A DNA stretch of 64,000 nt from a virus (taxonomy: Duplodnaviria > Caudoviricetes). The position numbers and the translations under genes are program-made. The notes beneath the pieces were generated by a model. It was not told the DNA's origin, did not search any database, and saw nothing but the letters and a program-made list of their open reading frames with translations. Shown here one piece after another: positions 1 through 64,000 of the stretch. Positions within the stretch are counted from its first letter, which is position 1, and every line of letters begins with the position of its first letter. Where the stretch lies: IMG/VR virus record IMGVR_UViG_3300005512_000006, positions 1 through 64,000 of that record; one strand, 5' to 3'.

Positions 1-1
1 G

Positions 2-892
2 ACTGGCACAGGTAATGACAGCAACCATGCTGTTGTTGGGCATCAGGCGTTGTATAGCAACACCACTGGGCAGTTTAATTCGGCGTTAGGACACTCGGCC
101 CTTTACTCTAACACCACCGCCTCTAATAATACTGCTGTGGGGTATCAGGCTCTTCAAGCTAACACAACAGGCATACAAAATTCCGTAGTGGGAGGCGGCG
201 CAGGTGATTCAATTACTACAGGCAATTATAACACCCTTTTTGGATATGGTGCTGGCTCTACAAATATAACTGGTAGCAGTAACACCTTTATGGGCAGACA
301 GGCTGGCTACTACGCAACAGGCAGTGATAACACCTTCATTGGTTATTACGCTGGCGGCGAAATTACCACAGGCTCCAAAAACACCATCCTTGGTTTCTAC
401 AACGGCAACGCCGGCGGCCTCGACATCCGCACTTTAAGCAACTACATCGTGCTGTCGGATGGGGATGGGAATCCGAGGTTGTGGTCGAACAACTTGGGCC
501 GAATTTTTGCCCCGGAGGTTTATACCGGCACAACGGGGGCAGCGGCAAACATGGTGGTCGCCGCAACTGGTCAATTTGAACGCTCAACTTCTTCCATTAG
601 ATATAAGCGTGACGTTCAAGACGCAGCTCACGGGCTTGCGGATGTTATGCAACTTCGTCCTGTTACTTACAAAGGCAAAGGCGAAAACGACGGCGACACG
701 GTTTATGGCGGTTTGATCGCTGAAGAAGTGCATGACGCTGGCCTGACCGAGTTTGTGCAGTACGATGCCGAAGGGCGTCCGGACGCTCTGGCCTACGGGA
801 ATATGGTGTCGCTGTGCATTGCAGCGATCAAAGACCTTAAAGTCGAACTTGACGCGGCGAAAGCCGAGATTGAAACCCTAAAAGGAGCCTAA
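2..892 (+). CDS. Tail fibre/spike C-terminal part with intramolecular chaperone (peptidase S74-like) domain; 5'-truncated by the window edge
   Basis: N-T-x-x-G beta-repeats, then SSIRYKRDV...LRPVTY...GGLIAEEV and a terminal coiled coil; frame open from position 2. Confidence 0.85.
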   Translation, partial: TGTGNDSNHAVVGHQALYSNTTGQFNSALGHSALYSNTTASNNTAVGYQALQANTTGIQNSVVGGGAGDSITTGNYNTLFGYGAGSTNITGSSNTFMGRQAGYYATGSDNTFIGYYAGGEITTGSKNTILGFYNGNAGGLDIRTLSNYIVLSDGDGNPRLWSNNLGRIFAPEVYTGTTGAAANMVVAATGQFERSTSSIRYKRDVQDAAHGLADVMQLRPVTYKGKGENDGDTVYGGLIAEEVHDAGLTEFVQYDAEGRPDALAYGNMVSLCIAAIKDLKVELDAAKAEIETLKGA

Positions 893-895
893 ACG

Positions 896-1117
896 ATGGA
901 CGACCTAACCCCCGAGCAGATCGCTCAGCACTACAGCGCCGCTATGGACAGCGTAAACCTTTTGAACGCCGGTCAACCGGAAGGCATGGATGACGCCGAC
1001 TGGGCCGACACCGTGTCCCGCAACGTCGAACACCTGAAGATCATGGTGGCAAAGGACTTCTGGACCGACGAGGACCTGACGCCCTTCAACGACGCTATCG
1101 CGGCGAATGGTGGCTAG
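896..1117 (+). CDS. Small acidic tail-fibre-associated protein
   Basis: AGGAG RBS; directly follows the fibre gene. Confidence 0.7.
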   Translation: MDDLTPEQIAQHYSAAMDSVNLLNAGQPEGMDDADWADTVSRNVEHLKIMVAKDFWTDEDLTPFNDAIAANGG

Positions 1118-1208
1118 CGTGGACAAGGACGCGACGGAAGCTGCGCTGGCGGCCAAGATTGAGGCCGACAAGAACCCGACGACGGCTGCTGGAGTGCCTT
1201 GGGAGTAA
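1107..1208 (+). pseudogene. Relic C-terminus of a fibre-associated protein (MVASVDKDATEAALAAKIEADKNPTTAAGVPWE)
   Basis: Matches the C-terminus of 56704..57012 (IDKEATETSLAAQIEEQKAPKTATGLPW). Confidence 0.7.
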
Positions 1209-1212
1209 TTAA

Positions 1213-3537
1213 ATGGCAACAAAGGTCAAACTTATTGCAGACAATGTAATTACGACAGATCAGATTGATCTGACGAGCATTTCTACAACCAACATTAGCG
1301 AAGGCGATAATTTGTACTATACGGATGCTCGTGTAGACTCACGACTCTCCTCCGGAAGTGTGGCAACGATTAGCACTTCTGGAAATGTGACTGTCGGCGG
1401 TAATTTGACCGTAAATGGTAGTACTACTACTATTAACTCAACTACTCTGACGGTAGACGATCTCAATATTGTACTGGCTTCGGGAGCGGCGGATGCTGCT
1501 GCTGCGGACGGGGCTGGAATTACCGTGGACGGTGCTTCCGCCAGCCTTACGTATTCTTCAAGCCTCGACGCTTTTGTATTCAATAAAGATGTTGATATTG
1601 ATGGTGGTACGATTGACGGAGCGGACATCACTGTCGGATCAGGAAAGACCCTGGACGTTTCGGGCGGCACCTTTACGGTTGCCAACGACCAGATTTCCGG
1701 GGACGCCATCAACGGCGGTACAGCTACGCCTACGACACTTACTTCGACCACGGTCAACGCGACCACCGTCGATACCACAAACATTGAACTGACCAACCTC
1801 AAGGCCAAGGACGGCACGGCGGCGGGTTCTATCGCTGACTCCACGGGGGTTGTAACTATCGCCTCCTCCGTCCTTACTACTACCGACATCAACGGCGGCA
1901 CCATCGACGGCGTGACCATCGGCGGGTCGAGTGCTGGAGCGGGGACTTTTACGACAGTCACGGCTAATAATGCTGAAATAGGGACTCGTGGTGCGTCTGA
2001 TGCAAATGCGTTTATTGATTTAACTGGCGATACTACTTACACCGATTTTGGCTTCCGTATTATTAGAAACAGCGGAGCAAATGGTCGAACTGACTTGCGC
2101 CATCGCGGAACCGGTAACTTTGTCATTGAGGCTGTTGAGGCAGCGGCAATTACGTTTGAAACGACTGATACTGAACGCATGCACATCGACTCCAGTGGTA
2201 ACGTCGGGATTGGCAACTCTAACCCGTCTGCGTTTAACTCATTAAGCGCTACAGATAAGCTAGTTATTGGCGACAGTACTGTTTCAAACCTTACGTTGTT
2301 TGGAACTCAGTACGGTTCTTTAGCGTTTGCTGATTCTGATACTTCTGGTTCTACGGCGCAGTACGCTGGTCTTATTCAGTATTACCACACTGATAACTCC
2401 ATGCAGTTCTACACTGGATCTACAGAACGCATGCGCATCGACTCCGGCGGTAATTTTGCTATTGCGAACGGCAACCAAACAGCAAATACTGTTTCATCAC
2501 GAGTTATGTTTGGTAACAAAGGATACTTTACCTCGTCTGACATAGGGCGCGCAGAAATTTGTGGTGTGTCAGAGGGCTCTCTTTGGTACAACGGGACTGC
2601 TTTATCCTTCCTTACAAACCCTGGTCCAGATGTTACATCTCGTGGCCCTGATGAGCGCATGCGCATCACCTCGGCAGGTAACGTCGGGATTGGGACGAGT
2701 TCGCCGGGGGCGAAGTTAGACGTTAATGGTGAAGTGTTTATATCGCCCAACACGGCGGGTAAAAATACATTCCAACTGACGACAAATGCTTCAAACGACG
2801 CAAGATTGAAGATGTTGTCAGACACAACCCAGACGGTTGATATACAAGCAAACGGCGATAGTTACTTTAACGGCGGCAACGTCGGGATTGGGACGAGTTC
2901 GCCCGGAGCAAAGTTAGACGTTCGCGGCTCTGCGGTGTTCAACGAAGACAGTGGGGATAACGACTTCCGCGTCGAGTCTGACGGCAATACTCATGCGCTG
3001 TTTGTTAATGCGGGTGCAAACAATGTTTCAATAGGTACCTCTACGGCAGGACCTTCCTCTGGTCTTTATGTTGAAGGAACAACAAATCTTAAAGGTGGTA
3101 TTGCTTCTAACACTTTAATTGCTGGATATGTGGCTACAAATTACACCGGAACTCGATACTGGATACTACATAAAATTCAAGATAATGGTACTACTGCAGC
3201 TACAGCTTGGAATTGTATAGGATATGTACATGCTTCCTCATACACAACTTGGAATGTGAGTGAGGTATTAATTCGCCGTGATTATGCAAGCACCACCGTG
3301 ACTGCAACGATTACTGGTAAGATAAAAAGTGGTGTGGACGTTTCCGTTGTAGACGTTTCACTTTCTTCCGATAATTGTCGGTATATAGCAATTAAATTTA
3401 CTGGGGGGGACCCTGGTATCGAAGCTAACTTAGTTGGATACAACATGAACGCAGAATACTTAAATAATGGTAGCACAGCCAGGTTTGTTACTGGTACTAC
3501 CGGTGTTACTGAAAATAGTGTTATTGCAACATACTAA
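1213..3537 (+). CDS. Long tail fibre protein
   Basis: Thr/Gly/Ser-rich; EGDNLYYTDARV motif; repeated ERMRIxSxGNVGIG modules. Confidence 0.85.
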   Translation: MATKVKLIADNVITTDQIDLTSISTTNISEGDNLYYTDARVDSRLSSGSVATISTSGNVTVGGNLTVNGSTTTINSTTLTVDDLNIVLASGAADAAAADGAGITVDGASASLTYSSSLDAFVFNKDVDIDGGTIDGADITVGSGKTLDVSGGTFTVANDQISGDAINGGTATPTTLTSTTVNATTVDTTNIELTNLKAKDGTAAGSIADSTGVVTIASSVLTTTDINGGTIDGVTIGGSSAGAGTFTTVTANNAEIGTRGASDANAFIDLTGDTTYTDFGFRIIRNSGANGRTDLRHRGTGNFVIEAVEAAAITFETTDTERMHIDSSGNVGIGNSNPSAFNSLSATDKLVIGDSTVSNLTLFGTQYGSLAFADSDTSGSTAQYAGLIQYYHTDNSMQFYTGSTERMRIDSGGNFAIANGNQTANTVSSRVMFGNKGYFTSSDIGRAEICGVSEGSLWYNGTALSFLTNPGPDVTSRGPDERMRITSAGNVGIGTSSPGAKLDVNGEVFISPNTAGKNTFQLTTNASNDARLKMLSDTTQTVDIQANGDSYFNGGNVGIGTSSPGAKLDVRGSAVFNEDSGDNDFRVESDGNTHALFVNAGANNVSIGTSTAGPSSGLYVEGTTNLKGGIASNTLIAGYVATNYTGTRYWILHKIQDNGTTAATAWNCIGYVHASSYTTWNVSEVLIRRDYASTTVTATITGKIKSGVDVSVVDVSLSSDNCRYIAIKFTGGDPGIEANLVGYNMNAEYLNNGSTARFVTGTTGVTENSVIATY

Positions 3538-3563
3538 CCTAGCCAAGAAAAGGAGAAACTAAA

Positions 3564-3911
3564 ATGACAATTAACACAACTTGGACCATCAACAACATGA
3601 CCCACAAGGACGCTGACGGCGGGGTTATCCTCGTCTACTGGTCCTGCGTGGCCTCTGACGGCACCTACTCGGCTACCGAGGGCGGCAAGCTACGCTGTGA
3701 AGCGGATCCGACTAGCCCAGACTATATCCCCTACGCCGACCTCACTCAGGACGACGTTCTGGGCTGGGTCTACAACAGCCTTGTCGAAGGCGAGGAAACC
3801 CCCGAGGAGGCTAAGGCCCGGATCGAAGCTGACCGCACGGCTAAGGTGCAGAAGCAAATCGACCGCGCCAACAGCGAGTCTTCTGGGATGCCTTGGGTGG
3901 CAAATGCGTAG
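3564..3911 (+). CDS. Tail-fibre-associated protein (GxPW C-terminus family)
   Basis: AAGGAG RBS; homologous to 56704..57012. Confidence 0.75.
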   Translation: MTINTTWTINNMTHKDADGGVILVYWSCVASDGTYSATEGGKLRCEADPTSPDYIPYADLTQDDVLGWVYNSLVEGEETPEEAKARIEADRTAKVQKQIDRANSESSGMPWVANA

Positions 3912-3954
3912 CGTGGACAAGCACCCGACGGCGGGAGTGCCGTGGTAGTAAGCA

Positions 3955-3990
3955 ATAAAAAAGGGGCCCTAGTGGCCCCTTTTCTTTATT
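3955..3990. terminator. Bidirectional intrinsic terminator
   Basis: aaaaaggggcc-ctagt-ggcccctttt between convergent transcription units. Confidence 0.85.
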
Positions 3991-4207
3991 CTGCTTCTTC
4001 GGCAGGTTTTTCGAGTTCTTTTCGTAGCAACTCCGTAAAGCCCCCACGAGCAACTTCAATCTGATCAAGGCGAGCACGCGTTGCGCGTCCTTGCTGCTCC
4101 AGATCTTGAAGCTGACCAACAATATACTTTGCTTGGTCAGACAGATCTTCAATTACATAGTTCTTGTCATCAAAGACGAGAGTCGGTTTTTCTTGTACTT
4201 CACTCAT
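3986..4207 (-). CDS. Small coiled-coil hypothetical protein
   Basis: Overlaps the nrdB stop; plausible composition. Confidence 0.7.
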   Translation of the reverse strand: MSEVQEKPTLVFDDKNYVIEDLSDQAKYIVGQLQDLEQQGRATRARLDQIEVARGGFTELLRKELEKPAEEAE

Positions 4208-5157
4208 TTAAATACATCTCCCCAGTTACCTTCTGTGGTTGAGCGAGCATATTCGGTCGCTCGGTTTTCAAAAAAGTTAGTGTGTTCAACTGCACGCAAC
4301 ATAATATCCATCCAGGGCAAAGGATTTTCGGTTGTCTTGAAAATACCCTTAAACCCCATTCCTTGTAAACGACGGTCTGCAATATAACGAATATACTCCT
4401 TTACGTCGTTCGGTGTAAGACCCGGCACTTCACACGTTCCAAAGGCCGCATCAATAAAAGCATCTTCTAGCTCAATTACTCGTTCTGCTGCACAGTAGAC
4501 TTCGTATTTCAGGCGGTCGTCCCAAATTTCGGGATTCTCTTTTACAAACTCCCGAAAGACTCGGGACATGCCCTCCACATGAAGATCTTCGTCACGAACA
4601 GACCAAGTAACGAGCTGGCCCGTGCCTTTCATCAGTCCATGACGAGGATAGTTCATCAGAATCGCAAAAGAGCTGAAGAGCTGTACTCCCTCCCCTAGAC
4701 CAGAATTGATAGCAATTGTTTTTGCAATTTCACGAGGAGTGTCAACTGAGAGCTTTGACATAAACTCATGTTTTGCTTGCATTGCTTCAATTTGGCTAAA
4801 CATCTGATACTCAGAATCATCAAATCCCAACGTATCAAGAAGCAAAGAATATGCTTGCATATGTACTGCTTCCATTGCAGCAAACGAGCTCATCATCATT
4901 CTTACTTCCGGCGGCTTGATGGTCGGAAGGTAGTAATTGCAGTATGCTCCTGCTACATCTGTGTCCGCCTGAGTAAAGAAGCGCAGAATCTGAGTCAGCA
5001 ACTTACGGCTATCGTCATCCATCTTGCGATAATCGGCTACATCTTCATGAAGCGGGACTTCGTCCGGAAGCCAGTGAGACTGTTGTTGCTTTTTATAATA
5101 CTCGAATGCCCAAGGATAATCAAAAGGCTTATAGTATTCTCTACCCTTCGTTAGCAT
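4204..5157 (-). CDS. nrdB: Ribonucleotide reductase class I beta subunit
   Basis: FFTQADTDV, EAVHMQAY (radical Tyr), EGVQLFSSF, RDEDLH, NFFENRATEY. Confidence 0.95.
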   Translation of the reverse strand: MLTKGREYYKPFDYPWAFEYYKKQQQSHWLPDEVPLHEDVADYRKMDDDSRKLLTQILRFFTQADTDVAGAYCNYYLPTIKPPEVRMMMSSFAAMEAVHMQAYSLLLDTLGFDDSEYQMFSQIEAMQAKHEFMSKLSVDTPREIAKTIAINSGLGEGVQLFSSFAILMNYPRHGLMKGTGQLVTWSVRDEDLHVEGMSRVFREFVKENPEIWDDRLKYEVYCAAERVIELEDAFIDAAFGTCEVPGLTPNDVKEYIRYIADRRLQGMGFKGIFKTTENPLPWMDIMLRAVEHTNFFENRATEYARSTTEGNWGDVFK

Positions 5158-5359
5158 TAATTTCTCCGTAGTAACCTTCTCTTGTTTTCATGTCATACCA
5201 GGCAATTGGCTTCTCCTCTTCGTTATGGTAGACGAGCTTCGGGTATGCCCAGGCAACATATGAAAACCAATTAAACTTTTGAAACTTTTCTATTTCGCCT
5301 TTCCAGTTTGGCGGGTTTGCTATAAACTTTTCTACTTCACTAGTTACTAGCCTTGACAC
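5141..5359 (-). CDS. Hypothetical protein between nrdA and nrdB
   Basis: ORF overlaps both neighbours. Confidence 0.6.
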   Translation of the reverse strand: MSRLVTSEVEKFIANPPNWKGEIEKFQKFNWFSYVAWAYPKLVYHNEEEKPIAWYDMKTREGYYGEINANEG

Positions 5360-7113
5360 GCAAAACAGTCCTCACCTTCGTCGGCCAGAATTCTTTCTCG
5401 AATTGCACTGACGTTGACGGAAGCCGAGCGATGAATCGCTTCACTTCTTAAATAATACAGAGTCTTTAGCTTTCGCTTCCATGCGAGTAGATGCAGCATA
5501 TGCAACTCTGCTTTTGTAACGTTTGCTGGAACAAACATATTCAGCGATTGAGATTGGCAAATAAACTCTTGACGCATCGCAGCATGTTCGATTACCCACT
5601 CTTGATTGATCTCAGGAGCTGTTTTAAATACGTCTTTTGTCCACTCATCAAGAAAATCTAGATGCTGTACAGAACCCTTATTGATAACAATACTGTTCCA
5701 AACATCATCGTTATCCATATTCAGCTCTTGAAGTGCGTGCTGAAGATATTCGTTCTTTACGAGCGACGTTCCGCTTTTTGTTTTTTGCGTGTAAGCATTT
5801 GCACGATACGGTTCGATACCCGGCGAAGTGTTACCGCAGATAATCGAAGAAGATGCATTAGGGGCGATAGCCAAGAGGTGAGCGTTACGAATACGCCTTT
5901 CACCTGCATCCGGACATGGTCCGCGCTCATCTGCAAGTTGCGCACTTGCCTCCACAGCTTGCTTTTTAATGTGTCGAAACATACGATAATTTGCACTGGA
6001 TGCAAGTCCGCTTTCAAACGGAATATTATGTCTTTGAAGGTACGCATGGAATCCCATAGCTCCTAAACCGATACTACGCTCTCGCATAGCTGAATATCGG
6101 GCTTTTTCAAGTTCATCAGGAGCATTTTGAATAAAGTGCTCCAGAACATTATCCAACATACGAATGAGATCAGGAATAAAAAGAGGATCATCTTCCCACT
6201 GATCAAATTCTTCCAGATTTACACTAGAGAGGCAGCAAACTGCTGTTCTCTCGGGGCTTGTAGCAAGCGTGATCTCGCTGCACAAATTGGAGTGATGCAC
6301 ATCCAGTCGGAGTTCTTTTTGATAGTCCGGAAGCCCCGCCTTGACTGCATCTTCAAACATAACATAAGGCTCTCCAGTTTCCATACGGTTCTGAAGAAGT
6401 TTCACCCAGAGAGTCTTTGCAGATACAGTTTTTGTTACTTTCTTTGTATGAGGGTCAATAAGAGACCAAGTGTCATCAAACCCTTCTTCTCGGGTTGCTC
6501 CTTCGATAAGTTCCATAAACTCATTCGGAATGACGACAGCATTATGAAGATTCAGAGCTTTTCGATTGGGATCACCGCCTGTAGGCTTGCGAACATCGAG
6601 AAACTCTTCAATCTCGGGATGACTCATATGTAGATAAGCCGCGTATGAACCCCGCCGTGTGATTCCCTGAGAGAAGGCAAGCATTTCTGCATCGACTACT
6701 TTCATAAAAGGAATTACACCAGTGCTCTCAGAGCCCTTGCTCGTAGCTGTACCAGCAGAACGAAGTGCGCTCCAGGAGCCTCCAATACCACCGCCTACGC
6801 TCGAAAGAAAAGCATTCTCAACATAGTGGTCAGTGATACCTTTACGACTATCAGGAACATAGTTCAAAAAACAACTAATCGGCAAGCCGCGGTCTGTACC
6901 ACCGTTCGACAGAACGGGAGTGGCAAACATAAACCAAAGCTGGCTTGCGTAGTTATAAAGACGCTGTGCATGAGCATCATCATCCGCGAAAGCCTTTGCC
7001 GCCCTGGCAAACGCATCCTGCGGGCTTTTTTCTCCGGGAACCATGTATCTGTCTTGTAGAGTTTTAATGCCAAACTCAGACAGATAACGGTCTCTACGGT
7101 AATCAATTTTCAT
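5347..7113 (-). CDS. nrdA: Ribonucleotide reductase class I alpha subunit (short, no N-terminal ATP cone)
   Basis: PISCF, SNLCSE, AIAPNASSS, TLYYLRS, C-terminal CFAC. Confidence 0.95.
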   Translation of the reverse strand: MKIDYRRDRYLSEFGIKTLQDRYMVPGEKSPQDAFARAAKAFADDDAHAQRLYNYASQLWFMFATPVLSNGGTDRGLPISCFLNYVPDSRKGITDHYVENAFLSSVGGGIGGSWSALRSAGTATSKGSESTGVIPFMKVVDAEMLAFSQGITRRGSYAAYLHMSHPEIEEFLDVRKPTGGDPNRKALNLHNAVVIPNEFMELIEGATREEGFDDTWSLIDPHTKKVTKTVSAKTLWVKLLQNRMETGEPYVMFEDAVKAGLPDYQKELRLDVHHSNLCSEITLATSPERTAVCCLSSVNLEEFDQWEDDPLFIPDLIRMLDNVLEHFIQNAPDELEKARYSAMRERSIGLGAMGFHAYLQRHNIPFESGLASSANYRMFRHIKKQAVEASAQLADERGPCPDAGERRIRNAHLLAIAPNASSSIICGNTSPGIEPYRANAYTQKTKSGTSLVKNEYLQHALQELNMDNDDVWNSIVINKGSVQHLDFLDEWTKDVFKTAPEINQEWVIEHAAMRQEFICQSQSLNMFVPANVTKAELHMLHLLAWKRKLKTLYYLRSEAIHRSASVNVSAIRERILADEGEDCFACQG

Positions 7114-7957
7114 TCATATACTCCAACATAGTTTCAGAGATATATTCTGCATTCTCCGAACCCACTGCGTCTTCGCAGTATGTAAGTAGGTCCATTAGCT
7201 CAACATTTGTAAGTAGCTGATCGGCGTTTTCATTGAGTGCCTGTATGTATTTGTACTTTCCGGGTAGTGGACACATAGCATGAATATCAAAAACATCGCC
7301 GAAAGTATCAATGATACTGGAAGCACGTTTAGGGCCAATCCCAGGAATGCCCGGTACGTTATCTCCCTTATCGCCAGTAAGGCATTTGAAAGTGAGATAC
7401 ATATCCGGTTCAAAGTCATAAAACTCTTCCCAATTGTCAAGCGTTGTTTCTTTTCGTGTTACATAAGAGAATCGAGAAACGTCTGCATCCACTAGCAGAT
7501 CCCAATCTCGGTCACTCGAGATCAACCATACTTCCTCGATTCCAAACTTTTTACGGTGCCTCGTGATATAGGCAGCAATGTCATCGGCCTCTACGCCTCG
7601 AAAACGATAGACGGGAAACCCTTCTTTTTTGAAACCTTCAAGAGTAACTTCATACTCTCGAAAGAAGGCTTCAAACTCTGCTTTTTCTTCTTCTGTCTGT
7701 TGATCACGAAGCTCTTTACGATTCATCTTGTACTCGGGGTCGATTGCTCGTCGAAACGAGCTATTACCCCAATCTGCTGCGATAACAATTTTACCACAGT
7801 CATAGGACTTTGCAAGAGACTTTACAGTACGAATATATTCGTGTTCAAAGTCAGTTACACCTTGGTGCTTCCAGCGAAACCCTAAGTTCATCGAATCTAC
7901 GATAAGAACTTTTGTAGGGTCTCGATCTTCTACTAGGCTGGCGAATGCTTTAGCCAC
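7103..7957 (-). CDS. 5'-3' flap endonuclease, T5 D15-like
   Basis: GVEADD, SSDRDWD, GDKGDNVPGIPGIGPKRA. Confidence 0.92.
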   Translation of the reverse strand: MAKAFASLVEDRDPTKVLIVDSMNLGFRWKHQGVTDFEHEYIRTVKSLAKSYDCGKIVIAADWGNSSFRRAIDPEYKMNRKELRDQQTEEEKAEFEAFFREYEVTLEGFKKEGFPVYRFRGVEADDIAAYITRHRKKFGIEEVWLISSDRDWDLLVDADVSRFSYVTRKETTLDNWEEFYDFEPDMYLTFKCLTGDKGDNVPGIPGIGPKRASSIIDTFGDVFDIHAMCPLPGKYKYIQALNENADQLLTNVELMDLLTYCEDAVGSENAEYISETMLEYMNEN

Positions 7958-7972
7958 CTTCAGCCTCCTTGT

Positions 7973-8413
7973 TTAACCTTTTAACCAAATTATGGTTTCT
8001 GACTCTAACCATTCCTTTGCCAACATAGTATAGCAATTAAGAGACGAAATGTAAAGAAAATTATTTACCTTTTCTGGTTCTATCTCAGTGCAGACAAATA
8101 CTTGAGAGCGATTATACTTAAAAAACAATAAGGGCTCTTGTCCGCCATTTCGAGCTTGTTCGTCTAACTTGGTCCACCAGCGAATAAGATTGTTAGATTT
8201 GTTTGTAAAAATTTTATCTGTTAGGGGTGACTCAGCATAGTTCTTTACTTCGATACAAAAGCGGTTTTGCTCTCCGGGAACATAAATATCTCCCTTTAAA
8301 TATGAAAGAGCCCCCGAAGCGGGGACTCTCTCAAACTGCAAACCAGATGCTTCTCGAAGTAGGTCTCTTACTAAATATTCACCTCGACTACCTTTTGCTC
8401 TTGAATCTACCAT
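7973..8413 (-). CDS. Holliday-junction resolvase-like protein, T5 D14-like
   Basis: SRAKGSRGE, GDI, IEVK PD-(D/E)xK motif; T5 synteny. Confidence 0.85.
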   Translation of the reverse strand: MVDSRAKGSRGEYLVRDLLREASGLQFERVPASGALSYLKGDIYVPGEQNRFCIEVKNYAESPLTDKIFTNKSNNLIRWWTKLDEQARNGGQEPLLFFKYNRSQVFVCTEIEPEKVNNFLYISSLNCYTMLAKEWLESETIIWLKG

Positions 8414-10206
8414 TCTAACCTACTTTGATTGTCGTCTTTGACAACTTGAACTTTTGTGAGAAGAGGATGACTCCACTGGTGACTTACTAGATAAGTATTT
8501 AGAAACTCTTCTTTCAAAAGAACTTCTACTATCTTTTCTCGGCCTTGTTCATCCAAAACATTAATCACTTCGTCAAGAAAAAGAACGTTGATTTGTGACT
8601 TTGAAATACTACTCATAAGTTTGCGAATTGCAATCAGTGTAGCAGTATTTACTCTTGCTAGCTCTCCGCTAGAAAGAACACTAATGTCAACTTCTTTTCC
8701 ATTGTCAGTAATATTTACATTGAGCTTGTCGTTTGAAACTGCAAACTCGAGAGTAAATCTGCCATCAGAAAGCTCTGCCAAATACGTGTTTGTTAGCTCT
8801 TCCAGTTCTTTTACAAGATTCTCGATTTTATAGGCTAACAAGCCGTTCGTAGAGAATGCTTTCTTGAGAAGCTCCAGATGCATTGCTGTAGTTTCTACAC
8901 TCTCTAATTCTGACTGTGCTTTATTTAACTGACTCACAAACTCATCGGTCTGCTCTTGAATGACGGAAATACGAGTATTTAGCCTTTCTCGCTTTTGATT
9001 TTCGTCAATCAACTTTTTCAGTTTACTGCGAGCTTCTGTAATGTTTTGCTGAAGAGTGTCGTACTCCTCTTGTAGCTCGTCTGCATTGTAGAGTTCTATA
9101 GGCAGCGCGTGATCAATTGCAGAATACAGCTTTTCAAACTCGCTCTCTAGCTTTCTTTTCTTCTCAAAGAGTTCGTTATTTTCTTTAATCTCTTCTACAC
9201 GAGCGTAAATCTCTTTTGCCTGCTCTGTAAGTTGTGCAATTTTAGACTCTTGCTCTGAGACAATGTTCGACTTGAATTCTTCGTCGATTTCTTGTCCACA
9301 AGTGTAGCATTGATTACCTAGTTTCTTTGTTTTTTCAAGAACAGTTTCCGCAGCTTTTTTCTCTGCTCGAATCGCTCCAAGCTGGCTGGTTTCTTTCTCA
9401 TGAGATTGATACTCTGTAGCAGGTATCTTTGAAATCTCAGAGAAATTTAACTTAGAAAGCTGATCTTTATAGTGATTATTTCTCGAAATTATTTTATTGT
9501 TTTTGGAAATATTTTCAATTTTAGTCGAAAGACTACCGAGTAACTTCTCGTCTTCTTCCGTGTCGATAGAAATTTCGAGCAGAGGCTGTACCTCTGTAGT
9601 GCTCAATTTATTATCGTTTAACCACTTTTCAATGGTATTAATTTGCGAAGTCAAGCTAGTGACTTCGATGTTTACGTCTTTTGCCAGCTTTTTAAATACT
9701 TCAAAGTATTCAACATATTCTTCTAAGTTTAACAAATCAATCAGAAACTTTTTTCTATTTGTATCTGTTGCCGTTAGAAATTGAAGACTCGAGTTCGTAT
9801 TTTGATACACTAGCTGACTGAAAGTTTTGAAGTCAATACCAAGAACTTCTTGAATCGACTTGTAAGTATTTGTAGCTGTATGGGAAGAAATATCTTCTCC
9901 ATTCTTTAGAAACTTAACTTTAAGCGACGTCTTGCGATTTAAGTCAATTTCATACTCATCAGTATCTTTTGTAAAAGTTAGGTTAATTTTGTAACCTGCA
10001 TCTACATAGCGGTTTGGAACGTCTGCTTTCTTTACACCTTTTGAGTTTTTATTGTAAAGAACTTCTTCTAGTATAAGAGGAATTGACGACTTTCCAACAC
10101 CGTTTGTACCAACAATTTGAGTCAGTCCGCTCTCTTGAAGGTCCAGAACATTCTCTGGACCGTAAGAAAAGCAATTACTCCACGTTAACTTGTTTAGCGT
10201 AATCAC
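8407..10206 (-). CDS. SbcC/Rad50-like recombination ATPase, T5 D13-like
   Basis: Walker A GTNGVGKS, CYTC zinc hook, LSSGE signature, LFLDE; GTG start at 10206 after GGAG. Confidence 0.92.
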   Translation of the reverse strand: MITLNKLTWSNCFSYGPENVLDLQESGLTQIVGTNGVGKSSIPLILEEVLYNKNSKGVKKADVPNRYVDAGYKINLTFTKDTDEYEIDLNRKTSLKVKFLKNGEDISSHTATNTYKSIQEVLGIDFKTFSQLVYQNTNSSLQFLTATDTNRKKFLIDLLNLEEYVEYFEVFKKLAKDVNIEVTSLTSQINTIEKWLNDNKLSTTEVQPLLEISIDTEEDEKLLGSLSTKIENISKNNKIISRNNHYKDQLSKLNFSEISKIPATEYQSHEKETSQLGAIRAEKKAAETVLEKTKKLGNQCYTCGQEIDEEFKSNIVSEQESKIAQLTEQAKEIYARVEEIKENNELFEKKRKLESEFEKLYSAIDHALPIELYNADELQEEYDTLQQNITEARSKLKKLIDENQKRERLNTRISVIQEQTDEFVSQLNKAQSELESVETTAMHLELLKKAFSTNGLLAYKIENLVKELEELTNTYLAELSDGRFTLEFAVSNDKLNVNITDNGKEVDISVLSSGELARVNTATLIAIRKLMSSISKSQINVLFLDEVINVLDEQGREKIVEVLLKEEFLNTYLVSHQWSHPLLTKVQVVKDDNQSRLEW

Positions 10207-11122
10207 TAAAAACTCCAACAACGTCTTTCACAGTGGTTTCGGGAAGTTCAAGAATATAGAGCAAGTACTCTGAAAGCTCTTCTTGAATTGTCATTCCTTT
10301 ATCGAGAAGTAACGTAGCTTCAGAACTACGTTTTACCACTTTCTTATCGAGAAGCTCTGACGACTTCACATTTGCGAGTTCTGCCAGATCGCCTTCGATT
10401 TCGTAAATGGTGTGATGGTAATCTGTAGGTACCATTTCATTGGTGGAAGTTACCGTCTTTCTTAGAAGCTGAGGAAGTTTAAACTCTTTCCACTCCCACT
10501 CCGTGCCGTCTATGATTAGATACCCCGTCGAGACTTCAGAGCGATGAAAGCTCGTGGTCATCGGAGACCCCGGATAGACTATGTTTCTTTGTGTATTAGA
10601 GTGAGAATGCAAATCTCCAGCGTAAACAATCGGAAAATCACTAAGACGATCTAAGTCAACCTCTGGCTTCACATGAGGAGGAATTTCTCCCCGTACATGA
10701 GTATAAAGAGGCTTAGACTTATTGAGACTTTCTATCTGACCTTTCTTATGTAGATCACAATAGGGAAGAATACTAAAGTCGTCATACTCCCGAGTTTCAG
10801 CAATTACATCTACTCGAGGATTGATTGCTTTTGTTACTGCTGCAAGATTTGTGAAAAAAGTTTGATTCTTTTTCGTGGCTTCATGATTGCCTGGATATAT
10901 AAGGGTTGGAACTCTTACTTCCCGAATAAACGAGAAGTAGAGTTCCAATTCTTCAAGGGTTGGCATACGGTCAAACAAGTCTCCACCGATGATGTGCATA
11001 TCTACTGATTCGCTAGCTTCATGTACTTGTTCAAAGAACATACTATAGCGATTCTTGGCCCAGGCTACTGGAACATTCTTTTGCCCTAGCTTAATATGCC
11101 AATCTGCGGTGAATAGAATCAT
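10175..11122 (-). CDS. SbcD/Mre11-like nuclease, T5 D12-like
   Basis: ADWH, GGDLFD, GNHE, GDLH, YPGS. Confidence 0.92.
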   Translation of the reverse strand: MILFTADWHIKLGQKNVPVAWAKNRYSMFFEQVHEASESVDMHIIGGDLFDRMPTLEELELYFSFIREVRVPTLIYPGNHEATKKNQTFFTNLAAVTKAINPRVDVIAETREYDDFSILPYCDLHKKGQIESLNKSKPLYTHVRGEIPPHVKPEVDLDRLSDFPIVYAGDLHSHSNTQRNIVYPGSPMTTSFHRSEVSTGYLIIDGTEWEWKEFKLPQLLRKTVTSTNEMVPTDYHHTIYEIEGDLAELANVKSSELLDKKVVKRSSEATLLLDKGMTIQEELSEYLLYILELPETTVKDVVGVFSDYAKQVNVE

Positions 11123-11751
11123 TCAATATCAAACTCTTCTTCGATGGACTCGTCAACTTCGTCTCCTGCTTGATTCATTACACGATCAAGCAGTTCTTTT
11201 TGGGCGTCTGCCGTGGGCCGAGGAAGAAGCTCATCGATTGATTTTGCATCTGCTACGGCTTGGCGCTCTTCGTCGGTAAGAGGGCGGGGCTTGCACTTCA
11301 GCGGTTGAAATTGATATTCAACATTGTAAGGAAGCGGCCCCGTCTTGACACGCTTGAAATGTACGTCCCAGCCAGTCTCAGGATCGGTAGGGTCGCCCAG
11401 ATCTTCTGCGGCAAGCATAATTTGCTCAAGCAACTTCTTCTTGAGGTTTAGAACTTTGACTTCGCCGTCGTTCGGATCAATGCACTGAATTGCATAACTC
11501 CAGCCACACTTTAGATCGGGGAAGTACTCACGAACCCAGTCTTTTTCTTTATTTGTAAAGGCCTCGGATTCACGATCAAAAGACAGACATTCCATCGGAA
11601 TATTCTTGTCATTGTCGCCTTTAATCCAGTACACGTAGCGAGGAAGAATTCCACCCACAAGACGAATCTTGTTATCTCCATTCTTGTACTCATACTGCTT
11701 TACGTTAGACTTCTGAGCAGAACCTTTTGCTTTACCAAATGCTAGTGCCAT
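11119..11751 (-). CDS. Putative ssDNA-binding protein, T5 D11-like
   Basis: Acidic C-tail, GDPTDPETGWD; T5 synteny. Confidence 0.8.
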   Translation of the reverse strand: MALAFGKAKGSAQKSNVKQYEYKNGDNKIRLVGGILPRYVYWIKGDNDKNIPMECLSFDRESEAFTNKEKDWVREYFPDLKCGWSYAIQCIDPNDGEVKVLNLKKKLLEQIMLAAEDLGDPTDPETGWDVHFKRVKTGPLPYNVEYQFQPLKCKPRPLTDEERQAVADAKSIDELLPRPTADAQKELLDRVMNQAGDEVDESIEEEFDIE

Positions 11752-11762
11752 GTTATTTTCTC

Positions 11763-12149
11763 CTAAGTGACTTCTTCGTATTTAAAGTGAACTTTACCGT
11801 TCTCTAGCCAAAGAAGCCTATTTTTGTCAATGATGTCTTTCTTCCCTTTGCAGGCGAGAAAGTCTAGTGTTGTGGTTTTGAAGGCTTTGTATTCACCGTA
11901 GCTTCTCAAACTTGCTAACCCAATGTATTGAGCTAACTCCTTATCTTCGTACTGCCTTCTAGTACGAAAAAGCATTTCTGGATTTACCACAAAGCTGTCT
12001 CCAGCAAAGTTAATACCATAATACTTGTAGCCCGGATCTTGCTTGTTTCTTAGAGGAAGTTTATAAGTCAATAAATGAATTATTGTAAGTATTTCTCGAA
12101 CGGAACCGCCAGAATATTTGTGTATTCTTTTCCAGTTAAAAAGAATCAT
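11763..12149 (-). CDS. Conserved T5-like hypothetical protein (MILFNWKRI...)
   Basis: AQYIGLASLRSY motif; lies between D10 and D11. Confidence 0.65.
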   Translation of the reverse strand: MILFNWKRIHKYSGGSVREILTIIHLLTYKLPLRNKQDPGYKYYGINFAGDSFVVNPEMLFRTRRQYEDKELAQYIGLASLRSYGEYKAFKTTTLDFLACKGKKDIIDKNRLLWLENGKVHFKYEEVT

Positions 12150-12432
12150 CGTACTGGCCGTGGTCCCAGTCGTCTCCACCGTGTAAATCTTGATATTCTT
12201 CATAAGAAGAAGGTTCGTAGGTACTATCTAAGTCCCACGAAGACTGCTCTTCAATTGCGTACTGCGCTCCTTGAATGTAGTCTCGGTCTTCTTCACTGAG
12301 AACTTCCCAGTACAGGGACACGCCCGCGAGCATTTCTTCAACTGCATCTGGCTCTTCGAGGTGCAGGTTTGACTCCATTGCTTCTTGAAGTTTATCCATA
12401 CGTTCCTCAATTTTTTGTCTTAGTCCTACCAT
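12136..12432 (-). CDS. Acidic hypothetical protein
   Basis: Directly after a sigma70 promoter. Confidence 0.65.
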   Translation of the reverse strand: MVGLRQKIEERMDKLQEAMESNLHLEEPDAVEEMLAGVSLYWEVLSEEDRDYIQGAQYAIEEQSSWDLDSTYEPSSYEEYQDLHGGDDWDHGQYDDSF

Positions 12433-12442
12433 GGGAACCTCA

Positions 12443-12484
12443 TATTATATCAAAGAAGACCAAACTTGTCAAGAATTATTTTTT
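12443..12484 (-). promoter_or_regulatory. T5-type sigma70 early promoter
   Basis: AAAAAATAATTC-TTGACA-N17-TATAAT; similar minus-strand promoters near 19630, 22585, 24030, 25375, 26035, 28295, 31352, 33285, 39978, 45016, 47215, 47895, 48655, 49666, 50374. Confidence 0.85.
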
Positions 12485-12682
12485 AGGAAGCACCCAGTTA
12501 AGGGCTTCAATCTTGTCACTCAACGAAGCAATCTTATCAAGTTCCATCTCAATAGTTGCTACTACATCAGGATGTTCTGCTACACCCACAGAATTACTGA
12601 TTAGATTATTAATGTTTTCTACATGAAGAAGAATCTCAGTTTGATACTTCTCTTTTAGCAAATTTAGAATCCGAAGGTTCAT
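12476..12682 (-). CDS. Small hypothetical protein (GVAEHPD motif)
   Basis: ATGA overlap with the D10 stop. Confidence 0.7.
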   Translation of the reverse strand: MNLRILNLLKEKYQTEILLHVENINNLISNSVGVAEHPDVVATIEMELDKIASLSDKIEALNWVLPKK

Positions 12683-13962
12683 ATTGTTTTAATCTCCCAG
12701 CCCTGCTTCAGATAGAAGCCAAGTCTATTTTTTGCCTGTTTTTGAGCAGTATTTCCCTTTAGTTGAATATCTACTATTACAGGCTGTAGTTTATCTTCTT
12801 GTTTACGAAGAATCCGCCCTACTAGCTGCGTAAGTAGAGGCTCGTTGTTTATTGGAGTACCGAGAATGATACAGCTTAGCTCATTCAAAGAAATACCCTC
12901 CGAAAATATACTTTGAGTCCCGAAAAGAATTCGTTTCTCTCCAGATTTTATACTAGACATGAGTGTTTCTCTTTGCTCATGCGGTATGTCACCCGTAACA
13001 CTTATCGCTTTATCGCCTACGAGTTCGGCGCAGTTTTTCAAGAACCGAACTCGATCTGACACTACTAAAACGCGGTGTCCTTTTGCCGCGTACGCAGCAG
13101 CCATAATTGCCACTGAGTGCTGATATTCTTCATTGAAAGCGAGAGCGTTGATACGAGTTGCCCAAGGTATTCTTGCCCCGTCGGGAAATCGTACTTCGCT
13201 ACGAATTAAATGCACCTGCGGAACCATAAAGTTCTCTGGCGGCGGCTTAAATATCGTAGGGCTAAAATAGTCGCGAAAGACAACGTGTTTTCCATCTTTT
13301 CTTTCAATTGTTCCGGAAAGACCAATCTTGTAGCGTGCATAACTTTTATCAATAATCTTAGAAAAAGTGGGGCTACTTACATGATGCATTTCATCTAGAA
13401 TAATTGTACCAAACAGAGTGGCTGTTTCTGCTACTTTTTTGTAAAGGGATTGGACATTTCCCACAACAATGGGAGTGCTCGTATCAAAATGACCGCTCCC
13501 GATAATACCAGGTCTAAACCCATAGACTTTCTCAATTTCTCGGACCCACTGATTTCTGAGTGCGACCGTATGAGTTACTACGAGGGTCTTTTGTCCTAGC
13601 TTACTTGCAACTGCGAGTGCTGTGAAAGTTTTTCCAAACGACACCCAAGCATTAAGAATACAACTATCCACTAGGTTATCATAAACTTCTTGCTGAGCAG
13701 GTCTTAAAACTCCGCGAAACTCTGGAAAAGAAACCGGCGAGTAGACTCGTTTCTCGACTATTTCATAGTCTTCTGGAATTAAGTCCACTCTGCCGGAGGG
13801 AATCGAAACAAGATTCGGTCGAATAATTCCAACATTTCGCAAAGTTATAGGAGGGTCGTCCTGGCGAGCAGGAGGAATCGTATAACTAAGCTCATCTAAA
13901 AGTTTTTGCTTGTAATCAGGCGTAACTTCAAGATAGATTCTGTTGGAAATTACTGCTTTCAT
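12679..13962 (-). CDS. SF2 helicase, T5 D10/UvsW-like
   Basis: FGKT, DEMHH, LSGT, QLVGRILR. Confidence 0.92.
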   Translation of the reverse strand: MKAVISNRIYLEVTPDYKQKLLDELSYTIPPARQDDPPITLRNVGIIRPNLVSIPSGRVDLIPEDYEIVEKRVYSPVSFPEFRGVLRPAQQEVYDNLVDSCILNAWVSFGKTFTALAVASKLGQKTLVVTHTVALRNQWVREIEKVYGFRPGIIGSGHFDTSTPIVVGNVQSLYKKVAETATLFGTIILDEMHHVSSPTFSKIIDKSYARYKIGLSGTIERKDGKHVVFRDYFSPTIFKPPPENFMVPQVHLIRSEVRFPDGARIPWATRINALAFNEEYQHSVAIMAAAYAAKGHRVLVVSDRVRFLKNCAELVGDKAISVTGDIPHEQRETLMSSIKSGEKRILFGTQSIFSEGISLNELSCIILGTPINNEPLLTQLVGRILRKQEDKLQPVIVDIQLKGNTAQKQAKNRLGFYLKQGWEIKTI

Positions 13963-14621
13963 AGGCCGAGTGAATGTTTCGCAATTAGATATTTTTTAAC
14001 AAAGCTACTACGTACAATGTCAGAAATGCCGAACTCGACAATATCAAACTCAGACATTTCATTCAATACTTGTAGAAACTCTTTCATGCCGTTTTTCGGC
14101 AAATCCGCTTGTGCAAAGTCACCGCAGAAAATAATTCTAGAATTCTCACCTACTCGCGTAATAATGGAATCTAGCTCATGAAATGTCATGTTCTGACATT
14201 CATCTACGATAACTACAGAGTCTCTTACTGTAAGTCCTCGAAGATACGAAGTAGTCATAAAATTGACTACATTGTGCTTCTTCAGAATTTCATAAGCATC
14301 GCCGCGCTGAAAGATTTCATTGGCAATTGCATAGTAAGGCTCTTCGTATACCTTAGCTTTCTCTTTGTCTGTGCCGGGTAGAAAGCCCATGTCCCGTGTA
14401 GGTACTGCACTCCGTACTAGAATAATTTTATCATACTCTTGCTTTGCAATATCATCAAAAGCAAGGTACAGCGAGATAAAAGTTTTACCAGTACCTGCGG
14501 CTCCGCATAGAACCATATGTTTTTGACTTTCAAAAGCCAGTAACTGGTTTCTTGTTAGCGGTTCAATCTCTGGAATTGTAAAGTTTACTGAAGCGAGAGT
14601 TCTAGTTCGCTTTTTCGACAT
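13959..14621 (-). CDS. phoH: PhoH-like ATPase
   Basis: GAAGTGKT, GFLPG, YLRGLT, DECQN, GDFAQADL, DIVRS. Confidence 0.93.
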   Translation of the reverse strand: MSKKRTRTLASVNFTIPEIEPLTRNQLLAFESQKHMVLCGAAGTGKTFISLYLAFDDIAKQEYDKIILVRSAVPTRDMGFLPGTDKEKAKVYEEPYYAIANEIFQRGDAYEILKKHNVVNFMTTSYLRGLTVRDSVVIVDECQNMTFHELDSIITRVGENSRIIFCGDFAQADLPKNGMKEFLQVLNEMSEFDIVEFGISDIVRSSFVKKYLIAKHSLGL

Positions 14622-15113
14622 TCAGATTTTCCTTCGTAAATCAGCAGAGTAGTTTTCTGCATAATCATAGGGTAGCCAAGGATAACCCTTGAAGTATAAC
14701 ATACCAACCCATGTTTTCCCCGGAGGAGGAGGTCGAGAGACAACAAGCGGAGCAACTACTCCTTCTAGCTTGAGGACTGTACCTGCGTCTCTCAACGACC
14801 TGGTTAAAATCTTATGGTAGCGAACTTTTGTATAGAAAGTTTTCTCGTAAGTAAAAAAGTTCCCCTTTGAATCAATAAAATGCCGGTGTCGGGACTGTAG
14901 CATTTCCGATACAAAGCTAAAGCTCTTGCGAAGAGGAAATAGCTTATGCGGGGTTTGCAAGCGTCTTGCGCCTAATGTGACCCCGAGCTGATTTCGGTCA
15001 TCGAGAACTTTATTCTCTAGCCATAAAATTCCGTCTACGCTATGCACCTCGTCTGACTGCACAGCGTAGACGGGAAACTCAACTGATGCCAAGTGTTTGT
15101 AATTTATCACCAT
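14622..15113 (-). CDS. Conserved T5-like hypothetical protein downstream of the polymerase
   Basis: LDDRN...RRLQ, FIDSKG; T5 synteny. Confidence 0.7.
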   Translation of the reverse strand: MVINYKHLASVEFPVYAVQSDEVHSVDGILWLENKVLDDRNQLGVTLGARRLQTPHKLFPLRKSFSFVSEMLQSRHRHFIDSKGNFFTYEKTFYTKVRYHKILTRSLRDAGTVLKLEGVVAPLVVSRPPPPGKTWVGMLYFKGYPWLPYDYAENYSADLRRKI

Positions 15114-15643
15114 ATTGTTTTACAAACTTACCCATCGAATAGTCTTCGCCGACTTCAAAGTCGCACCCTATGGGAGCGCCTTGAATATAAACCCCGCGAT
15201 TCATCTGAATGAAACGCTGAAGATTTTCTCGATACTCAGGAATCTCTTCTTGAGGAACTTCAGCAAGAATCGAGTCGTGTACGAGTGCGAAGATTCGAGA
15301 CTTCATCTTATTTGTTTGAATGTACGAGTGCATATCAATAGCACCCAGCAAGTTAATATCCGATGCCGCAGACTGAACAACGAAGTTCAGCCCCGAACGT
15401 ACTTCGTGCCCACGAACACCCTTATTATCAGACGCAACATTCGGCAGACGCCGCTTACGTCCAAAAGGCGAGTAAATATACCCGCTTTCTTCAATACTAG
15501 CTTTCGTGTTATCTATCCACTCTTTGAGTTTCCAGAAAGCACCAAAATAATCATCAATAACTGCTCGCGCCTCCCCGACGCTCATACTTCCGCCGTCTTT
15601 GGTAACTTGTTCACTGATCTTGTGCGGACCAGCTCCGTACATA
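15079..15643 (-). CDS. polA: DNA polymerase family A, exon 2
   Basis: MYGAG, FGRKRRL, NFVVQSAASD, motif C VHDS. Confidence 0.92.
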
Positions 15644-16729
15644 CACTTACCCACGGCTTTCGCTGTGGTGTGGACTATACCTTCATCTTACGCAGCTTTT
15701 TAACTACTATGTTATAATAAAGAGCATACTTTCTATCTAAATATACAGAACTATCTTGATATAAAAAGTCTAAAAGAACTATCGACTTTTTCGTATTGTA
15801 TTTAATTACGCTGACCTTATCCTTTAGTTGTACTGAGCCTTCTATATCTAGCAAGTCCAGCAGTAGGGCGCTCAACCTTTTTATAAACTCATTGCTTCCT
15901 GTTACTGTAGTATACAGAGTAGCCGTCTTACTAGCTTTATTTGAAAAGGATTCACAAATACAGCCATCGCCATCAAAATAACCTCTTAAAAAATGTCTCA
16001 CTTGGTCTTTTTCTAAAGAAGGCATTTGATATGTTAAAGACTTTCTAGGCGTAATATTAAAATAACTTTTTAAGTCGTCTGTAATTTTTTTATTTTTAAA
16101 ACCGATTTCGCTTCTATAGTATTTATCTATGTTAGAGCTGATGGCATGTTCGGATCCTACAAAATTTTTAAACTTTTCTAGATGTCCTGTGTCATCATAA
16201 TGCAAACATATTTTAAGCGTTTCTGTTTCTTTCGTTATACAGCCATCCGCAGCTATAAAACCTGCCCAGTATAAAGATGCTTCTGTTTTTTCAGAAAAAG
16301 CAGTTGGGTTTAAAATTCGAGGATTAGGTTTGCCCCACCCATTTTTTGCTATCTGCTTCTTTAGCTTCCACTCTGGCATTTGAAACTTTTCTGCGATTTT
16401 TGCTCTTGTCAGTTTTTGCTCTTTTAGTAAAAAGTAGTTTTTTTCTGTTAGCTCCATAAGATGCCCGCCTTTTATACCTTGGATAGTACCATCGCCAAAA
16501 AATTTTTGATGCTGGTATTATAACAGTACTAACATATAAAAGCAAGTACTCTTTTTCCGAGGTATCCCGAACTTCAACTGGTCTAGTTGAATCGTGAGTC
16601 TCTGAACCATTTGAAAGCCTCCCAGCTAACTCTGGCTGCTGATTGCCACCACCATTATGTGCTGAGGTTTCCAGCAATTGAGCGGGTTTATTACTTATAC
16701 ATTACTGTATAAGAGGACTATGTTAGTTA
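15644..16729 (-). mobile_element. Group I intron (IA-type, 1086 nt) in the DNA polymerase gene
   Basis: P1 GGGAU/UA..UAGUCCU with U-G wobble at the splice site; P10 ACAUA:UAUGU; P2 GUAA hairpin; AAUUGCUGGAAA, AAUCAGCAG, UUCAGAGACU, AUAGUCC core; GAAA-capped P9; terminal G; splicing restores TFGIMYG. Confidence 0.93.
15675..16457 (-). CDS. Intron-encoded two-motif LAGLIDADG homing endonuclease
   Basis: WAGFIAADGCI and FLRGYFDGDGCI; AT-rich; own TTGCTT-N17-TATAAT promoter at 16517-16545. Confidence 0.9.
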   Translation of the reverse strand: MELTEKNYFLLKEQKLTRAKIAEKFQMPEWKLKKQIAKNGWGKPNPRILNPTAFSEKTEASLYWAGFIAADGCITKETETLKICLHYDDTGHLEKFKNFVGSEHAISSNIDKYYRSEIGFKNKKITDDLKSYFNITPRKSLTYQMPSLEKDQVRHFLRGYFDGDGCICESFSNKASKTATLYTTVTGSNEFIKRLSALLLDLLDIEGSVQLKDKVSVIKYNTKKSIVLLDFLYQDSSVYLDRKYALYYNIVVKKLRKMKV

Positions 16730-18456
16730 ATCCCAAATGTTACCGCTTTTGCAGCCTGACGCTCTCGAGTGTATTTTTCTGCCACTTGATCAATCTCACA
16801 ATCCAGTCGAAACACTCGGTGAGCGATAGAGGAGTGGAAATTGCCTCCCTGGCGAAAAATATCTTGTAACTCAAGATCGTCTGCTAGAGCTGCTGCAACG
16901 TATACTTCGGCTGTAGTCAAGTCCATTGCGACAATCTGATGACCTTCCTTTGCACGAATACAGCCTTTTACGATGGGGTTATCCCGAGGTAGCTGCTGCA
17001 TATTCAGTTTTCCACTCGAAGAGAGTCGTCCACTCGTGGTGCCGTGCAAGTTAAAGTTTGTTCTAAGTCGATTGTCTCGGTCCAGCTGAGGAATGATTTT
17101 ATCAAGATAAGTATTCTTGATTTTACCATTCTTGCGAACTTCCAGAATATGGGCAGGAACAGGGTGTAGAAGTGCCAGTTGTCCTAGCACCTCTGCATCC
17201 GTAGAATCAGCACCCGTTCCCGTCATCTTTCCAGTCGGCTCGAGGCCGATGTAGTCGAATAGCAACTTTCGTAGCTGAAGGGTGCTATTCGGATTAAAAG
17301 GCTTTCCTTGGTCCTCTTCCAGCTTCGCAATTTCTGTAAAGTCAGAAAGCCCTTTTACTGCCTTGTCAATTTCTGCTTGCATTTCTACTCGACCGAAAGC
17401 AAGTCGCTCGGGATCGAAAGGCACACCATTGTCTTGAATGTCGGTAAGAAACCGACAGCCAGGAATCAGAATAGTGTCATAAACTTTGCTCAACTTGGAG
17501 TTCTTACGAAGAGCCTTGTTGAACTTTTTATAAAGCAAAAATGTTGCAGCAGCGTCAATTGCAGCGTAAGTTTGCATAATCTCAAAAGGAATCATATCCC
17601 AGGTAAAATCGTCTTTGGTAATTCGATTCTTGCGGCGATATTCATCCATCCACTCATACATCGGCTTCTCATAGTCTCCATACTTAGTATAACGCAGAGC
17701 AAGCTGCTTTAGACCATGAGTACCGGGATTTTCATCCAGCATATAGTGCATGAGCATGGTATCTTCAAATCGAGGAAACTCGAAATTGAAGTGGTACTCG
17801 AAGAAAGCTAGGTCAAACTTCGCATTGTGAAATACAACCTGCTTTTTCGTAAAGATACGCTGCATAAGTTCTTCTACTTCTTCGTCAATGACTTCAGTAG
17901 AGACATAAGCACCGTGGTCATCCTCATAAGACATAGAGAAGCCCAGCATGTGCCCGTTACGAGGATATAGCCCCGTCGTTTCTGAGTCTAGTGCAATAAA
18001 GTCCTCGGGAGCATCAAGCGCAGCTTGAAGAAACTTCATAGCAGTCTCTTTGTCCTGAATACCATAAAATTGATCCGTAGAGATTTTATGGACTTGCTTC
18101 GACCCCGTGATGTATCCAATGATATTGTCACGAGATTCTTCCCAAGGCTTTTTTGCCTCGGGCTTGAACTTAATCATTGCAGGATTAATAACAGGCAAAA
18201 ACTTGTCATCAACCACACGACCAGAATACTCAGTAATAGAGCTATTCTTCGTGAAGTGCTTGAGAGTTTCGGAGCCCACAAGAATGACCCACTCAAAGTC
18301 TTCGATATTGATGTCAATGTCAATATCCTTTTTGAAGACTTTTGTTAGGTTCGGGTCAGAGGCCAGGCTAAATTGTTCAAAATCAAAAGAACCTTGAAAT
18401 AGTTTTGCATAATTATTACGACTAGGTTTGGCTTCCACCAGGGCGACCTTAGCCAT
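16730..18456 (-). CDS. polA: DNA polymerase family A, exon 1 (3'-5' exonuclease and polymerase N-part)
   Basis: LDSETTGL, HNAKFD, YAAIDA, TTSGRLSSS, MDLTTAEV, RQAAKAVTFG; spliced product 763 aa. Confidence 0.93.
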
Positions 18457-19288
18457 ATAGTTTCTCCTTGAGTTTTTGCGCTCGAGGCGCCGGTAAGTCT
18501 CCAGGATCACAGTCCCGAAGATTGATATTTTTTACTGAAAGGCCTAGCGTTTCTGCTAGCTCTCTTACACTTTCCGCAGCAGATTGTCCCGCTTCATCGG
18601 GGTCGAAACAAATGTCCAGCCCCGTGACGCCTGCAATCTTTAATAGCTGCAATTTGTCCTTTGTAATCGTATTTGTGCCAAAACTACACAGAACATTGCG
18701 AAAACCATGTTGGTATAGATTCAGCATGTCAAACAAGCCCTCTACCAGCATTACACGACCTTTTTCAGGCTGTAGCTTTCGCATTGGAAAGAGCGGTACT
18801 TTGCTTCCGCTCGGACTCACTTTGTATTTCGGCTTTCCACGATCATAGTCAATTTCTAGCCGTCCTACAAAGCAAGTAATCTTATTCTTAATATCGTAAA
18901 TAGGAAAGACTACTCTCTCCGAAAAGTCCGGTTGCAGCGACCTAAACGCTCGAAACTCTCTCAGAACTTCTGCCGATACACGAAAGTCTTCGTCAACATA
19001 TTGTGCATCATTTGGCATTCTTAGGCCGATACTCTCTGCTCTTACATCTTCAATTTTTCTACGAATCTTTTCTCGAGCACTCTGAACTCTGTCGGGAGTC
19101 TCTCCCATTAAATAAAACAAATTACCTTTGAAGCCGCAAGACATACATTGAAAAATACCCATGACTTGATCGACTCTCATACTTGGGTTGCTGTCGTCAT
19201 GTTCTGGGTTCAAGCATTTAATAAGAAAGTCTTTTCCAGAAACGCGAAAATCAATCTTTTTGCTTACTAGTAAGTCTTCAACATTCAT
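18449..19288 (-). CDS. DNA primase
   Basis: Zinc finger CLNPEH..CMSC; TOPRIM VEGLFD, FDPDEAG. Confidence 0.92.
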   Translation of the reverse strand: MNVEDLLVSKKIDFRVSGKDFLIKCLNPEHDDSNPSMRVDQVMGIFQCMSCGFKGNLFYLMGETPDRVQSAREKIRRKIEDVRAESIGLRMPNDAQYVDEDFRVSAEVLREFRAFRSLQPDFSERVVFPIYDIKNKITCFVGRLEIDYDRGKPKYKVSPSGSKVPLFPMRKLQPEKGRVMLVEGLFDMLNLYQHGFRNVLCSFGTNTITKDKLQLLKIAGVTGLDICFDPDEAGQSAAESVRELAETLGLSVKNINLRDCDPGDLPAPRAQKLKEKLYG

Positions 19289-19602
19289 ACTTTTCTTCCA
19301 AGAAAGCGAGGATCGCTCTCGTCGGTAATATACTGAACTGCACCCTTGTTGTAGGCGGGGGCGAGCCTTGTGCTTTTTGCAAGAATCTGAGCACGAACTT
19401 CGTCGGACTCCAGATGCAAATTATCCATTATAGTATTTCGAGCGCAAACGCCATTGTTTGTTTGTAGACTCGCATACTCGCGTGTGATGCGTGAGTCTCT
19501 CTTTGGGCGATACTCTCGAAAAGGTTTGGTAAACTTTTTTGATACGACTTTCTTTTTGCGACGTCCGCTGTAGGTATGGCTCACAGAAGCGTGTACAAGC
19601 AT
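19285..19602 (-). CDS. Basic hypothetical protein (APAYNKGAVQY motif)
   Basis: Follows a promoter and GGGAG RBS. Confidence 0.7.
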   Translation of the reverse strand: MLVHASVSHTYSGRRKKKVVSKKFTKPFREYRPKRDSRITREYASLQTNNGVCARNTIMDNLHLESDEVRAQILAKSTRLAPAYNKGAVQYITDESDPRFLGRKV

Positions 19603-19661
19603 GATAGTCTCCCACTGAAATCTCCATATATTATACGGGAAAATAGCACCCTTGTCAAGAA

Positions 19662-20990
19662 TTAAATATCATGTACTTCGTCCAGATCCTTCTCTCCTGG
19701 TATAGGGGCGGACTCTGGCCCAATACGAAGACTCTGCCAGTCCACTCTTGAAGTAAAAGAAATTTCGTCATTGTCTCTCATCTTTACGCAGTTGAAGGTA
19801 ATGCACTTATCGTCCTTTGCGTGAGCATCCAAAGAGAAGGCTGCATCCGCAGAGTCAAGAATACCCTTTGCAAAGCGCGCTTCACCAGTAATATCTACCT
19901 GGTACGGCGAGAAAACAGGAATTTCATACTCCTGAGCGAGGGCTTTTAGGGCTTTACTTACCTCAATCTGCTCGGTCCAATCATACTGACCGTTACGAGA
20001 GTTACCTCTCTTTACCTGGTTGATATAGTCTACGATAATTACTGACGGCTCCAGAGCCGCAACTTTCTTGTCTAGCTCTGTACGGATTTTTCCAAGACTC
20101 ATATACGGATCATAGATTACGTCAAGTTGTTTCTTTTCATGTAGATTATGTCTCTTTACGAGGTCTGTGTGAAACTGGTCAAAGCTACGATGCTTTTTAT
20201 ACTGTGCGAATGCTTCCTCTCCGCCGTCAAAACGACCGGCCCACCATTCTGCCACTAGCTCCCACTCACCTACGCTGAGATTGCGCCGACGAAGCGCGCC
20301 CGCGGGCACACCCGTGGCGATTGCACACATTCTCTGTAAAATGGAGCGAGACGGCATCTCGATTGTGAAATAGAGAGAAGACTTATTGTTTTGATAAGCA
20401 TTCACAGCAATATTTGCACAAGTAAGCGATTTGCCAGCCCCGCGCCGACCACCCGCAAGAATATAGTCTTGCGGATGAAACTGAATGAGTGCATCAAATT
20501 CATCATTGAGACCAAGCGAGAACATTCTAGCAAGGTCTTCTTCGTCGTCGAATAGCTCGATGCGCCGCATATCCTGGTCGGGATCTTTTAGCTCTACACG
20601 ATCTTCAACATGAAGAATAATTTGATGAATCTTATCTACATTTTCTTGTGCAGTAGCCATGGTAACAGAAGAGTCTAAATACTCTTCTAGCTGATCCATG
20701 ATTTCCTGCTGAGTGTACTCGTTCTTTAGATATTCTAGTAGTTGCTCATTCTCGACGTCTACATTCTCTGCCGACATAATGGCATAGAACTTCGACAGTA
20801 CACTTTCATTTCTTACAGATAGACGGATATCGTCAAAGTTGGGAAAGTCGCTCTGCGTCTCAATATGCTTTTCTACAAAATTGTAGACAGCATGATACTC
20901 AGCAGGAAGATAGTGCTTGCGAATGCGCGCCCACGTATCAACATCCCGCTCTTCGAGTATCTTCTTGAGAAGAATAGATGCAATATTCAA
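19662..20990 (-). CDS. DnaB-like replicative helicase, T5 D6-like
   Basis: GRRGAGKS, FTIEM, IIVDYINQ, GILDSADA. Confidence 0.92.
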   Translation of the reverse strand: MNIASILLKKILEERDVDTWARIRKHYLPAEYHAVYNFVEKHIETQSDFPNFDDIRLSVRNESVLSKFYAIMSAENVDVENEQLLEYLKNEYTQQEIMDQLEEYLDSSVTMATAQENVDKIHQIILHVEDRVELKDPDQDMRRIELFDDEEDLARMFSLGLNDEFDALIQFHPQDYILAGGRRGAGKSLTCANIAVNAYQNNKSSLYFTIEMPSRSILQRMCAIATGVPAGALRRRNLSVGEWELVAEWWAGRFDGGEEAFAQYKKHRSFDQFHTDLVKRHNLHEKKQLDVIYDPYMSLGKIRTELDKKVAALEPSVIIVDYINQVKRGNSRNGQYDWTEQIEVSKALKALAQEYEIPVFSPYQVDITGEARFAKGILDSADAAFSLDAHAKDDKCITFNCVKMRDNDEISFTSRVDWQSLRIGPESAPIPGEKDLDEVHDI

Positions 20991-21070
20991 ATTCTACTCC
21001 ACCCAACATAAAGAGAGCGAGGCACCTGCTAGGCAACCCCGCTCCCACTTAGAAAAAGCCAGAAACTGGT

Positions 21071-21796
21071 TTAGCCAGCGGCTTTTGCTTTCCGTGCAGC
21101 GCCGTCGTAATCTGCGACAGCAACACCACGACGCGTAAGCATCGTCTTGACACCGCGAGCCGTCTTGCCGAGGGCTTCTGCGATCTCTTCAACAGTCATG
21201 CCGGACACATCACCGAGCTGCTCGAAGGCATCGACTTTAGCGCCGCCCTTCGTTTCGCGCTGACGCGGAATGGCATCGATTTGACCAGCGCGCATGAGGC
21301 TCAGAGCCTTACCACGCACAGAGGCAATCGGACGGTCAAACTCTGCTGCCAGGTCTTCGATGAAAGCACCGTCATTGCAAAGCTGAACGAAGCGAACTTC
21401 TTGGTCTTCGCTATAGGTGCGAGGCGTCTCGACCTTCGGAGTCGGACGCACGTGCGAGGTCAGTTCCATCGAAAGAATCTTACCTTGCACTTGCTTGGGG
21501 GTGAAGCCTTGGCCGAGTTGCTCAGCAATCTCTGCGTAGGTCAGGGCACCGCTGTTTTCTTCGACGATGAGGCGCAGATTAGCTGCTTGCTCTTCCGTGA
21601 ACTTGGAACCACCAGCGGCGGATGCAAGCTCAACGTCAAAGCCCATCTTACGAAGTTTGCTGGACACAGAACGTGCAGAGGTTTCAAACCGATCTGCCGC
21701 GTCTGCGACCGTTGCTTGAGACACGGGGGTCTCGTCACCCACGAATGCGGTCAGTTCGTCAGTCCGCTCGTCGGTCCACTTGGGAAGTGCTGCCAT
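21071..21796 (-). CDS. DNA-binding protein, T5 D5-like
   Basis: Repeated HTH modules; KWTDERT, RSVSSKLRKMG, RGVKTMLTRRG. Confidence 0.85.
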   Translation of the reverse strand: MAALPKWTDERTDELTAFVGDETPVSQATVADAADRFETSARSVSSKLRKMGFDVELASAAGGSKFTEEQAANLRLIVEENSGALTYAEIAEQLGQGFTPKQVQGKILSMELTSHVRPTPKVETPRTYSEDQEVRFVQLCNDGAFIEDLAAEFDRPIASVRGKALSLMRAGQIDAIPRQRETKGGAKVDAFEQLGDVSGMTVEEIAEALGKTARGVKTMLTRRGVAVADYDGAARKAKAAG

Positions 21797-22551
21797 TATA
21801 AATCTCCTAGAAATTCAGATAAATTAGTTACTATAGTTACGCCAGTTTCTCTGGCTTTTTGGGTTTTGGAAGACTCGATTCCGCTTTCATTTACAAGAAT
21901 TGTTACGTCCTTCGTAATCGTGGACTTAACCTCGAAACCAGCATTTGTAAGTGCCTCTGTGGCTATAGCTTTTGTTTTATAACTTGTTAGCTTTCCAGAG
22001 ATACACACTACTCCGCGAGTTTTAGGTTTTACTTTCTTCGCAAAGCGAAAATCGAAGGGCAAAGAGCCGTCATAAAAACTATAAAAGTCTTTACGAAGCC
22101 AAGTCAAAAGGTTTTCAGTCGCTTTTGGCCCTAGACCAGCTTGCTTGCAGACCTCTGTATTTAGGTCCCCAATACTTTCTGCAACCTGGGAAAGTTTTTC
22201 TGCTGCGGTATTCCCGATTAAAGGAATATTAAAAGCAGGGAGTAACACGTTAAGTGAAGAAGATTTTGAATTTTGAATCTCGCCGTAAAGTTTTTCAGCG
22301 ATTTTCTCAGAGCCTAGTACGGCTTTCAATTCTTCTTCAGAAAGCGTGTAAATTTCGTCAATGTCGGTCAATTCGAGCTTAGCAATAGTAGAGGGTCCCA
22401 GTCCTTTGATTTTAAGAGTTTTAGCAAAATGTTCGATGGACTTTTGGACCTTGCTGGAACAAGCTGAATTCACACAGTAAAGTACGTCGTTGCGCCATTC
22501 CAAGGTGCTATCACAGCTAGGACAATTTGTCGGGGCTACGATGGCTTGCAT
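21796..22551 (-). CDS. NAD-dependent DNA ligase subunit B (Zn finger, HhH, BRCT)
   Basis: CPSC..CVNSAC, KGLGP, VTILVNESG..SSKTQKA; own promoter at 22585-22615. Confidence 0.9.
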   Translation of the reverse strand: MQAIVAPTNCPSCDSTLEWRNDVLYCVNSACSSKVQKSIEHFAKTLKIKGLGPSTIAKLELTDIDEIYTLSEEELKAVLGSEKIAEKLYGEIQNSKSSSLNVLLPAFNIPLIGNTAAEKLSQVAESIGDLNTEVCKQAGLGPKATENLLTWLRKDFYSFYDGSLPFDFRFAKKVKPKTRGVVCISGKLTSYKTKAIATEALTNAGFEVKSTITKDVTILVNESGIESSKTQKARETGVTIVTNLSEFLGDL

Positions 22552-22609
22552 GGGCTTGGCGCTCCTTTCACTGAATGAACATATATTATACGGAAAATGG
22601 GGGCGGCTG

Positions 22610-22978
22610 TCAAGATTTATTTTTTGGAATGTCCTTGAGTATTTTTGAGCCAATTTTGAAACACTCTGTATGGCCTCCAAACTTAAATTCTGGAGTGTGT
22701 CGATCTTCTTCATAATGAGCGTGTAAAAGCTGCTCTAATTTCCACACTTCATAAAGAGTGTTGTGATAAGTACGCTGGATTCGCAACTCATAGTTATTGA
22801 ATCCAAGAGAACGACGAATAACATCTTTCCAGTTCTTGCCTTTTGCAATTCCTACTTTGATGCACTCACGTCTCATTGTACGCTTATTAACTAAAATTAC
22901 TCCATATAGAACGCCCGGTTGATCTTTCTCTTCTGGGTGATTATCAAAGTACGTCTGATTATATACCCCACCAGCCAT
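22610..22978 (-). CDS. GIY-YIG/T5orf172-like protein inserted between the ligase halves
   Basis: GVLY...IKVGIAK...R...E...FGGHTECF. Confidence 0.6.
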   Translation of the reverse strand: MAGGVYNQTYFDNHPEEKDQPGVLYGVILVNKRTMRRECIKVGIAKGKNWKDVIRRSLGFNNYELRIQRTYHNTLYEVWKLEQLLHAHYEEDRHTPEFKFGGHTECFKIGSKILKDIPKNKS

Positions 22979-23083
22979 ATAAAATACACCCCGCCGTGAG
23001 TACAAGCGTCGGAACAAGTCCAACGAGTTCTAAAAGAAAAAATACACTAAGCCAAATAATTATTGGTGAAAAAACCCATACCG

Positions 23084-24004
23084 TCAATCAACCCGTCTCA
23101 CTACTCGAGGAATAATTTCCCCAGAGCGAATGACTTCTATTTGACATCCAATCTCGAGATTTAGCTCTCGAATGTAGCGCATATTGTGTAGTGTAGCCCT
23201 TGAGACGGTTGCGTCTCCGATTTTTACTGGAGCTAGCAGCCCTACAGGACTAACTACACCAGACTTACCTACTTGCCAGACCACATCTTCGAGAGTAGTA
23301 ACTACTCCCTCTTGTCGGGTCTTGACTGCGAAAGCTCCTCGGGGATGATGAGAAGTATATCCCATCTGAGAAAACTTTTCGTTATCATTTACGCGAACAA
23401 CTACCCCGTCCTGTGGGTAGTTATCGCACTCTGCGCTAATAACAGTTTCAAAACCGAAGGAGTGGAGTGCGCTCATGTCTCCCAGCCAAGTATCAAAGAT
23501 ACAAGGAGAGACCCCATAAGCGACAAAATCTACGTTCCGGGAATAGAATTCATCGAGACTCTTGAGGTTCAGAGCACCTGCTGCGTAATTTCTCGCATTC
23601 GGTATTTCTTTCGGAGCCACTACTTCTCCAGTAATCTGAAGAATTGGCTTATTCGTCTCGATAATTTCTGGAACCATTAGGTGCGGAACAAGATGTGTTA
23701 TATCTTGTCCACGCTTGCCATCACCGCGAGTAAGTGCTAACCGCAGAGTACCATTAATATAGGTGAGTGCAATTGCGGCACCGTCGAGTTTTGGAGTCTC
23801 GATACCGTCAAATGGTATAAGGTCTATTCCGTCGTATACTTTCTGGAGGGAATACATACGGAAGGCGTGCTCAACCCCGTCTTGAGTTGAGTAACCGACT
23901 TCTTCGTAACCGAATTGCTCGGCTAACGAATCGAACTCGGCATCCGATAAAATTGGATCGCCTTCGTAGTATTTTCGTGCGGCGTATGAAAGAAACGAGT
24001 GCAT
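23084..24004 (-). CDS. NAD-dependent DNA ligase subunit A (adenylation and OB domains)
   Basis: MYSLQK, KLDG, TRGDG, DGVVVR, RATLHN, RSGEIIP. Confidence 0.93.
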   Translation of the reverse strand: MHSFLSYAARKYYEGDPILSDAEFDSLAEQFGYEEVGYSTQDGVEHAFRMYSLQKVYDGIDLIPFDGIETPKLDGAAIALTYINGTLRLALTRGDGKRGQDITHLVPHLMVPEIIETNKPILQITGEVVAPKEIPNARNYAAGALNLKSLDEFYSRNVDFVAYGVSPCIFDTWLGDMSALHSFGFETVISAECDNYPQDGVVVRVNDNEKFSQMGYTSHHPRGAFAVKTRQEGVVTTLEDVVWQVGKSGVVSPVGLLAPVKIGDATVSRATLHNMRYIRELNLEIGCQIEVIRSGEIIPRVVRRVD

Positions 24005-24062
24005 ACCTACTCCTTCGATTTTGAAAAGATATTATATCGAAGATAAGGTGCGAAGTCAAGAA

Positions 24063-24362
24063 CTATTTATAGAGACCTTGAATTAAATCTCCAAATAATT
24101 CTTCAATGACTTCTCGCGACTCGGCAAGAGAAATGATTTCTGCTAGTCCTGTGAAGAGTTCTCGTGTATTTTCTACTTCTAGAGGAAACGCGATTCCGTC
24201 CCCGCTGGGACGCCACTCTTCTTCAAAATCTAGATAATACTTACGAAGATGTAGGTATTCTACTCCTCGAAAAGTATTTACAACCAAACGAATTTGATTG
24301 TGCTTTACATCATCCTCCCAAATAACTCTCTCATAGACTTCAGGAGCTTCGTATAATTCCAT
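24063..24362 (-). CDS. PC4-like ssDNA-binding protein
   Basis: FRGVEYLHLRKYY...WRPSGDGI. Confidence 0.75.
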   Translation of the reverse strand: MELYEAPEVYERVIWEDDVKHNQIRLVVNTFRGVEYLHLRKYYLDFEEEWRPSGDGIAFPLEVENTRELFTGLAEIISLAESREVIEELFGDLIQGLYK

Positions 24363-24363
24363 C

Positions 24364-24630
24364 TTAGTCTCCGTTCTGTAGAATAGAGCTAAGAGGAACC
24401 ACACTTGTAACCTTTTCTGGCTTCATCAGCCGGTAGGAATCCGTATCCCAACAAAACATCAGAAGTGTATCATCAGTTTCCTGAGATCGGTTATTTTTTG
24501 ATTGAATGTAGTCGTTATTAAAATCTAGTGTGCAGACATTGTACTTTACTTTATTGGAGTTCGGACTGCGATAGGTAATAATAGCGTCACCACAAGTTTC
24601 AATCTTTTTCCTTAGTTCATTTTTAGTCAT
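24364..24630 (-). CDS. Conserved T5-like hypothetical protein
   Basis: AGGAG RBS; FCWDTDSYR; T5 synteny. Confidence 0.75.
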   Translation of the reverse strand: MTKNELRKKIETCGDAIITYRSPNSNKVKYNVCTLDFNNDYIQSKNNRSQETDDTLLMFCWDTDSYRLMKPEKVTSVVPLSSILQNGD

Positions 24631-24895
24631 TTCTGACTCCTAACAGCAGGGCAGTAAAACCTCTTTTACTTAGCTGACTTTTAGGAGATAAGCGAAAGCC
24701 CGGACCGAGGAAACCTCGGCCCGAGCCCCGCACAGCAAGTTGTCATCTTACCGACCTGGTGACTAACCCAGGAATTATCATTCAGTAACGTAGCTGATTA
24801 AACTACGAGGCCCGATTAAGTTAAAGTCTTGACGGTGCCTTTGAAGACTTAGTTGATTTTGAGGGTAACAACTTTAACAAACCTGAATTCGGTAT
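24631..24895 (-). ncRNA. Candidate structured RNA, about 265 nt
   Basis: No long ORF; at least seven stems visible; last stem pairs the downstream RBS. Confidence 0.55.
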
Positions 24896-25264
24896 TTAAC
24901 CTGCTGAATTCAATGCAGTAAGGACAGTGGAGAAGTACATTGCAGCTTTCCCGGTTAGCTTGCTAACAATGTCTTCGTCCACTTCTTGTCCAGCATCAGA
25001 AAGAGCAGCTCGTAGCGCCTCTTGAGCAGCTTCTTTGCTGACACGAGTACCACCACCACTGGATGCGGCTTTTGTGGCACCCCCCGCAGGTGCGGCCTTC
25101 TTAACATATACTCCAGCTTTTTGCAAAATCATACGGGTACCATTTGCGGTTTCGCCCAGATCTTCTGCAATGGATTTGACAATCTCCACCGACGTCTCGG
25201 GGGTGGGATTTGCTGCTTCATACATTTCGATTGCTTGTGCTTTTTTGTGGTCGTCCCAGCTCAA
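24896..25264 (-). CDS. DNA-binding protein, T5 D3-like (possible longer form from ATC at 25345)
   Basis: WDDHKK..NGTRMIL.KAGVYVKK..RVSK..SKLTGKAA. Confidence 0.85.
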   Translation of the reverse strand: MSWDDHKKAQAIEMYEAANPTPETSVEIVKSIAEDLGETANGTRMILQKAGVYVKKAAPAGGATKAASSGGGTRVSKEAAQEALRAALSDAGQEVDEDIVSKLTGKAAMYFSTVLTALNSAG

Positions 25265-25412
25265 TTTTCTACTCCTGCGGGTTGTTGGTGCTCCCGGCGC
25301 TGTGCCGCGAGCCTTTAGTTGTTGTTGGTAGAATCTATCTCCGATTTTCTAGCCCTCCTTTATTTTATGGATATATTATACGCATAAAAGAGAAAAAAGG
25401 CAAGAAAAATAT

Positions 25413-26027
25413 TTACTCTATCTTATATTTATTTGCTTTTCTAATGTTTTCTGCCGCAGGTAAATATTGTAGATTACTGAGAACGTGTAGTCCGCTGACT
25501 AACTTTCCTTGCAAAGGAATTATGTGGTCCACATGGTATCCTAGCGGGCAGTTCTGATAAAATTCTTTTATTTTTGTTTCTTGGGGACTAAAAATAGCCC
25601 TATCTAGCTTTGCTGCTCTTCTCTTGCTTTGTGCCGCACGGTTTAAAGATTTATAATGTTCTGTTTGGCGGTAGTCCTTGGAACAAGACTTGCAGAGATA
25701 ATCTGCTTTTCCTTTCCTAGTGTTCATTTCTTTTTCTGGCTTGACTTCTTGACACTTATAACATTTTTTATACTTTAAAGTACCAAGTACTCTAGCATAA
25801 AATTCTCCTCCGCTGCTAGATAGTAGCTCTGGGAGGTACTTTTTTACATTATTATACACTGTGGGACGTGTTACTTGATAGTATTTAGCTACTTTATCTA
25901 GGCTCTCCAGCTCTAAAGTCTTTAGTAAAAAATCACAAGATAAAATATTTTTACCTTTTAACCTTATTGTCTTAGAGGACCAAGGAAATTGGCATATAGC
26001 ATTTTTTACTTCATTAGAAATATTCAT
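25413..26027 (-). CDS. Free-standing HNH endonuclease
   Basis: CxxC..Cxx[18 protein letters not shown]. Confidence 0.85.
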
Positions 26028-26081
26028 GTGTATATTATAAGGGAAATCACCTGCGCCGTCAAGAATTATTTTTTCTTTGCT

Positions 26082-26597
26082 TCAGAGAATAGTCTGTAGT
26101 AATTTTCTTACATCTAAAGTTTCTTCTGGCAGCTCTGTATAGTTTGTTGAATTTTTGCAAATCCAATCTTTTACTTCTATACCTTTAGCTAAATTAAATT
26201 GTCCACTCACTTGTATTATATTATCCTCACAATCTTCCCACGAAAGCCTAGCAATTGCGAACTTTTTTGGGTCAGATTGTATACAAAGTAAATAGTCAAA
26301 AGTTTTACTCAAAGATGACTTATTAGTATTTGCTATAGAAACGCGTCCAGACACTGTTCCTTTTGCAGAAAACATATTTGCTACAGATTTTAATTCGTAT
26401 TTATCACCAGTAACAATATCTAAGCTATCAAAGCCTTCTTCGTCAAGATACTTTAACCTACCTTCAGTGATTTTTTCCAAGCCAAGAGCTATTAATTCTC
26501 CCTTTAAGAATCTGTAGGCAGGCTTGTTTAACTGTTTGCCTAGTTTTATTAAGGCATTAACCAAAGGCTGGTAGTTTACAGAGTGTAGGAAAGACAT
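26082..26597 (-). CDS. Putative PD-(D/E)xK nuclease-like protein
   Basis: KGELI...FDSLD...YELKS; AT-rich. Confidence 0.45.
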   Translation of the reverse strand: MSFLHSVNYQPLVNALIKLGKQLNKPAYRFLKGELIALGLEKITEGRLKYLDEEGFDSLDIVTGDKYELKSVANMFSAKGTVSGRVSIANTNKSSLSKTFDYLLCIQSDPKKFAIARLSWEDCEDNIIQVSGQFNLAKGIEVKDWICKNSTNYTELPEETLDVRKLLQTIL

Positions 26598-26863
26598 TAT
26601 TTTTTCTTTCCTGAGAAAAGAGCCCTGAAAATACTTTCGGTAAAACTTTCAGTAGGCCCAAAAAGAGTTTGCCAGAATAAGTATGGAGCAAAAATAATGC
26701 CTACTATAAACCAAGTTATAATTAAAGAAAAAGAATTTAAATCTTCTGTAGCAGTAGGTACTACTCCTTTAAACACTTTTCGCATAGGCATCCATACATT
26801 GAATATGGTCGCAACTCCAGTACAAACAGCAAAAATACCATAATAAAATAAAAACTCTATCAC
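26597..26863 (-). CDS. Two-TM membrane protein
   Basis: Two hydrophobic segments; follows D2. Confidence 0.65.
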   Translation of the reverse strand: MIEFLFYYGIFAVCTGVATIFNVWMPMRKVFKGVVPTATEDLNSFSLIITWFIVGIIFAPYLFWQTLFGPTESFTESIFRALFSGKKK

Positions 26864-27534
26864 GCCGCTATTCTCGCACCATACCGAGTAAGATGGCTCA
26901 GCTTACCCAAGTCATACGCAGCAGAAGCTGCATAGAATCCACCCTTTTCCACGTTGAACCATGGCGATTTTTGGTCCACATTTTCCATAATGTAGATTTG
27001 ATAGCACTTACAGCCGTACTTTTCTTCATAGTTTGTATAAGAATTACTGGGAATCTCATGAATTACCAGAGCTGGAGAGTGGTAAACAGCCGACCAAACA
27101 ATTTCATTTGCTTCAAATTCTTCGGCTACACACTCGTCAGGAAGAAATGCAATTTCAGCTTTCTCTTCGCCTTTCGGGCGCTGAGGAATACCGAGACGCT
27201 CTACCACCGCTTTTACGAACGTGGGGGAACGATATAGTCGCTTTGCAATGTCCTGAATGCTGTCTCCGTCCAGGTAGTCTTCAATAATTGTAGAAATCTC
27301 TGCATCACTTGCAGCTTTCCCTCGATTTTGATCCTTGCGCCGCTTTGTATATTCACGCCGCTCTTGAAACTCCTCAATAATTTTATTGAGACGAGTAGTA
27401 TTATATGCGATATTTAATATATCACACGCGTCTTTTTTCGTAATTGGTTTTTCTGCGCTAAGAAGCTCGATAACCTTAATAATGTTTGCGTCAGTAAGTT
27501 TTTCGTAGTCTTTTTTCTGTACTTTTCTAGCCAT
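26860..27534 (-). CDS. T5 D2-like protein
   Basis: KVIELL..TKKDACDILNI..IAKRLYRS HTH. Confidence 0.8.
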   Translation of the reverse strand: MARKVQKKDYEKLTDANIIKVIELLSAEKPITKKDACDILNIAYNTTRLNKIIEEFQERREYTKRRKDQNRGKAASDAEISTIIEDYLDGDSIQDIAKRLYRSPTFVKAVVERLGIPQRPKGEEKAEIAFLPDECVAEEFEANEIVWSAVYHSPALVIHEIPSNSYTNYEEKYGCKCYQIYIMENVDQKSPWFNVEKGGFYAASAAYDLGKLSHLTRYGARIAA

Positions 27535-28133
27535 TATCGCCCCGTGATTCGGAAGTCATAAGAAGCCATACTTTCGTCCCACCAGAAAGGCTTTTCTCGA
27601 TGAGACCATTTTGCAAACGTTGCTTTGTCGAGCATATAGTATCTACGATAGCTCTCTATTGGATTATCGTAGTCTTTCAATTCATCCGGCATTGCAAGGC
27701 CGAATGTTGTAAAACCTTTGCGAGGCATATTTTTTGGTTCTGGTAGTCGGTTAATAACTTCAACCACAGACTTGTGCTGCTTGCCATAGCGATAATAGTA
27801 TTCGTCATTGAGTGCATTTGCATAGCAGTGAGTCCATTCAAAGTTATCAAGAGAAGAGCGTACCCAAATCGTGCAGGGATGGTTGTACATCATTGGCAGA
27901 TAGGGGGTAAGAGGACGTTCTTCTAGCGGTAGATGCTTGATTTTGCCCTTTGCTTCGTCTAACGCTTTGCGTTCGTATTTTTCAAGAGAACGAGGAACAA
28001 AGCCAAGCACTTCATCTACCCAAATTGCAGTACACAACAATTGTGCCGCTTCGAGAGGCATCTTGACAATGTGCTTGTCTACATGATATTCTGCGCAAGT
28101 ATCGAGGTCTTCGTCGAGGTAAAATAAATTCAT
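27534..28133 (-). CDS. Pyrimidine-dimer DNA glycosylase (DenV)-superfamily-like protein
   Basis: MNLFYLD..DKHIVKMPLE.AQLL, NHPCTIW, EY.YRYGK.H, AMPD. Confidence 0.65.
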   Translation of the reverse strand: MNLFYLDEDLDTCAEYHVDKHIVKMPLEAAQLLCTAIWVDEVLGFVPRSLEKYERKALDEAKGKIKHLPLEERPLTPYLPMMYNHPCTIWVRSSLDNFEWTHCYANALNDEYYYRYGKQHKSVVEVINRLPEPKNMPRKGFTTFGLAMPDELKDYDNPIESYRRYYMLDKATFAKWSHREKPFWWDESMASYDFRITGR

Positions 28134-28326
28134 ATACGATACTCGTATCCAGGGGTTTTTAGTTTTTTCCTACGTTCCGCTTTTCGTAGCCAGATAAAAT
28201 ACTTGGCGTCCCTAGTTTCAAAAACAATAGGACGCCAAGCAAAGAAAGGCTGCCAATCATACGGGCTAGGCTTTTTCTTCAATTGTATTTTCATATTATA
28301 CGCCTATGGCAGAATATTGTCAAGAA

Positions 28327-28662
28327 TTATTTTTTACTTGACGAGTATGCTTGACCGCCAAAGAAAGCTGCAACGATAGCAGCAACAGAAACAAAGTATG
28401 TAGCAGCCATATCACCTAGAATTTTTGATGCTTGGTCAAGGCCGACCCAGTCTGCAAGTACAACTGCGAAAGGATACAAGAGCAGACCAAACAGAGCAAA
28501 CCAGGTCATCTTACGTTGAGCGTCCCTCATTGCATCGACATCTTCTAGTTCTTTGCGCTTGAATTCCAAGTACATTTTTCTTTCTTCATTGTCTACTTTA
28601 CCGTCACCATTTGTGTCCGCAGGATGGTACGGAGGCTGAGCTGTATTATTTTGTTCAGACAA
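28327..28662 (-). CDS. Holin-like two-TM protein with an N-terminal EF-hand-like loop
   Basis: DTNGDGKVDNEE plus two TMs; last gene of the lysis run. Confidence 0.55.
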   Translation of the reverse strand: MSEQNNTAQPPYHPADTNGDGKVDNEERKMYLEFKRKELEDVDAMRDAQRKMTWFALFGLLLYPFAVVLADWVGLDQASKILGDMAATYFVSVAAIVAAFFGGQAYSSSKK

Positions 28663-28671
28663 TATATTTCT

Positions 28672-29475
28672 CTAAGGGCGATAACCCTCTCGAACTTGTT
28701 CCCAGAATTCTCCTGATTCAAGTTCTGATTGTGTCCATTGTGCATACATAAGGTTACTTAACCACTGTTGTCTATCAGGCCGAATAACCTTATCCAAACT
28801 GTGGGAGGTTATGTCCCAGGCCATTGAAAAACTACCAAATGTCACTGCAGGAACTCCGTTGAGAACACAATCAATTGCAGCAGTGCTCGAGAAAGAAATA
28901 CCTACATCGGCCCACTCGAGAGCTTCTCTTAGTGAGCCTTTTAGAATTTTTTTACGTCCCGCTCTTTCAGGCTGCTGTGGATGAGGTCGAACCATTACTT
29001 CTTTGAATGATCTTGCTGCTTCGTTCACGAGCCCTCGCATAAACGACGGGTAGCCGCCTGGTGCAGCAGCGACTGCTTTATCTCCTGAGCACTGGTGGAA
29101 GACAAGTGCCCTTTCCTCCATCCGTTTCCATGGGTACAAAACGATACCATGTCGATGTACGCGGTCGTCGGGTCTGTCTCCAAAATTCCACTCACCGTGA
29201 TTGCAGTTTCCTCTCCAGACTGTGGAGGTGAAATAGTTACGTGATCCACTGTAAGATGATACTTCATAGTTATTAATAAACCCGCTTTCGAGAACAAGAT
29301 TGTTGGCCCCGCCTTTATGTCCCCAGGACAAGTGTAGCTCGGAGCCTCTATAGTTATCTTCTACTTTGACTTCAATCGAAGTATGCCGCTTCAGACCGTA
29401 CAGAACTTTTTCGAGTGCCAACTTACGATGACCAAAGCGGTCATTCATCATTTCTGAATTAACGAATACCTTCAT
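28672..29475 (-). CDS. Capsule-polysaccharide/GT-B-like protein
   Basis: VRPHP, SSTAAIDCVLNGVP, YAQWT..E..SG. Confidence 0.55.
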   Translation of the reverse strand: MKVFVNSEMMNDRFGHRKLALEKVLYGLKRHTSIEVKVEDNYRGSELHLSWGHKGGANNLVLESGFINNYEVSSYSGSRNYFTSTVWRGNCNHGEWNFGDRPDDRVHRHGIVLYPWKRMEERALVFHQCSGDKAVAAAPGGYPSFMRGLVNEAARSFKEVMVRPHPQQPERAGRKKILKGSLREALEWADVGISFSSTAAIDCVLNGVPAVTFGSFSMAWDITSHSLDKVIRPDRQQWLSNLMYAQWTQSELESGEFWEQVREGYRP

Positions 29476-29878
29476 TGTACTTTCCAATTACAATTGCACG
29501 ATTCATGTCTTTGAGACAGACTGCGGAGATACTGTCATAGCCATTACGGTTCGCAATTGCAAGTCGCTGATTTCCGAACAAACAAAGGTAGCGGCGTTTT
29601 GGGTAATAACCTTCTTGCATGCCTCTATGAACCGTTTCAATAGCATTTGTGTAATGCTCCCAAGTATTTTCAACAAGTACAACTGGATGATACATATTTT
29701 GTAGAACAGCTTCTTCTAGCTTTGCAAAACCAGGTAAAGTTTCTCTACTTCGTAAATGTACTGCTGGAGCAATATCTTCTAGTTTTATTACATAAATATC
29801 TTCTGTAATATCTGTAATATTATTGCCCACTAGAGCGGTAAAATGTATCTTCGTGCATTGTGAAGTCAAAGTGGTCAT
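29459..29878 (-). CDS. ParB/sulfiredoxin-like domain protein
   Basis: MYHPVVL...FGNQRLAIA...GYDSI. Confidence 0.45.
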   Translation of the reverse strand: MTTLTSQCTKIHFTALVGNNITDITEDIYVIKLEDIAPAVHLRSRETLPGFAKLEEAVLQNMYHPVVLVENTWEHYTNAIETVHRGMQEGYYPKRRYLCLFGNQRLAIANRNGYDSISAVCLKDMNRAIVIGKYNEGIR

Positions 29879-30279
29879 TTACTCGTCCGTAACTTTTGGC
29901 GATTCTTTTTTGTCAGCTTTGGCGCCAACACTATTTCTGTAGTAAACAATAACTTCTCTACTCTGAAGAATGTAACGACGCAGTTCTTGCAAGTTTGTTG
30001 CGAGAATCTGATAGTCACCAGGAGTGAGAGCAAAGAATACTCCAGCATTTTCTTTTTCAATGCGCTCTTTAAATTCTTCAAAGTTTGCAGGGCTCACGAC
30101 GTAGAACTGAGGATTTTGAAGATTTACTGGACGCGGAAGAGGTGGATGAAACACTTTCGGCTCCACCATCTTTGTAATAATAATTGGTTCGGGCGGCTCT
30201 TCCTTTCCCCACTTAACTGTCGGAATTAGGCTGCACCCCGGTAGAGCTACTAGCAGGCTCAAGAGTATTAGATGTTTCA
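29879..30279 (-). CDS. o-spanin (Rz1-like lipoprotein)
   Basis: Lipobox LPGC, Pro-rich, overlaps the i-spanin end; ATG at about 30279. Confidence 0.75.
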
Positions 30280-30620
30280 TTTGTAATAGTCTCAAATACT
30301 TCACGAGTACCTTTGTTGACTCGTGTTTCGATAAGTCCGGGCTTCGCTGCCGCCAGTTTGTTGAGATCGTGGCGAGCAAAGATAGAAAGATAACGCTGGA
30401 TCTCTTGCTCTTTTTCTTGTTGAGCCTGAGTCATTCCAGCAATTCTTTCATTCTGAGCTTCCGCGTGTTCTTGCAAGTCTTCCATTGTATCTCTTAGCCC
30501 CGCCATTTCAGCCTGCATAGAGGCATTTTTTCTTTGCAAAGCAGAGATCTGATCCTGGCTCCAGGTAAAATATCCGTAACCAGCACCAGCAAGAAGAAAG
30601 AGAATAAGAATCTGGTACAT
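30213..30620 (-). CDS. i-spanin (Rz-like)
   Basis: N-terminal TM, coiled coil, AAAKPGLIE; follows the lysozyme. Confidence 0.78.
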   Translation of the reverse strand: MYQILILFLLAGAGYGYFTWSQDQISALQRKNASMQAEMAGLRDTMEDLQEHAEAQNERIAGMTQAQQEKEQEIQRYLSIFARHDLNKLAAAKPGLIETRVNKGTREVFETITNETSNTLEPASSSTGVQPNSDS

Positions 30621-31066
30621 CAGACGTTTTCCATTCTCGAGATCAGGCGGCTAGCTCGTGCCCCGACTTGGCGTGCCCACTTGCTGTCTGCCATCTGTCG
30701 AGAGGCTTCTGCCCAGTCTTTGTCATAAATAGCAGCAATCATATTCTTGAAGCCAAGAAATCTAGGGCGCCCCAAATTGAATAGCATATTTACTAGCACT
30801 TCTTGAACCGTGTCGGGATAAGAATCCCACTCTTCAAAAATTACTTTGCAGTCTGCAAGCGCAATGGCAACATCTTTCTGAAATAGTTCCGTGCATTGTT
30901 CTTCTGTAATTTTATCCCCGACCTTGAGACAGGAGATCTCTGCTGGGTCACTATCTACGATGAGGTGCCCAATACCTACGGTTGGGTAGCCAAGATGGTC
31001 GAGATAAACGTCTAGTTTCTTGCCTTCATCAATTTCAAGTTGTTTTTGTAGTCTTTCTAAATTCAT
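30620..31066 (-). CDS. Endolysin, T4-lysozyme family (GH24)
   Basis: DEG..YLDHLGYPTVGIGHL, NMLFNLG, SKWARQVGARA. Confidence 0.92.
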   Translation of the reverse strand: MNLERLQKQLEIDEGKKLDVYLDHLGYPTVGIGHLIVDSDPAEISCLKVGDKITEEQCTELFQKDVAIALADCKVIFEEWDSYPDTVQEVLVNMLFNLGRPRFLGFKNMIAAIYDKDWAEASRQMADSKWARQVGARASRLISRMENV

Positions 31067-31092
31067 GCTTCCTCCTAGGAAAAGCGAGGGGC

Positions 31093-31263
31093 TTATAGCC
31101 CCCCAGACGTAAAATGGAAAATGCCTGTAGCAAAATAGCGACTAAGATAGTTTGCAACTCTAGTAGGAGGCCAACCTAGCTCGTCTTGAATGAGCTCTTG
31201 CAGTTTTTCGTAATCGCCTCCGGCTTTTTCATGGATTTCATCTAATAAAATTTCAAATAACAT
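31093..31263 (-). CDS. 56-aa hypothetical protein (MLFEILLDEI...)
   Basis: Read by eye; below the ORF-track cutoff. Confidence 0.5.
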   Translation of the reverse strand: MLFEILLDEIHEKAGGDYEKLQELIQDELGWPPTRVANYLSRYFATGIFHFTSGGL

Positions 31264-31293
31264 TATCTTCTCTTTAGCTTGCCCCCTCGAATA

Positions 31294-31347
31294 TAAAAAA
31301 AGCCCCAGCGGCTGCTAGGGCTTGGAAAGCGCAGCCATACTGACTGC
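31294..31347 (-). ncRNA. Candidate ~55-nt sRNA or attenuated leader
   Basis: TTGACA-N17-TATAAT at 31352-31380, then a hairpin and a terminator with U7. Confidence 0.55.
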
Positions 31348-31389
31348 ATATATTATATCTCTATTGAAATAGAATGTCAAGTGTTATTT

Positions 31390-31557
31390 TTAACGACCCT
31401 GACCACGATAGGCTTTATAGTTATTTTTCTTCCGCTTGTTCATAGAAGAAAACTTTGTGAAACGCTCCTTGCCTCCGATAGAGGTCTTTTTCTTAAAAGA
31501 CTCACTACGACCCAGAGTATTCTTTACCGCTTTTAAAACTTTCCCCTTCTTAGCCAT
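31390..31557 (-). CDS. 55-aa basic protein ending YRGQGR
   Basis: MAKKGK...KKTSIG...MNKRKK..YKAYRGQGR; read by eye. Confidence 0.7.
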   Translation of the reverse strand: MAKKGKVLKAVKNTLGRSESFKKKTSIGGKERFTKFSSMNKRKKNNYKAYRGQGR

Positions 31558-32221
31558 TGATAAAACTCTCCATCATCGGTAGGATTGAAACTAAAATGTG
31601 TCCGCACTTCTGTGCGATTTCTTGGTGTTCCTTTTGCGTTCCGTGAGCACTTCGCAAGTCAACATAGTGAAGCCAACTACGAAGTGTTCCATTCATATAA
31701 ATTCGACTTTCTACTAAACCTTCTGGAAGTACAGCCCGGGCTTGCTCCTTTGCGATACCATTAGTGGTTGCCCATTCATATGCTTCTTGAGCTGCCTCTC
31801 GCACTGCCATCTGGTGTCTTGCCCACGACTTACGAACATCGGAAGGGCATTCGTCAATGCTGTTTTGACGATTCTTTGGGTCTTGCATTCGCGGCTGTCG
31901 CATTACATACGAGAGAGATTGATGAGGATCTGCATATCGCTGACTAAACTCCTGAAAAGAGAAGGAGCGATGACGCAGAATCTGTCGAGCAATATCTCGA
32001 GTTGTAGTGATCTCCATACAGGCGGAAGCCATCTCGAAAGGGGACCAGTGTGCGTGTTTAATAAGATACTTTAGCAATCGCTCGGAAGTATCTACATTAT
32101 TTTGATTTGCGGGATTGCTCACTCGTGCGGCGTGTGCAATCAAATCTTGCACGGTCTTCAGCTCCGGGTTTTTCTCCGTAAACTCTTTCGCAGGTTGCGA
32201 GTAACTGATTAGTCTTACCAT
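31550..32221 (-). CDS. thyX: Flavin-dependent thymidylate synthase
   Basis: HWSPFE, RQILRHRSFSFQEFSQRY, ARAVLP. Confidence 0.95.
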   Translation of the reverse strand: MVRLISYSQPAKEFTEKNPELKTVQDLIAHAARVSNPANQNNVDTSERLLKYLIKHAHWSPFEMASACMEITTTRDIARQILRHRSFSFQEFSQRYADPHQSLSYVMRQPRMQDPKNRQNSIDECPSDVRKSWARHQMAVREAAQEAYEWATTNGIAKEQARAVLPEGLVESRIYMNGTLRSWLHYVDLRSAHGTQKEHQEIAQKCGHILVSILPMMESFING

Positions 32222-32736
32222 TCTAGCACTTCCGTTGATGTGTGAACATAGAATTTTGCAGAGATTGTCTCAAATAGATATAGCCAGTATTTTCGCCAGA
32301 CTATGTGTATTCCAGACTTTATCATTTGCTCACAATTCTTTTCTATGTAGTTGTCTGTATAGGAATTTAACATATTTCGCCAGAACGAATCAATGCCCCA
32401 AAGATGGTACTCCGTAGCAAAGTCTCTAGCATAAATAACCGCTTGTTGCCCCGCATTGATACCCCAACTGGGATGAAACTCTCGAAACTGTACATGAGGT
32501 ACAACGGCTTCGACGTTTCCTCGAGGGCGTCTTATCTTTGTAGTTACACGACTACTTAGAATCAGTGGAGCATAAAAGCGTTCTTCTTTTACTCCTTGAC
32601 GAAACACGGGATAATCTGTAACAGAAATAAGATTGACTGCGTGTTCCTTGCGAGGAAAGTTACAGCCGATTCGTATTCCCGGTGAGTAGTCAAAGTGTCC
32701 TACTGAAGGCCCGTTTCCTAAAATGTGAACTTTCAC
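32215..32736 (-). CDS. DUF115/MptE-like (GNGPS) protein
   Basis: ILGNGPS, GCN, NAG..A, LWGID. Confidence 0.5.
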   Translation of the reverse strand: MKVHILGNGPSVGHFDYSPGIRIGCNFPRKEHAVNLISVTDYPVFRQGVKEERFYAPLILSSRVTTKIRRPRGNVEAVVPHVQFREFHPSWGINAGQQAVIYARDFATEYHLWGIDSFWRNMLNSYTDNYIEKNCEQMIKSGIHIVWRKYWLYLFETISAKFYVHTSTEVLEW

Positions 32737-32800
32737 AAAACTAATGCAGTAAGCACTGTAAGTTCGATTAACCGAGGAAGCGTGTATATTTGAAAGTAAC

Positions 32801-33208
32801 TCATTCTTCTAACTCAATCTCTAGTTTAAAAAGAAGGCAACAAAGAGCGTGTGCTAAGTGAGAAATACCGCTCTCGGGGTCTAGCTTCTCTCCGTCCATA
32901 TGAGCAAAGATATGCCTGAGCGCACCCGAAGTGTAGCGATTCTGAAGATTCTCTAGCTTTCTCCAGTTTTCTTCATCGTACTTCTGCGCGCCAAAGGTAA
33001 GTACCTTTGCTACTTCCAGCGTTGCTTTTGGCGGAAGAAGATGCATACGAGGCTTTTCCTCGTCATACTTCACTCCCGTCGTCAACGGTGTACCGAGAGA
33101 GTTCACCATCTTGATGTCCGAGGCGGGCGTAGGCGCAACATACGGCCCTTCGGTCAAGCCGCTTGTGTCCGTAAGTGAGGGCTTTGTACTCTCTTTGTAC
33201 TTCTTCAA
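32801..33208 (-). CDS. dATP/dGTP diphosphohydrolase-domain (DUF5664-like) protein
   Basis: GVKYD..KP..LLP, FGAQKY..NW, ALRH, DPESG.SHLAHA. Confidence 0.8.
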   Translation of the reverse strand: MKKYKESTKPSLTDTSGLTEGPYVAPTPASDIKMVNSLGTPLTTGVKYDEEKPRMHLLPPKATLEVAKVLTFGAQKYDEENWRKLENLQNRYTSGALRHIFAHMDGEKLDPESGISHLAHALCCLLFKLEIELEE

Positions 33209-33489
33209 TGGTTAATAATCCTCTTGAGATAATAAAATCTTCTAGCTCTAAAGGGTCCATATGGCTTCTCTCAGTTATGCGTATATTATACGGACACTTA
33301 GACAAAAAGTCAACAATTATTTTTCTGGTAGTGCTTGGTATTCCTTATCTTTCAGCCGAATCTCGTTTCTTCGATGCTGTAGATATACTACTTTGCATAG
33401 GAATGGTGCGTTTGTTACGCAACAGTTTGCTTTTTCGGCGAAGAGGTTCTCGAGAGCTTCATCAATCGCGTCTATCGTATCTTCGCAGA

Positions 33490-34252
33490 TCATGATAGCG
33501 TTTTCTGAATATGAGGATTGTCTTCTGTGAGAATGCCGTCTTCCCAGTTAATACAAGCGTCTTGAGCATACTCGTAGTTATGGTCGAACATACGAAGATA
33601 CCCGAAAGTTTTTCCGTCTTTTTCTAGACGAACACAAAGCTCCTCGTCGCAGTAAAAGATATTTGCCCGTTTCATTACCACTCTCCGTAGTATTTCATTA
33701 CGAGATTGATTGCGCTAAGAAGTTCAGTAGCGTCTTTATCCTCGTGTTTTGCAGCATAGATTAGCTTTTGTTTTTCTTCCCGCAGAATATCGAGAAGCAA
33801 CTTATGGGCCTGACCAATACTCAGATCTACCTTAATCATCGGGATACCGTGCGTTTACGAAAGCGTTTTGAGAGACATGTTCATCTTCGAGCTTTAGTAG
33901 AGTTTCTTCCGGGTTCTGAATACCAAGAGCTGCTATAAAGGTATTGAAGTATTCCTGAATTTCCCAATAGCTTTTGTCTTTGATATTTAGTTCCATCTCA
34001 AGACTATCAAGAGTCTCTTCGTTATCATAGTCTGTGGTATATCGAAAATTAATTTTCATTTTTATTGCACTCCCAGTAAATATCTCGAATGTCTACAAAT
34101 TTTTCGCACTGCCACTGCCCCGCCGAGACATCAATGCGACCCTGTTGTCTGCCTTCGCTGTACACAATTCCCATCAGTATGCACATCACGAAGACACTTA
34201 TTAGAATTGGTAGTACCACACTTTCGTCGATCCAATTCATGAATTGATGCAT
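33490..34252 (-). CDS. Run of small hypothetical early genes (33490-33673, 33832-34059, 34049-34252 and others)
   Basis: Tightly packed, overlapping start/stop codons. Confidence 0.55.
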
Positions 34253-34671
34253 TTCGTTCCTCCTGCCACTTCTTTACATACCACCAAGTATTCAAATCTT
34301 GCTCCCTGCTGAGGCGTGTCTTCATCTGCAAAATAATAACGAAGAAGCCCACTAAACAAAAGAACTGCTAAAACCCCGTTGAGAAGTAGAATTGCTCTGT
34401 CTTTCCATAAAAAACCCACTACAAACCAGCCTAAGACTCCAACCCAGCTAAGAAGCATATCGGCCCAAATAAGCTCAGGAATCCCCGAGGATCGAATAGT
34501 AACGGCTGCAAGTGTAAAAATACTTGAGGCCCATTTAATGTACCAAGAAAGATCTCCTTTCGGAGTTGCACTCTTCTGAATGCGGGCAGACCGACGAACC
34601 TCTTCTACTGAAAAGTTTTCGCCCGTCTTTTCGTTTTTAATTTTTTCCACTACCAGGTTTCCCGAATCCAT
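34237..34671 (-). CDS. Three-TM membrane protein (TPKGDLSWYIKW)
   Basis: Hydrophobic segments. Confidence 0.65.
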   Translation of the reverse strand: MDSGNLVVEKIKNEKTGENFSVEEVRRSARIQKSATPKGDLSWYIKWASSIFTLAAVTIRSSGIPELIWADMLLSWVGVLGWFVVGFLWKDRAILLLNGVLAVLLFSGLLRYYFADEDTPQQGARFEYLVVCKEVAGGTKCINS

Positions 34672-34727
34672 TCTTCGTAGGGCAAAAACTTACACTGGTG
34701 AAAGGACCAAAACTTACAATGTTTCAT
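34650..34727 (-). CDS. 25-aa peptide MKHCKFWSFHQCKFLPYEEWIRETW
   Basis: Paralogue with the same length at 39476-39553. Confidence 0.6.
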   Translation of the reverse strand: MKHCKFWSFHQCKFLPYEEWIRETW

Positions 34728-34962
34728 CTTTTTTCCTCACTAGAATTTCGACTTCGTACTCTCCCGTTCGCCGAAGCATATCAATAAGTCGCTCCAAAGG
34801 AAAGTTATGTTTACCTTTACGAAAATGAGACCAGTCCGTTGGCTCACACTTGATTTGTTCTTGCGTTTTCTTGAAAGGAGTACCTTCTTTCTTTTTGTCG
34901 AAGGCCCAGTCAATAAGAAGCTCTTTGAGCATATCTTGCTCTGGAATTTTTACTTTAGCCAT
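34714..34962 (-). CDS. XRE-like HTH protein, copy 1
   Basis: SHFRKGK.NF.LERLI.ML; paralogue of 39540..39785. Confidence 0.65.
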   Translation of the reverse strand: MAKVKIPEQDMLKELLIDWAFDKKKEGTPFKKTQEQIKCEPTDWSHFRKGKHNFPLERLIDMLRRTGEYEVEILVRKKDETL

Positions 34963-35368
34963 CCGTTGTCTCAAGCATTAATTGTTCAAACCGCTTCGCA
35001 ATGGTTGTCCAGGGACGGCCCAGCCAGCGCGCATAGCTCTGAAGAAAAGATAAAATTTGTTGGTCTGTCATTCTTCTACCTCTGCATACCAGTACCTGCA
35101 GGGCACATGACTAAATTGTTTTGCCCACTTGATTACTTCGGTGTTCGGGTATCCGTTAAAGATTAACCACATATCTACGTCTTCTACCTCCTCTGGAATC
35201 TCCTTGGGGAAACCCAAAGCGATGGCCGTCCGGGGGATTAATCATCTTTATTAGTTTCATTTTTCTCCTGCCTCTTCTTTACATGCCCCCACATACTTTC
35301 CTCAATTCGCTCTAGCTTTTCTTCGATGCGTCCAAGCAGAACGCCTAGCTCAAACATTTTACTCATAA

Positions 35369-35905
35369 TTAATCCCACAAATTCTGGTAGTATTTGCCAA
35401 ACAAACGAAAGCCGTTTTGAATTCGAGTGCCTTCTGTCATTAGTCCTTTTTCATCAACCTTGAAAGTATGATTGGGGCCATATTTCATTTCAGAACAGTC
35501 GCTGCCTGGGATTTCCTCAAAATAGACGTCCCACTCTCCAGAAGAATACTTTGACTCCCAATCTTCGTTATCGCCTACAATACTTTCAAAGGCAAAGATC
35601 ATTTCGTCCATCACCCAGTCCCAGCGAGCGTGCAGATATTTGTCTTTCAACTTCTCTGCTTCTTCACTCAGAAACATATCGTACTGCCTTCCTTCGTACC
35701 GTGGAACTCCGTGAAGCTGAAGCTCCTCGGGCACATCTTCAAGATCAACATACGGACTGCCATGCTTTTCCTTACGAAGCTGCTTTAGCATCGGCAGTGC
35801 GATAAGACCTAGAGAAGTGTACATACTCCAAGTATCCCAGGGATCGATCTTAACGTAGTCAGCTTCTCGACCATCGCCTTCATATTCTCCAAGAATAACA
35901 ATCAT
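35369..35905 (-). CDS. Phage hypothetical protein (WDTWSM...GFRLFGKYYQNLWD)
   Basis: Paralogue of 41475..41855. Confidence 0.7.
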   Translation of the reverse strand: MIVILGEYEGDGREADYVKIDPWDTWSMYTSLGLIALPMLKQLRKEKHGSPYVDLEDVPEELQLHGVPRYEGRQYDMFLSEEAEKLKDKYLHARWDWVMDEMIFAFESIVGDNEDWESKYSSGEWDVYFEEIPGSDCSEMKYGPNHTFKVDEKGLMTEGTRIQNGFRLFGKYYQNLWD

Positions 35906-36101
35906 TCTTCTTCGCCCTCCTCGCAGTACCAAGGTCCGCTATCGGGTTCGGAATACAACCACTCGTCTTCAGATCTATTGCTGCAGTGATACGGCATAGT
36001 GTAGCCGTCTCCAGACATATCTTCACCACAGGTTTTACAAATCATTCTGCCCACCGTATTTTTCTCTTTAAAAACTTCTTTTCAAATGTCTCAATTAGTT
36101 T

Positions 36102-36572
36102 TTAGATGCAGTATGTTCTTTCTAGCTCTGCTAACTTTTGTCTTTCCTTAGCTACATAGGTAGAGTACTCTTTACTTAGTCCAATCTTCCAATCTTCCAA
36201 GGTCTGGGTACTGTCTACTATTAAAGATTTTGTTCTTTGGATAACGCCTCTCCCTTGGCATCTAATATTTAGACAGTCCCAGCTTATGTGTTCAATAGGA
36301 ATTAGATCTGTTTTTTCTTTTATAGATACTTTTCCGTTTTCCAGAATATAATCTACAAAAATAAAATATAAAGAGTTTCCTTTACTAAGCCATTTCCAGG
36401 CTTTGTCGGCAGACATAATATTAGGGCTATAGTTGTTTTTATGGATATTATTTGATTTAACATTTACTGCTTCCGTATCAGAAAGCATGAAATCCCCGAT
36501 AGCTTTTCTTGTAGTTGTGCTACTACCGTATTCTTTTGCTATGATTTCTTCTATTTTTTCATAAGCATCCAT
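36102..36572 (-). CDS. Putative restriction-endonuclease-fold protein
   Basis: IGDF...VNVKS...PNIMS; AT-rich. Confidence 0.45.
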   Translation of the reverse strand: MDAYEKIEEIIAKEYGSSTTTRKAIGDFMLSDTEAVNVKSNNIHKNNYSPNIMSADKAWKWLSKGNSLYFIFVDYILENGKVSIKEKTDLIPIEHISWDCLNIRCQGRGVIQRTKSLIVDSTQTLEDWKIGLSKEYSTYVAKERQKLAELERTYCI

Positions 36573-36574
36573 AG

Positions 36575-39482
36575 CTATATCTCCAGCGGCTCAAAACTTT
36601 CGTCAATGTACTTCATATGGTATTGTGAGGGATAGTGCCTCAACAAGCGACTTGCTTCTTCGCGCACTGCTTTGGGCACACGAGGATATTTCTTGGGATC
36701 ACGCAGATCCAGCAAAAATCGTTCCACTCGTAATACTGCTTGTGTTCTCTCAATTGGTAATGTCATCTGCCCACCTAATCTTTTTGCCGTAGTCTTTTTC
36801 AAATAGCGTAATCAGTTCATCGTACGGCACTTGTTCTTCCGATTTAAACTCATCTAACCAATCACTGAGGGCATTCCAGTCTTCACCGTGCATCACTGGT
36901 AGACCGTATTCTAGAGGATAGTGTTCATCAGGTACGCCGTAAATGTCAATACGACCACCGGAATATTGAGTAGTAACTTCGTATCCTACTATCTCTGACA
37001 CATCACCTTCTTCAATAATCTTGCGACTAACTGTGCGAAGAAGCCCTCGCTCCTTATACCAATTTGTTGAAATAGGTCCCATCCAGTTAGTACTGTAAGT
37101 TACCATTCTACATTCATCCAATTCGTATTTTCTGGCATCAGTTCAACTGCATCACCGAAGCGTTCTTTGAGTTGATTATACACACCGGCATTGTTCATTC
37201 GTAGACCATAACGATCTACCCAAACTTTGTAAACACTTCCGCTGTAACCATAAAAACTGTAATACGTTTCGTGGTCTTCTATACGAGTAATGCCGCTGTT
37301 CATTCGCCATGAATCGCCATCAAGATATCCACCACTCCAGCCAGCAAGCACTTTGTATAGTGTCTTGCCTTCGTGGTTGATCTTCAGTACGACCCAGTTG
37401 TCTGGTAGATATTCGCTCATCACCACTCCGGAGCGCTGTAAGGTTTACTCATTGTATACATTGCCATGCCATCTGAACCGTAAGCAGGGCAAACGAGAAT
37501 GTGTTCAGGCAAGCCCATTCCGTCTCGTTCACCTGCTTCACCGCAGATGAAGAACGCTCCTGTTTTTTCGGGGCTGGTGTGCTTCCAGACATGCAACAGT
37601 TTCATGAACAGTTCGTATTCTTCATCCGTAATTTCTTTCATTACTCACTATCCTCGTCTTTAACCCAGCGGACACCGAGCAGCAGCCAGAACATTTGACG
37701 GTGGAACCAATTCGGATGGCGGCCTTTCATGGGCCTATAGCTCACGTCATACGCAATGCAGCTCCACTCGGAGAGCTTCGGGACTTGAATGGCTGTTTGC
37801 ACCAGGCGAGGGTCAAAATTCTCCATGTCCACCTGAATCGATTCGTTGTTGTTACTCATTACTCACCCTTATAGTTTATCAGCACTTGTAACAGTTCCCA
37901 CTCACCGTAAGAGAGACTGAACTTCTCGCCACCCCTCCTGCGATCAATACAGATGTCGTACCCTTCACCGTTCGACCACTCAGTGACTTCCATGTAGTCA
38001 TGGTCGCCACTATGCATACAATAATCTTTGAGTCCTGAGAATACTGCTCGGCGAGTGCTTACTTCTATTTTGCTCATTCTTCAACTCCGAAATGTTTATT
38101 TCTGAATTCTAGCATTGTCAATATCAAACTCATACAAAATAGCCTGGGCACCAGCATCACCATCTTGACAAGTTGTATACACAATACTAGCACATTCTTG
38201 TACAATCAACTCGGCGACTTGTAGTAACTGGCTTAGTTCGGTTTCAGTAAACGCATAGTCCTTGCCATATACTTCTTGAAAGATTTCTAAACGGTTCATT
38301 CTTCAACTCCGAAATGTTCTTTGATTGATTCCGCAATCTTTGTGGCGGTGCCATCAACTGTAGCATGAGCATCGCACCAATCGATGCACTCCCTGACAAT
38401 CAACTCGGCGAACTTTGCTAGTTCGTTATCATAGTCGCTCGACCAATCAAAGACCGCACCTTCAGGTTTCCAAGATTCGTCCTCCCACATTGCAAATCCT
38501 GCTTGTTCAGCAAGTTTTTGAATTCGTTCGTTCATAAATCTTCTTTCCAACTTAGGTTGTCAATAAACACTTTGAGTGTGCGGTCATCATCTTGTAAACT
38601 ATACTTGATTACTTCATTGTCCTTGAGATACTTAACATAAGTACGACCTTTATCATCAATCACTTCAAAGCGAGTTACATTCTTCATAGCACTCAACTCA
38701 AAACTATCGAAAATCATATTGTGAAGCGTCATATAACCACAGTCCATGCCGCGCCCATACATGCCCGGATCAAAACCAAACACATCATACAGTGCATAGC
38801 GATAAGTACCATGGTCTACAACCTCTGCTTTGTGCATGCGTTTGATCACAGCATAGAACGCATCTTCACGTTCTTCTTCAGTGAGACCGTTCCACCATGC
38901 ATCGTTCTCGGCTTCGTACTCAGCATGTGCTTCTTGCAGTGATTCGCGCAGTTCGTCAAGTCCTTCCAACAGTTTCTTATTGCTCATAGCTTTACCTTTA
39001 CGATAAAACCTTCTTCAGCTCTACGAATGTGTTCGATGGCTTTACCTTCTACTAAAGATCCAATTGCAACATACGGGCCCCCACTTGGATCGAACATACC
39101 AAGATCATTCATATCGATTTTATCTTGGCCTTCTTTCGCGCCCCAAAGACAGTAATCCATCGACTCGCCTTCCATCACAAACTTGTATTCTTTGTCATTG
39201 AGTTTTTCCCAATGATACTCGTCGCCGTATCTATTTTTCATCTGCTTGATTCCTACGCAAAGCGTGATGTTCTTTCGTAACTTTTTCAAAAGTGTTCCAG
39301 AGACGTTCAAAGCGCATCTGATAGAGAGCTGCCATGCCCAGAAGAAGATTATCTCGCTTATCTTCAGGATTCAGAGCATCGCCTTGCCACTCATTTAAAA
39401 ACTCTACCGCATCCTTGAGATCGTCTACGACACTCCAGGCTTTCATAATTTCTTGTTCAAGATCAAAAATGATCATTACCAA
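36575..39482 (-). CDS. Array of about 10 small, translationally coupled hypothetical genes
   Basis: ORFs at 36575, 36750, 37100, 37420, 37641, 37859, 38096, 38296, 38532, 38984, 39231 with ATGA/TAATG overlaps. Confidence 0.7.
38074..38318. repeat. 23-bp direct repeat TCATTCTTCAACTCCGAAATGTT flanking one small gene
   Basis: Copies at 38074-38096 and 38296-38318. Confidence 0.9.
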
Positions 39483-39553
39483 GTCTCCTTAATCCACTCG
39501 TCATAGGAAAGAAACTTGCGCTGATGAAAGGACCAAAACTTACAGTGTTTCAT
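39476..39553 (-). CDS. 25-aa peptide MKHCKFWSFHQRKFLSYDEWIKETW
   Basis: Paralogue of 34650-34727. Confidence 0.6.
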   Translation of the reverse strand: MKHCKFWSFHQRKFLSYDEWIKETW

Positions 39554-39785
39554 TTTTTCTCCTCACGATAACTTCGATTTCAAACTCACCTGTACGTCGT
39601 AGCATTGCAATGAGACGCTCTAGAGAGAAATTTCTTTTTCCTTTGCGAAGATGAGAAAATTCTGTAGCATCACATTTAATTAGCTCTTGAGTCTTTTTAA
39701 ATGTGATTCCAGCTTTCTTTTTTTCCCAGGCCCAATCAATAAGAGTCTGAGTGAGAGTTTCTTGTTCCGGTATCTTTACTTTCAT
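39540..39785 (-). CDS. XRE-like HTH protein, copy 2
   Basis: SHLRKGKRNFSLERLIAML. Confidence 0.65.
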   Translation of the reverse strand: MKVKIPEQETLTQTLIDWAWEKKKAGITFKKTQELIKCDATEFSHLRKGKRNFSLERLIAMLRRTGEFEIEVIVRRKNETL

Positions 39786-39974
39786 ACTTCTACATCCACA
39801 GTTACAACACGAGTTGTTTCTAGATTTCCTTCGGAATCATACACGTAGGTTACTTCTCGCACATCCTCGTTCGATACTCGATAAGTCGTAATCTCGACTC
39901 TCTCTTGAAACGGATTGATGGGAAACACGGGAGAAGCGGGTAAAATTTTCATGGGATTTCTCCTAAATTATGGA

Positions 39975-40070
39975 TATATTATACGGGAAAGACCCCGCCG
40001 TGTCAACACTTATTTTTAAGCTACCTAAAAATGTTTGTTGACAGCCAGACGAAAGTGAGCTACAATACGC
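39975..40070. promoter_or_regulatory. Divergent sigma70 promoter pair at the strand switch
   Basis: TTGACA..TATAAT on minus and TTGACA..TACAAT on plus. Confidence 0.8.
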
Positions 40071-40137
40071 GAGTATGGAGGGTTATTTAAGCCGCTTTTT
40101 ATTAAGCAAGAGGCATAACTTCCTTTGAGAGTAATAT

Positions 40138-40362
40138 ATGGTTATTCAATTCCCTCGTGAGAAGTATACGGTTCTTGACCGTAGAGAGGATATGGTAGAC
40201 GAGCTGTTTACCGAATTTACGAAAAAATGTCTGGAGTATGGCTGTTCACTTGAGGATGACGATTTTCTCGTCAATGCGGGGCAAGTATTGCAGACAATGC
40301 GCTGTCTCGTGGACAGCCAACTAGGACTACAGTTTGAAAGTACAAGTGAAGAACAATGTTGA
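40138..40362 (+). CDS. Acidic hypothetical protein
   Basis: MVIQFP start; follows the plus-strand promoter. Confidence 0.6.
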   Translation: MVIQFPREKYTVLDRREDMVDELFTEFTKKCLEYGCSLEDDDFLVNAGQVLQTMRCLVDSQLGLQFESTSEEQC

Positions 40363-40510
40363 TCGCGCACTAAGAAAGCTAAAACGCGGTGTGAGCGAGA
40401 AGCTCCAGGAATATCGTGAGCGCCAGTTTTATGAGAAACCGAGTGACGCTCGTCGTCGTGCTCGTAAGGCTGCTATTAAAAGATGGAACAAGAAGAAATG
40501 CGAGTTTTAG
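40334..40510 (+). CDS. rpsU: Ribosomal protein bS21 (58 aa, TTG start)
   Basis: MKVQVKNNVDRALRKLKRGVSEKLQEYRERQFYEKPSDARRRARKAAIKR; missed by the ORF track. Confidence 0.9.
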   Translation: MKVQVKNNVDRALRKLKRGVSEKLQEYRERQFYEKPSDARRRARKAAIKRWNKKKCEF

Positions 40511-41478
40511 TAGTAAGTGACAACTTAACAAGTCAAGTCAACGGAGTTGCAATAACTCTAAATAAAATTCAAGAACTTGCCAAAGTTTTTATGCCAGACT
40601 ATGCGGAGCTTCGGCTTCTTACTCCTGATGACTTTCGCAATGTTTCTGCTTTTGGGTACCCCGAAGTAAGGCTTACGGTTCAGCCTTTGAAGGTTTTTCA
40701 AGAAATTTCTTCCTATAAGCCTACTCATATTCATATCGCTACAGAAGGGCCTCTTGGGCTTTTAACTCGACTTTATTGTATTAAGAAAAACTGGAAATTT
40801 ACTACTAGCTATCATACTCAATTTCCTATGTTTTTAGAAAAGATGTATAAAATTCCCTCTGGTATTACGTGGAAGTATCTAAGATGGTTTCACTCTAGAG
40901 CGGCAAATACTTTGGTTCCTACAGAGTCCATTCGCTTGCAGCTTCGTGATAAAAAATTTAATGGTAGTTTAATATTATGGAGCCGTGGGGTAGATAAGGC
41001 TCAATTTATCAGTAATAAAAAGCCAGTTAAAAATCGTGTGCTGTACGTTGGAAGAGTTAGCAAAGAGAAAAACTTAGAAGACCTATGTGTATTGGGATCG
41101 AAGTATGACATTCATATTGTAGGCGACGGCCCCGAGAGAAAAATACTCGAACAAAAATATTCTAATGTAAATTTTGTTGGGTACAAAAAAGGTCAAGAAC
41201 TTGCAGATGAATATGCTTCTTCTGAAGTTTTTTGCTTTCCCAGCCGCTCCGATACCTTTGGAATTGTACTTATCGAAAGTTTAGCACTAGGAACTCCGGT
41301 TGCAGCTTATCCAGTACCCGGACCCTGCGATATTGTAGAGATAAATAAAACAGGATATCTCAGCAATAACTTAGAAGAAGCTATAGAAAAATGCAAAAGT
41401 CTTGGACGAGTTTCCGGACCTGAGTGGTCCTGGGAAAAATGTTATTCCACCTTTATGGAAAGGCTGGCTCACATATGA
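40498..41478 (+). CDS. GT4 glycosyltransferase, Agt-like (diacylglycerol glycosyltransferase)
   Basis: QVNGV..TL, IHIATEGPLG, FTTSYHTQFP, W.RGVD, YVGRVSKEKN, FPSRSDTFGIV..E.LA.GTPVAAYPVPGP. Confidence 0.8.
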   Translation: MRVLVVSDNLTSQVNGVAITLNKIQELAKVFMPDYAELRLLTPDDFRNVSAFGYPEVRLTVQPLKVFQEISSYKPTHIHIATEGPLGLLTRLYCIKKNWKFTTSYHTQFPMFLEKMYKIPSGITWKYLRWFHSRAANTLVPTESIRLQLRDKKFNGSLILWSRGVDKAQFISNKKPVKNRVLYVGRVSKEKNLEDLCVLGSKYDIHIVGDGPERKILEQKYSNVNFVGYKKGQELADEYASSEVFCFPSRSDTFGIVLIESLALGTPVAAYPVPGPCDIVEINKTGYLSNNLEEAIEKCKSLGRVSGPEWSWEKCYSTFMERLAHI

Positions 41479-41855
41479 TTTACCGAAGACATAATCTGCA
41501 AGTAAAAGAGTTAAATGTAGAAGATGAAGACATCATGTCTTTTGAAAGTACACTTGCTCCTTTAGTCTATGCCATGTTACTCAAGTTGCAGGAAAACGAT
41601 GTGAGTTTCGGCACAGTCGACAATTCTGACGTACCCGTGGATCTAAGAAACATGAACGAGTACGATTATGATCGCTGGCAATGGCTTCTTAATGAATTAA
41701 TTTGGACCTTTGAACAGGTAACTCTGGAAGCTCCCATATATCGTGAGCCCGGCACTCTGTTTGAAGGGGGCGTAAACTTAACGGAAGAGTACGAAGCTAG
41801 AATTCAAAGAGGTTACGAACTCTTCGGGAAATACTTGGCGACGCTATGGACATAG
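41475..41855 (+). CDS. Hypothetical protein, paralogue of 35369..35905
   Basis: RWQWLLNELIWTFE, RIQRGYELFGKY..LW. Confidence 0.65.
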   Translation: MIYRRHNLQVKELNVEDEDIMSFESTLAPLVYAMLLKLQENDVSFGTVDNSDVPVDLRNMNEYDYDRWQWLLNELIWTFEQVTLEAPIYREPGTLFEGGVNLTEEYEARIQRGYELFGKYLATLWT

Positions 41856-42079
41856 AAATCTGGGGCAAGAACTTCTGTAAGTTCTGCGAAGAAAGCAAAA
41901 TATTACTTGAAGAAGCCGGACTACCTTATAAGTACCGGCTTCTTCATTATGACTTTGATGAAAGCGAGGCTCGTGAGGAGTTTCCTAGAAGTCGTACTTA
42001 TCCGAAGATACTTATCGACGGGCACTGGATTGGTGGCTATGATGAGTTAGTAAAGATTCTGGGTCAGGCTGCGGATTGA
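41846..42079 (+). CDS. Glutaredoxin
   Basis: CKFC, TYPKI, IGGYDEL. Confidence 0.9.
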   Translation: MDIEIWGKNFCKFCEESKILLEEAGLPYKYRLLHYDFDESEAREEFPRSRTYPKILIDGHWIGGYDELVKILGQAAD

Positions 42080-42109
42080 CACACGGAAAACGTTTTTATA
42101 TACTGAAAA

Positions 42110-42158
42110 AGCGTGTTCGGCGCAGCTGCAGTAAGGCCCTCACGAAGAGGGCTTTTTT
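42110..42158 (+). ncRNA. Candidate ~48-nt sRNA
   Basis: TTGACA(42076)-N17-TATACT(42099), then terminator ggccctc-acgaa-gagggcT6; no ORF. Confidence 0.5.
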
Positions 42159-42229
42159 ATGTGCTAAAAAATACTACTTGACTTTCTGTGTGGTGTAAGC
42201 TATAATATTCTTCCAAGTGGAGGATTATT

Positions 42230-42622
42230 ATGTTTAACAAAGTAGCAGAGTTTATGCGCTCTTTCGGGCAGCACGTTCACGAAGAACCGGCGCTAAAGAA
42301 TCGCCCGCTAGAACTTCGACTTCATCTTATTGAGGAAGAAGTTCAGGAACTTCGAGACGGCCTGTATAAGTACGAGCAGGGGCTTATTGATGAGAAAGAA
42401 GCACTTATTGAAGTGGCCGACGCTCTTACGGACATTCTTTATGTCACCCTAGGAGCCGGTCATGCTTTCGGTATTGATCTAGACTCTTGCTTTGAAGAAG
42501 TACATTCAAGCAACATGAGTAAGCTCGGGGCTGACGGTAAGCCTCTGCGGCGTGAAGATGGTAAAGTAATGAAAGGCCCTAACTATCGTGAGCCGAATCT
42601 GGAACCCTGCATATGGAAATAA
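42230..42622 (+). CDS. MazG-like/all-alpha NTP pyrophosphohydrolase
   Basis: LIEEE..EL, EVADALTDILYV, EVHSSNMSK, RREDGKV.KGPNY; own promoter at 42178. Confidence 0.85.
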   Translation: MFNKVAEFMRSFGQHVHEEPALKNRPLELRLHLIEEEVQELRDGLYKYEQGLIDEKEALIEVADALTDILYVTLGAGHAFGIDLDSCFEEVHSSNMSKLGADGKPLRREDGKVMKGPNYREPNLEPCIWK

Positions 42623-42782
42623 GACTCTTCTATCTAAAGCATCCTACTGAACCATATGTTCGTTACGTAGTTTCGATGAATGAAGATCCTGAGTGGAAAG
42701 AGTTCTGGGAGCTTGATCCTAATTCTATGTACCGCACTTTAAATATGTTTCCTGAATTGTTTAACTGGAGCCCTGTTCATTA

Positions 42783-43019
42783 ATGGCCCTGGGTAGTAAT
42801 GATGGATTTCCCCCAATGTGGAGATATAGTCTAGAGAAAAGAAAAGAGGGGTGGTTTATATTGTGCTTTGATCCACTTTGCGTCGACCCCGTGAGAGAGT
42901 ATTTCACGAGTTATACTCCAAGATTTGAAAACTTTATTGAGAACTTTGAGAGCAAACACTGTCTCAGTCTGAACGAGATAATGTATGAATATACGAAAGT
43001 ACATTTTCAAGTCTCCTGA
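42783..43019 (+). CDS. Hypothetical protein
   Basis: GGAG RBS; in a plus-strand run. Confidence 0.5.
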   Translation: MALGSNDGFPPMWRYSLEKRKEGWFILCFDPLCVDPVREYFTSYTPRFENFIENFESKHCLSLNEIMYEYTKVHFQVS

Positions 43020-43148
43020 TCCAGAGGACTTGACTGTTGATAACGCGTACAAAACGCGATGGATCTGGTATCATACGATACTCGCACTTGAGTTATTGAT
43101 GGTCAATATTCTACTGATTGCTCTTATAGTAATGGTAGCAATAAAACT

Positions 43149-43523
43149 ATGAATACACGAGAATACACTTTACGACTTGAAGGAATGTGGCCGGTAGGTC
43201 GATACTGGAGTATGAATCGACCGATCGAACATGAGTGTGAGCGAGGACATCGCTGGAAAGAGAGTCCTCGAGCACTACTACAGAGAGGGCATTGTAAAAT
43301 GTGTAAACTTGAGAAGACTCCGAACGTATGGCTTTATTTGACCTGTATGAAACGTCCTACGAGTGAAATCTGGAAGTTACATACAACGCGCACTGACCCC
43401 GGGGAAGTTCCCTGGAAATGTATGTACGGAAATGCATTGCTTGCGCACTATAATGCAGAAGAAATCGATTCAAAAGCGGCAGGAAAGATAAGAAAATTTA
43501 CTTACTCACTAAGGCCCTTTTAA
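43149..43523 (+). CDS. Zinc-ribbon protein
   Basis: CERGHRW...CKMC; terminator at 43512-43535. Confidence 0.55.
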   Translation: MNTREYTLRLEGMWPVGRYWSMNRPIEHECERGHRWKESPRALLQRGHCKMCKLEKTPNVWLYLTCMKRPTSEIWKLHTTRTDPGEVPWKCMYGNALLAHYNAEEIDSKAAGKIRKFTYSLRPF

Positions 43524-43587
43524 GAGCCTTTTTTATGGCTATCGAAGCACACAGCTGAAAGTAGTCATACCTGCTCAAAAATAATTC

Positions 43588-43616
43588 TTTACATTCAAAT
43601 AGATGTATGATAAAAT
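43588..43616 (+). promoter_or_regulatory. Sigma70 promoter pointing into a ~570-bp non-coding region
   Basis: AAAAATAATTC-TTTACA-N17-TAAAAT with TG extension. Confidence 0.7.
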
Positions 43617-44195
43617 ATTTATATTCTTTAGAAGCAGCTATGTTAGTTACTTCTGCCTCGCTACTGCCGAGCTAAAATCTGATGAGAAGCTGCGCTTAAG
43701 CCTAGAGTGAAATCCTCCAAAGTGATATCGCAATTGAAATCGTTTTTTACAGCGTCGGAGCGAAAGGTGTAGCCTTAGCGGAACCCTTTCTCTCCAGGTG
43801 TAATAAAAACCTTTCTTTTTCGATATATCGTTGGAATGCTCTAGAGTTAATTGCATGGTTCTCTAAATCCCCGTTATTGCATAATAACTGGAAGAAACCA
43901 AACTTCCATATGTAATTTACTTTTTAAGACGGGTATGCGACAATTCGCGATTTTCTCAACGAAACTAAAGCGGGGTTATACTTCACTCCCACTTGTTGAA
44001 GCCCATAAGTCTAATATGAGTCGTTACCTTCGTAAGGGACGTATTTAAGAGAATAAGTAATAAAATTACTCAAAGTTATCCCTCTTTCACACGAAGTTTC
44101 TCCTAGCTTACGTAAACGAAAATTGTGAGGAAGGCCCCGCCGTGACTGTCTATATTTTCTAGCTCAGTAGGTCTTACGATGACCCCGCCGGCAAT

Positions 44196-44220
44196 AAAAA
44201 CCCGCTCTAGGCGGGTTTAG
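44196..44220 (-). terminator. Intrinsic terminator ending the tRNA operon
   Basis: aaaaacccgc-tctag-gcgggttt. Confidence 0.75.
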
Positions 44221-44491
44221 CGGGGCAGCCCCGGTATCAAATCTTCAATCTCACGCTGGAGTATTCGAGCTTTTTGCCCCACTACGGGGTCTTTATGCGT
44301 TTCCAGGTATCTTAGCAACGCATGACATTTTGCAAGAGCTACTCGCTCTCCAGGATTACTTCGTATGCCTCGAGTTCCCATTCCTCTTCTCCTGCTTTTC
44401 GTAGCAGACGCAAATATCTTCTAGCTTCTGCTTTGTTTTCGTTTTCAAGGGCTTTGAGCAACCCCGCCGTGATTTCTTCTTTCGTCATAAT

Positions 44492-44568
44492 TGGTACCCG
44501 CTGAGAGGCTCGAACTCCCGACCGTCTGCTTAGAAGGCAGATGCTCTATCCAGCTGAGCTAAGCGGGC
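44492..44568 (-). tRNA. tRNA-Arg(UCU)
   Basis: GCCCGCT..TCTGC-CTTCTAA-GCAGA..GTTCGAG..AGCGGGT-ACCA; 77 nt with encoded CCA. Confidence 0.95.
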
Positions 44569-44723
44569 AGAATGAGTTCTTGAACTTTATTGATTAGACT
44601 ACGAACTTCAGACAACTCTTCAATTACGTCAGCACTATCATCGTCAACGTACTTAAAGTTAAGTATCGTTTCCTGACTTCTTAGATTTTTTAAAATAAGA
44701 AATAATTCTTTTTCCGTAAACAT
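44559..44723 (-). CDS. Small protein between the tRNAs (MFTEKELF...)
   Basis: GGAG RBS; its stop lies inside tRNA-Arg. Confidence 0.5.
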   Translation of the reverse strand: MFTEKELFLILKNLRSQETILNFKYVDDDSADVIEELSEVRSLINKVQELILPA

Positions 44724-44738
44724 AGCCACTCCAAAAAC

Positions 44739-44813
44739 TGGTGCCTCCTGAGAGAATCGAACTCCCAATCTACTGATTACAAATCAGTTGCCTTACCATT
44801 CGGCCAAGGAGGC
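44739..44813 (-). tRNA. tRNA-Thr(UGU)
   Basis: GCCTCCT..ACTGA-TTTGTAA-TCAGT..GTTCGAT..AGGAGGC-ACCA. Confidence 0.95.
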
Positions 44814-44815
44814 AG

Positions 44816-45010
44816 AAAAATGATGGTTTTTATCTGCATCTCGCCCTTGGGCACCACCCCTATACGCAACTTAATCGTGGCTGATGGCGCTTGCTAACGA
44901 CAGACCGGGCGAACCAACAACCGGTAAACGGCCCTCACGATTTGAGCATTGTTAAGAGGCTTGGAGGGCTCTATAATGCCGGATTTATGGGTCCGGCTGC
45001 CCCCATTTCT
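44816..45010 (-). ncRNA. Candidate ~190-nt structured RNA leading the tRNA operon
   Basis: TTGATT-N17-TATAAT at 45016-45044; several stems; possible pseudoknot. Confidence 0.55.
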
Positions 45011-45027
45011 TATATATTATATGGCTT

Positions 45028-45561
45028 TTAGTCCAAAGAATCAAGAAAAATTTTCAAGATATGTTCAGGATCTGTTTCACCATAAGGATCGTCGTCAGCA
45101 TTGTTACGGAAACCAGGCTCCACAAACCAATGCGAGATATTGCCGTCTCGAGCGATAAAGGCATATCTCCAGCTTCGTTTTCCAAAACCAAGATTTTCTT
45201 TATCCACGAGCATACCCATAGCGCGAGTGAAGTCACCATTTCCATCAGGAAGTGCCTTAACGTTTTTCACGTCTTGATGCTCTAGCCATTTATTCATGAC
45301 AAACGCATCATTTACACTGCACACATAGACCTCGTCCACTCCTTGCAACTGAAACTTATTATACAGCTTCTCAAAGTTCGGAAGCTGATAAGTGCTGCAC
45401 GTTGGAGTAAATGCTCCAGGCAGAGAAAAGACTACTACAGTCTTTCCTGTAAAAAGCTCGCCTGTCTGCACAAGTTCCCAACGAAACGGATTTGGTCCTT
45501 CAATACTTTCATCACGAACTCTCGTGTAGAGAGTAACATTTGGTACTTTCTCACCGATCAC
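45028..45561 (-). CDS. Peroxiredoxin (Prx5 type)
   Basis: FSLPGAFTPTCS, SVNDAFVM, PDGNG.F, GKRSWRY. Confidence 0.93.
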   Translation of the reverse strand: MIGEKVPNVTLYTRVRDESIEGPNPFRWELVQTGELFTGKTVVVFSLPGAFTPTCSTYQLPNFEKLYNKFQLQGVDEVYVCSVNDAFVMNKWLEHQDVKNVKALPDGNGDFTRAMGMLVDKENLGFGKRSWRYAFIARDGNISHWFVEPGFRNNADDDPYGETDPEHILKIFLDSLD

Positions 45562-45791
45562 TCATGCACCTCTTTCGTCTTACGATCACAGTAAACAACG
45601 TGCTTGCCAGTCAAATCCCACACAATAATCTTAATCTTGTGCCGGTTCATACGAGAAATGCGGGTTTTAGCAACATCTTGATACTCATGCTTAATGGATT
45701 GAAGACAAGCGTTATAATCTTTGGTGTCATCACCAGCGTTGGCCGTGGAAATCAAACTTGCGAAAACTAGGGGAAGTACAATCTTTTTCAT
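45558..45791 (-). CDS. Small exported protein
   Basis: Signal peptide ending ANA; two Cys. Confidence 0.6.
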   Translation of the reverse strand: MKKIVLPLVFASLISTANAGDDTKDYNACLQSIKHEYQDVAKTRISRMNRHKIKIIVWDLTGKHVVYCDRKTKEVHE

Positions 45792-46203
45792 CTTTTTCTC
45801 TATAGAATATATGGTCGCCGATTATTTGTGTAGGCTCAAATCTCATAGCCCAATCGGGGTCCACTTGAATTGTATGATAATATAATTCGCACGGGGCTAC
45901 TCTATCTTCTTGCCCGCTCCAAATACGATTAGCAAGTATTAGCGCTTCAGCATATGCTCGCCAATCGGTTGGGTAGTCTGACAGGCCATCACAATACCAG
46001 CTAAAGTGGCACCGGTGCTTCTTGGGATGACCGCTCGGCCAGGTTTTAGCTTGGTAAATAACATCACACGGATGATTAGGAAACTTTGGAGAATATGATC
46101 GATTGATCACTACTTCTGCAACCGCCCTCTTCCCCTTAATCGGCTGATTACGAGCTTCCCAATAAATATTTAAAGCCAAACACATGACCGCATCTGCAAG
46201 CAT
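45730..46203 (-). CDS. SleB/CwlJ-like cell-wall hydrolase
   Basis: CLALNIYWEARNQ, VAEVVINR, C.FSWYCDG, IGDHIFY. Confidence 0.88.
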   Translation of the reverse strand: MLADAVMCLALNIYWEARNQPIKGKRAVAEVVINRSYSPKFPNHPCDVIYQAKTWPSGHPKKHRCHFSWYCDGLSDYPTDWRAYAEALILANRIWSGQEDRVAPCELYYHTIQVDPDWAMRFEPTQIIGDHIFYREKDEKDCTSPSFRKFDFHGQRW

Positions 46204-46424
46204 TAGTAAGAGTCCCTAACTGTCCATCCTACAAGTTCTTGTTTTTGTTTACAGGTCAGAGTGTTACCATAGCGATATAACTTGCCACGAGCCCACTCTT
46301 CCATGTCATCTTCCAGATCCTCGTCATGGACATAGCCAAGGTCTACTTCTCTGAGACCTCTATAATTCCAGTCTCTACCGTTTGCAGTTTCATAATACTT
46401 GACCGTCGCAAGTACTTGTTTCAC
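46203..46424 (-). CDS. Hypothetical protein
   Basis: Coupled ORF. Confidence 0.55.
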   Translation of the reverse strand: MKQVLATVKYYETANGRDWNYRGLREVDLGYVHDEDLEDDMEEWARGKLYRYGNTLTCKQKQELVGWTVRDSY

Positions 46425-46746
46425 GCAGTGTGTCCTCTAATCGTTGGATAAGATATTTAAGCTCTAGCTTAGGTGCTTTTTCCAACCCTTGCAGTCTCTC
46501 GGGGTCTGCACTAATCAAAGAAGATAGATTTGCAACTAACTCTTTTTTCGTCACAGGAAGTTCGCCCGACTTGCTGCGATAAACACGTTTTTCGTAAACA
46601 TTCTCCTTGGAGAGTTTACCAATAATCGACTTCTCACTCTTGTTGAGTTCCTGGGCTAGACGCTTAATTACTTCATCATCGTCTTTGTTCTTCAGGTACT
46701 CGTCAATAACGTAAGTAGTCTGCTCTGCAGTGTAATTAATAGACAT
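46390..46746 (-). CDS. T5 A2-like DNA-binding protein, paralogue
   Basis: NYT.EQ, KSIIGKLSKE.VY, SKSGE..KKELV, GLEKAPK. Confidence 0.65.
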   Translation of the reverse strand: MSINYTAEQTTYVIDEYLKNKDDDEVIKRLAQELNKSEKSIIGKLSKENVYEKRVYRSKSGELPVTKKELVANLSSLISADPERLQGLEKAPKLELKYLIQRLEDTLRETSTCDGQVL

Positions 46747-47545
46747 CCTCTACGTCTCCCTCGTAAAACCCATCGAGAGTGTAGCGGTATTCCATAAATG
46801 CTTGAATGTCAGACTGCGAGTAGCCTTGTGCACGAAGAGCGGAAAGAGCATCCTCTTCGTTAGCATATGCACAAGCAAGATCGTAGCCGTCCATATAATA
46901 ATCACCAGTCATAGACATATTCAAAGTCCCACTGAAATGTGTCCTGGGAGTTATACTCACCGCCAAGAAAGAGTTCCCAGTATTCTTCCTCGACGTTATC
47001 TTCGCCTACAAGGTAGGCATAGGCCATAAATGCTTGCTGATATTCAGTAAAACTGATCGCAAGATTAACCCAAGCCTCGCTGTTTTTTACACTGTAGTCA
47101 TGCACAATATCAATCAACTCATTGAGTCTTTGTTGTGCTTGCTGCCCGTGCTTTTTAGCTGAGTTTGGAAACTTTATTATGTCGCCCACACTTATACTCC
47201 TGCGCGAAGAACATATTATCCCATAGCAGAGAAAAAATGTCAAGATTTATTTTTTGAACCTATAAAGAAAAAGGGTGGACAGTGCCACCCCTTTCACTAT
47301 ACTTTTTGTACTTTATTCGATAGCTTTTTTACTACCGAATCGTAGATTTCTTCGTAGAGCTCGGACATGTCGTCCTCGTCCCAGGCTTCGTCGATAGCAT
47401 CCACAATATCGCTTTTGGCAGCAAAAAGTCCCTGCTCCTTGAGATAGTCAACAATATCTTGAGTACAAACAGACACGAACACTTTCGTGTCGTGCCTGTT
47501 TTCCCAAGCGCCCAGTTCCGTCCACTTGGTGCTAGGAAGCATCAT
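46736..47545 (-). CDS. Small acidic hypothetical genes (46736-46918, 46902-~47190, 47297-47545)
   Basis: Coupled ORFs after promoters. Confidence 0.55.
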
Positions 47546-47859
47546 GCAACATCTCGCTGAATAGCAGCAGCCAGCTTCGTGAGGTCTGCTTTCGTAGCTT
47601 TTGCAAGAGAAGGCAGCTCAACTGCGAGTTTGTTTGCGATGAATGCCACAAGCTGCTCCTTACGAATCACAGGCTCGCCGGTCTTAGAAGTACGGGGCTG
47701 CGCCTGGTAAACGCCTTCGCGAGTGAGCTTGGCGATAATCGAACGAGCAGGCTTGTCGAACTCCTCTGCAATCGCGTCCACCGTCTCACGAGTAGGATTC
47801 GCGGTGTAAAGCTGGACCATACGCTCAACCATTTCTTCAGTGTACTTAACTTCGCTCAT
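47542..47859 (-). CDS. T5 A2-like DNA-binding protein
   Basis: KYTEE, RSIIAKLTREGVY, SKTGEPV.RKEQLV, SLAKATK. Confidence 0.7.
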   Translation of the reverse strand: MSEVKYTEEMVERMVQLYTANPTRETVDAIAEEFDKPARSIIAKLTREGVYQAQPRTSKTGEPVIRKEQLVAFIANKLAVELPSLAKATKADLTKLAAAIQRDVA

Positions 47860-48182
47860 GTCGTGCCTCCAGTGGCTCTTTGATTTAAAAATATATTATA
47901 GGGCTTTTCAGTATTCCATGCAAGAACTATTTTTCATAATCTCGAACTGGGCTTCTCGAACGAGGCGCTTTGCATCCATTAGCGCGTCAATACGTCCACG
48001 AAGAAAGCCTAGCATATCTTCGTCATAATTAAAGAAGTCACAATTACTACGAGCAGTACGAAGCTGCTCATTAATCTTCTCGACGATCATATCCATTTCG
48101 GTCATTTCGTTTCTCCGCAGGTCGATGATATTTTTTCTTGTTGCGTTCTACTCGAGCCCGATACTTCGGACTCCGACAATCT

Positions 48183-48640
48183 TTATGCACCACGCTCTTC
48201 ACAATCAATCTCCCAGAATCGAAGCATAGCCTCTTCCATTGCTCGTGCTTCCATTTCCCACGGAGATAGCCAATAGTCTTTCTCCGACCTCACATTGAAT
48301 TTTTCACCTTGCCAGCTTACTTTCTTGGCACCAATCTTAAAATCGTCTTTCATATACTGCTTGATATGCGTCATCTCATGAAAGACACTGCGAGCAAGAC
48401 TTTCATCTGAGTCAATCTGATTTTTTGAGAGAACAATCATGAACTTCTTCTTGCCGAGTTTCAGAGCTTCTGCAATACTACCGCTTTCAATTTCCTCATC
48501 CATCAGAACTTCTAGCTTACCTTTGCCGAGATCAAAATAACGAATAGCAAAGTCAACCAGCTGTTCCGTAAGCAGAGCATCTTCCGTACTCCAGCACCGT
48601 TCCCAAAAAACTTTTGCTCGCATTGCGTATTGCTCCATTT
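48183..48640 (-). CDS. Zincin-like metallopeptidase
   Basis: HEMTHIKQY...PWEMEA. Confidence 0.75.
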
Positions 48641-48692
48641 CAAAATATGTACATATTATACGGTGTTGGAGGTGTGTTGTCAAGAATTATTT

Positions 48693-49637
48693 TTACTCAC
48701 CATTCCACATTGCTTCCATTTCAGTCGGATCTACGGTATAACCGATAGCGTTCATGAAGTCAACCCATTTCATAAACACTTCTTTGTGAGTCTTGTCATC
48801 CATGTTAAACTTAAAGACGACTTTTTCATTTCCGTACTGGTATGTCCAAGTTATTCTCTGCTCAACCATATTCATCACTCCTTAGACAATCAGAGGCGCA
48901 TAGAAAATTTGATTCATATCAGCATCTTCGTCGGCCAACTCTTGCAGCACATTATCCCACTCATGTAGCGTGAAAACATTGAGATCATTCGTCTCTTGAT
49001 CAAAGAACATCATGTAGTTGGTGTTGCGCTCAACATGGAAAGCATCAGTAAACACTTCATCGCCATAGAACATCTCGACAACTTCAAAGTCGTACAACTG
49101 CTCAGCTACAATTTCATTCAGCTCGCCTGCATCAATCAGCGACTCACGATGCCGACGCACTTTCTCCGTCCATTCCATCGGCTGAAAGAAAGAGAACTGC
49201 GCGTCAGCTGCGTCAAACATTACTCGTACAATCATGCTTTTTCTCCAAATAACGAACTAACCGGGAAACTACCCTCTACACTATTTGCCCAACGGTCGAA
49301 ATCTTCAATAGGCTCGCTGCGATCAACTACGAATTCTTCCGCCCACCAACGCCACCGAAACAAACGCCCATCACATTCAGTGACATATGCCTCTCGCTCT
49401 AGGTTTCGAGGAACTTTGTGGCCTGCTCGTTTGAGCATAGTTTTAAGCTCACTCAAAGAGTAACCGTTTAACTGCTTTCGAGTAGGACGCTTCATTTTAC
49501 TTTCTCCACAAGCCACACCACATCTTTGGCATCAAACTTCATGAGCAGAATATAGCTTAGGGCTTGCTCTTTGGAGCAGCCGTCCTGAACCATACCGTAA
49601 TAAGCCGTTAGCATATCTAACTGGGCCTTCGTCATAA
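48693..49637 (-). CDS. Small early hypothetical genes (48693, 48882, 49232, 49492)
   Basis: RBS-led coupled ORFs downstream of the promoter at about 49666-49697. Confidence 0.6.
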
Positions 49638-49849
49638 TCTTCTCCGCTTTTCCAAAGTATGCGCATATTATACGCAAAGGAGTCTTTGGAGTCAAGATTT
49701 ATTTTCGGGGTATGTCGGAAGCAGAACGCACTGTATTTCGGGGGGCCACACACGACCTAAAATTGTCAAGAATTATTTGCAATTAAACTAAATTTTCAAA
49801 AATTATGTTGCCCCGCCCCGGCTTACCCCGAGACAACCGAAAATAAGCC

Positions 49850-49878
49850 TTGACAAACCTTGCCGGCCCGCGTATAAT
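49850..49878 (+). promoter_or_regulatory. Perfect sigma70 promoter with no clear downstream gene
   Basis: TTGACA-N17-TATAAT. Confidence 0.85.
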
Positions 49879-49983
49879 ATATGAAAATGGGGGAGAACGT
49901 GCGGTTCGGCGCAGGCGCGCAAATTTCAGTTAGCTTTCGCACTTTATTTGGCGCAGCTACGCTGCCCATTTTTGTAAAGCATA

Positions 49984-50012
49984 AAAAAGCCGGGGCAGTT
50001 GCCCCGGCTTGG
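49984..50012 (-). terminator. Terminator after the A2-like gene
   Basis: aaaaaagccggggc-agtt-gccccggctt. Confidence 0.85.
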
Positions 50013-50018
50013 TTCGGA

Positions 50019-50315
50019 CTACACGGCTGAGAGAAGGGCCTGTAGCGACTGCTTCGTAGCTTTCTCAAGCCCGGACAGGTTAGCGCCAACCTTCTCCGAA
50101 ATCTGCGCAACCAGGTCCTCCTTCGAGACAGCCGGACCGCCATTCTTGGACATACGAGCCTTGCGCTCATATTGAATGCCAGCACGAACTGCGGCAGCGA
50201 TAATAGCACGCGGCTTTTCACCAAACTGCTCAGCAAGTGCTTCTGCTTTTTCCAGGTTGAGAGGAGCTGCTGCCTGCATTGCTGCGAGTACTGCGTCGTC
50301 GAAACGAGATGCCAT
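50019..50315 (-). CDS. A2-like DNA-binding protein (close paralogue of 51404..51703)
   Basis: AEQFGEKPRAIIAAAVRAGIQYER, GLEKATK. Confidence 0.75.
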   Translation of the reverse strand: MASRFDDAVLAAMQAAAPLNLEKAEALAEQFGEKPRAIIAAAVRAGIQYERKARMSKNGGPAVSKEDLVAQISEKVGANLSGLEKATKQSLQALLSAV

Positions 50316-50488
50316 AATAGTTTTTCCTAGAGTCTCCGGGGATGCCCATTGCTTCCCCTATGTTTGAAAAGATATTATACGGAGGGCCGAGCAAAAAAGC
50401 AAGAAAAATTTTCGACCGTCTGTCGAGAGACATCGAAAGTTTTTCTTGACAACGCGCGTGCTTTCGTGGTACAATATAATGGGCTAGG

Positions 50489-50598
50489 TTTCGCACTTTG
50501 GTGCCTGCGGCACGTTTTTTAGGTTTATCACTTTCGCACTTTGGCGCGGAGCGCAAACTCAATAGATTGTTGACTTTGCACTTTGGCGCGAAGCGCGC
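50489..50598 (+). repeat. Three GCACTTTGG + mini-hairpin units at 43/42-bp spacing
   Basis: GCACTTTGG at 50493, 50536, 50578. Confidence 0.85.
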
Positions 50599-50610
50599 AT
50601 TTGATTGTCA

Positions 50611-50809
50611 AATGCAATAGTTGTTGAATGCAATAGTTGTTGAATGCAATAGTTGTTGAATGCAATAGTTGTTGAATGCAATAGTTGTTGAATGTAATAG
50701 TTGTTGAATGCAATAGTTGTTGAATGTAATAGTTGTTGAATGCAATAGTTGTTGAATGTAATAGTTGTTGAATGCAATAGTTGTTGAATGTAATAGTTGT
50801 TGAATGCAA
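50611..50809 (+). repeat. 16-bp tandem array AATG(C/T)AATAGTTGTTG, 12 full units plus a partial
   Basis: Counted directly; variant order CCCCCTCTCTCT. Confidence 0.97.
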
Positions 50810-50859
50810 CTAATTTGCGGAATGAGAATCATTCGCAAAAGACCGTTCGTCGGCTCGGG

Positions 50860-50934
50860 CTTGACTTTTGAAATTGGCATGGATATTGCAGGCCCCGCTC
50901 TTATGCAAGAACCGTGCCAATCTCAAAAGTCAAG
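50860..50934. promoter_or_regulatory. Inverted repeat carrying two facing sigma54 (-24/-12) motifs
   Basis: TTGGCATGGATATTGCA (+, 50874) and TTGGCACGGTTCTTGCA (-, 50904-50920); third copy CTGGCATGAAAATTGCT at 51152. Confidence 0.7.
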
Positions 50935-51403
50935 GATTATTTTGGAATAAGCATATAACAAAAAAGACTAAAAAACCTATTGACAGACCCCCGCCCGCTC
51001 GCGTAAAATCTCCCAAGAGGGGTGCGGGTAAAATTTTGGCGCGACCCCTGGTCGCTACCTTTATTATAGCAGCCCGCCCGCCCATTTGTCCAATTGTTTT
51101 TTTCTATCGAAAGGCCCGGACCCATTCAAATAATCAATTGGACAAACAGACCTGGCATGAAAATTGCTTGCGACCATTCGTCGGCTCGGCTTGACCTAGC
51201 TTCCGAAGTATGCTATTTTGGCGCGCGGCGAAGCCGCTATTTCCATTATAACATTTTTTGGTGCCGGGCTGTCAAGCAGTTTTTTTCGATGAAAAGCGCT
51301 TTTATCATCGAAAATTTCAATGATAAAAACCTTGCCTTTCTCGCTCTCGGGGGCCATAATGCTCGGGCAGTAAAGGAAAACGTTTCAATTAAGGAGTTTC
51401 AAT

Positions 51404-51703
51404 ATGGCTAGCAAGTTTGAAGGTGAGGTGATGGCTGCTATGGTAGCAGCTGCGCCCTTGGATATGGCGAAAGCTACGGCTATCGCCGAACAATTCGGGG
51501 AAAAGCCGCGTGCCATTATTGCTGCAGCAGTTCGCGCCGGTATTCAATACGAGCGCGCAGCAAAGCGTAGCAAGGACGGCTCGCCGGTTCAATCGAAGGA
51601 AGATATCGTGCGAGCCATTTCTGACAGGCTAGGCGTTAGCCTTCCCGGCTTGGAAAAGGCTACTAAAGAAAGCCTGGGAGCGCTTTTCAATGCGCTGGGA
51701 TAA
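51404..51703 (+). CDS. A2-like DNA-binding protein (pre-early candidate)
   Basis: AAGGAG RBS; TTGCCT..CATAAT promoter upstream; paralogue of 50019..50315. Confidence 0.78.
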   Translation: MASKFEGEVMAAMVAAAPLDMAKATAIAEQFGEKPRAIIAAAVRAGIQYERAAKRSKDGSPVQSKEDIVRAISDRLGVSLPGLEKATKESLGALFNALG

Positions 51704-51707
51704 CGTT

Positions 51708-51887
51708 ATGGGGTGGGTGGGCGCTTGCGCGCTCGCCCTCGCTCCCTACCATATGCCAGGGGTCAGGGGTTACTGGCTCGCTTGCGTAGGGCTCGCCCTA
51801 CTCACCACGCAAGCAGCCAGGCTCCGGGCTTGGAATTTGGTGGGCCTAAATATTGTTTCCATTGTTGGCTACTGGAGCCTAATATAA
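51708..51887 (+). CDS. Small membrane protein
   Basis: Hydrophobic; WNLVGLNIVSIVGY. Confidence 0.6.
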   Translation: MGWVGACALALAPYHMPGVRGYWLACVGLALLTTQAARLRAWNLVGLNIVSIVGYWSLI

Positions 51888-52330
51888 TGCTTATTTTTGA
51901 TTTAGATGGGACCGTGGTTTGCTCTCGCCATCGCCAGCTGGCGTGCCCCGATGGTTCCCTGGACCTAGACGCATGGCGCGAACATTCCACGCCGGAAAAA
52001 ATTGAGCAGGATTCGCTGCTTCCCCTGGCTCGCCTCATGCGCCATGCTCTCGCCACGGATAAGCAGGTGGCAATATGTACCGCTCGAGTTTTAGGTGATG
52101 CTGACAGGGCATACCTTCGCAAGCATGGCCTAGAAGCGCCAGTAATTCTGGCGCGCAGTGAAGGGGACAATCGTTCGGATGCAGAATTGAAGCGAGAAAA
52201 ACTGCTTTCCTTGGGAGTGGACCTGCGCGGCGTTACGTTCTATGATGACAATCACTCGGTTCTAGCAATGGCCCGAGAGTTGGGCATCAACGCCCTAGAT
52301 GCAACCTTAATAAATGAGGCTTTAAAATGA
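51887..52330 (+). CDS. HAD-family phosphatase (PNK-3'-phosphatase/nucleotidase-like)
   Basis: IFDLDGT, CTAR, D..LK, FYDDN. Confidence 0.82.
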   Translation: MLIFDLDGTVVCSRHRQLACPDGSLDLDAWREHSTPEKIEQDSLLPLARLMRHALATDKQVAICTARVLGDADRAYLRKHGLEAPVILARSEGDNRSDAELKREKLLSLGVDLRGVTFYDDNHSVLAMARELGINALDATLINEALK

Positions 52331-52947
52331 TTATCTGTTTAGTGGATACGGAAACAACCTCGGGGAATACTGTTGCCGATTTCGGAGCAGTAATTGCCGA
52401 TTTAAATTCCGGTGAAGTATTAGATGAAATTGGAACGCTTATATATAATCAGTTTGATAAAATGGAATTATGGTCCAATCCCCATTCTAAGCCTGGCGAG
52501 TTTTGGTCAATTCAAAATGTTAGGGCACGCCGTAAACATTATATGTCACGCATTGAATCCGGTTCGCGTTCTATTGCATCTAATCATTTAATTAATATTT
52601 GGTTATCTAAAAATGTGGGGCGCTATAATCCGGCAGTCACCGCATTTAATATCTCTTTTGATTATCCAAAGTGTATGGCGACAGATATTAATTTAGGATT
52701 ATTCAGAAAGCGTTTTTGTTTGCTTCAAAAGGCTCGCGCTTATTTTAGTAATGACGCGAATTATATTAAATATTGCCATGCTAATAATGCGTTAACTAAA
52801 ACGGGTAAGCCTAAAATGACCGCCGACAATGTAGCGCGCTATATTATAGGCGAACAATTAGAAGCGGAGCCGCATACAGCTTTGGAAGATGCGCGTGATT
52901 ATGAATTACCTATTGCGCAGTTTCTATATAATAAAGGCGCCTTATAA
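52327..52947 (+). CDS. DEDDh 3'-5' exonuclease
   Basis: VDTETT, AFNISFD, HTALEDA. Confidence 0.82.
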   Translation: MIICLVDTETTSGNTVADFGAVIADLNSGEVLDEIGTLIYNQFDKMELWSNPHSKPGEFWSIQNVRARRKHYMSRIESGSRSIASNHLINIWLSKNVGRYNPAVTAFNISFDYPKCMATDINLGLFRKRFCLLQKARAYFSNDANYIKYCHANNALTKTGKPKMTADNVARYIIGEQLEAEPHTALEDARDYELPIAQFLYNKGAL

Positions 52948-53069
52948 GGCGCCTTATAACAGGGTTTAAATATGCTTTATATTATTATGGCTATTATGGT
53001 TTTAATCCCCCTAGGCGCGCTTGTTTACGCAATTATAACTGATCCGATTATTTGGAGAAAATAATGCGC

Positions 53070-53290
53070 CTAATAACTAACGCTTATTATTATAAGTCGC
53101 CCGTTGTAGCATGGCGTTCTTATTATTATAAAGGGCATCTAGTTACATATATAAGGCGTGATTACCGCAAGTAATAACGCGCCCCCGTTATAATATATAA
53201 CGGGGGCTAGTTATATATTATAACGGGGGGCGGTAATGAGACTCATTCTCATTTAGTTGCTCGCCACACACCCACACGTGTAACACGCAA
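53070..53290. other. Candidate genome-terminus / terminal-repeat boundary
   Basis: AT-rich repeats, cccccgttata..taacggggg inverted repeat, Fur-like palindrome; lies between pre-early-like and terS-side genes. Confidence 0.45.
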
Positions 53291-53351
53291 GAAATTCTTC
53301 TTCCAAAAAGGCGCTATAGCCTACAAAACCGAACCCAAGCAAAAACAATCC

Positions 53352-53380
53352 TTGACAACCGCCCCACAACCCCTTATAAT
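53352..53380 (+). promoter_or_regulatory. Perfect sigma70 promoter for the exported-protein operon
   Basis: TTGACA-N17-TATAAT. Confidence 0.88.
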
Positions 53381-53414
53381 TTGATACATGATAGGACCAC
53401 CCCCAAAACAAATT

Positions 53415-53921
53415 ATGAAAAAACTAATTTTACTTCTTCTTCCGATTACCGCTCTCGCACAAGAAGCGCCCATCGTGACGGAGGCCACAACAGATAGTAC
53501 AGTTCGGACAACCGTAGAGAGTCCGCCTCCGTCCGCAATCATTCCGACAATGAACTTCAGTAATTCGGATCTTTGCACAGTCGGAGTGGCAGGCGCAGTC
53601 CAGACACAAATTCTTGGTCTCAGTGCAGGCGCAACTGTACGAGACATGAACTGCGAGCGCCTCAAGAACGCAAAGACGCTCTATGATATGGGTATGAAAG
53701 TTGCCGCCGTCTCTACGATGTGCCAGGATAAGCGTGTGTTCGACGCCATGATGAATGCCGGGACACCCTGCCCCTACGATGGGCTAATCGGTCCAGAGGC
53801 AAAAGCTGCATGGCTCGCACACGAAGAAGAGCAGCCGGAGAAGGAAATTTCAAATGGTAAGAAGACTGCATTTGGTGGTATTGGCATTGCTAGCCTCCTC
53901 GCACTGCTACTCGCAATCTGA
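53415..53921 (+). CDS. Exported Cys-containing protein with C-terminal membrane anchor
   Basis: MKKLILLLLPITALA signal; SPPPSAI.P; four Cys; C-terminal TM. Confidence 0.75.
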   Translation: MKKLILLLLPITALAQEAPIVTEATTDSTVRTTVESPPPSAIIPTMNFSNSDLCTVGVAGAVQTQILGLSAGATVRDMNCERLKNAKTLYDMGMKVAAVSTMCQDKRVFDAMMNAGTPCPYDGLIGPEAKAAWLAHEEEQPEKEISNGKKTAFGGIGIASLLALLLAI

Positions 53922-54636
53922 GGTTTTCGAGAGTACGCCGAATGTCGTCGCGCTCGGCCGAACCTGGAATATGCAGAATGTGCTTCCTCCAGAGACAGGA
54001 CTTGTCGTAAATGGAATCGCCTGGCGTTATGCCGTGAGCAAAAACCCCGCAGACGATTTTCAAGTCAATATTGAGCAGAACTCAGTAGCCGGTTCTCGAC
54101 TATTTACTTTCACAGATAACTGGAATGGATTGCCAGGCAACACAATTACAAGAGGCGCACCTCTGAATATTTTAGGGGAGACTATGGGTGCTGGTGCTTT
54201 GAGCCTACAAGGCCAGGGAACTGTATTCAACGAAAACATCGTCTATACCTATCAGTACGATTCCTGCGCTGAGCCGACTCTTGGATGTCCTAACTATATT
54301 CCTCCAGCGCCTTCGGTAGAGATTCCTTCGGTTGAGTATACTCTGGACGCTCTACGAGATCAGAATCAAGAGGATCTCGAGCGCCGCCAGATGCAGGTAA
54401 AAGAAAGAACAAGAGAAGCGGGGTCGAACGCCGTTGCTCAAGCGGAGCTTGCAGCACAATTTTTTGCACTCGATATTGTTCCAGCGAGCTACTACGTTGC
54501 GATGCCGGGTGGATCAATACAAGACTCTTTTCTTCCTGGGAAGGACATTTCTGATAATAGGCAAGGACGTAGAATGAACTTTGCCCAACAGCGTTTACAT
54601 GATGAAATGGTAAACGCACAGTATGAGGAGAAATAA
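53854..54636 (+). CDS. Exported protein
   Basis: Signal peptide; YTYQYDSC...GCPNY. Confidence 0.7.
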   Translation: MVRRLHLVVLALLASSHCYSQSEVFESTPNVVALGRTWNMQNVLPPETGLVVNGIAWRYAVSKNPADDFQVNIEQNSVAGSRLFTFTDNWNGLPGNTITRGAPLNILGETMGAGALSLQGQGTVFNENIVYTYQYDSCAEPTLGCPNYIPPAPSVEIPSVEYTLDALRDQNQEDLERRQMQVKERTREAGSNAVAQAELAAQFFALDIVPASYYVAMPGGSIQDSFLPGKDISDNRQGRRMNFAQQRLHDEMVNAQYEEK

Positions 54637-55128
54637 ATGAAAAAGTTGGCTTTGGCAATCGCTTTCTTGGCGGGGCCTGTGCTAGCGGAAGACACCCCCA
54701 TTATGGGAACGGTTGCTTCCAAGTGTGTAATTGTAACAGATACTCCCGGCGTGTATGGCAACCCGACTCCGAGTCGCTTGAGCACTGCTGCGGCAGACGG
54801 AGGTGTGGAGCCGGTGATTCGGTTTGATGTAATCAGTGCGAACTTCTACAAGGCTGTGATTTCCACACCCGAAGTGTTTTCTTCCAGCCCCGCGTTGAGT
54901 GACGTTGTAAACTGGACGGGGTCGGTGAGCGTTGCAGAAGTTACAGATCCTCTTCAGGCGGACTATGACACGAATAAGCGTACATACAACAATGTGTCAG
55001 AATTTGATCTCACAGTAGCAGGTACAGTATGGTTTGGAGTAAGTTCACAAGCAGACTATGGTGCGGACAAGGCGTTTCCTGGAGGCGAATATACCTCCGT
55101 GGTAAATGCGGAGTGTGTTGCGCTTTAA
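54637..55128 (+). CDS. Pilin/fimbrial-subunit-like exported protein
   Basis: Signal ending VLA; I.GTV..KC.I; FPGGEYTSVVNAEC terminal strand. Confidence 0.6.
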   Translation: MKKLALAIAFLAGPVLAEDTPIMGTVASKCVIVTDTPGVYGNPTPSRLSTAAADGGVEPVIRFDVISANFYKAVISTPEVFSSSPALSDVVNWTGSVSVAEVTDPLQADYDTNKRTYNNVSEFDLTVAGTVWFGVSSQADYGADKAFPGGEYTSVVNAECVAL

Positions 55129-55466
55129 TCGCATCGAGTGCTAGCGCACATCAGTTTACTCCTACCTATCCGCAGCTTTTGCCCTCTTACATGCCGGGCA
55201 TACTGCAAACTCGTATGGAGCTGTTTAACAGTCGACGAGAGATTGAATACTACCAGTTTGATGTTTATGACGCAGACTGGCTTCCAGTACCTTTTGCAAC
55301 AGCAGAACGAATTGTAAAAATACCGCATCTAGGTCGACGTAAGATTGACATTTATATAAGAGAGATTGACTCGACGCGTGTAATGTATATTTGCTCAATG
55401 TCCAAGATTCTGCGCGGGGTAAAAGGTACTGTAATTTCTTCTAAAATTTGTTCCAAGGTAAAATGA
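55029..55466 (+). CDS. Pilus-chaperone-like (Ig-fold) exported protein; start uncertain
   Basis: ASA/HQFTPTY; MELFN.R...YQFDVYD; YICS..ICSK. Confidence 0.55.
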   Translation: MVWSKFTSRLWCGQGVSWRRIYLRGKCGVCCALIASSASAHQFTPTYPQLLPSYMPGILQTRMELFNSRREIEYYQFDVYDADWLPVPFATAERIVKIPHLGRRKIDIYIREIDSTRVMYICSMSKILRGVKGTVISSKICSKVK

Positions 55467-55870
55467 AAAGATTAATACTTTTTTTGCTACCTTTGAGCGT
55501 ATTTGCACAGACAAGTTCTTTGAACCTTGCAATTCCTCAGACTCAGCAAAGTTTTCAAACAGATAGATTTCGAGCGGGCGACTTAGATTGCTCTAGTGCC
55601 ATTGGGTCCGCGACGAATGTTGAGTTTGGAGTAGTGGGTATTATTAATCAGGGAAATCAACTTGGAAACACTTTTGTGGATCCTGTAATTACAAATGACC
55701 AGATGAAAGATGTGGGTGTGTACGGCAAGATAACGATACCGATTGGAGCACCCGCAGAGAGATTAAATTGTAATACTCTTTACCAGTTAGAGCTGGAAAG
55801 ACGACGATTGGAGGTGCAGAAGTTGAGAGCGGAAATAAACGCCCTCAATAACCTCAAGTTTGAGAACTAA
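55463..55870 (+). CDS. Exported protein with C-terminal coiled coil
   Basis: Signal ending VFA; DRFRAGDLDCS; GVYGKITIPIG; LNCNTLYQLEL. Confidence 0.7.
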   Translation: MKRLILFLLPLSVFAQTSSLNLAIPQTQQSFQTDRFRAGDLDCSSAIGSATNVEFGVVGIINQGNQLGNTFVDPVITNDQMKDVGVYGKITIPIGAPAERLNCNTLYQLELERRRLEVQKLRAEINALNNLKFEN

Positions 55871-55872
55871 AT

Positions 55873-56412
55873 ATGGCTGATCTGGGGGACGGAGTAGAGA
55901 AAGTCGAAGAAGAGATTGAAAATCTCAAAAACACAAAATTTACAGTGGCAGGTATTTCGATGACGCCTACCACGATTGGAGCAGCATTTGCACTTCTTGG
56001 CTCTCTGCTAGGAACACTTTACGCAGGTTTCGAGTCCTATAAGGCTTTTCAGGAAATGGCAGAAAAGCTAGAGGTACTTGACATCGAAGCTGTAGAAGCT
56101 CGCAATGTTGCAATTGAGCGTAAACTTGATGATGCAATTGATTATACAAGAGATATTAAGAATAGTCTCAGAGACGACATTCTTCGAGTAGAAAGAGTGA
56201 CAGAAGATACAAGCAAGCGAATGAAAGATGTACAAGACGAGATTGATTCTCGACTACGACAAGTATCTGACCTTTCTCGAGAGTCAGAAAAAGATGTTAG
56301 AAATACAATGCGAGAAGTAGAAGATCGTATTGATATGAAGATGCAAAAGCTAGACGAAGATTTAAGAGATACCCTACAAAAAGCGCTGGATAATCCTTTG
56401 TCAGATGGCTAA
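55873..56412 (+). CDS. Single-TM coiled-coil protein
   Basis: TM then heptads; ends ALDNPL. Confidence 0.75.
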   Translation: MADLGDGVEKVEEEIENLKNTKFTVAGISMTPTTIGAAFALLGSLLGTLYAGFESYKAFQEMAEKLEVLDIEAVEARNVAIERKLDDAIDYTRDIKNSLRDDILRVERVTEDTSKRMKDVQDEIDSRLRQVSDLSRESEKDVRNTMREVEDRIDMKMQKLDEDLRDTLQKALDNPLSDG

Positions 56413-56602
56413 GTATTTAATTATATTTCTTCTCGGCGGGTGTGCTTCGACTTCAATAGTGGAAGAAGCACAACTCGCTCAAGTTCGTCATTTACGGGAA
56501 CAGTGCATGAATTCTTTTAGCAATCGTGCTGTTCCCTCACCAATGATAAGAGTATCTGCCATTCATCAGTGTAATGCGTGGGCAAGAGCAAAAGTATTAT
56601 AG
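56405..56602 (+). CDS. Small lipoprotein
   Basis: Lipobox LGGC. Confidence 0.6.
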   Translation: MAKYLIIFLLGGCASTSIVEEAQLAQVRHLREQCMNSFSNRAVPSPMIRVSAIHQCNAWARAKVL

Positions 56603-56703
56603 TTCGGCCGAAGGTTCTAAAAAATATCACTTGACCTAGGCCACACAACAGATTACAATATACAACATAACCGAATTTTAATTCGATTTTTTGGAGATAA
56701 GAA

Positions 56704-57012
56704 ATGGAAGTTACCTGGAGCATCGCTCAGCTTGAAAGAAATACCGCAGACGGTGGAGTCACCGTAGCCCATTGGCGTGTAGACGCAACAGAAACTGTAG
56801 GCGAAGATAAGTTTTATGCTTCTTCCTACGGTACCTGTGGATTCACTCCCGATGCAGATGCTGATGGCTTTGTTGCTTTTGAAAGCCTTACTGAAAGTGA
56901 TGTTCTCGACTGGTGCTTCCAGACCATTGACAAAGAAGCAACAGAGACCTCTCTCGCCGCACAAATCGAAGAGCAAAAAGCTCCCAAGACTGCAACAGGT
57001 CTGCCCTGGTAA
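56704..57012 (+). CDS. Fibre-associated GxPW-family protein, orphan copy
   Basis: Homologous to 3564..3911; GGAG RBS; promoter at about 56631. Confidence 0.75.
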   Translation: MEVTWSIAQLERNTADGGVTVAHWRVDATETVGEDKFYASSYGTCGFTPDADADGFVAFESLTESDVLDWCFQTIDKEATETSLAAQIEEQKAPKTATGLPW

Positions 57013-57467
57013 TGAATAAACTCCCGACGATCTCTCCAGAAGGTCTCGAGCTGGCCAACGCTTATCTGTCGTTTGGATCGCTAAAAGAGGCGGCGTCCTC
57101 TCTGGCGATCTCTCCAGATAAGGCTGCTGAGATTCTTGATCGTCGAGAAGTGCGTTCTTATATTGATCAAGTTTATCTTGACCTAGGCTATCGCAATCGT
57201 TTTCGTTTAGGTAGCCTTCTGGATGAGATTATTGAGAAAAAGTTTGAAGAAGCGCAAGAATCGGATATGTATACCAGCAAAGACCTTGTGGACCTCATTC
57301 AACTTGCGCACAAGATGAGAATGGATGAGCTAAAGGCTCAGCAACAGCAAACAACGATTAAAAATCAGACAAATGTCCAGATAAATGAAACTCCATTTGG
57401 GCAAGGCAACTACGGCAAACTTATGACAAAATTGCTGGGTGGTATAGATGAATCAAGTAATAAATAA
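57012..57467 (+). CDS. terS: Terminase small subunit, T5-like
   Basis: [34 protein letters not shown]. Confidence 0.85.
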
Positions 57468-58083
57468 TATTTTAACCTGTCTAAGCCGTTCTGGAAAAGA
57501 GGTTGTAAAAAGAAAACGCGGAAAGAGCCCCGAAGTCACTTTATACGAGTTAGTTTCTTTGTACTTAAACGAAGGGGATATTGAAAGTATATCAAAAAAG
57601 CTGTATGTTAATAAAGACACAGTTTCAAGAATAACTAACAAAACTTTCCCCGATGCAAACAAAGAAAAAGGAAAAAGCTGGAAAACTTATTTTTTAGACT
57701 TGAGCGATTTCAAATATTGTGGAAGCTGTAATAAATACAAAGAAAACAACGCTTTCGGTAACTGGAGCTCTACGTCTAACGGTCTTAGTATTTGGTGCTC
57801 TAAGTGCGACAATGAAAGGTCAAAAAAGTACTATAAAAGACATCCAGAAGTATCAAAACACCATGCGTCAAAAAGAAAAGCAATCTTGTTGAATAGAATG
57901 GTGATTCCTTCTCAAGAAGAACAAATACGTCTCTTTTACGCTAACTGCCCGAAGGGACACCATGTAGACCACATCGTTCCGCTACAGAACCCTCTAGTGA
58001 GCGGTCTTCATGTTTTGAGTAACTTACAATACCTTCCCGCCAAGGAAAATTTGGCTAAGAGCAACAAGTTTGTTGTAGGGTAA
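57448..58083 (+). CDS. Free-standing HNH endonuclease
   Basis: [26 protein letters not shown]. Confidence 0.85.
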
Positions 58084-58090
58084 TTACTTC

Positions 58091-58294
58091 ATGGAGAAAC
58101 TAAGTCTTAGCCTACTTCTGGGCTTTACTCTTGAGTTTGCTGCTGTAATTTGGTGGGCTTCTGCACTTTCCGAAAAAGTAGAGGCTCATGAAGAAGCTCT
58201 CAACAAGCAAGAAGTAATGCTTGAAAAAGTAAACCAGCTTCAAGTCGATGTTGCTAGAGTTCATGCACAACTCGAAATACTGGTGAAACAATGA
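58091..58294 (+). CDS. Small TM/coiled-coil protein
   Basis: VIWWAS then a coiled coil. Confidence 0.65.
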   Translation: MEKLSLSLLLGFTLEFAAVIWWASALSEKVEAHEEALNKQEVMLEKVNQLQVDVARVHAQLEILVKQ

Positions 58295-58596
58295 TTTATC
58301 GTAGAGGATACTGGCGCGTTCGCACTGACCGCCTATATAGATTTCCTACAAAGAAAGAGGCTGAAGCCTTTTTAGGAGAATACAATGGCAACACGAACAG
58401 GCGGAGTTCTGACGGGGGTTCCTCGTCCGCACGTCTCTCTGAAACTACCGAAGCACACGCAGGGTCGGGGCCTCTCTCGGGAGATGAACCGAGCAGCGGG
58501 GACGCAAGTGACCTCAGTGGCCTCGACGGGCTCGACAGCAGTGCGTCGGAACACTCGGACGACGAAAGCAGCGACCCCCCGGACCGGCAGCTTTAA
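58291..58596 (+). CDS. Hypothetical protein with an acidic tail overlapping the next gene
   Basis: ATGA coupling to the upstream gene. Confidence 0.5.
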   Translation: MIYRRGYWRVRTDRLYRFPTKKEAEAFLGEYNGNTNRRSSDGGSSSARLSETTEAHAGSGPLSGDEPSSGDASDLSGLDGLDSSASEHSDDESSDPPDRQL

Positions 58597-58669
58597 AACT
58601 TCTGTACGGGGCATCGGTGCTGCACCTGCTCGCCGTCGCCGTCGTACTCGGATGGTTCGGAGAGGCTAA
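58385..58669 (+). CDS. Arg/Thr-rich basic protein
   Basis: AGGAG RBS; RRRRR tail. Confidence 0.7.
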   Translation: MATRTGGVLTGVPRPHVSLKLPKHTQGRGLSREMNRAAGTQVTSVASTGSTAVRRNTRTTKAATPRTGSFKTSVRGIGAAPARRRRRTRMVRRG

Positions 58670-58939
58670 TTGGCTGTTTCCGCGACTGTACGAAAGACAC
58701 TCGCACAAAAAGCAAAGGGCACCAAGTTTACGACCGGAGATCTTGTAAAAGTATATAGTCGTGGGCAAGGTGCCTTTCTTTCGAGTGGGTCTCGTCCAGG
58801 CATGACAATGCAGAGATGGGCCTATGCTCGTGTGAATTCGTTTTTGCGAGGTTCTCGCAAGCACGACACCGATATTCGTCGTACGAGAAACAAAAGTGCC
58901 GCAAAAAAGAAGACGCGTACCAAAAGACGCAAAAAGTAA
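58670..58939 (+). CDS. Basic protein (RGQGA..SGSRPG..WAYARVNSF)
   Basis: GGAGAGG RBS, TTG start. Confidence 0.75.
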   Translation: MAVSATVRKTLAQKAKGTKFTTGDLVKVYSRGQGAFLSSGSRPGMTMQRWAYARVNSFLRGSRKHDTDIRRTRNKSAAKKKTRTKRRKK

Positions 58940-59111
58940 AATTCCGAAGAAGTATCTTAGCGGAGTAAAGGGCGGAGAACGAGTTCGCCTTGCGTCTGTA
59001 ATTAAAAGAATTGCCAAATTATATAAAGAGGGAAAACGCATTCCTCAAGCGCTGGTAAATGAAAGGGTGAGGCTTGGAACTTCAAGACGCAATCGACGCA
59101 GTAAACGCTAA
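58896..59111 (+). CDS. Basic protein (IPKKYLSG)
   Basis: Lys/Arg-rich; coupled. Confidence 0.65.
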   Translation: MPQKRRRVPKDAKSKIPKKYLSGVKGGERVRLASVIKRIAKLYKEGKRIPQALVNERVRLGTSRRNRRSKR

Positions 59112-59469
59112 GTTTAAATATAAAAAAGACGAAGGTATTGATCGCTGGGAAGTAATGGGTTCCGATATGCAAGGAGATTGTGAGGACTATGCTCTTACAA
59201 TTTCTTATCTGCACTCTGGAAGCTGGAAAACTTTCTTTTGGCGTTGGATGACCGGGTACTACAAAATGTGGTACGTTACTACTAAGAAAGGCCGAGGTCA
59301 CGCGGTTCTTGAAGTCCAAGGTAAATACATCGATAACTTTTATCGAGCTCTAGTTCCAGAAATGAAACTTCATGATTTTAAAGGGGTCTACCCTCGTTTC
59401 ATACTCATCGGAAAACTTTTCTGGTCTTTAGTATTGGAATTAAAAGATGCCCTACGTCGTAAGAGGTAA
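59074..59469 (+). CDS. Transglutaminase-like cysteine proteinase (BTLCP/LapG-like)
   Basis: D.W...GDCEDYAL...GHAVL...IDN (Cys-His-Asp). Confidence 0.78.
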   Translation: MELQDAIDAVNAKFKYKKDEGIDRWEVMGSDMQGDCEDYALTISYLHSGSWKTFFWRWMTGYYKMWYVTTKKGRGHAVLEVQGKYIDNFYRALVPEMKLHDFKGVYPRFILIGKLFWSLVLELKDALRRKR

Positions 59470-59593
59470 GACCGTTTACAAGAAAACCGGAAAGAAAATA
59501 GCGACAGCCAAATCTAAAAGCAGTGCAGGTAAAATGGTTCGTCTACTAAGAGCAATTGAATATGGCGGATTTAAACCTCGTCGCAGAAAATAA
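59447..59593 (+). CDS. 48-aa basic protein (MPYVVRGKTVYKK...)
   Basis: Read by eye. Confidence 0.6.
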   Translation: MPYVVRGKTVYKKTGKKIATAKSKSSAGKMVRLLRAIEYGGFKPRRRK

Positions 59594-60155
59594 GTTTCTT
59601 TTGATGTTTACGCCGAAAGCTGCGAATAGCGCTATGAAAACAGCTATTCGTGAGTGGGCAGGCGGAAGTACTCACCCAGACAAGCTACATGGAGGCTGGA
59701 AAAGAGTCCCTCTTGAAGAGATTCCTTTCAGCCCTCTTTTTAAGGTAGCTTGCGTAAGAAATCCTTATGATCGCTTAGTGTCTTGCTGGAAACAAAAACT
59801 CTGGGAAGGCGGTAAAAGCAGTATCACAGACACGAAGGGTTTTTACGCAAAGATGCCTTTTGATGAATTTATTGATCGAGTGTGTGAACTCCCTTTTGAG
59901 GAACACAATATTCATTTTAGGCCAATGCATCTTCATATTCCCTGCTGGGATTATCTCATTAAGTTTGAGACACTAGAACAAGACTGGGAGAATATGATGA
60001 AATGGTTTGGTCTTCCAAAGTTAAAACTTATTAACTCTTCTACTCATCGCCCTTGGCGAGAGTATTATAGCATACAAACCGCTTTGAAGGTTGCAGAGAA
60101 ATTTGCCAAAGACCTGGAAATGTTTGAATACGGAGATTCAGGTGTCAAGAAATAG
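59562..60155 (+). CDS. Sulfotransferase family 2-like protein
   Basis: PKAANSAM (5'PSB), VRNPYDRLVS (3'PB), HFRP, DLEMFEY. Confidence 0.82.
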   Translation: MADLNLVAENKFLLMFTPKAANSAMKTAIREWAGGSTHPDKLHGGWKRVPLEEIPFSPLFKVACVRNPYDRLVSCWKQKLWEGGKSSITDTKGFYAKMPFDEFIDRVCELPFEEHNIHFRPMHLHIPCWDYLIKFETLEQDWENMMKWFGLPKLKLINSSTHRPWREYYSIQTALKVAEKFAKDLEMFEYGDSGVKK

Positions 60156-60864
60156 TTTTGTAGAGTGGAATTATCTCAACATTGCAAGAGGGCTCGTTCC
60201 TGGTGCAAGTATTATTCATAAGTTTGGTGCAAATTTTGACTGTGATCAAGGAACGGAGACTCTTTGGACGGTTGGGGGTATTTATCCTTGGGGAACTTTA
60301 GCTACCGCTACTGCGTTGGATGTAATTTCTTCTACGGATGACGATACTGGAGAGAGCGTAGCAATTGAAGGTCTCGATGCAAACTATAATCCTCTTCGAG
60401 AAGTTGTAGTTCTTACTGCGGCTGACGGTACCCCCACGAATGCTACTACTCAAAATAGTTTTATTCGAGTCTTTCGTATGTACGGAACTTCAAATGGGGG
60501 AGTAGCAGGAACTGTAAATGCCAGCATCGGAGCAACCGTCGTAGCACAGATTGCTGCTGGACGAGGGCAAAGTCTTATGGGAGTTTATACAGTTCCCGCA
60601 GGCAAGACGGGGTATCTTCTTTGCGGAGACTCTTCCATTTCCAAGGGCGGCGACGGGCAAATTACGATGATGGCTCGAATTTTCGGAGAAGGAGGTTTTC
60701 GAGTCGCTCATATAGCAGAACTATATGATAACTCTTATCGTTATGACTTTCCCGTACCTTTAAGAATTTCAGAAAAATCGGATATTGACATTCGCTTTAC
60801 TACAGCAAATAATAACTTTAAAGTTACTTGTGCGTTCGACATTATTCTCGTCGACGGAGCTTAG
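60091..60864 (+). CDS. Putative virion protein; start uncertain
   Basis: IARG..G..IHKFG.N, FIRVFRM, YTVPAGKTGY, I.EKSDI. Confidence 0.6.
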   Translation: MQRNLPKTWKCLNTEIQVSRNSFVEWNYLNIARGLVPGASIIHKFGANFDCDQGTETLWTVGGIYPWGTLATATALDVISSTDDDTGESVAIEGLDANYNPLREVVVLTAADGTPTNATTQNSFIRVFRMYGTSNGGVAGTVNASIGATVVAQIAAGRGQSLMGVYTVPAGKTGYLLCGDSSISKGGDGQITMMARIFGEGGFRVAHIAELYDNSYRYDFPVPLRISEKSDIDIRFTTANNNFKVTCAFDIILVDGA

Positions 60865-60874
60865 GAGAAAGTAA

Positions 60875-61021
60875 ATGCCAGGACATTATGGTAACAAAAA
60901 GCCGATGGGCGGCAAAAAGCGGAAAGGCGGCAAGAAGTCTATGGGCTTGACAGCAAAGCAGAAAAAGCTGCCGATGGCTCTTCAGCGAGCAATTATGAAA
61001 AGAAAGAAGCGTGCCCGCTAA
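60875..61021 (+). CDS. 48-aa Lys-rich protein (MPGHYGNKKPM...LTAKQKKLP)
   Basis: AGGAG RBS; read by eye. Confidence 0.7.
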   Translation: MPGHYGNKKPMGGKKRKGGKKSMGLTAKQKKLPMALQRAIMKRKKRAR

Positions 61022-61265
61022 AATTGTAACTCGCCTTATGCGCCAGCTGCGCGGAAAGGGGGTCAAGAACCCCAAAACTGCCGCGTATGGCCTTTTAAAT
61101 AAAGCTGGATTACTCAAAGGTACTAAACTTACTGCAAAAGGACGACGAAGAAACGCAATGACTCCAGGCCAGAGAGCAAAAGCAAGGGCTGCAAAAGCCT
61201 CTGGACGTCCTGCAAGGGCCTATAAGTACAACAAACGTACAAATAGAGCAAAATTGAGAAGATAA
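61011..61265 (+). CDS. Basic protein
   Basis: Lys/Arg-rich; coupled. Confidence 0.7.
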   Translation: MPAKIVTRLMRQLRGKGVKNPKTAAYGLLNKAGLLKGTKLTAKGRRRNAMTPGQRAKARAAKASGRPARAYKYNKRTNRAKLRR

Positions 61266-61555
61266 TGCCTCGTAAAGCAGACTCCAGATTGAAGCGAGCA
61301 GGCGTAAAAGGCTACAACAAGCCGAAGCGCACTCCCAGCCATCCCAAAAAATCTCACATTGTGGTTGCAAAGGTGGGTAGCAAGGTAAAAACCATTCGAT
61401 TCGGTCAGCAAGGCGCAAAAACAGCAGGCAAGCCTAAGAAAGGCGAAAGCGAAGCAATGAAAAAGAAGCGCGCCTCTTTCAAAGCTCGGCATGCCAGAAA
61501 TATCGCAAAGGGCAAAATGAGTGCAGCCTGGTGGGCCAACAAAATTAAATGGTAG
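61265..61555 (+). CDS. Basic protein (IRFGQQG..SFKARH..SAAWWA..W)
   Basis: TAATG coupling. Confidence 0.75.
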   Translation: MPRKADSRLKRAGVKGYNKPKRTPSHPKKSHIVVAKVGSKVKTIRFGQQGAKTAGKPKKGESEAMKKKRASFKARHARNIAKGKMSAAWWANKIKW

Positions 61556-61675
61556 CCCCGCTGTATAGGTTTTTATTACTAACTAAGCAAAAATATTCTT
61601 TGACATTTTTAGTCTATTGTGCTATTATGGTAAAGTGGTAAATTAATCAAAATAGCATAAAAAAGGAGACTAAAT

Positions 61676-62188
61676 ATGCCAAAAGCACTAGAATTACCGC
61701 CTGAAGTTTTTCAAAGAGAAGATGGAAGATGGTGTAAGCCGTGCCCAGAATGCGGAGAAATGCAAGATTACCTAAGAAGAAATTATGCCATTGAATCTTT
61801 TCGGCTAGGAAAAACCTGCAAAAAGTGTTCTAATAGAAAAACTGAGAACTGCCATAGAGGTTTTGTAGGTAAGGTTAGAATATCCCACTTTAATAAGTTT
61901 AAGGTAGGCGCAGAAACCAGAGGATTAGAGTTCTCTATAACTCCAGAATATGTGCAAGAGTTATGGGAAAAGAATAATTGCTGCTGCGCTCTTTCAGGCG
62001 TGCCAATTGACTGGGAAGGTATTCCTGTTAATAATATTACAGTATCTTTGGATAGAATTGATTCTTCTAAGGGTTATGTAGAAGGAAATGTTCAAGTTGT
62101 TCATAAACATATTAATATGATGAAACAACATTATGATAATAAATACTTTATTAAACTATGTCAAGCTGTAGCAAAGCATACCTCTTAG
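61676..62188 (+). CDS. HNH-like (His-Me) endonuclease
   Basis: CPEC..CKKC, CALSG, SLDRIDSSKGYVEGNVQ..IN.MK; own promoter and AAGGAG. Confidence 0.8.
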   Translation: MPKALELPPEVFQREDGRWCKPCPECGEMQDYLRRNYAIESFRLGKTCKKCSNRKTENCHRGFVGKVRISHFNKFKVGAETRGLEFSITPEYVQELWEKNNCCCALSGVPIDWEGIPVNNITVSLDRIDSSKGYVEGNVQVVHKHINMMKQHYDNKYFIKLCQAVAKHTS

Positions 62189-62463
62189 GATTTGCGTTGC
62201 TAGGCGGATGCTCTATCTCGGGGTCGCTCGAACTACTCGATCCCGAAGGGTCTCGCTCAGACCCAATGAATTATTATTATGAAGTCCGTGGAACTTATCC
62301 AGGCAAGAAACCCCTATTTTCGAGTGCTGAGTTCATACAACTAAGACAAATGCCTCCTCAGCGCAAAGAACTTCTGGAAGATGACTTGCTGGAACAAAAC
62401 AGAAGGGAAACGGAGTTTTTTGAAAAATGGATAAAAGATCCTCTAAACGCTTTATTAGATTAA
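62158..62463 (+). CDS. Putative lipoprotein
   Basis: LLGGC lipobox. Confidence 0.5.
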   Translation: MSSCSKAYLLGFALLGGCSISGSLELLDPEGSRSDPMNYYYEVRGTYPGKKPLFSSAEFIQLRQMPPQRKELLEDDLLEQNRRETEFFEKWIKDPLNALLD

Positions 62464-62552
62464 ATGTATTGCTTCTTTTCCTATTCATACTTGAAAAAAT
62501 CAGGGACTTAGTAAACCTCGAGTAGGGAAAGAAGCATTTTATAAGGTTACTT

Positions 62553-63281
62553 ATGATAGTTTTTATTTCTGATATTCATTTAGGTTCTCGACACGCAAAA
62601 GCTGAACAATGCTATGAGTTTTTGTGCTCTGTTCAACCAGAAAAGTTGTATCTTGTTGGGGATATTATTGACGGCTGGAGGCTACAAAAGAAGTGGTACT
62701 GGCCTCAGAAACATACAAAACTTCTAAAAAAGATAGTAACTTTATCTCAAAAAGGTACTGAAGTAATTTACGTTACGGGTAATCATGATGAATTTCTTCG
62801 TAGTTGGGCGCCTTGTGATGTTGGAAAAATTAAAGTTGTTAATCGGGCAGATTTAGAAATAGAAGGAAAAAAGTATCTTGTGATTCATGGGGACTTTTTT
62901 GATTACCTTATGAGATCTCAGTTTGGCCAATTAGTTATGAAATTAGGCGATAAGGCTTATGACGCTGTAACTTATATAAATTTATGGATTACGCGTATTC
63001 GTAGATGGCTAGGTTTAGATTATTGGTCTCTTAGCAGGTACCTTAAAAGTAAAGCAAAAAATGCTGCTAACTATATTGGTAACTTTGAGGGCGAAATGGC
63101 AAAATATGCTCGTAGCAAGGGGTATGATGGAATCATCGCGGGGCATATACATTCTGCGTGCAATCGAGAAATTGAAGGAATTCATTACTTGAATACTGGA
63201 GATTGGGTCGAAAGTATGACAGCAATTATTTACGACGGAAAATGGAAAATTAAAGAATGGAAGTCAGCAGAAAAGATGTAA
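62553..63281 (+). CDS. PlcP/LpxH2-like metallophosphoesterase
   Basis: SDIHLG, GDIIDGW..K.WYWPQ.H, GNHDEFLR, HGDFFD, GHIH, YLNTGDWVES. Confidence 0.85.
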   Translation: MIVFISDIHLGSRHAKAEQCYEFLCSVQPEKLYLVGDIIDGWRLQKKWYWPQKHTKLLKKIVTLSQKGTEVIYVTGNHDEFLRSWAPCDVGKIKVVNRADLEIEGKKYLVIHGDFFDYLMRSQFGQLVMKLGDKAYDAVTYINLWITRIRRWLGLDYWSLSRYLKSKAKNAANYIGNFEGEMAKYARSKGYDGIIAGHIHSACNREIEGIHYLNTGDWVESMTAIIYDGKWKIKEWKSAEKM

Positions 63282-64000
63282 TTATTGACCACATTGTGGA
63301 AAGCGAGGATCCTCGTAGGTTCATTAAACTACCAATCGAAGGCTATCTTGAGCTTCTTGGCATTGAGCCTATTCCCTCTCAGGTGGCTCTTATCAATGCA
63401 ATCAATTCGCCAAAGTATAGATTTGTGTGTGCGGCTTTGTCTCGACGCCAAGGAAAGACTTATATCGCTAATATCATTGGACAACTCATTTCGTTGATTC
63501 CAAATTGCCACATTCTTATCATGTCTCCAAACTACTCGCTGTCTCAGATCTCTTTTGATTTGCAGCGAAACCTCATTAAGCACTTTGACCTAGAAGTAGC
63601 ACGAGACAACGCAAAAGACAAAGTTATTGAGCTTACAAATGGCTCGACCGTAAGAATGGGATCCATTAATCAGGTCGATTCCAGCGTGGGTAGAAGCTAT
63701 GATCTGATTATTTTTGACGAAGCCGCCCTCGCAAATGGAAGAGATGCATTTAATGTGGCTCTCAGACCAACGCTGGACAAAGATAACTCAAAAGCGATCT
63801 TTATTTCTACTCCTCGAGGTAGAAACAATTGGTTTTCTGAATTCTTTTATCGTGGTTTTTCCGATGAATTCCCCGAATGGGTATCAATCAAAGCAACTTA
63901 TTTAGACAATCCTCGTATTTCTCAAACAGACATTGACGAGGCGAGACGAACAATGAGTGAAGCTGAATTCGCTCAAGAATATATGGCAGACTTTAATGTT
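63257..64000 (+). CDS. terL: Terminase large subunit, T5-like; runs off the window edge
   Basis: MEVSRKD..., SRRQGKT, VGRSYDLIIFDEAA, ISTPRG.NNWF, EFAQEYMADF. Confidence 0.93.
   Translation, partial: MEVSRKDVIIDHIVESEDPRRFIKLPIEGYLELLGIEPIPSQVALINAINSPKYRFVCAALSRRQGKTYIANIIGQLISLIPNCHILIMSPNYSLSQISFDLQRNLIKHFDLEVARDNAKDKVIELTNGSTVRMGSINQVDSSVGRSYDLIIFDEAALANGRDAFNVALRPTLDKDNSKAIFISTPRGRNNWFSEFFYRGFSDEFPEWVSIKATYLDNPRISQTDIDEARRTMSEAEFAQEYMADFNV

Follow-up and report, generated by a model that had tools for sequence, protein, structure and literature searches.

A promoter-linked, regularly spaced repeat module of an uncultured marine T5-like phage resembles the inner edge of the T5 injection-stop region in sequence and layout

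The stop and restart of DNA entry, the target of the A2 protein and the nicks at fixed positions are questions that phage T5 has posed for decades, and the sequence module analysed here bears on them. On the T5 side, the copies of direct repeat D (DRD), palindrome J and nick 1 are already annotated and described. The nine DRD copies are treated in section 3.3 of Davison (bioRxiv 10.1101/866236), and section 4.7 of the same work presents A2 as a DNA-binding dimer that second-step transfer needs alongside A1. The T5 record places the 7.9% 'major DNA single-chain interruption' at 9748/9749 on the minus strand, and along the nicked strand ATTTGCAC is followed by four bases, the nick, GCGCAGG and an 18-nt palindrome. 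The ATTTGCAC stretch is part of DRD copy 1 of the nine, and the DRD copies flank the end of the terminal repeat at 10219 on both sides. The annotated T5 nick consensus is a purine, the cut and then GCGC, which is given as R/GCGCRGG in the part of PMC3517423 cited here. Upstream of the cut, GTAAY was found at a distance of 34-36 nt at all four distinct T5 major nick sites.

The DNA analysed in this study (the window) comprises bases 1-64000 of a 98,214-bp IMG/VR virus record, which the IMG/VR entry lists as linear and for which it gives no end repeats. Judged by its genes, the source phage is an uncultured marine relative of phage T5, a siphovirus; this assignment follows from the likeness of its major tail protein, a homologue of the T5 pre-early gene dmp, and its portal, tape-measure and replication genes. 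The major tail protein matched 908 phage records, all at <60% identity, and its best matches were T5-like Vibrio and enterobacterial phages (Demerecviridae) at 31-34% identity. The structural genes encode a portal, a protease-capsid fusion, the major tail protein, a tape measure and a collagen-bearing tail-tip protein, and the replication-type genes encode ribonucleotide reductase, an SbcCD-like nuclease, helicases and a split family-A DNA polymerase. The dmp homologue, a HAD-type 5'-deoxynucleotidase gene at 51713..52330 on the + strand, was detected both by tblastn with T5 dmp as the query (E 5.8e-16, 32% identity over 169 residues, at 51887-52324) and by Pfam (PF25109, HAD_PNKP, 29.9 bits). 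Genes run leftward from ~50 kb and rightward from ~51.4 kb, so that the repeat units described below sit in a 1.1-kb gene-free divergent tract. This non-coding tract (50316-51403) is bordered by two genes for A2-like proteins, with the dmp homologue further to the right, and a blastn search in distant mode with 49800-51400 gave no match among 50,697 phage records.

Within the tract, a sigma-70 promoter (P50446; 50446..50475, + strand), composed of TTGACA, an 18-nt spacer with a TG, and TACAAT, scored 11/12 and reads into all three of the units that follow. A sequence-only reading of this DNA had proposed this promoter together with three units of ~43 nt, each ending in a mini-hairpin, and both the promoter and the units were confirmed. 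Exact GCACTTTGG is found at three positions of the 64-kb window and no others, 50493, 50536 and 50578, with spacings of 43 and 42 nt. In each unit, TTT(N)GCACTTTGG leads into G(C/T)GC and a stem of 4-5 bp closed by a 3-nt loop. Unit 1 (50489..50521, + strand) comprises a 16-nt motif at 50489-50504 and a hairpin at 50501-50513 (5 bp, loop TGC; DNA fold -4.4 kcal/mol) with a T-run after it, the hairpin and T-run together being terminator-like. Unit 2 (50532..50554, + strand) has its motif at 50532-50547 and its hairpin at 50544-50554 (4 bp, loop GGA), and unit 3 (50574..50598, + strand) has the TTTGCAC variant of the motif at 50574-50589 and a hairpin at 50586-50598 that forms either 5 bp with loop AAG or 4 bp with loop GAA (DNA fold -6.3 kcal/mol). 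The same units appear as a 22-nt repeat family at 50490, 50533 and 50575, again spaced by 43 and 42 nt, in which the copies are 73, 100 and 91% identical to the reference copy. When one mismatch to GCACTTTGG was allowed, 15 occurrences were observed in the 64-kb window versus 13.8 expected; therefore, only the cluster of exact copies is meaningful.

Unit-like copies were also found outside the main array, at 49903-49965, 51033-51055 and 51217-51237, all on the + strand and each with a promoter-like site before it. On the left, a consensus-perfect promoter (49850-49878, + strand, 12/12) is followed by two degenerate + strand units up to 49965, namely TTCGGCGCAGG at 49903-49913, with TTYGGCGC at 49905, and a copy at 49931-49965, with TTYGGCGC at 49947 and a hairpin at 49953-49965. 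The latter is the further copy that had been noticed near 49934, and the degenerate units at 49850..49965 fall in repeat families D3 and D7. On the right, the + strand element at 50980..51055 combines a promoter (50980-51009), TTTTGGCGC and a hairpin at 51041-51055 (6 bp, 3-nt loop), and that at 51191..51237 (+ strand, family D5) combines a weaker promoter (51191-51219) that overlaps TTTGGCGC with the hairpin expected near 51226, which is present at 51225-51237 (5 bp, loop GAA). TTYGGCGC occurs nine times on the + strand of the 98-kb genome, and six of these occurrences lie between 49905 and 51224. Downstream of the units lies a Fur-box-like palindrome with its core GAGAATCATTC at 50824..50834, in the same order as in T5, and a 16-nt tandem array of 12.4 copies (50611..50809) fills the stretch between unit 3 and this palindrome.

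Relatives of the array were collected from two IMG/VR motif scans, which gave at least 172 motif clusters, at least 39 of them with two or more units. Among the matches listed, these represent at least 34 unique arrays and at least 75 unique units, from 35 loci including the window; it is on these relatives, which carry the same motif, that the case for more than chance in the window rests. The conservation in relatives that the sequence-only reading had called for was thus found, and it is the primary sequence that is kept. The consensus of the 75 unique units runs CACTT, CACTT, T-N-G, CACTT, Y-G and GCGC, often with AGR next, which places the CACTT pentamers ~20, 15 and 7 nt upstream of the GGCGC(AGR) block. 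Of the 73 units with enough flank among the matches listed, 68 keep GCGC; a YACTT begins at -7 in 68 units, at -20 in 42 and at -15 in 29. The units are phased, with a spacing of mostly 41-43 nt and of 51-55 nt in two loci. The linkage to a promoter is conserved as well: in 23 of 31 arrays, a sigma-70 promoter scoring at least 10/12 precedes the array by no more than 110 nt on the same strand, versus an equally strong promoter in antisense in 2/31 and downstream in 7/27, three of the 34 arrays having been left out as too near the locus end. Therefore, the description of the units as promoter-driven gained support from the relatives. The -10 element of the promoter-linked arrays is often 37-41 nt from the motif, eight of the 31 arrays are without a nearby strong promoter, and the base composition of the arrays is mildly biased (C 26% vs G 20%).

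Searches with the array or its motif in other collections gave the following results. The 151-nt array from locus L007 gave only two chance-level matches (E 6) among 50,697 phage records, and no cultured phage record holding an array was found among them. The pattern TTKCAC-N4-GYGC was present in T5 only and absent from three records of T5-like Vibrio and Erwinia phages. Furthermore, a motif scan of 185,579 prokaryote genomes gave, among the 120 matches listed, a single chance-level match per genome and no arrays. In four DNA sequencing runs, relatives appeared only as fragmentary contigs.

The contribution of the hairpins was assessed by folding and by comparison of the units. As single-stranded DNA, the three mini-hairpins of the window have folding energies of -3.9 to -6.3 kcal/mol, only a modest advantage over shuffles (z -1.2 to -2.0). 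The window is atypical in having a hairpin in all three units: a perfect stem of at least 4 bp built from the GGCGC block was found in 28 of the 75 units, versus 6.4 +/- 2.3 (max 13) in 200 flank shuffles, and was missing in 47. Often the GGCGC(AGR) block forms the 5' side of an inverted repeat of 4-7 bp around a 3-nt centre; the loop measures 3 nt in 18 of the 28 hairpins and 5 nt in one, stem positions five and six change in compensating fashion between loci, and the last unit of the array carries a stem in 18/34. The imperfect stems are too few for counting a wobble-pair asymmetry (RNA versus DNA hairpin). At the RNA level, RNAalifold on 18 two-unit arrays gave no conserved structure (-3.87 kcal/mol, 4 invariant pairs, 0 covarying), so that this test did not show the covariation looked for in relatives, and the 130-nt RNA from the predicted start folded no better than shuffles (z -0.88). 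An Rfam search at E up to 10 over 49000-52000 returned chance-level microRNA and sRNA rows only, none of them on the units. Since the hairpin is optional and no RNA fold is conserved, the conserved feature is the primary sequence, and the hairpin is an accessory feature, frequent but optional. The idea of a structural DNA signal, raised in the sequence-only reading, is compatible with the enrichment of hairpins (28/75 vs 6.4 in shuffles), but it holds for an accessory feature only, most units being without a hairpin; the special GNA triloop described there was not supported, as it fits one or two of the three + strand loops in the window and, on the unit strand, 2 of the 18 three-base loops in relatives.

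When the T5 nick strand was compared with the units, a gapless alignment was obtained in which the TTT(N)GCAC, four bases, GCGC and hairpin of the units stand opposite the ATTTGCAC, four bases, nick, GCGCAGG and palindrome of T5. The core matches T5 DRD at ~8 of 10 bases, with all copies on one strand; the flanks differ, and the units show no blastn-level similarity to T5. The resemblance extends to the surroundings: the array loci and the T5 injection-stop region share DnaA-box pairs, a 17-nt palindrome and 16-25-nt Fur-box-like palindromes, and a Fur-box-like palindrome lies within 400 nt downstream in 12 of 30 arrays and upstream in 0/30, its order and orientation being as in T5. By these sequence comparisons, the marine module appears to be the counterpart of T5 DRD copy 1, palindrome J and major nick 1, which together form the inner injection-stop edge. 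For this link to T5, synteny is stronger evidence than the test of a nick-site matrix, which was designed after the fact, drew solely on the 45-nt upstream flanks of the marine units and was scored on 398 T5 GCGC sites. The matrix ranked 9748/121279 second and third and 78573 fourth among the 398, and the nick sites 39746 and 22336 ranked 137 and 201, with all scores negative; for these reasons the likeness to nick sites is only partial. Measured against R/GCGCRGG, unit 2 (G|GCGCGGA) fits at 6/7 positions and unit 3 at 5/7, unit 1 has GTGC, and an exact fit was found in 13 of the 73 units of relatives. Supportively, GTA occurs at -39 to -32 in 28 of the 73 marine units, versus 0-11 in other 8-nt windows.

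The genes beside the array encode a family of small helical proteins. The product of 50019..50315 (- strand, 98 aa), divergent from P50446, is a candidate binder of the units, and a second A2-like paralogue (51404..51703, + strand, 99 aa) is 67% identical to it. Of the 30 array loci, 27 encode a member of this family, its gene often being divergent from the array promoter; in the three loci without such a gene the array lies at the locus end. On sequence, its resemblance to T5 A2 is weak: the family profile aligned with T5 A2 over 82 columns at 29% identity (E 0.023, hhalign probability 2%), and BLASTP of the flanking protein against T5 A2 gave E 2.2. The AlphaFold model of the A2-like protein has a mean pLDDT of 80, and VIA-align suggested that residues 1-51 of this model may resemble three-helix DNA-binding and NuoE-like domains at Z 4.3-5.7, which are weak values for a common arrangement. 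A Foldseek search of the model against the PDB returned nothing at E up to 0.001, a sequence profile search of the PDB had a best E of 0.13, and no related locus was found in a search with the 98-aa protein.

We tentatively favor, with confidence somewhat short of even, the reading that the units form an array of DNA sites, in phase with one another, that a phage protein recognizes, this protein being an A2-like binder or a T5-type nickase, and that the array is homologous to DRD, palindrome J and nick 1. The units would then be copies of a conserved non-coding module of an uncultured marine T5-like clade, and, being the marine version of the T5 DRD, palindrome J and first-nick block, they are probably landing sites for protein on DNA and not decoy RNA. 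A spacing of 41-43 bp is ~four helical turns, and the sites would therefore face one side of the helix. One candidate binder would be the A2-like helical proteins, whose genes accompany nearly every array; a second would be a T5-type nicking enzyme, which may cut the + strand as G|GCGC at 50500|50501, 50543|50544 and 50585|50586. Since the array takes up the initial ~130 nt of the transcript from a pre-early sigma-70 promoter, a bound protein and transcription would affect each other. Action on DNA, the identity of the binder and nicking are what we infer from these comparisons.

The main alternative, less likely but of appreciable weight, is that the units act as an RNA element in the nascent pre-early transcript, whether for Rho-type loading or attenuation, as an antitermination or processing leader, or as a short protein-binding RNA. 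Such an element would be a pyrimidine-rich site with a 13-nt period, in which the GC hairpins would punctuate single-stranded repeats. Rho covers ~13 nt per subunit, CACTT at -20 and -7 is spaced by 13 nt, and lambda boxA resembles CGCACUUU. This reading is further consistent with the strong same-strand promoter within 110 nt upstream in 23/31 arrays versus 2/31 in antisense, with the enrichment of hairpins, with the hairpin and T-run that close unit 1 and the last units of several relatives, and with the orientation of all unit-like elements of the window along the pre-early genes. The promoter linkage of 23/31 arrays fits a role at the RNA level equally as one at the DNA level. However, the RNAalifold result on 18 arrays (4 invariant and 0 covarying pairs) and the eight of 31 arrays without a nearby strong promoter together disfavor an RNA structure, and the 130-nt RNA was not distinguished from shuffles (z -0.88). 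The excess of C over G is only mild (26% vs 20%), the T5 counterpart is not promoter-proximal, most arrays are without a terminator, and the loops are of 3 nt, unlike the pentaloops of boxB. A lambda-type nut site was rejected, given a 5-nt loop in 1/28 hairpins against a 3-nt loop in 18/28 and no conserved RNA structure. Were the units to function as RNA, they would represent a new type of promoter-proximal leader, in phages that as a family depend entirely on the RNA polymerase of the host.

Returning to recognition sites on DNA, it is conceivable, if rather improbable, that the units are cis-acting 'restart' sites of a two-step DNA entry, at which docking of an A2-type protein releases the injection stop and shuts the pre-early promoters. 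A2-type proteins made from the first-entered DNA would dock on the in-phase units of the stalled DNA, either alone or with a T5-type nickase that would cut G|GCGC, the hairpin marking the site, and the shut-off would hit those pre-early promoters that read through the array. If this holds, the nine DRD copies of T5 would be the long-sought binding sites of A2.

A role at a packaging or terminal-repeat boundary, in which the units would be bound by terminase or by a nuclease that forms the ends, and would mark where a long terminal repeat has its inner edge, is doubtful. A similar boundary role has been proposed for the T5 DRD copies that straddle the left terminal repeat end. Direct-repeat arrays are typical of terminase sites, the T5 copies lie on both sides of 10219, and many arrays are a few hundred bases from contig or locus ends, including the match in a 104-kb contig (locus L006); this nearness proves little, because assemblers also break contigs at repeats. 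Against such a boundary, the window's own contig is unbroken at the units, and there are several arrays per genome, each tied to a promoter.

The sequence-only reading had offered a decoy-RNA array as its second possibility, with processed RNAs of ~43 nt mimicking a type III antitoxin or a host CRISPR repeat, and this found no support and is very improbable. Tandem units of ~43 nt behind a promoter, with a small hairpin in each, are what such an array would look like. However, the units match no Rfam family at E up to 10, are non-identical (73-91% over 22 nt), are followed by no endoribonuclease-like ORF, and have their conserved part outside the hairpin, with no conserved fold; the scan of prokaryote genomes likewise gave chance-level single matches and no arrays among the matches listed. 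Antitoxin repeats of the ToxI kind were rejected, as the units are followed by the 16-nt array and more promoters and by no ORF of toxin kind, and are 73-91% alike; the Rfam CRISPR repeats gave no match to the units. The least probable reading, that the units are single-stranded hairpin promoters of the N4 type for an injected virion RNA polymerase, draws on stems of 4-5 bp, 3-nt loops with a central purine on the + strand in all three units and conserved flanks, which we take to match N4 early promoters, and fails on the absence of a giant or T7-like RNA polymerase gene among all ORFs of at least 150 aa (those >700 aa are tail fibre, tape-measure and tail-tip proteins), on the T5-like siphovirus nature of the phage, and on the optional hairpin, lacking in 47/75 units of the family. 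By eye, the GG/GC spacings misfit the -24/-12 of a sigma-54 promoter. A DnaA box was also rejected, since the half-site is unlike TTWTNCACA, the consensus quoted in section 3.3.3 of Davison (bioRxiv 10.1101/866236); perfect DnaA boxes lie elsewhere in relatives, and none was found in 49700-51500 of the window.

Compared with the features already described in T5, four points appear to be new: a distant marine clade with a nick-type block in its units (GCGC in 68/73), the regular 41-43-nt spacing, the conserved linkage to a promoter, and the GTA element common to the marine units and the T5 nick sites. A literature search found no description of a function of the DRD repeat, of the marine motif or of its new features.

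Among systems outside the T5 group, the lambda nut and HK022 put sites combine a short conserved linear element with a small GC hairpin and lie just beyond early promoters, within a control region that is divergent, and the marine module is alike in all these respects. They differ from it in that their hairpins have pentaloops, whereas those here have 3-nt loops, the units stand in tandem, and no RNA fold is conserved. The N4 hairpin promoters resemble the units in the short GC stem, the 3-nt loop with a central purine and the conserved flanks.

From T5 itself, several differences were observed. In T5, GCGC and the palindrome are found in the first of the nine DRD copies only, whereas the marine units carry them throughout the array of the window; the T5 copies are spaced irregularly (25-81 nt and more), in contrast to 41-43 nt in the marine arrays; and the 300 nt around them contain no promoter above 9/12 on the matching strand, whereas the marine arrays are mostly promoter-proximal. 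The T5 flank GTCGG is replaced by CACTT pentamers in the marine units, and the window, unlike T5, has a 16-nt tandem array and no DnaA boxes. The T5 major nick sites are dispersed singly over the genome, whereas the putative marine sites are clustered in tandem in one region. On the other side, the tract resembles T5 Repeat Region 3 as a gene-free tract beside pre-early genes (dmp, A2-like). A core like the (A/T)TT(T/C)GCAC of DRD, alike at ~8 of 10 bases, recurs in one direction, and four bases separate it from GCGC(A/G)G in both; a palindrome begins at GCGC, as in palindrome J, in units 1-3 and in 28/75 units of relatives; and G|GCGC follows a purine, as at the T5 nick sites, in 68/73 marine units. 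Fur-box-like palindromes lie just downstream in both, and DnaA-box pairs lie nearby in relatives, with none in the tract of the window. Collectively, the marine clade presents a cleaner form of the T5 module, with a nick-type GCGC block, a spacing of ~four turns, a pre-early promoter and A2-like genes alongside, and comparison of the marine and T5 forms defines a candidate recognition site of ~45 nt.

A shared upstream sequence was found at the major nick sites of T5, the annotated single-chain interruptions with the consensus R/GCGCRGG. In all four distinct annotated sites (9748, 22336, 39746, and 78573, minus strand, in the T5 loci L041, L042, and L151), a GTAAY motif precedes the nick by 34-36 nt, followed in three of the four by TCG within a few bases. 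This arrangement suggests that the T5 nicking activity uses a bipartite recognition site of ~45 nt. No mention of this pattern was found in the portions of the T5 literature consulted.

T5 and the marine relatives also have in common palindromes of the AAATGAGAATCATTCTCATTT kind, which match over 16-25 nt between the T5 injection-stop region (9560-9710 in L041) and the relatives (many IMG/VR loci), and which, by the Fur-box consensus, resemble strong Fur sites; the window has one at 50824-50834. Between unit 3, the last of the ~43-nt-spaced repeats, and this palindrome in the window, 12.4 tandem copies of a 16-nt sequence, with 95% matches, begin immediately past unit 3 and fill 50611-50809; no counterpart of this array was found among the relatives' sequences examined. 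Beyond the palindrome, the repeat search returned two long inverted repeats, one at 50860-50934 with 31-nt arms (87% complementary) and a second at 51085-51146 with 19-nt arms (89% complementary); the Rfam matches at the former were to microRNAs, symmetric, and of the chance type.

On the other side of the units, promoter scoring identified a perfect-consensus rightward promoter (12/12) starting at 49850, within the stretch 49850-50015, and this promoter reads across two degenerate units and then into gene 50019-50315, which it meets convergently at its 3′ end. At 49987-50010 there is a hairpin that resembles a terminator, with its T-run on the opposite strand. In a relative's contig from one marine run, the sequence corresponding to 49892 is joined directly to that of 50572, so that both the gene 50019-50315 and P50446, the sigma-70 promoter ahead of the units, are missing. 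This gene belongs to the A2-like family of small helical proteins, and two more distant members were detected by tblastn on the minus strand at 46432-46743 (E 2e-08) and 47557-47847 (E 3e-34), bringing the paralogues in this phage to four.

Among the matches listed from the IMG/VR motif scans, many arrays of equivalent units lie at most a few hundred bases from a locus or contig end (L006, L013, L019, L020, L055, L075, L121, L125, L137, and L140), including one on a 104-kb contig. This nearness could mean either that assembly broke off at the repeats or that the DNA truly ends there. Perfect DnaA boxes (TGTGGATAA), in pairs or triplets, adjoin the arrays in the relatives L005 (~940-990, in unit orientation), L006, L030, L060, and L087, and none occurs in the window at 49700-51500. 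The relatives' DnaA boxes match the IRD′/IRC′ boxes of T5 over 20-24 nt.

What the first reader, a model, noticed from the sequence alone, without database searches (positions are those of the whole stretch)
50820..51360. Dense cluster of host DNA-binding-factor sites at the probable injection-stop / terminal-repeat region
Seen: about 550 bp with no real gene. It holds three sigma54 motifs, a Fur-like palindrome and at least four sigma70 promoters in facing pairs (50980+/51063-, 51191+/51245-). It also holds a ~24-bp direct repeat (50841, 51172), a 12-bp inverted repeat (tttgtccaattg 51085 / caattggacaaa 51135) and LysR-like palindromes (51283-51328). Known: T5 injects DNA in two steps, pausing at a repeat- and palindrome-rich signal next to A2. 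Inference: the phage may recruit several unrelated host proteins as a landing pad to anchor, pull or gate DNA entry, or to read host N/Fe status before second-step transfer. A transcription-factor sponge is an alternative.
Basis: partly seen in the sequence, partly recalled or inferred. Interest (0 to 1): 0.85.

Follow-up and report, generated by a model that had tools for sequence, protein, structure and literature searches.

The report
Sigma-54 docking hub in T5-like phage
A gene-free kilobase in an uncultured marine relative of phage T5 holds conserved landing sites for the host's sigma-54 and sigma-70 RNA polymerases, plus a short palindrome that also sits in T5's DNA "injection stop" region, so it is a real control hub whose link to DNA entry remains untested.

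Summary
The only three sigma-54 -24/-12 matches in the 98-kb genome lie within 300 bp here (expected 0.07 per 64 kb). In relatives about 80% identical, their -24/-12 letters match at 48 of 48 positions and the letters between at 14 of 42. Facing sigma-70 promoter pairs, GC mini-hairpins, the direct repeat and the palindromes are all present, and no gene is. The "LysR" label has no support and the "Fur" label is only a resemblance.

The block is the divergent control region upstream of a pre-early-type operon containing a true dmp homologue. By position it matches T5 Repeat Region 2 better than the injection-stop signal. Two links to that signal exist. The "Fur-like" 13-mer occurs exactly three times per T5 terminal repeat, only inside the annotated iss. 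Cultured Vibrio T5-like phages carry sigma-54 sites in both gene-free stretches of their terminal repeat. No DnaA boxes occur here, and termini could not be mapped because only contig-level runs were available.

The 2.4-kb operon between the two palindrome copies is inverted relative to 22 of 22 related loci.

This scan has noted sigma-54 site clusters in T5-like phages before on other DNA. My paper searches found only phage YuA's sigma-54 promoter.

The parts
50316..51403 (.). Whole gene-free control block between the divergent paralogous genes p98L (-) and p99 (+)
   Evidence: ORF lists. No Pfam family for the internal ORFs. Indels in relatives.
50019..50315 (-). p98L, a 98-aa paralogue of p99 and first gene of the leftward early arm
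   Evidence: 67% identity to p99, E 8e-33.
50375..50403 (-). Sigma-70-type promoter of p98L (TTGCTT, 17 nt, TATAAT)
   Evidence: Read. Nearly invariant in L007.
50400..50448 (.). 16-nt-arm palindrome over the p98L promoter. It carries the TCGAAAATTT word that recurs inverted at 51308.
   Evidence: I4, I9 and D10. Conserved in L007.
50446..50475 (+). Sigma-70-type promoter (11 of 12 consensus positions) reading into the 43-nt repeats
50485..50598 (+). Three 42-43-nt repeats, each ending in a GC mini-hairpin with a 3-nt loop
   Evidence: D2 and D4. Hairpins. L007 has two units.
50611..50809 (.). 16-bp tandem array of 12.4 copies. Copy number varies among relatives.
   Evidence: L002 is 32 bp shorter. 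L007 has about 3 units.
50817..50840 (.). PAL-1, the 'Fur-like' palindrome with core AATGAGAATCATT
   Evidence: The same 13-mer occurs in T5 iss.
50841..50858 (+). D8 copy 1 (core ACCGTTCGTCGG), a conserved site for an unknown factor
   Evidence: 12 of 12 positions match in L003 and L004. Also present, inverted, in L057.
50875..50890 (+). Sigma-54 site P1
   Evidence: -24/-12 letters match at 12 of 12 positions in each of L003 and L004.
50904..50919 (-). Sigma-54 site P2, nose-to-nose with P1
   Evidence: (I1).
50980..51009 (+). Sigma-70-type promoter, module 1
   Evidence: Hexamers conserved in L003.
51041..51055 (.). GC mini-hairpin of module 1, preceded by the near-invariant TTTTGGCGCG (one change in L004)
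51063..51092 (-). Sigma-70-type promoter facing module 1
   Evidence: Hexamers match L003 at 11 of 12 positions, the spacer at 10 of 18.
51085..51146 (.). Inverted repeat TTTGTCCAATTG / CAATTGGACAAA
   Evidence: I2.
51153..51168 (+). Sigma-54 site P3
   Evidence: In L003 the -12 element is degraded here, but an intact copy sits next to the array.
51172..51189 (+). D8 copy 2
51191..51219 (+). Sigma-70-type promoter, module 2
51225..51237 (.). GC mini-hairpin of module 2. Its stem changes in a compensatory way in L004 and L005.
51245..51275 (-). Sigma-70-type promoter facing module 2 (19-nt spacer, TGn extended -10)
   Evidence: Read. Hexamers match at 12 of 12 positions in each of L004 and L005.
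51283..51328 (.). Palindromes. The right-hand one (51306-51322) is a conserved operator-like site upstream of the p99 promoter.
   Evidence: I6 and I7. 17 of 17 positions match in L004 and L005, and 6 of 17 in L003.
51332..51360 (+). Sigma-70-type promoter of the p99 operon
   Evidence: Hexamers match at 12 of 12 positions in each of L004 and L005.
51404..51703 (+). p99, a small helical protein with an HTH-like N-terminus. It sits in the A2 position of the operon.
51713..52330 (+). HAD phosphatase, a homologue of the T5-type dmp. The real start is probably near 51880.
   Evidence: 39% identity, E 5e-28, to the dmp of Vibrio phage Gary.
53226..53257 (.). PAL-2, the second palindrome copy at the far end of the operon, next to the TerS-arm promoter
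   Evidence: The same block occurs in L057 and L003.

Best explanation
The block is this phage's counterpart of the untranslated repeat regions of the T5 terminal repeat. By position it is closest to Repeat Region 2, the divergent promoter region upstream of the A2-A1-dmp operon. It works as a docking and promoter hub for host RNA polymerase.

Shown:
- It holds three genuine, selected sigma-54-holoenzyme recognition sites, two of them nose-to-nose.
- It holds a duplicated module in which two sigma-70 promoters face each other across a GC mini-hairpin.
- It holds the promoters and operator-like palindromes of the two flanking paralogous genes.
- It holds a hexamer-array palindrome (PAL) that it shares with T5's iss.

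Inferred:
- Sigma-70 polymerase fires the two divergent early operons from here. The facing promoters interfere with each other.
- The phage encodes no recognisable enhancer-binding ATPase. Sigma-54 polymerase therefore either waits for a host activator and serves as a conditional second promoter set for the p99-dmp operon, or sits as a stable closed complex that insulates the two arms.
- PAL and the D8 word are bound by a factor common to this phage group. That factor could be phage-encoded (for example the HTH-like p99 family) or a Fur-like host protein.
For: Sigma-54 sites are non-random: 3 in the window against 0.07 expected, and they are the only 3 in 98 kb.

Conservation is selective. 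The -24/-12 letters match at 48 of 48 positions in L003 plus L004, against 14 of 42 for spacers and the stretch between the sites (Fisher p 3e-13).

Relatives carry the motif too. The strict motif gives 15 hits in 6 of 76 related loci (451,671 bp). A looser form gives 32 hits against 2.55 in shuffles. L057 has three tandem sites upstream of its p99 homologue, and L053 has a nose-to-nose pair upstream of TerS.

Sigma-70 hexamers are kept while their spacers drift. Hairpin stems change in a compensatory way.

The operon resembles the T5 pre-early operon. The dmp homology has E 5e-28, and the layout matches T5, VPT02 and Gary.

In Gary, a sigma-54 site at 3969+ lies 456 bp upstream of A2 and points the same way.

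The operator word TCGAAAATTT occurs at both paralogue promoters (I9, D10).

The genome has no PF00158 domain.
Against: - There are no expression data, because all runs found were DNA contigs.
- The host is unknown, so the presence of rpoN is assumed.
- No common upstream activator site was found for the sigma-54 sites.
- The strict sigma-54 motif occurs in only 2 of the 22 related loci that span the control region next to TerS (L053 and L057). It is therefore not essential to the whole clade.
- Promoters 50980+ and 51191+ run into terminator-like hairpins within about 45 nt, which is odd for operon promoters.
- The nose-to-nose geometry is awkward for two productive promoters.
- The p99 DNA-binding fold is only a weak match, at Z 5-6.4.
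Confidence: 0.6

Rival explanations
1. Injection-stop or DNA-entry gate. The block, or its PAL plus sigma-54 part, is the cis-acting site where first-step DNA transfer pauses. Host proteins (sigma-54 holoenzyme closed complexes and a PAL-binding protein) clamp the entering DNA until products of the adjacent operon release it.
For: - The PAL 13-mer occurs exactly 3 times per T5 terminal repeat, all inside the annotated iss at 9587-9668. It occurs nowhere else exactly in 121,750 bp.
- Davison places the calculated shear point near 9618 in his own record's coordinates (passages read).
- The Vibrio phage Gary record holds both terminal repeats (8157 bp, 100% identical). It has a sigma-54 site at 424, inside the gene-free inner edge of the repeat and beside DnaA boxes. 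VPT02 shows the same pattern.
- Two PAL copies bracket the dmp operon here, as T5's 131-bp inverted repeats bracket a 3-kb segment.
- This is the only gene-free block of about 1 kb that I saw in the genome, and sigma-54 closed complexes are stable without an activator (the latter from established knowledge).
Against: - The flanking genes are divergent here. T5 iss lies between convergent genes.
- The block has 0 DnaA boxes, and the genome has no cluster of them.
- There is no A1 homologue, and A2-likeness is weak.
- In 22 of 22 related loci the operon points the other way, and PAL lies in a compact control region next to the TerS arm.
- Termini are unmapped.
Confidence: 0.18
2. Replication origin or partition-like site. 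The 16-bp array serves as iterons for the flanking small HTH-like proteins, and convergent transcription and the GC mini-hairpins open or prime the DNA.
For: - The array has 12.4 units and is flanked by paralogous HTH-like proteins.
- Cumulative GC skew turns at about 50 kb.
- The mini-hairpins have GNA-type loops.
Against: - Array copy number ranges from about 3 to 12 among close relatives.
- The GC-skew turn equally follows the switch in gene direction.
- There are no DnaA boxes.
- The array lies outside the finding's coordinates.
Confidence: 0.1
3. Decoy or sponge. The sites titrate host sigma-54 holoenzyme or other factors away from host promoters and have no cis function.
For: - The sites are near-consensus and clustered.
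- The phage encodes no activator.
- The nose-to-nose pair recurs in 45 viral stretches.
Against: - Three sites per genome are few for titration until after replication.
- The sites keep a fixed position and orientation next to the early operon in relatives, which argues for a cis role.
Confidence: 0.08
4. Chance clustering of consensus look-alikes in an AT/GC-patchy spacer.
For: - The Fur-like score of PAL-1 (13 of 19) is unexceptional.
- PAL at up to 2 mismatches is not enriched, with 5 hits against 3.6 expected.
Against: Shuffle controls and the motif-specific conservation argue against chance.
Confidence: 0.02

Closest known systems
[quoted passage not shown]
   Same: - It is a gene-free, repeat- and palindrome-rich kilobase beside the pre-early operon that contains dmp.
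- It has strong sigma-70 promoters and tandem short repeats.
- It shares the exact 13-mer AATGAGAATCATT with T5 iss.
- A pair of related elements brackets a 2-3 kb coding segment.
   Different: - It has no DnaA boxes and no 131-bp IRD'-spacer-IRC' element.
- It has sigma-54 sites instead, whereas T5 has none in the 33 kb I scanned.
- There is no DNA similarity beyond the 13-mer.
- The terminal repeat is not mapped here, and A1 is absent.
Gene-free stretches of cultured Vibrio T5-like phages Gary (NC_055913) and VPT02 (MN954399)
   Same: Sigma-54 -24/-12 consensus sites lie in the divergent stretch upstream of the A2-type operon and in the iss-position stretch. The operon layout next to TerS is the same.
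   Different: The Vibrio phages combine the sigma-54 sites with paired DnaA boxes and lack PAL. DNA polymerase is only about 45% identical.
Enhancer-dependent sigma-54 (RpoN) promoters of bacteria, and the sigma-54-like promoter of Pseudomonas phage YuA (PMC10914365, one passage read, citing Ceyssens 2008)
   Same: The sites match the YTGGCACG-N4-TTGCW consensus, with conserved -24 and -12 elements and a free spacer.
   Different: No activator gene or recognisable enhancer was found. Two sites face each other with 13 nt between the -12 elements, so they cannot both fire.
Face-to-face promoter switches such as pR/pL of coliphage 186 (recalled, no call)
   Same: Two sigma-70 promoters converge, with starts 12-40 nt apart.
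   Different: Here the module is duplicated and centred on a GC mini-hairpin, and no lysogeny genes were seen.

Membership tests
Sigma-54 (RpoN) -24/-12 recognition site | YTGGCACG-N4-TTGCW, with GG and GC one helical turn apart | tested here: met
   Three exact matches. All have Y before TGG, G after TGGCAY and W after TTGC.
Sigma-54 (RpoN) -24/-12 recognition site | The -24 and -12 elements are conserved while the spacer is free to vary in relatives | tested here: met
   48 of 48 positions match against 14 of 42.
Sigma-54 (RpoN) -24/-12 recognition site | An enhancer-binding AAA+ activator and an upstream activator site | tested here: inconclusive
   PF00158 is absent from the phage genome. 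No shared upstream site was seen across loci. The host's activators are unknown.
Sigma-54 (RpoN) -24/-12 recognition site | Binding by, or transcription from, sigma-54 holoenzyme | not testable with these tools
   No RNA runs or raw reads were available.
T5 injection stop signal (Repeat Region 3) | Large untranslated stretch at the inner edge of the terminal repeat | not testable with these tools
   The assembly shows no end repeat. 11 of 11 virus records are classed linear. Only contig-level runs were found.
T5 injection stop signal (Repeat Region 3) | Paired DnaA boxes in inverted repeats around a 52-bp spacer (Davison) | tested here: not met
   0 of the genome's 7 TTWTNCACA hits, and 0 of its 24 one-mismatch hits, lie in 50316-51403.
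T5 injection stop signal (Repeat Region 3) | The repeated AAATGAGAATCATT-type units beside the shear point | tested here: met
   The exact 13-mer is at window 50821, with a one-mismatch copy at 53235. In T5 it is at 9587, 9610 and 9656 only, in each repeat copy.
T5 injection stop signal (Repeat Region 3) | Lies downstream of the rightward pre-early genes, convergent with the first early gene | tested here: not met
   The flanking genes p98L (-) and p99 (+) diverge. In T5, T5.017 (+) and T5.018 (-) converge.
T5 injection stop signal (Repeat Region 3) | A cis-acting stop of DNA transfer | not testable with these tools
   This needs infection experiments.
T5 Repeat Region 1/2 (divergent promoter region upstream of A2-A1-dmp) | Lies between divergent operons, one of which carries dmp and reads towards the TerS-side junction | tested here: met
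   The dmp homologue has E 5e-28. The gene order is p99-TM-dmp-206aa, then PAL-2, then the secreted-protein operon and TerS. This compares.
T5 Repeat Region 1/2 (divergent promoter region upstream of A2-A1-dmp) | The operon contains A1 and A2 | tested here: inconclusive
   No A1-like hit was found among the 14 + strand ORFs tested between 51404 and 63281.

Results for p99 against A2:
- BLASTP E 0.81.
- hhalign probability 33% against Gary A2 and 0.4% against T5 A2.
- An ESM Atlas neighbour cluster carries Phage_T5_A2 in 11% of its members.
- That Pfam family is not in the local library.
Fur box | Close match to the 19-bp consensus (recalled) | tested here: inconclusive
   PAL-1 scores 13 of 19, as do 47 other 19-mers. 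PAL-2 scores 15 of 19, which 3 sites in the genome reach. T5 iss units score 15-16 of 19.
LysR-type T-N11-A box | ATC-N9-GAT-type dyad upstream of a divergent regulator gene | tested here: not met
   0 hits in the block. No LysR gene was seen. Only the right-hand palindrome is conserved, and its core word recurs at the paralogue's promoter.

The most novel reading that the evidence does not exclude
T5-like phages pause or gate their entering DNA by docking it to whichever abundant host DNA-binding machine their lineage has adopted. T5 and Vibrio phages would use DnaA. Marine lineages would use sigma-54 holoenzyme closed complexes. An unidentified protein would bind the AATGAG-hexamer palindrome in both T5 and this clade. 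In this phage the nose-to-nose sigma-54 pair plus PAL would be the stop/gate, and the PAL-bracketed dmp operon would be the first-step cassette, which can invert or drop out.
Probability: 0.15. Interest if true: 0.85.

Novelty: new variant of a known kind. Interest (0 to 1): 0.62.

Why it matters
What stops T5 DNA after 8% has entered is a decades-old open question. Davison's DnaA-docking idea is the only specific proposal that I read. This block supplies three testable handles:
- A 13-bp word shared between T5's iss and a very distant marine clade.
- Conserved sigma-54 sites that cultured Vibrio T5-like phages also carry in their terminal-repeat gene-free stretches.
- A natural inversion or deletion polymorphism of the palindrome-bracketed operon.

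Use of sigma-54 holoenzyme by virulent phages is barely documented. My searches found only YuA. A conserved nose-to-nose pair hints at a non-promoter use of a polymerase that can sit on DNA without firing.

Tried and rejected
- DNA similarity to 50,697 phage records: none. p99 by tblastn against the same records: none.
- A single-protein scan of IMG/VR found no relative. The alignment-based scans did.
- Rfam at the permissive threshold gave only sub-threshold hairpin look-alikes.
- DnaA, IHF, CRP and ATC-N9-GAT patterns have no hit in the block.
- Termini:
  - Self-BLAST shows no end repeat.
  - Only Logan contigs were on offer, with a best share of 0.34. Laying four runs gave no depth steps or molecule ends.
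  - 15 of 23 IMG/VR contigs end in the quarter downstream of the p99 homologue (p 5e-5). However, the 17 ends I compared share no sequence and lie scattered from p99 to the later paralogues. I read this as assembly breaks in a variable, paralogue-rich region, not as a mapped terminus.
- The hairpin reading of the 31-nt inverted repeat is rejected. In L003 the arms stay alike only where the sigma-54 and TTGAC words are.
- The p99 model had no Foldseek PDB match at E <= 0.001.
- TRF on L067 found no array like the window's.
- The supplementary files of Davison's preprint, which describe the repeats, were not opened. They may name the unit that holds the 13-mer.
Full report
WHAT THE GENOME IS

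The window is the first 64 kb of a single 98,214-bp virus record. IMG/VR classes it as linear and CheckV puts its completeness at 100. It encodes a split NAD ligase, SbcC, ribonucleotide reductase, DnaB-type and other helicases, and a family-A polymerase. The polymerase's best match among 50,697 phage records is to T5-like Vibrio phages at about 45% identity, and all 2191 matching records are below 60%. It is therefore a distant member of the T5-like group.

Genes form two arms that diverge from 50316-51403.
- The minus arm runs from 50315 down to 4204 and carries early and replication genes and two tRNAs.
- The plus arm starts at 51404 and runs through a small terminase subunit at 57012 into the structural genes.

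THE OBSERVATION

- The three sigma-54 -24/-12 matches are the only ones in 64 kb (0.07 expected; 0 of 100 shuffles reach 3). They are also the only ones in the whole genome.
- Sigma-70-like sites number 6 against 2.1 +/- 1.5, and terminator-like hairpins 9 against 1.7 +/- 1.1.
- The mechanical ORFs inside the block have no family and are broken by indels in relatives.
- Just left of the finding lie a further promoter, three 43-nt repeats with GC mini-hairpins and a 16-bp array of 12.4 units. These belong to the same gene-free block.

RELATIVES

The two genes flanking the block are paralogues at 67% identity. An alignment of 18 homologues retrieved 53 metagenome loci and 23 IMG/VR loci.
- L002 is the same phage, at 98% identity and with two fewer array units.
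- L003, L004, L005 and L007 are 75-81% identical across the block.

In L003 and L004 the -24 and -12 letters of the nose-to-nose pair match at 48 of 48 positions. The spacers and the 13 nt between the sites match at 14 of 42 (Fisher p 3e-13). Sigma-70 hexamers are likewise kept while spacers drift. Hairpin stems change in a compensatory way, and the word TTTTGGCGCG in front of them is near-invariant (one change in L004). L004 and L005 have one facing-promoter module where the window and L003 have two, so the 182-bp duplication is recent.

The strict sigma-54 pattern hits 15 times in 6 of 76 loci (451,671 bp). A looser form hits 32 times against 2.55 in shuffles.
- L057, whose p99 homologue is 38% identical, has the palindrome, then three tandem sigma-54 sites 26 nt apart, then the D8 word inverted, then a sigma-70 promoter and the p99 homologue.
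- L053 has a nose-to-nose pair beside a degenerate palindrome, a CACGTG box and the TerS-arm promoter.
- L009 has at least eight sigma-54-like words around its homologue.

These sites are real, selected sigma-54 recognition sites. They are not universal, however. Of the 22 loci that span the control region next to TerS, only L053 and L057 have them.

POSITION RELATIVE TO T5

In T5 the terminal repeat holds the following, in order:
- dmp, A1 and A2, all leftward.
- A divergent promoter region (Repeat Regions 1/2).
- Seven rightward genes.
- The iss.
- The first early gene, which is convergent.

The terminal repeat abuts the TerS arm. Vibrio phages VPT02 and Gary have the same plan.

In the window, the 205-aa ORF at 51713 is a true dmp homologue, with 39% identity over 164 residues and E 5e-28 against Gary's dmp. 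The operon p99-TM-dmp-206aa reads towards the TerS-side junction, as in T5. The block therefore sits where Repeat Region 2 sits, upstream of the A2-position gene. It does not sit where iss sits.

The p99 evidence is as follows:
- It shows no significant similarity to T5 A2.
- It has a weak C-terminal profile match to Gary's A2, with probability 33%.
- It has an ESM Atlas neighbour cluster in which 11% of members carry the Phage_T5_A2 family.
- Its N-terminal 46 residues look like a three-helix HTH, with Z 5-6.4, which is within the range of common arrangements.

No A1 homologue was found.

LINKS TO ISS

There are two links.

First, the "Fur-like" palindrome's 13-mer occurs exactly at T5 positions 9587, 9610 and 9656. 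Near copies lie at 9691 and 9697. All are inside the annotated iss (9140-10149), and the pattern is repeated in the right terminal repeat. The only other near match in 121,750 bp is a single one-mismatch hit.
- Of five 13-mers shared between the block and 16 kb of T5, four belong to this word.
- Davison puts the calculated shear point near 9618, in the coordinates of a different T5 record.
- The palindrome recurs in many relatives. It typically lies 180-380 bp upstream of the first p99 homologue, in L056, L057, L058, L061, L067, L068 and L074. In several loci it occurs as AATGAG-hexamer arrays.

Second, Gary's record contains both terminal repeats (1-8157 equals 120446-128602, 100% identical).
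- Its two unique strict sigma-54 sites lie at 424 and at 3969.
- Site 424 is in the gene-free inner edge of the repeat, next to DnaA boxes at 450 and 500.
- Site 3969 is in the divergent gene-free stretch, 456 bp upstream of A2.
- VPT02 has sites at 762, 3075 and 3330 beside DnaA boxes.

Against the iss reading, the window's block has no DnaA box and the genome has no cluster of them.

TERMINI

Termini could not be mapped. The assembly has no end repeat. All 11 virus records examined are classed linear. Only contig-level runs exist.

INVERSION

In 22 of 22 related loci that hold both TerS and the p99/TM/dmp module, the module is divergent from TerS. Some of these loci are near-duplicates, such as L067 and L068. 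In the window and in L002 the module is co-directional with TerS.

The module is bounded by the two palindrome copies, at 50817-50840 and 53226-53257. In L057 and L053 the sigma-54 sites abut the copy that, in the window, lies at the far end. The 2.4-kb palindrome-bracketed segment has therefore inverted in this lineage. L003, an 80% relative, shares the window's orientation, so this is not a misassembly.

One low-depth contig of run X3 joins 50837 to 53226, which may be a relative without the segment.

HOW WIDESPREAD THE PAIR IS

A 22-letter pattern for the nose-to-nose pair finds 45 stretches in the viral collection and 47 in the genome collection of 596 billion bases.
- Five of the viral stretches are relatives of this phage. 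In the four of them whose locus also holds TerS, the pair lies 460-620 bp from it. None of the 47 bacterial stretches encodes a homologue of the window's proteins.
- The bacterial hits are concentrated in a few assemblies.

EARLIER WORK AND LITERATURE

Earlier notes of this scan had already reported sigma-54 clusters in T5-like phages on other DNA, and had reported that cultured Vibrio phages share them. I checked the Vibrio claim myself.

In the paper library, three searches turned up only the sigma-54-like promoter of Pseudomonas phage YuA (one passage read). A fourth search led to Davison's preprint. In the preprint's main text the whole words Fur and sigma do not occur.

VERDICT

The block is a conserved polymerase-docking and promoter hub, equivalent in position to T5 Repeat Region 2, and it shares one specific word with T5's iss. 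Whether it also gates DNA entry is open, and I put that at about 0.18. The Fur reading is a resemblance only, and the LysR reading is unsupported.

Noticed in passing
window 50838-53225 (bounded by 50817-50840 and 53226-53257): The 2.4-kb p99-TM-dmp-206aa operon, together with the sigma-54 sites, is inverted relative to 22 of 22 related loci that hold both it and TerS. The two palindrome copies mark the ends.
   Followed up: yes
window 50837 joined to 53226: One contig of run X3 (depth 2.9) joins the two palindrome copies with 4 letters between them. It may be a relative that lacks the operon (table 5c).
   Followed up: no
window 51705-51799 and L057 10305-10399: The small membrane-protein gene is 94% identical in DNA between two phages whose neighbouring p99 genes are only 38% identical in protein. 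This suggests recent exchange.
   Followed up: no
window 53268-53283; L053 about 16240; end of L003: A CCACACGTGT(A)AC box lies between the second palindrome and the TerS-arm promoter. It is conserved in distant relatives.
   Followed up: no
window 50611-50809: Copy number of the 16-bp array varies. It is 12.4 here, two units fewer in L002 and about 3 in L007. L003 and L004 begin inside the array.
   Followed up: partly
window 57412-58091: Contigs of runs X2 and X4 skip about 675 bp that hold the HNH/endonuclease VII-like ORF just after TerS. This is a presence/absence polymorphism of a homing-type gene.
   Followed up: no
window 44931-44968 (-): Rfam abiF RNA match above the gathering score (52.2 against 37 bits), next to the two tRNA genes.
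   Followed up: no
L055-L077: 15 of 23 IMG/VR contigs end within the quarter downstream of the p99 homologue (binomial p 5e-5). The 17 ends I compared share no sequence.
   Followed up: partly
L128-L174: Bacterial hits to the nose-to-nose sigma-54 pattern are concentrated in a few assemblies. One Flexilinea bin has 10 loci and one Acidimicrobiales chromosome has 7. They look like a repeated element or binned phage DNA.
   Followed up: no
window 39474-39782 and 34648-34956; genome 84.2-85.9 kb: There is a 310-bp direct repeat at 75% identity in the early arm. There are also dense tandem repeats inside the 1960-aa tape-measure-sized ORF (80301-86183), which I did not annotate.
   Followed up: no

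Follow-up and report, generated by a model that had tools for sequence, protein, structure and literature searches.

In an uncultured marine T5-like phage, three perfect -24/-12 elements lie in a non-coding control region. We hold, with moderate confidence, that these are genuine sites for the sigma-54 (RpoN) of the host, set in a conserved control module, and that they most likely act as enhancer-dependent promoters. The same motif is clustered in the control regions of cultured Vibrio phages and of uncultured relatives. The combination of an exact consensus, a fixed spacing, free spacer and flanking bases, and a placement in the control regions of the first genes only would be hard to explain without a host sigma-54.

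The phage and its control region

The DNA analysed, referred to below as the window, comprises the first 64,000 nucleotides of a viral record. The source contig is the genome of an uncultured marine T5-like phage, 98,214 bp in length and rated complete by CheckV; no end repeats were found in the record, which is classed as 'linear'. Matches to PHROG families indicate a T5-type gene content, with a split NAD ligase, an SbcCD-like nuclease, a DnaB-like helicase and PolA, as well as D5-like DNA-binding proteins, ribonucleotide reductase and the small terminase. There are two tRNA genes. The PolA is about 45% identical to the PolA of Vibrio phages of the Demerecviridae, and the best bacterial matches of the phage peroxiredoxin are to Ruegeria (63%) and then to mixed taxa, which singles out no host.

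The sigma-54 sites are all found within a divergent gap of 1.09 kb (50316-51403), with leftward genes on the left of it and rightward genes on the right. The features of this gap and its flanks are given in Table 1. The two flanking blocks of genes are opened by a pair of paralogues, genes L and R, and the second gene of the right-hand block is a dmp homologue in which a HAD_PNKP domain was matched. From the alignment, the true start of this gene is probably at 51884. An A2-like protein is encoded at 47542-47859 (30%, E 2e-5), and no A1 homologue was detected in the phage by tblastn. Given the presence of dmp and the A2-like protein, the gap is taken to be the central control region of a T5-style pre-early gene set. 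It also holds several palindromes, repeat D6, and at least six sigma-70-like promoters, one of which lies directly before each flanking gene and two of which (at 50980 and 51092) face one another. The stretch 50200-51500 was searched for DnaA boxes (TTWTNCACA or a close variant), LexA boxes (gamma and alpha types), IHF and CtrA sites, using their familiar patterns, and for TGCA-N9-TGCA; none was present.

Table 1. Positions of features in and around the divergent gap (+, rightward; -, leftward)
Feature	Position	Strand	Description
Gene L	50019..50315	-	98 aa; opens left-hand block; paralogue of gene R (67% identity, E 1e-32)
Sigma-70-like promoter, for gene L	50374..50402	-	TTGCTT-17-TATAAT; read by eye, not listed by the promoter scan
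Repeats spaced by ~43 bp, n=3	50485..50600	+	TTYGCACTTTGG...; short GC hairpin in each
Tandem 16-bp unit, ~12 copies	50605..50812		AATGCAATAGTTGTTG; copy number differs between isolates
Palindrome	50813..50839		TTTGCGGAATGAGAATCATTCGCAAAA, core AATGAGAATCATT at 50821-50833; upstream of site 1
Repeat D6, copy 1	50841..50858	+	GACCGTTCGTCGGCTCGG, then CTTGAC
Inverted repeat	50860..50934		31-nt arms, 13-nt centre; holds sites 1 and 2 head to head
Site 1	50874..50890	+	TTGGCATGGATATTGCA; -24/-12 element, rightward; predicted start near 50901
Site 2	50920-50904	-	TTGGCACGGTTCTTGCA; full-consensus element, leftward; predicted start near 50893
Sigma-70-like promoter	50980..51009	+	TTGACA-18-TAAAAT; scan; faces promoter 51063..51092
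Sigma-70-like promoter	51063..51092	-	TGGACA-18-TATAAT; scan; leftward
Site 3	51152..51168	+	CTGGCATGAAAATTGCT; rightward; 236 nt upstream of gene R
Repeat D6, copy 2	51172..51189	+	Immediately after site 3, immediately before sigma-70-like promoter
Sigma-70-like promoter	51191..51219	+	TTGACC-17-TATTTT; scan; downstream of site 3 and D6
Sigma-70-like promoter, for gene R	51332..51360	+	TTGCCT-17-CATAAT; scan
Gene R	51404..51703	+	99 aa; opens right-hand block; paralogue of gene L
dmp homologue	51713..52330	+	T5 pre-early deoxynucleoside-5'-monophosphatase; 41% to pVp-1 dmp, E 5e-26

Motif statistics

A first-pass annotation of the window had reported three -24/-12 strings with the spacing GG-N10-GC. 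Each was located where it had been placed, and 3/3 are perfect. The sigma-54 consensus includes a G after TGGCAY and, in its extended form, a leading pyrimidine. The pattern TGGCAYN5TTGCW is found three times in the 64-kb window, compared with a mean of 0.07 in 100 dinucleotide-preserving shuffles, none of which reached three, and the stricter form YTGGCAYGN4TTGCW also recovers 3/3 sites (shuffle mean 0.01). When one mismatch was allowed in TGGCAYN5TTGCW there were 10 matches in the window against 3.9 expected, so the excess is due to the three perfect sites. No perfect motif other than sites 1-3 occurs elsewhere in the genome. Because sites 1 and 2 duplicate one another, the three sites represent about two independent occurrences; what site 3 has in common with the other two is the pair of sigma-54 blocks only.

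Sites 1 and 2 are contained in the inverted arms that had been noted in the same annotation. The arms (50860-50890 and 50904-50934) are 31 nt long, 13 nt apart and 87% complementary, and each begins with CTTGACTTTTGA. A sigma-70 reading of the arms, with TTGACT and a -10 element, was considered and rejected, there being no acceptable -10 at 16-18 nt. Transcription from sigma-54 promoters usually starts 11-12 nt after the GC, and the starts predicted for sites 1 and 2 were placed on this basis. The distance to the first gene downstream is 514 nt for site 1 (gene R) and 589 nt for site 2 (gene L).

Cultured relatives

Eight cultured Vibrio T5-like phages contain 23 perfect motifs, perhaps 8-10 independent sites given that the phages are mutually related, compared with two matches for a reversed-pattern control. 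VCPH has five, Cilsick four (two sites, each in both terminal-repeat copies), phi 3 four (two sites, repeated), pVp-1 three, KIT04, Brizo and JSF10 two each, and PVo5 one. T5 has no perfect motif, and its one-mismatch matches number 8 against 5 in the control; Yersinia phage phiR2-01 has no perfect motif either. Wherever a Vibrio-phage motif was placed, it fell in a non-coding stretch near A2, A1 or dmp or in the left terminal repeat as annotated. The non-coding stretch was found in 61 phage records, 59 of which are Vibrio phages.

In pVp-1 the motifs are distributed over more than one gap. Region A, a gap of 917 bp, corresponds in position to the injection stop signal of T5. Its two sites, one on each strand and separated by 247 bp, converge on three DnaA-box sequences and on LexA-box-like palindromes; no gene lies ahead of the plus-strand site. 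The divergent gap before A2 has a facing pair 6 nt apart, and in VCPH the counterpart of this gap contains two facing pairs plus a lone site. A possible swap of sigma-54 for sigma-70 between Cilsick and pVp-1 in region B was discarded, as the TTGACT...TATGCT of pVp-1 has a spacer of only 12 nt.

The annotation had proposed that the conservation of blocks and spacer be compared across homologues. In the alignment of seven Vibrio phage regions (alignment A2) the outcome was that expected of sigma-54 sites: the blocks and the length of the spacer are kept, and the spacer bases drift. The plus-strand site, ATGGCAC...TTGC, is kept in six of the seven regions. In phi 3 and JSF10 its spacer is AGATA rather than GATTT, and the bases following the -12 block differ too. 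VCPH lacks the plus-strand site and keeps its minus-strand site with a spacer of TTTCC rather than GAACC, the spacer being the only place where the minus-strand sites of pVp-1 and VCPH differ.

Uncultured relatives

With a profile built from five dmp proteins, 80 viral loci were collected, with a total of 868,851 bases. These contain 27 perfect motifs, against one for the reversed pattern and one for the pattern with its blocks swapped. The perfect motifs are found in 10 of the 80 loci, two of which (L168 and L170) appear to represent a single phage, and many of them form tandem rows with the sites 26-29 nt apart (L152, L153, L164, L168, L182). The closest relatives of the window phage are L152 and L153, with dmp 58-61% and neighbouring proteins up to 86%. 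In both, the divergent gap has the palindrome AATGAGAATGAGTCTCATT, after which there are two perfect sites and a third, imperfect sigma-54-type site, all rightward, then D6 in reverse orientation, a sigma-70-like promoter, a small ORF, the gene R homologue and dmp. The order matches that of the window, in which site 3 is followed by D6, the promoter at 51191, gene R and dmp. The sites of L152, L153, L164, L171 and L182 are oriented toward the gene R/dmp operon.

The mutual orientation of adjacent sites was surveyed for those within 40 nt of each other where one or both are perfect. Seven rows are head to head, and these correspond to six distinct pairs in five phages (the window phage, pVp-1, VCPH with two, L164 and L171), with gaps that range from 1 to 29 nt; the crossing layout of sites 1 and 2 is shared with the other four. 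Twelve rows are tandem, and a single row, which has a weak partner, is back to back. The 20 distinct sites are set in very different flanks, and the positions that they have in common are the sigma-54 positions only, with the information in the flanks near zero. At positions left free in the search pattern, a G follows TGGCAY in 17/20 and the bases before TTGC are T-rich, both of which match the logos of sigma-54 sites.

Several other routes to relatives were tried. A nucleotide search of a phage collection with 49500-52500 gave no match, and scanning viral contigs with one protein at a time (dmp, gene R) gave no relatives. Exact and relaxed DNA patterns taken from the arms, site 3 and its flanks gave either nothing or unrelated chance matches in viral contigs (L066, L067, L068) and were abandoned. 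PolA relatives were found at 47 loci, and the five long contigs among them that were examined (G001-G005) contain none of gene L, gene R or dmp, so that the homologous region lies outside these contigs. A perfect motif in one of the five overlaps a start codon and was judged to be due to chance, and the strand-switch junction of G003 is a plain sigma-70 region of 230 bp.

Natural variants of the window region

One metagenome contig (L063) is near-identical to the window region, with two fewer 16-bp repeats (32 bp less) and three base differences inside the repeats; apart from this contig, the same scan gave two short unrelated contigs only. Relatives that are approximately 83-95% alike are present in public runs of marine, estuary and aquatic origin. 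Contigs of runs X19 (29.7 kb) and X4 join 50837 or 50665 to 50903, so losing D6 copy 1 and the left arm with site 1 and keeping site 2. X19 is an RNA run in the form of contigs, a form that reports on sequence and not on transcription or starts. A junction of 50853 with 50999 in one X2 contig removes the whole inverted repeat. The X3 contig retains both arms, and site 2 is thus present in the contigs of X3, X4 and X19. With the left arm or the whole repeat missing from natural contigs, the facing pair is evidently not indispensable.

Among the 40 of 153 differences listed, the changes in the right arm of X3 and X4 are in the spacer (50910 and 50912) and at 50921-50923, between TTGAC and TTGGCA; TGGCAC and TTGCA of site 2 are unchanged, and the stretch 51120-51196 around site 3 has no change in any of the four runs. 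The pattern in these variants is suggestive of a sparing of the blocks.

The partner palindrome and the search for an activator

The palindrome upstream of site 1 has a 19-bp form, AATGAGAA-N3-TTCTCATT. A regular expression for its general shape, AATGA-N(1-11)-TCATT, gave 66 matches in 1,009,117 bases. Fifteen of these, representing 12 distinct palindromes, are within 120 nt of a perfect motif, and sequence so close to a motif makes up 0.83% of the total. For all 12 distinct palindromes the nearest site has its -24 side toward the palindrome, at 26-56 nt centre to centre. It is likely to be a protein-binding site that travels with the sigma-54 sites in the relatives. At other sigma-54 promoters, bending proteins and close-in enhancers sit about where the palindrome lies. 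As the palindrome precedes site 1, that site would be the canonical one and site 2 its facing partner. The enhancer motifs of SypG and LuxO (as in PMC10162802) were compared with the palindrome and rejected, their half-sites being in the opposite order.

The first-pass annotation saw no enhancer-binding protein in the window, and the same is true of the whole genome, in which PF00158 had no match at E<=1; the 14 control genomes were all matched (14/14). PF00158 exceeded its cut-off in none of five Vibrio phages (0/5), a 14-bit match in KIT04 being the one seen below it. Neither a sigma-54 DNA-binding domain in the window phage nor a recognised activator site near the sigma-54 sites was found.

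Sigma-54 sites as probable promoters

The arrangement of the module suggests how it might work. In order, it would consist of the 19-bp palindrome, one or more -24/-12 elements and a sigma-70 promoter, and it would be located in the non-coding stretch that controls the pre-early genes (gene R, dmp, A2-like) of marine T5-like phages. Sigma-54 holoenzyme of the host, which is assumed to have rpoN, would bind the elements and be fired by an activator, proposed to be a host protein because the phage encodes none. On this reading the right-hand operon (gene R, dmp) would be fed by sites 1 and 3, the left-hand one (gene L) by site 2, and both divergent operons would gain a second route of entry, apart from sigma-70. 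The facing pair would then be a two-way promoter occupied by one polymerase at a time, the two sites excluding each other. The rationale might be a second entry when sigma-70 transcription in the host is poor, or the reporting of a host signal.

The identification of the motifs as sigma-54 sites in the first-pass annotation is upheld by the comparison with relatives. Its argument that facing sites could hardly yield useful RNA finds no support, since sites 1 and 2 point to different operons. Working promoters are favoured because the sites point at operons, because the sites of the nearest relatives stand before the gene R/dmp operon, and because a fixed upstream protein site accompanies them. 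Sigma-54 transcripts of E. coli are reported to have 5' leaders as long as 360-760 nt (PMC4591121), and phage YuA, described below, provides a precedent among phages. Several observations argue in the other direction. There is no enhancer-binding protein in the window phage or in the five Vibrio phages tested. The plus-strand site in region A of pVp-1 faces no gene, and docking would fit it better. Tandem sites at 26-29 nt and facing sites at 1-29 nt cannot all hold holoenzyme together. Finally, T5 is reported to use sigma-70 for all its gene classes (PMC7472727), and each operon here has a sigma-70-like promoter of its own.

Alternative explanations

The alternative to be taken most seriously is that the sites bind sigma-54 holoenzyme, or free sigma-54, without firing, the purpose of the stable closed complexes being occlusion or insulation of the adjoining sigma-70 promoters, the holding of the first-entering DNA, as proposed for DnaA boxes at the injection stop signal of T5, or the provision of a sink for scarce host sigma-54 while phage DNA multiplies. 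We regard this as possible, though rather unlikely. It would suit the finding that no phage examined encodes an activator, and the close packing of rows and facing pairs, which precludes their joint use. The sites also lie between tandem sigma-70-like promoters, and in the Vibrio phages they are beside DnaA-box-like and LexA-box-like sequences, in the counterpart of the iss and repeat regions of T5; Davison has proposed that the binding of a host protein at the T5 iss stops injection (bioRxiv 10.1101/866236). Repression by sigma-54, through competition at overlapping promoter sites, is documented (PMC4551910). The annotation had preferred a clamp, roadblock or sequestration role, and the missing activator agrees with it. 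However, no positive evidence for such a role was found, and sigma-54 bound inside E. coli genes is reported to leave the overlapping gene unaffected, 'effectively ruling out roadblock repression' there (PMC4591121). The natural variants without site 1, or without the whole pair, and the consistent orientation of the closest relatives' sites toward operons also count against non-firing sites, as do the lack of DnaA and LexA boxes from the window region (50200-51500) and the failure to find an A1 homologue.

A related idea takes in the palindrome as well. Rows and facing pairs of activator-less sigma-54 complexes, together with a binder of AATGAGAA-N3-TTCTCATT, might form a static mark, built by the host, on the first-entering DNA; we consider this unlikely. 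Such a mark would signal parking or an injection stop, or serve as a sink for sigma-54, and would be the functional counterpart of the DnaA-box signal proposed for T5 and no ordinary promoter.

It is improbable that the motif is the target of some other DNA-binding factor, either of the phage (A2-like, for example) or of the host, and resembles a sigma-54 site by coincidence. The constant palindrome would indicate that at least one further protein acts here, and a sequence foreign to the sigma-54 consensus, CTTGACTTTTG, is likewise conserved in the arms that carry sites 1 and 2. On the other hand, the agreement of the 20 distinct sites is at sigma-54 positions only, with a spacer fixed at 5 nt, and a dimeric factor would not tolerate gaps that vary from 1 to 29 nt in the facing pairs.

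We give very little credence to a role for the inverted repeat as a nucleic-acid structure, be it a two-way terminator, an RNase III hairpin or a cruciform, with an incidental likeness to sigma-54 sites. The repeat does fold as RNA (-43.6 kcal/mol, z -4.68), sigma-70-like promoters read into it from both sides, and an Rfam scan, in which no family reached threshold, returned only hairpin-type miRNA models, far below it. But no T-run abuts either arm, so that the stem with T-run of an intrinsic terminator is absent, and there is no compensatory change: among the 40 of 153 differences listed, the complementarity of the arms in X3 has by count fallen from 27/31 to 24/31, uncompensated. Site 3 and the tandem arrays of the relatives are not hairpins. 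Within the six facing pairs, differences between the arms affect 13 of 30 spacer positions and 9 of 12 Y/W positions, compared with 1 of 54 block positions, the identity of the blocks being partly imposed by how the sites were chosen. The divergence of the spacer shows that it is apparently the blocks, and not complementarity, that are kept. Chance is a very unlikely explanation: sites 1 and 2 are mutual copies, leaving fewer than three independent events, but the excess over shuffles and over reversed and swapped controls is strong, in the window phage and in independent lineages.

Comparison with known systems

A literature search, which covered few subscription journals or phage genome announcements, gave no report of sigma-54 sites in T5-like or Vibrio phages. 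The sole paper found for 'T5-like' with 'sigma54' concerns rpoN mutants acting via RpoS and glutamine, and was set aside. If conserved sigma-54 sites stand before the first-expressed genes throughout a marine branch of the family, that branch either couples early infection to host signalling, through whichever activator fires them, or uses a non-firing sigma-54 complex for something beyond transcription. Both ideas are directly testable, as several cultured Vibrio phages carry the same module, and the recurrent facing-pair layout with its palindrome-binding partner would be new material for sigma-54 research.

A sigma-54-like promoter with a mapped start is reported for Pseudomonas phage YuA (bioRxiv 10.1101/2023.10.13.562163). 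YuA resembles the phages described here in being lytic, in lacking an RNA polymerase of its own, and in having a -24/-12 promoter read by the host enzyme. It is, however, an unrelated siphovirus for which one site is reported, whereas the phages described here have clusters, tandem rows and facing pairs, and their sites are conserved over a phage clade, in the pre-early control region and with a fixed partner palindrome.

At glmY and glmZ of the Enterobacteriaceae the activator, acting from upstream sites, is GlrR. Their sigma-70 and sigma-54 promoters serve the same transcription unit (PMC3045617), as is proposed here. Those promoters overlap, whereas the sigma-54 sites of the window phage are 20-60 nt upstream of a separate sigma-70 promoter. 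The inactive or repressive sigma-54 sites of E. coli, where holoenzyme occupies a consensus without firing and can compete with sigma-70 promoters (PMC4591121, PMC4551910), are a further parallel. Those sites differ in being single and mostly inside genes, and the passages cited report no facing pairs or tandem rows.

The repeat regions and iss of T5 are similar to the present regions in that they are long non-coding pre-early stretches, with direct and inverted repeats and sites for host proteins, and are conserved better than the neighbouring genes (bioRxiv 10.1101/866236). The Vibrio counterparts hold DnaA boxes adjoining the sigma-54 sites. T5 and phiR2-01 differ in having no perfect sigma-54 motif, and the window region differs in having no DnaA box, the paired boxes in inverted repeats that are typical of T5 included. 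T5, the model of the family, is described as all sigma-70, and conserved sigma-54 sites would set the marine branch apart from it.

Organisation of the control region

The 1.09-kb control region, which carries the three candidate sigma-54 sites, is bracketed by two divergent paralogues, genes L and R, whose products of 98 and 99 amino acids are 67% identical. Neither protein has a match in Pfam or PHROG. Homologues of these genes adjoin dmp, the homologue of the T5 pre-early deoxynucleoside-5'-monophosphatase gene, in six uncultured viral loci (L152, L153, L164, L168, L171 and L186). As annotated, the dmp-like ORF of the window has 57 N-terminal residues without counterpart in four dmp proteins; translation probably begins instead at the ATG at 51884, so that gene R would be followed by some 180 nt of non-coding DNA. 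Elsewhere in the window the NAD-dependent DNA ligase is split between two ORFs, with a gap of 370 bp between them.

An 18-nt element, D6, has sigma-54 sites on one side and a sigma-70-like -35 hexamer on the other. It occurs either way round, with a small CCG/CGG hairpin inside it. One variant from the public run X2 has a TTGACA-17-TAAAAT promoter joined directly to D6. Two similar promoter modules may encode small RNAs or leaders. No Rfam match was obtained for either. The first shares sequence with a promoter at 51092 that points the opposite way.

Coordinates of features in the window and in related loci (window positions unless stated).
Feature	Location	Description
Gene L	50019-50315 (-)
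Gene R	51404-51703 (+)
dmp-like ORF	51713-52330
Ligase ORFs	21796-22713; 23084-24004
D6	50841-50858; 51172-51189; L152 7545-7562; L153 about 8398-8415	GACCRTTCGTCGGCTCGG
Promoter modules	50980-51103; 51191-51286	sigma-70-like promoter, GC-rich palindromic 60-85 nt, seven-T run
Tandem array	50605-50812	16-bp unit, ~12 copies, C/T variants alternating
Mini-hairpins, GCGAAGC type	50586-50598; 51225-51237	GCGCGAAGCGCGC; GCGGCGAAGCCGC
TTYGCAC repeats	50485-50600	TTYGCACTTTGG, three copies
TTYGCAC repeats, pVp-1	JQ340389.1 75380-75760	TTTGCACCTA, ~10 copies
DnaA-box/LexA-type stretches	pVp-1 JQ340389.1 75900-76060, 78480-78850; Cilsick 150-300; VCPH 116850-117550

The units of the 16-bp tandem array could be origin iterons; a plot of cumulative GC skew changes direction near 50 kb. 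The length of the array differs among isolates, since the near-identical contig L063 has two copies fewer. Mini-hairpins of the GCGAAGC type are DNA motifs of unusual stability, reported at some phage origins.

Comparison with cultured Vibrio phages

Direct repeats based on TTYGCAC share non-coding regions with sigma-54 sites in the window and in the cultured T5-like phages pVp-1 and KIT04. The non-coding pre-early regions of the Vibrio T5-like phages also contain, beside their sigma-54 sites, DnaA boxes that match the consensus (TTATCCACA) and palindromes of LexA type that are close to perfect (CTGTATATTTATACAG), and the stretch bearing them is 95-99% identical across different phage genera.
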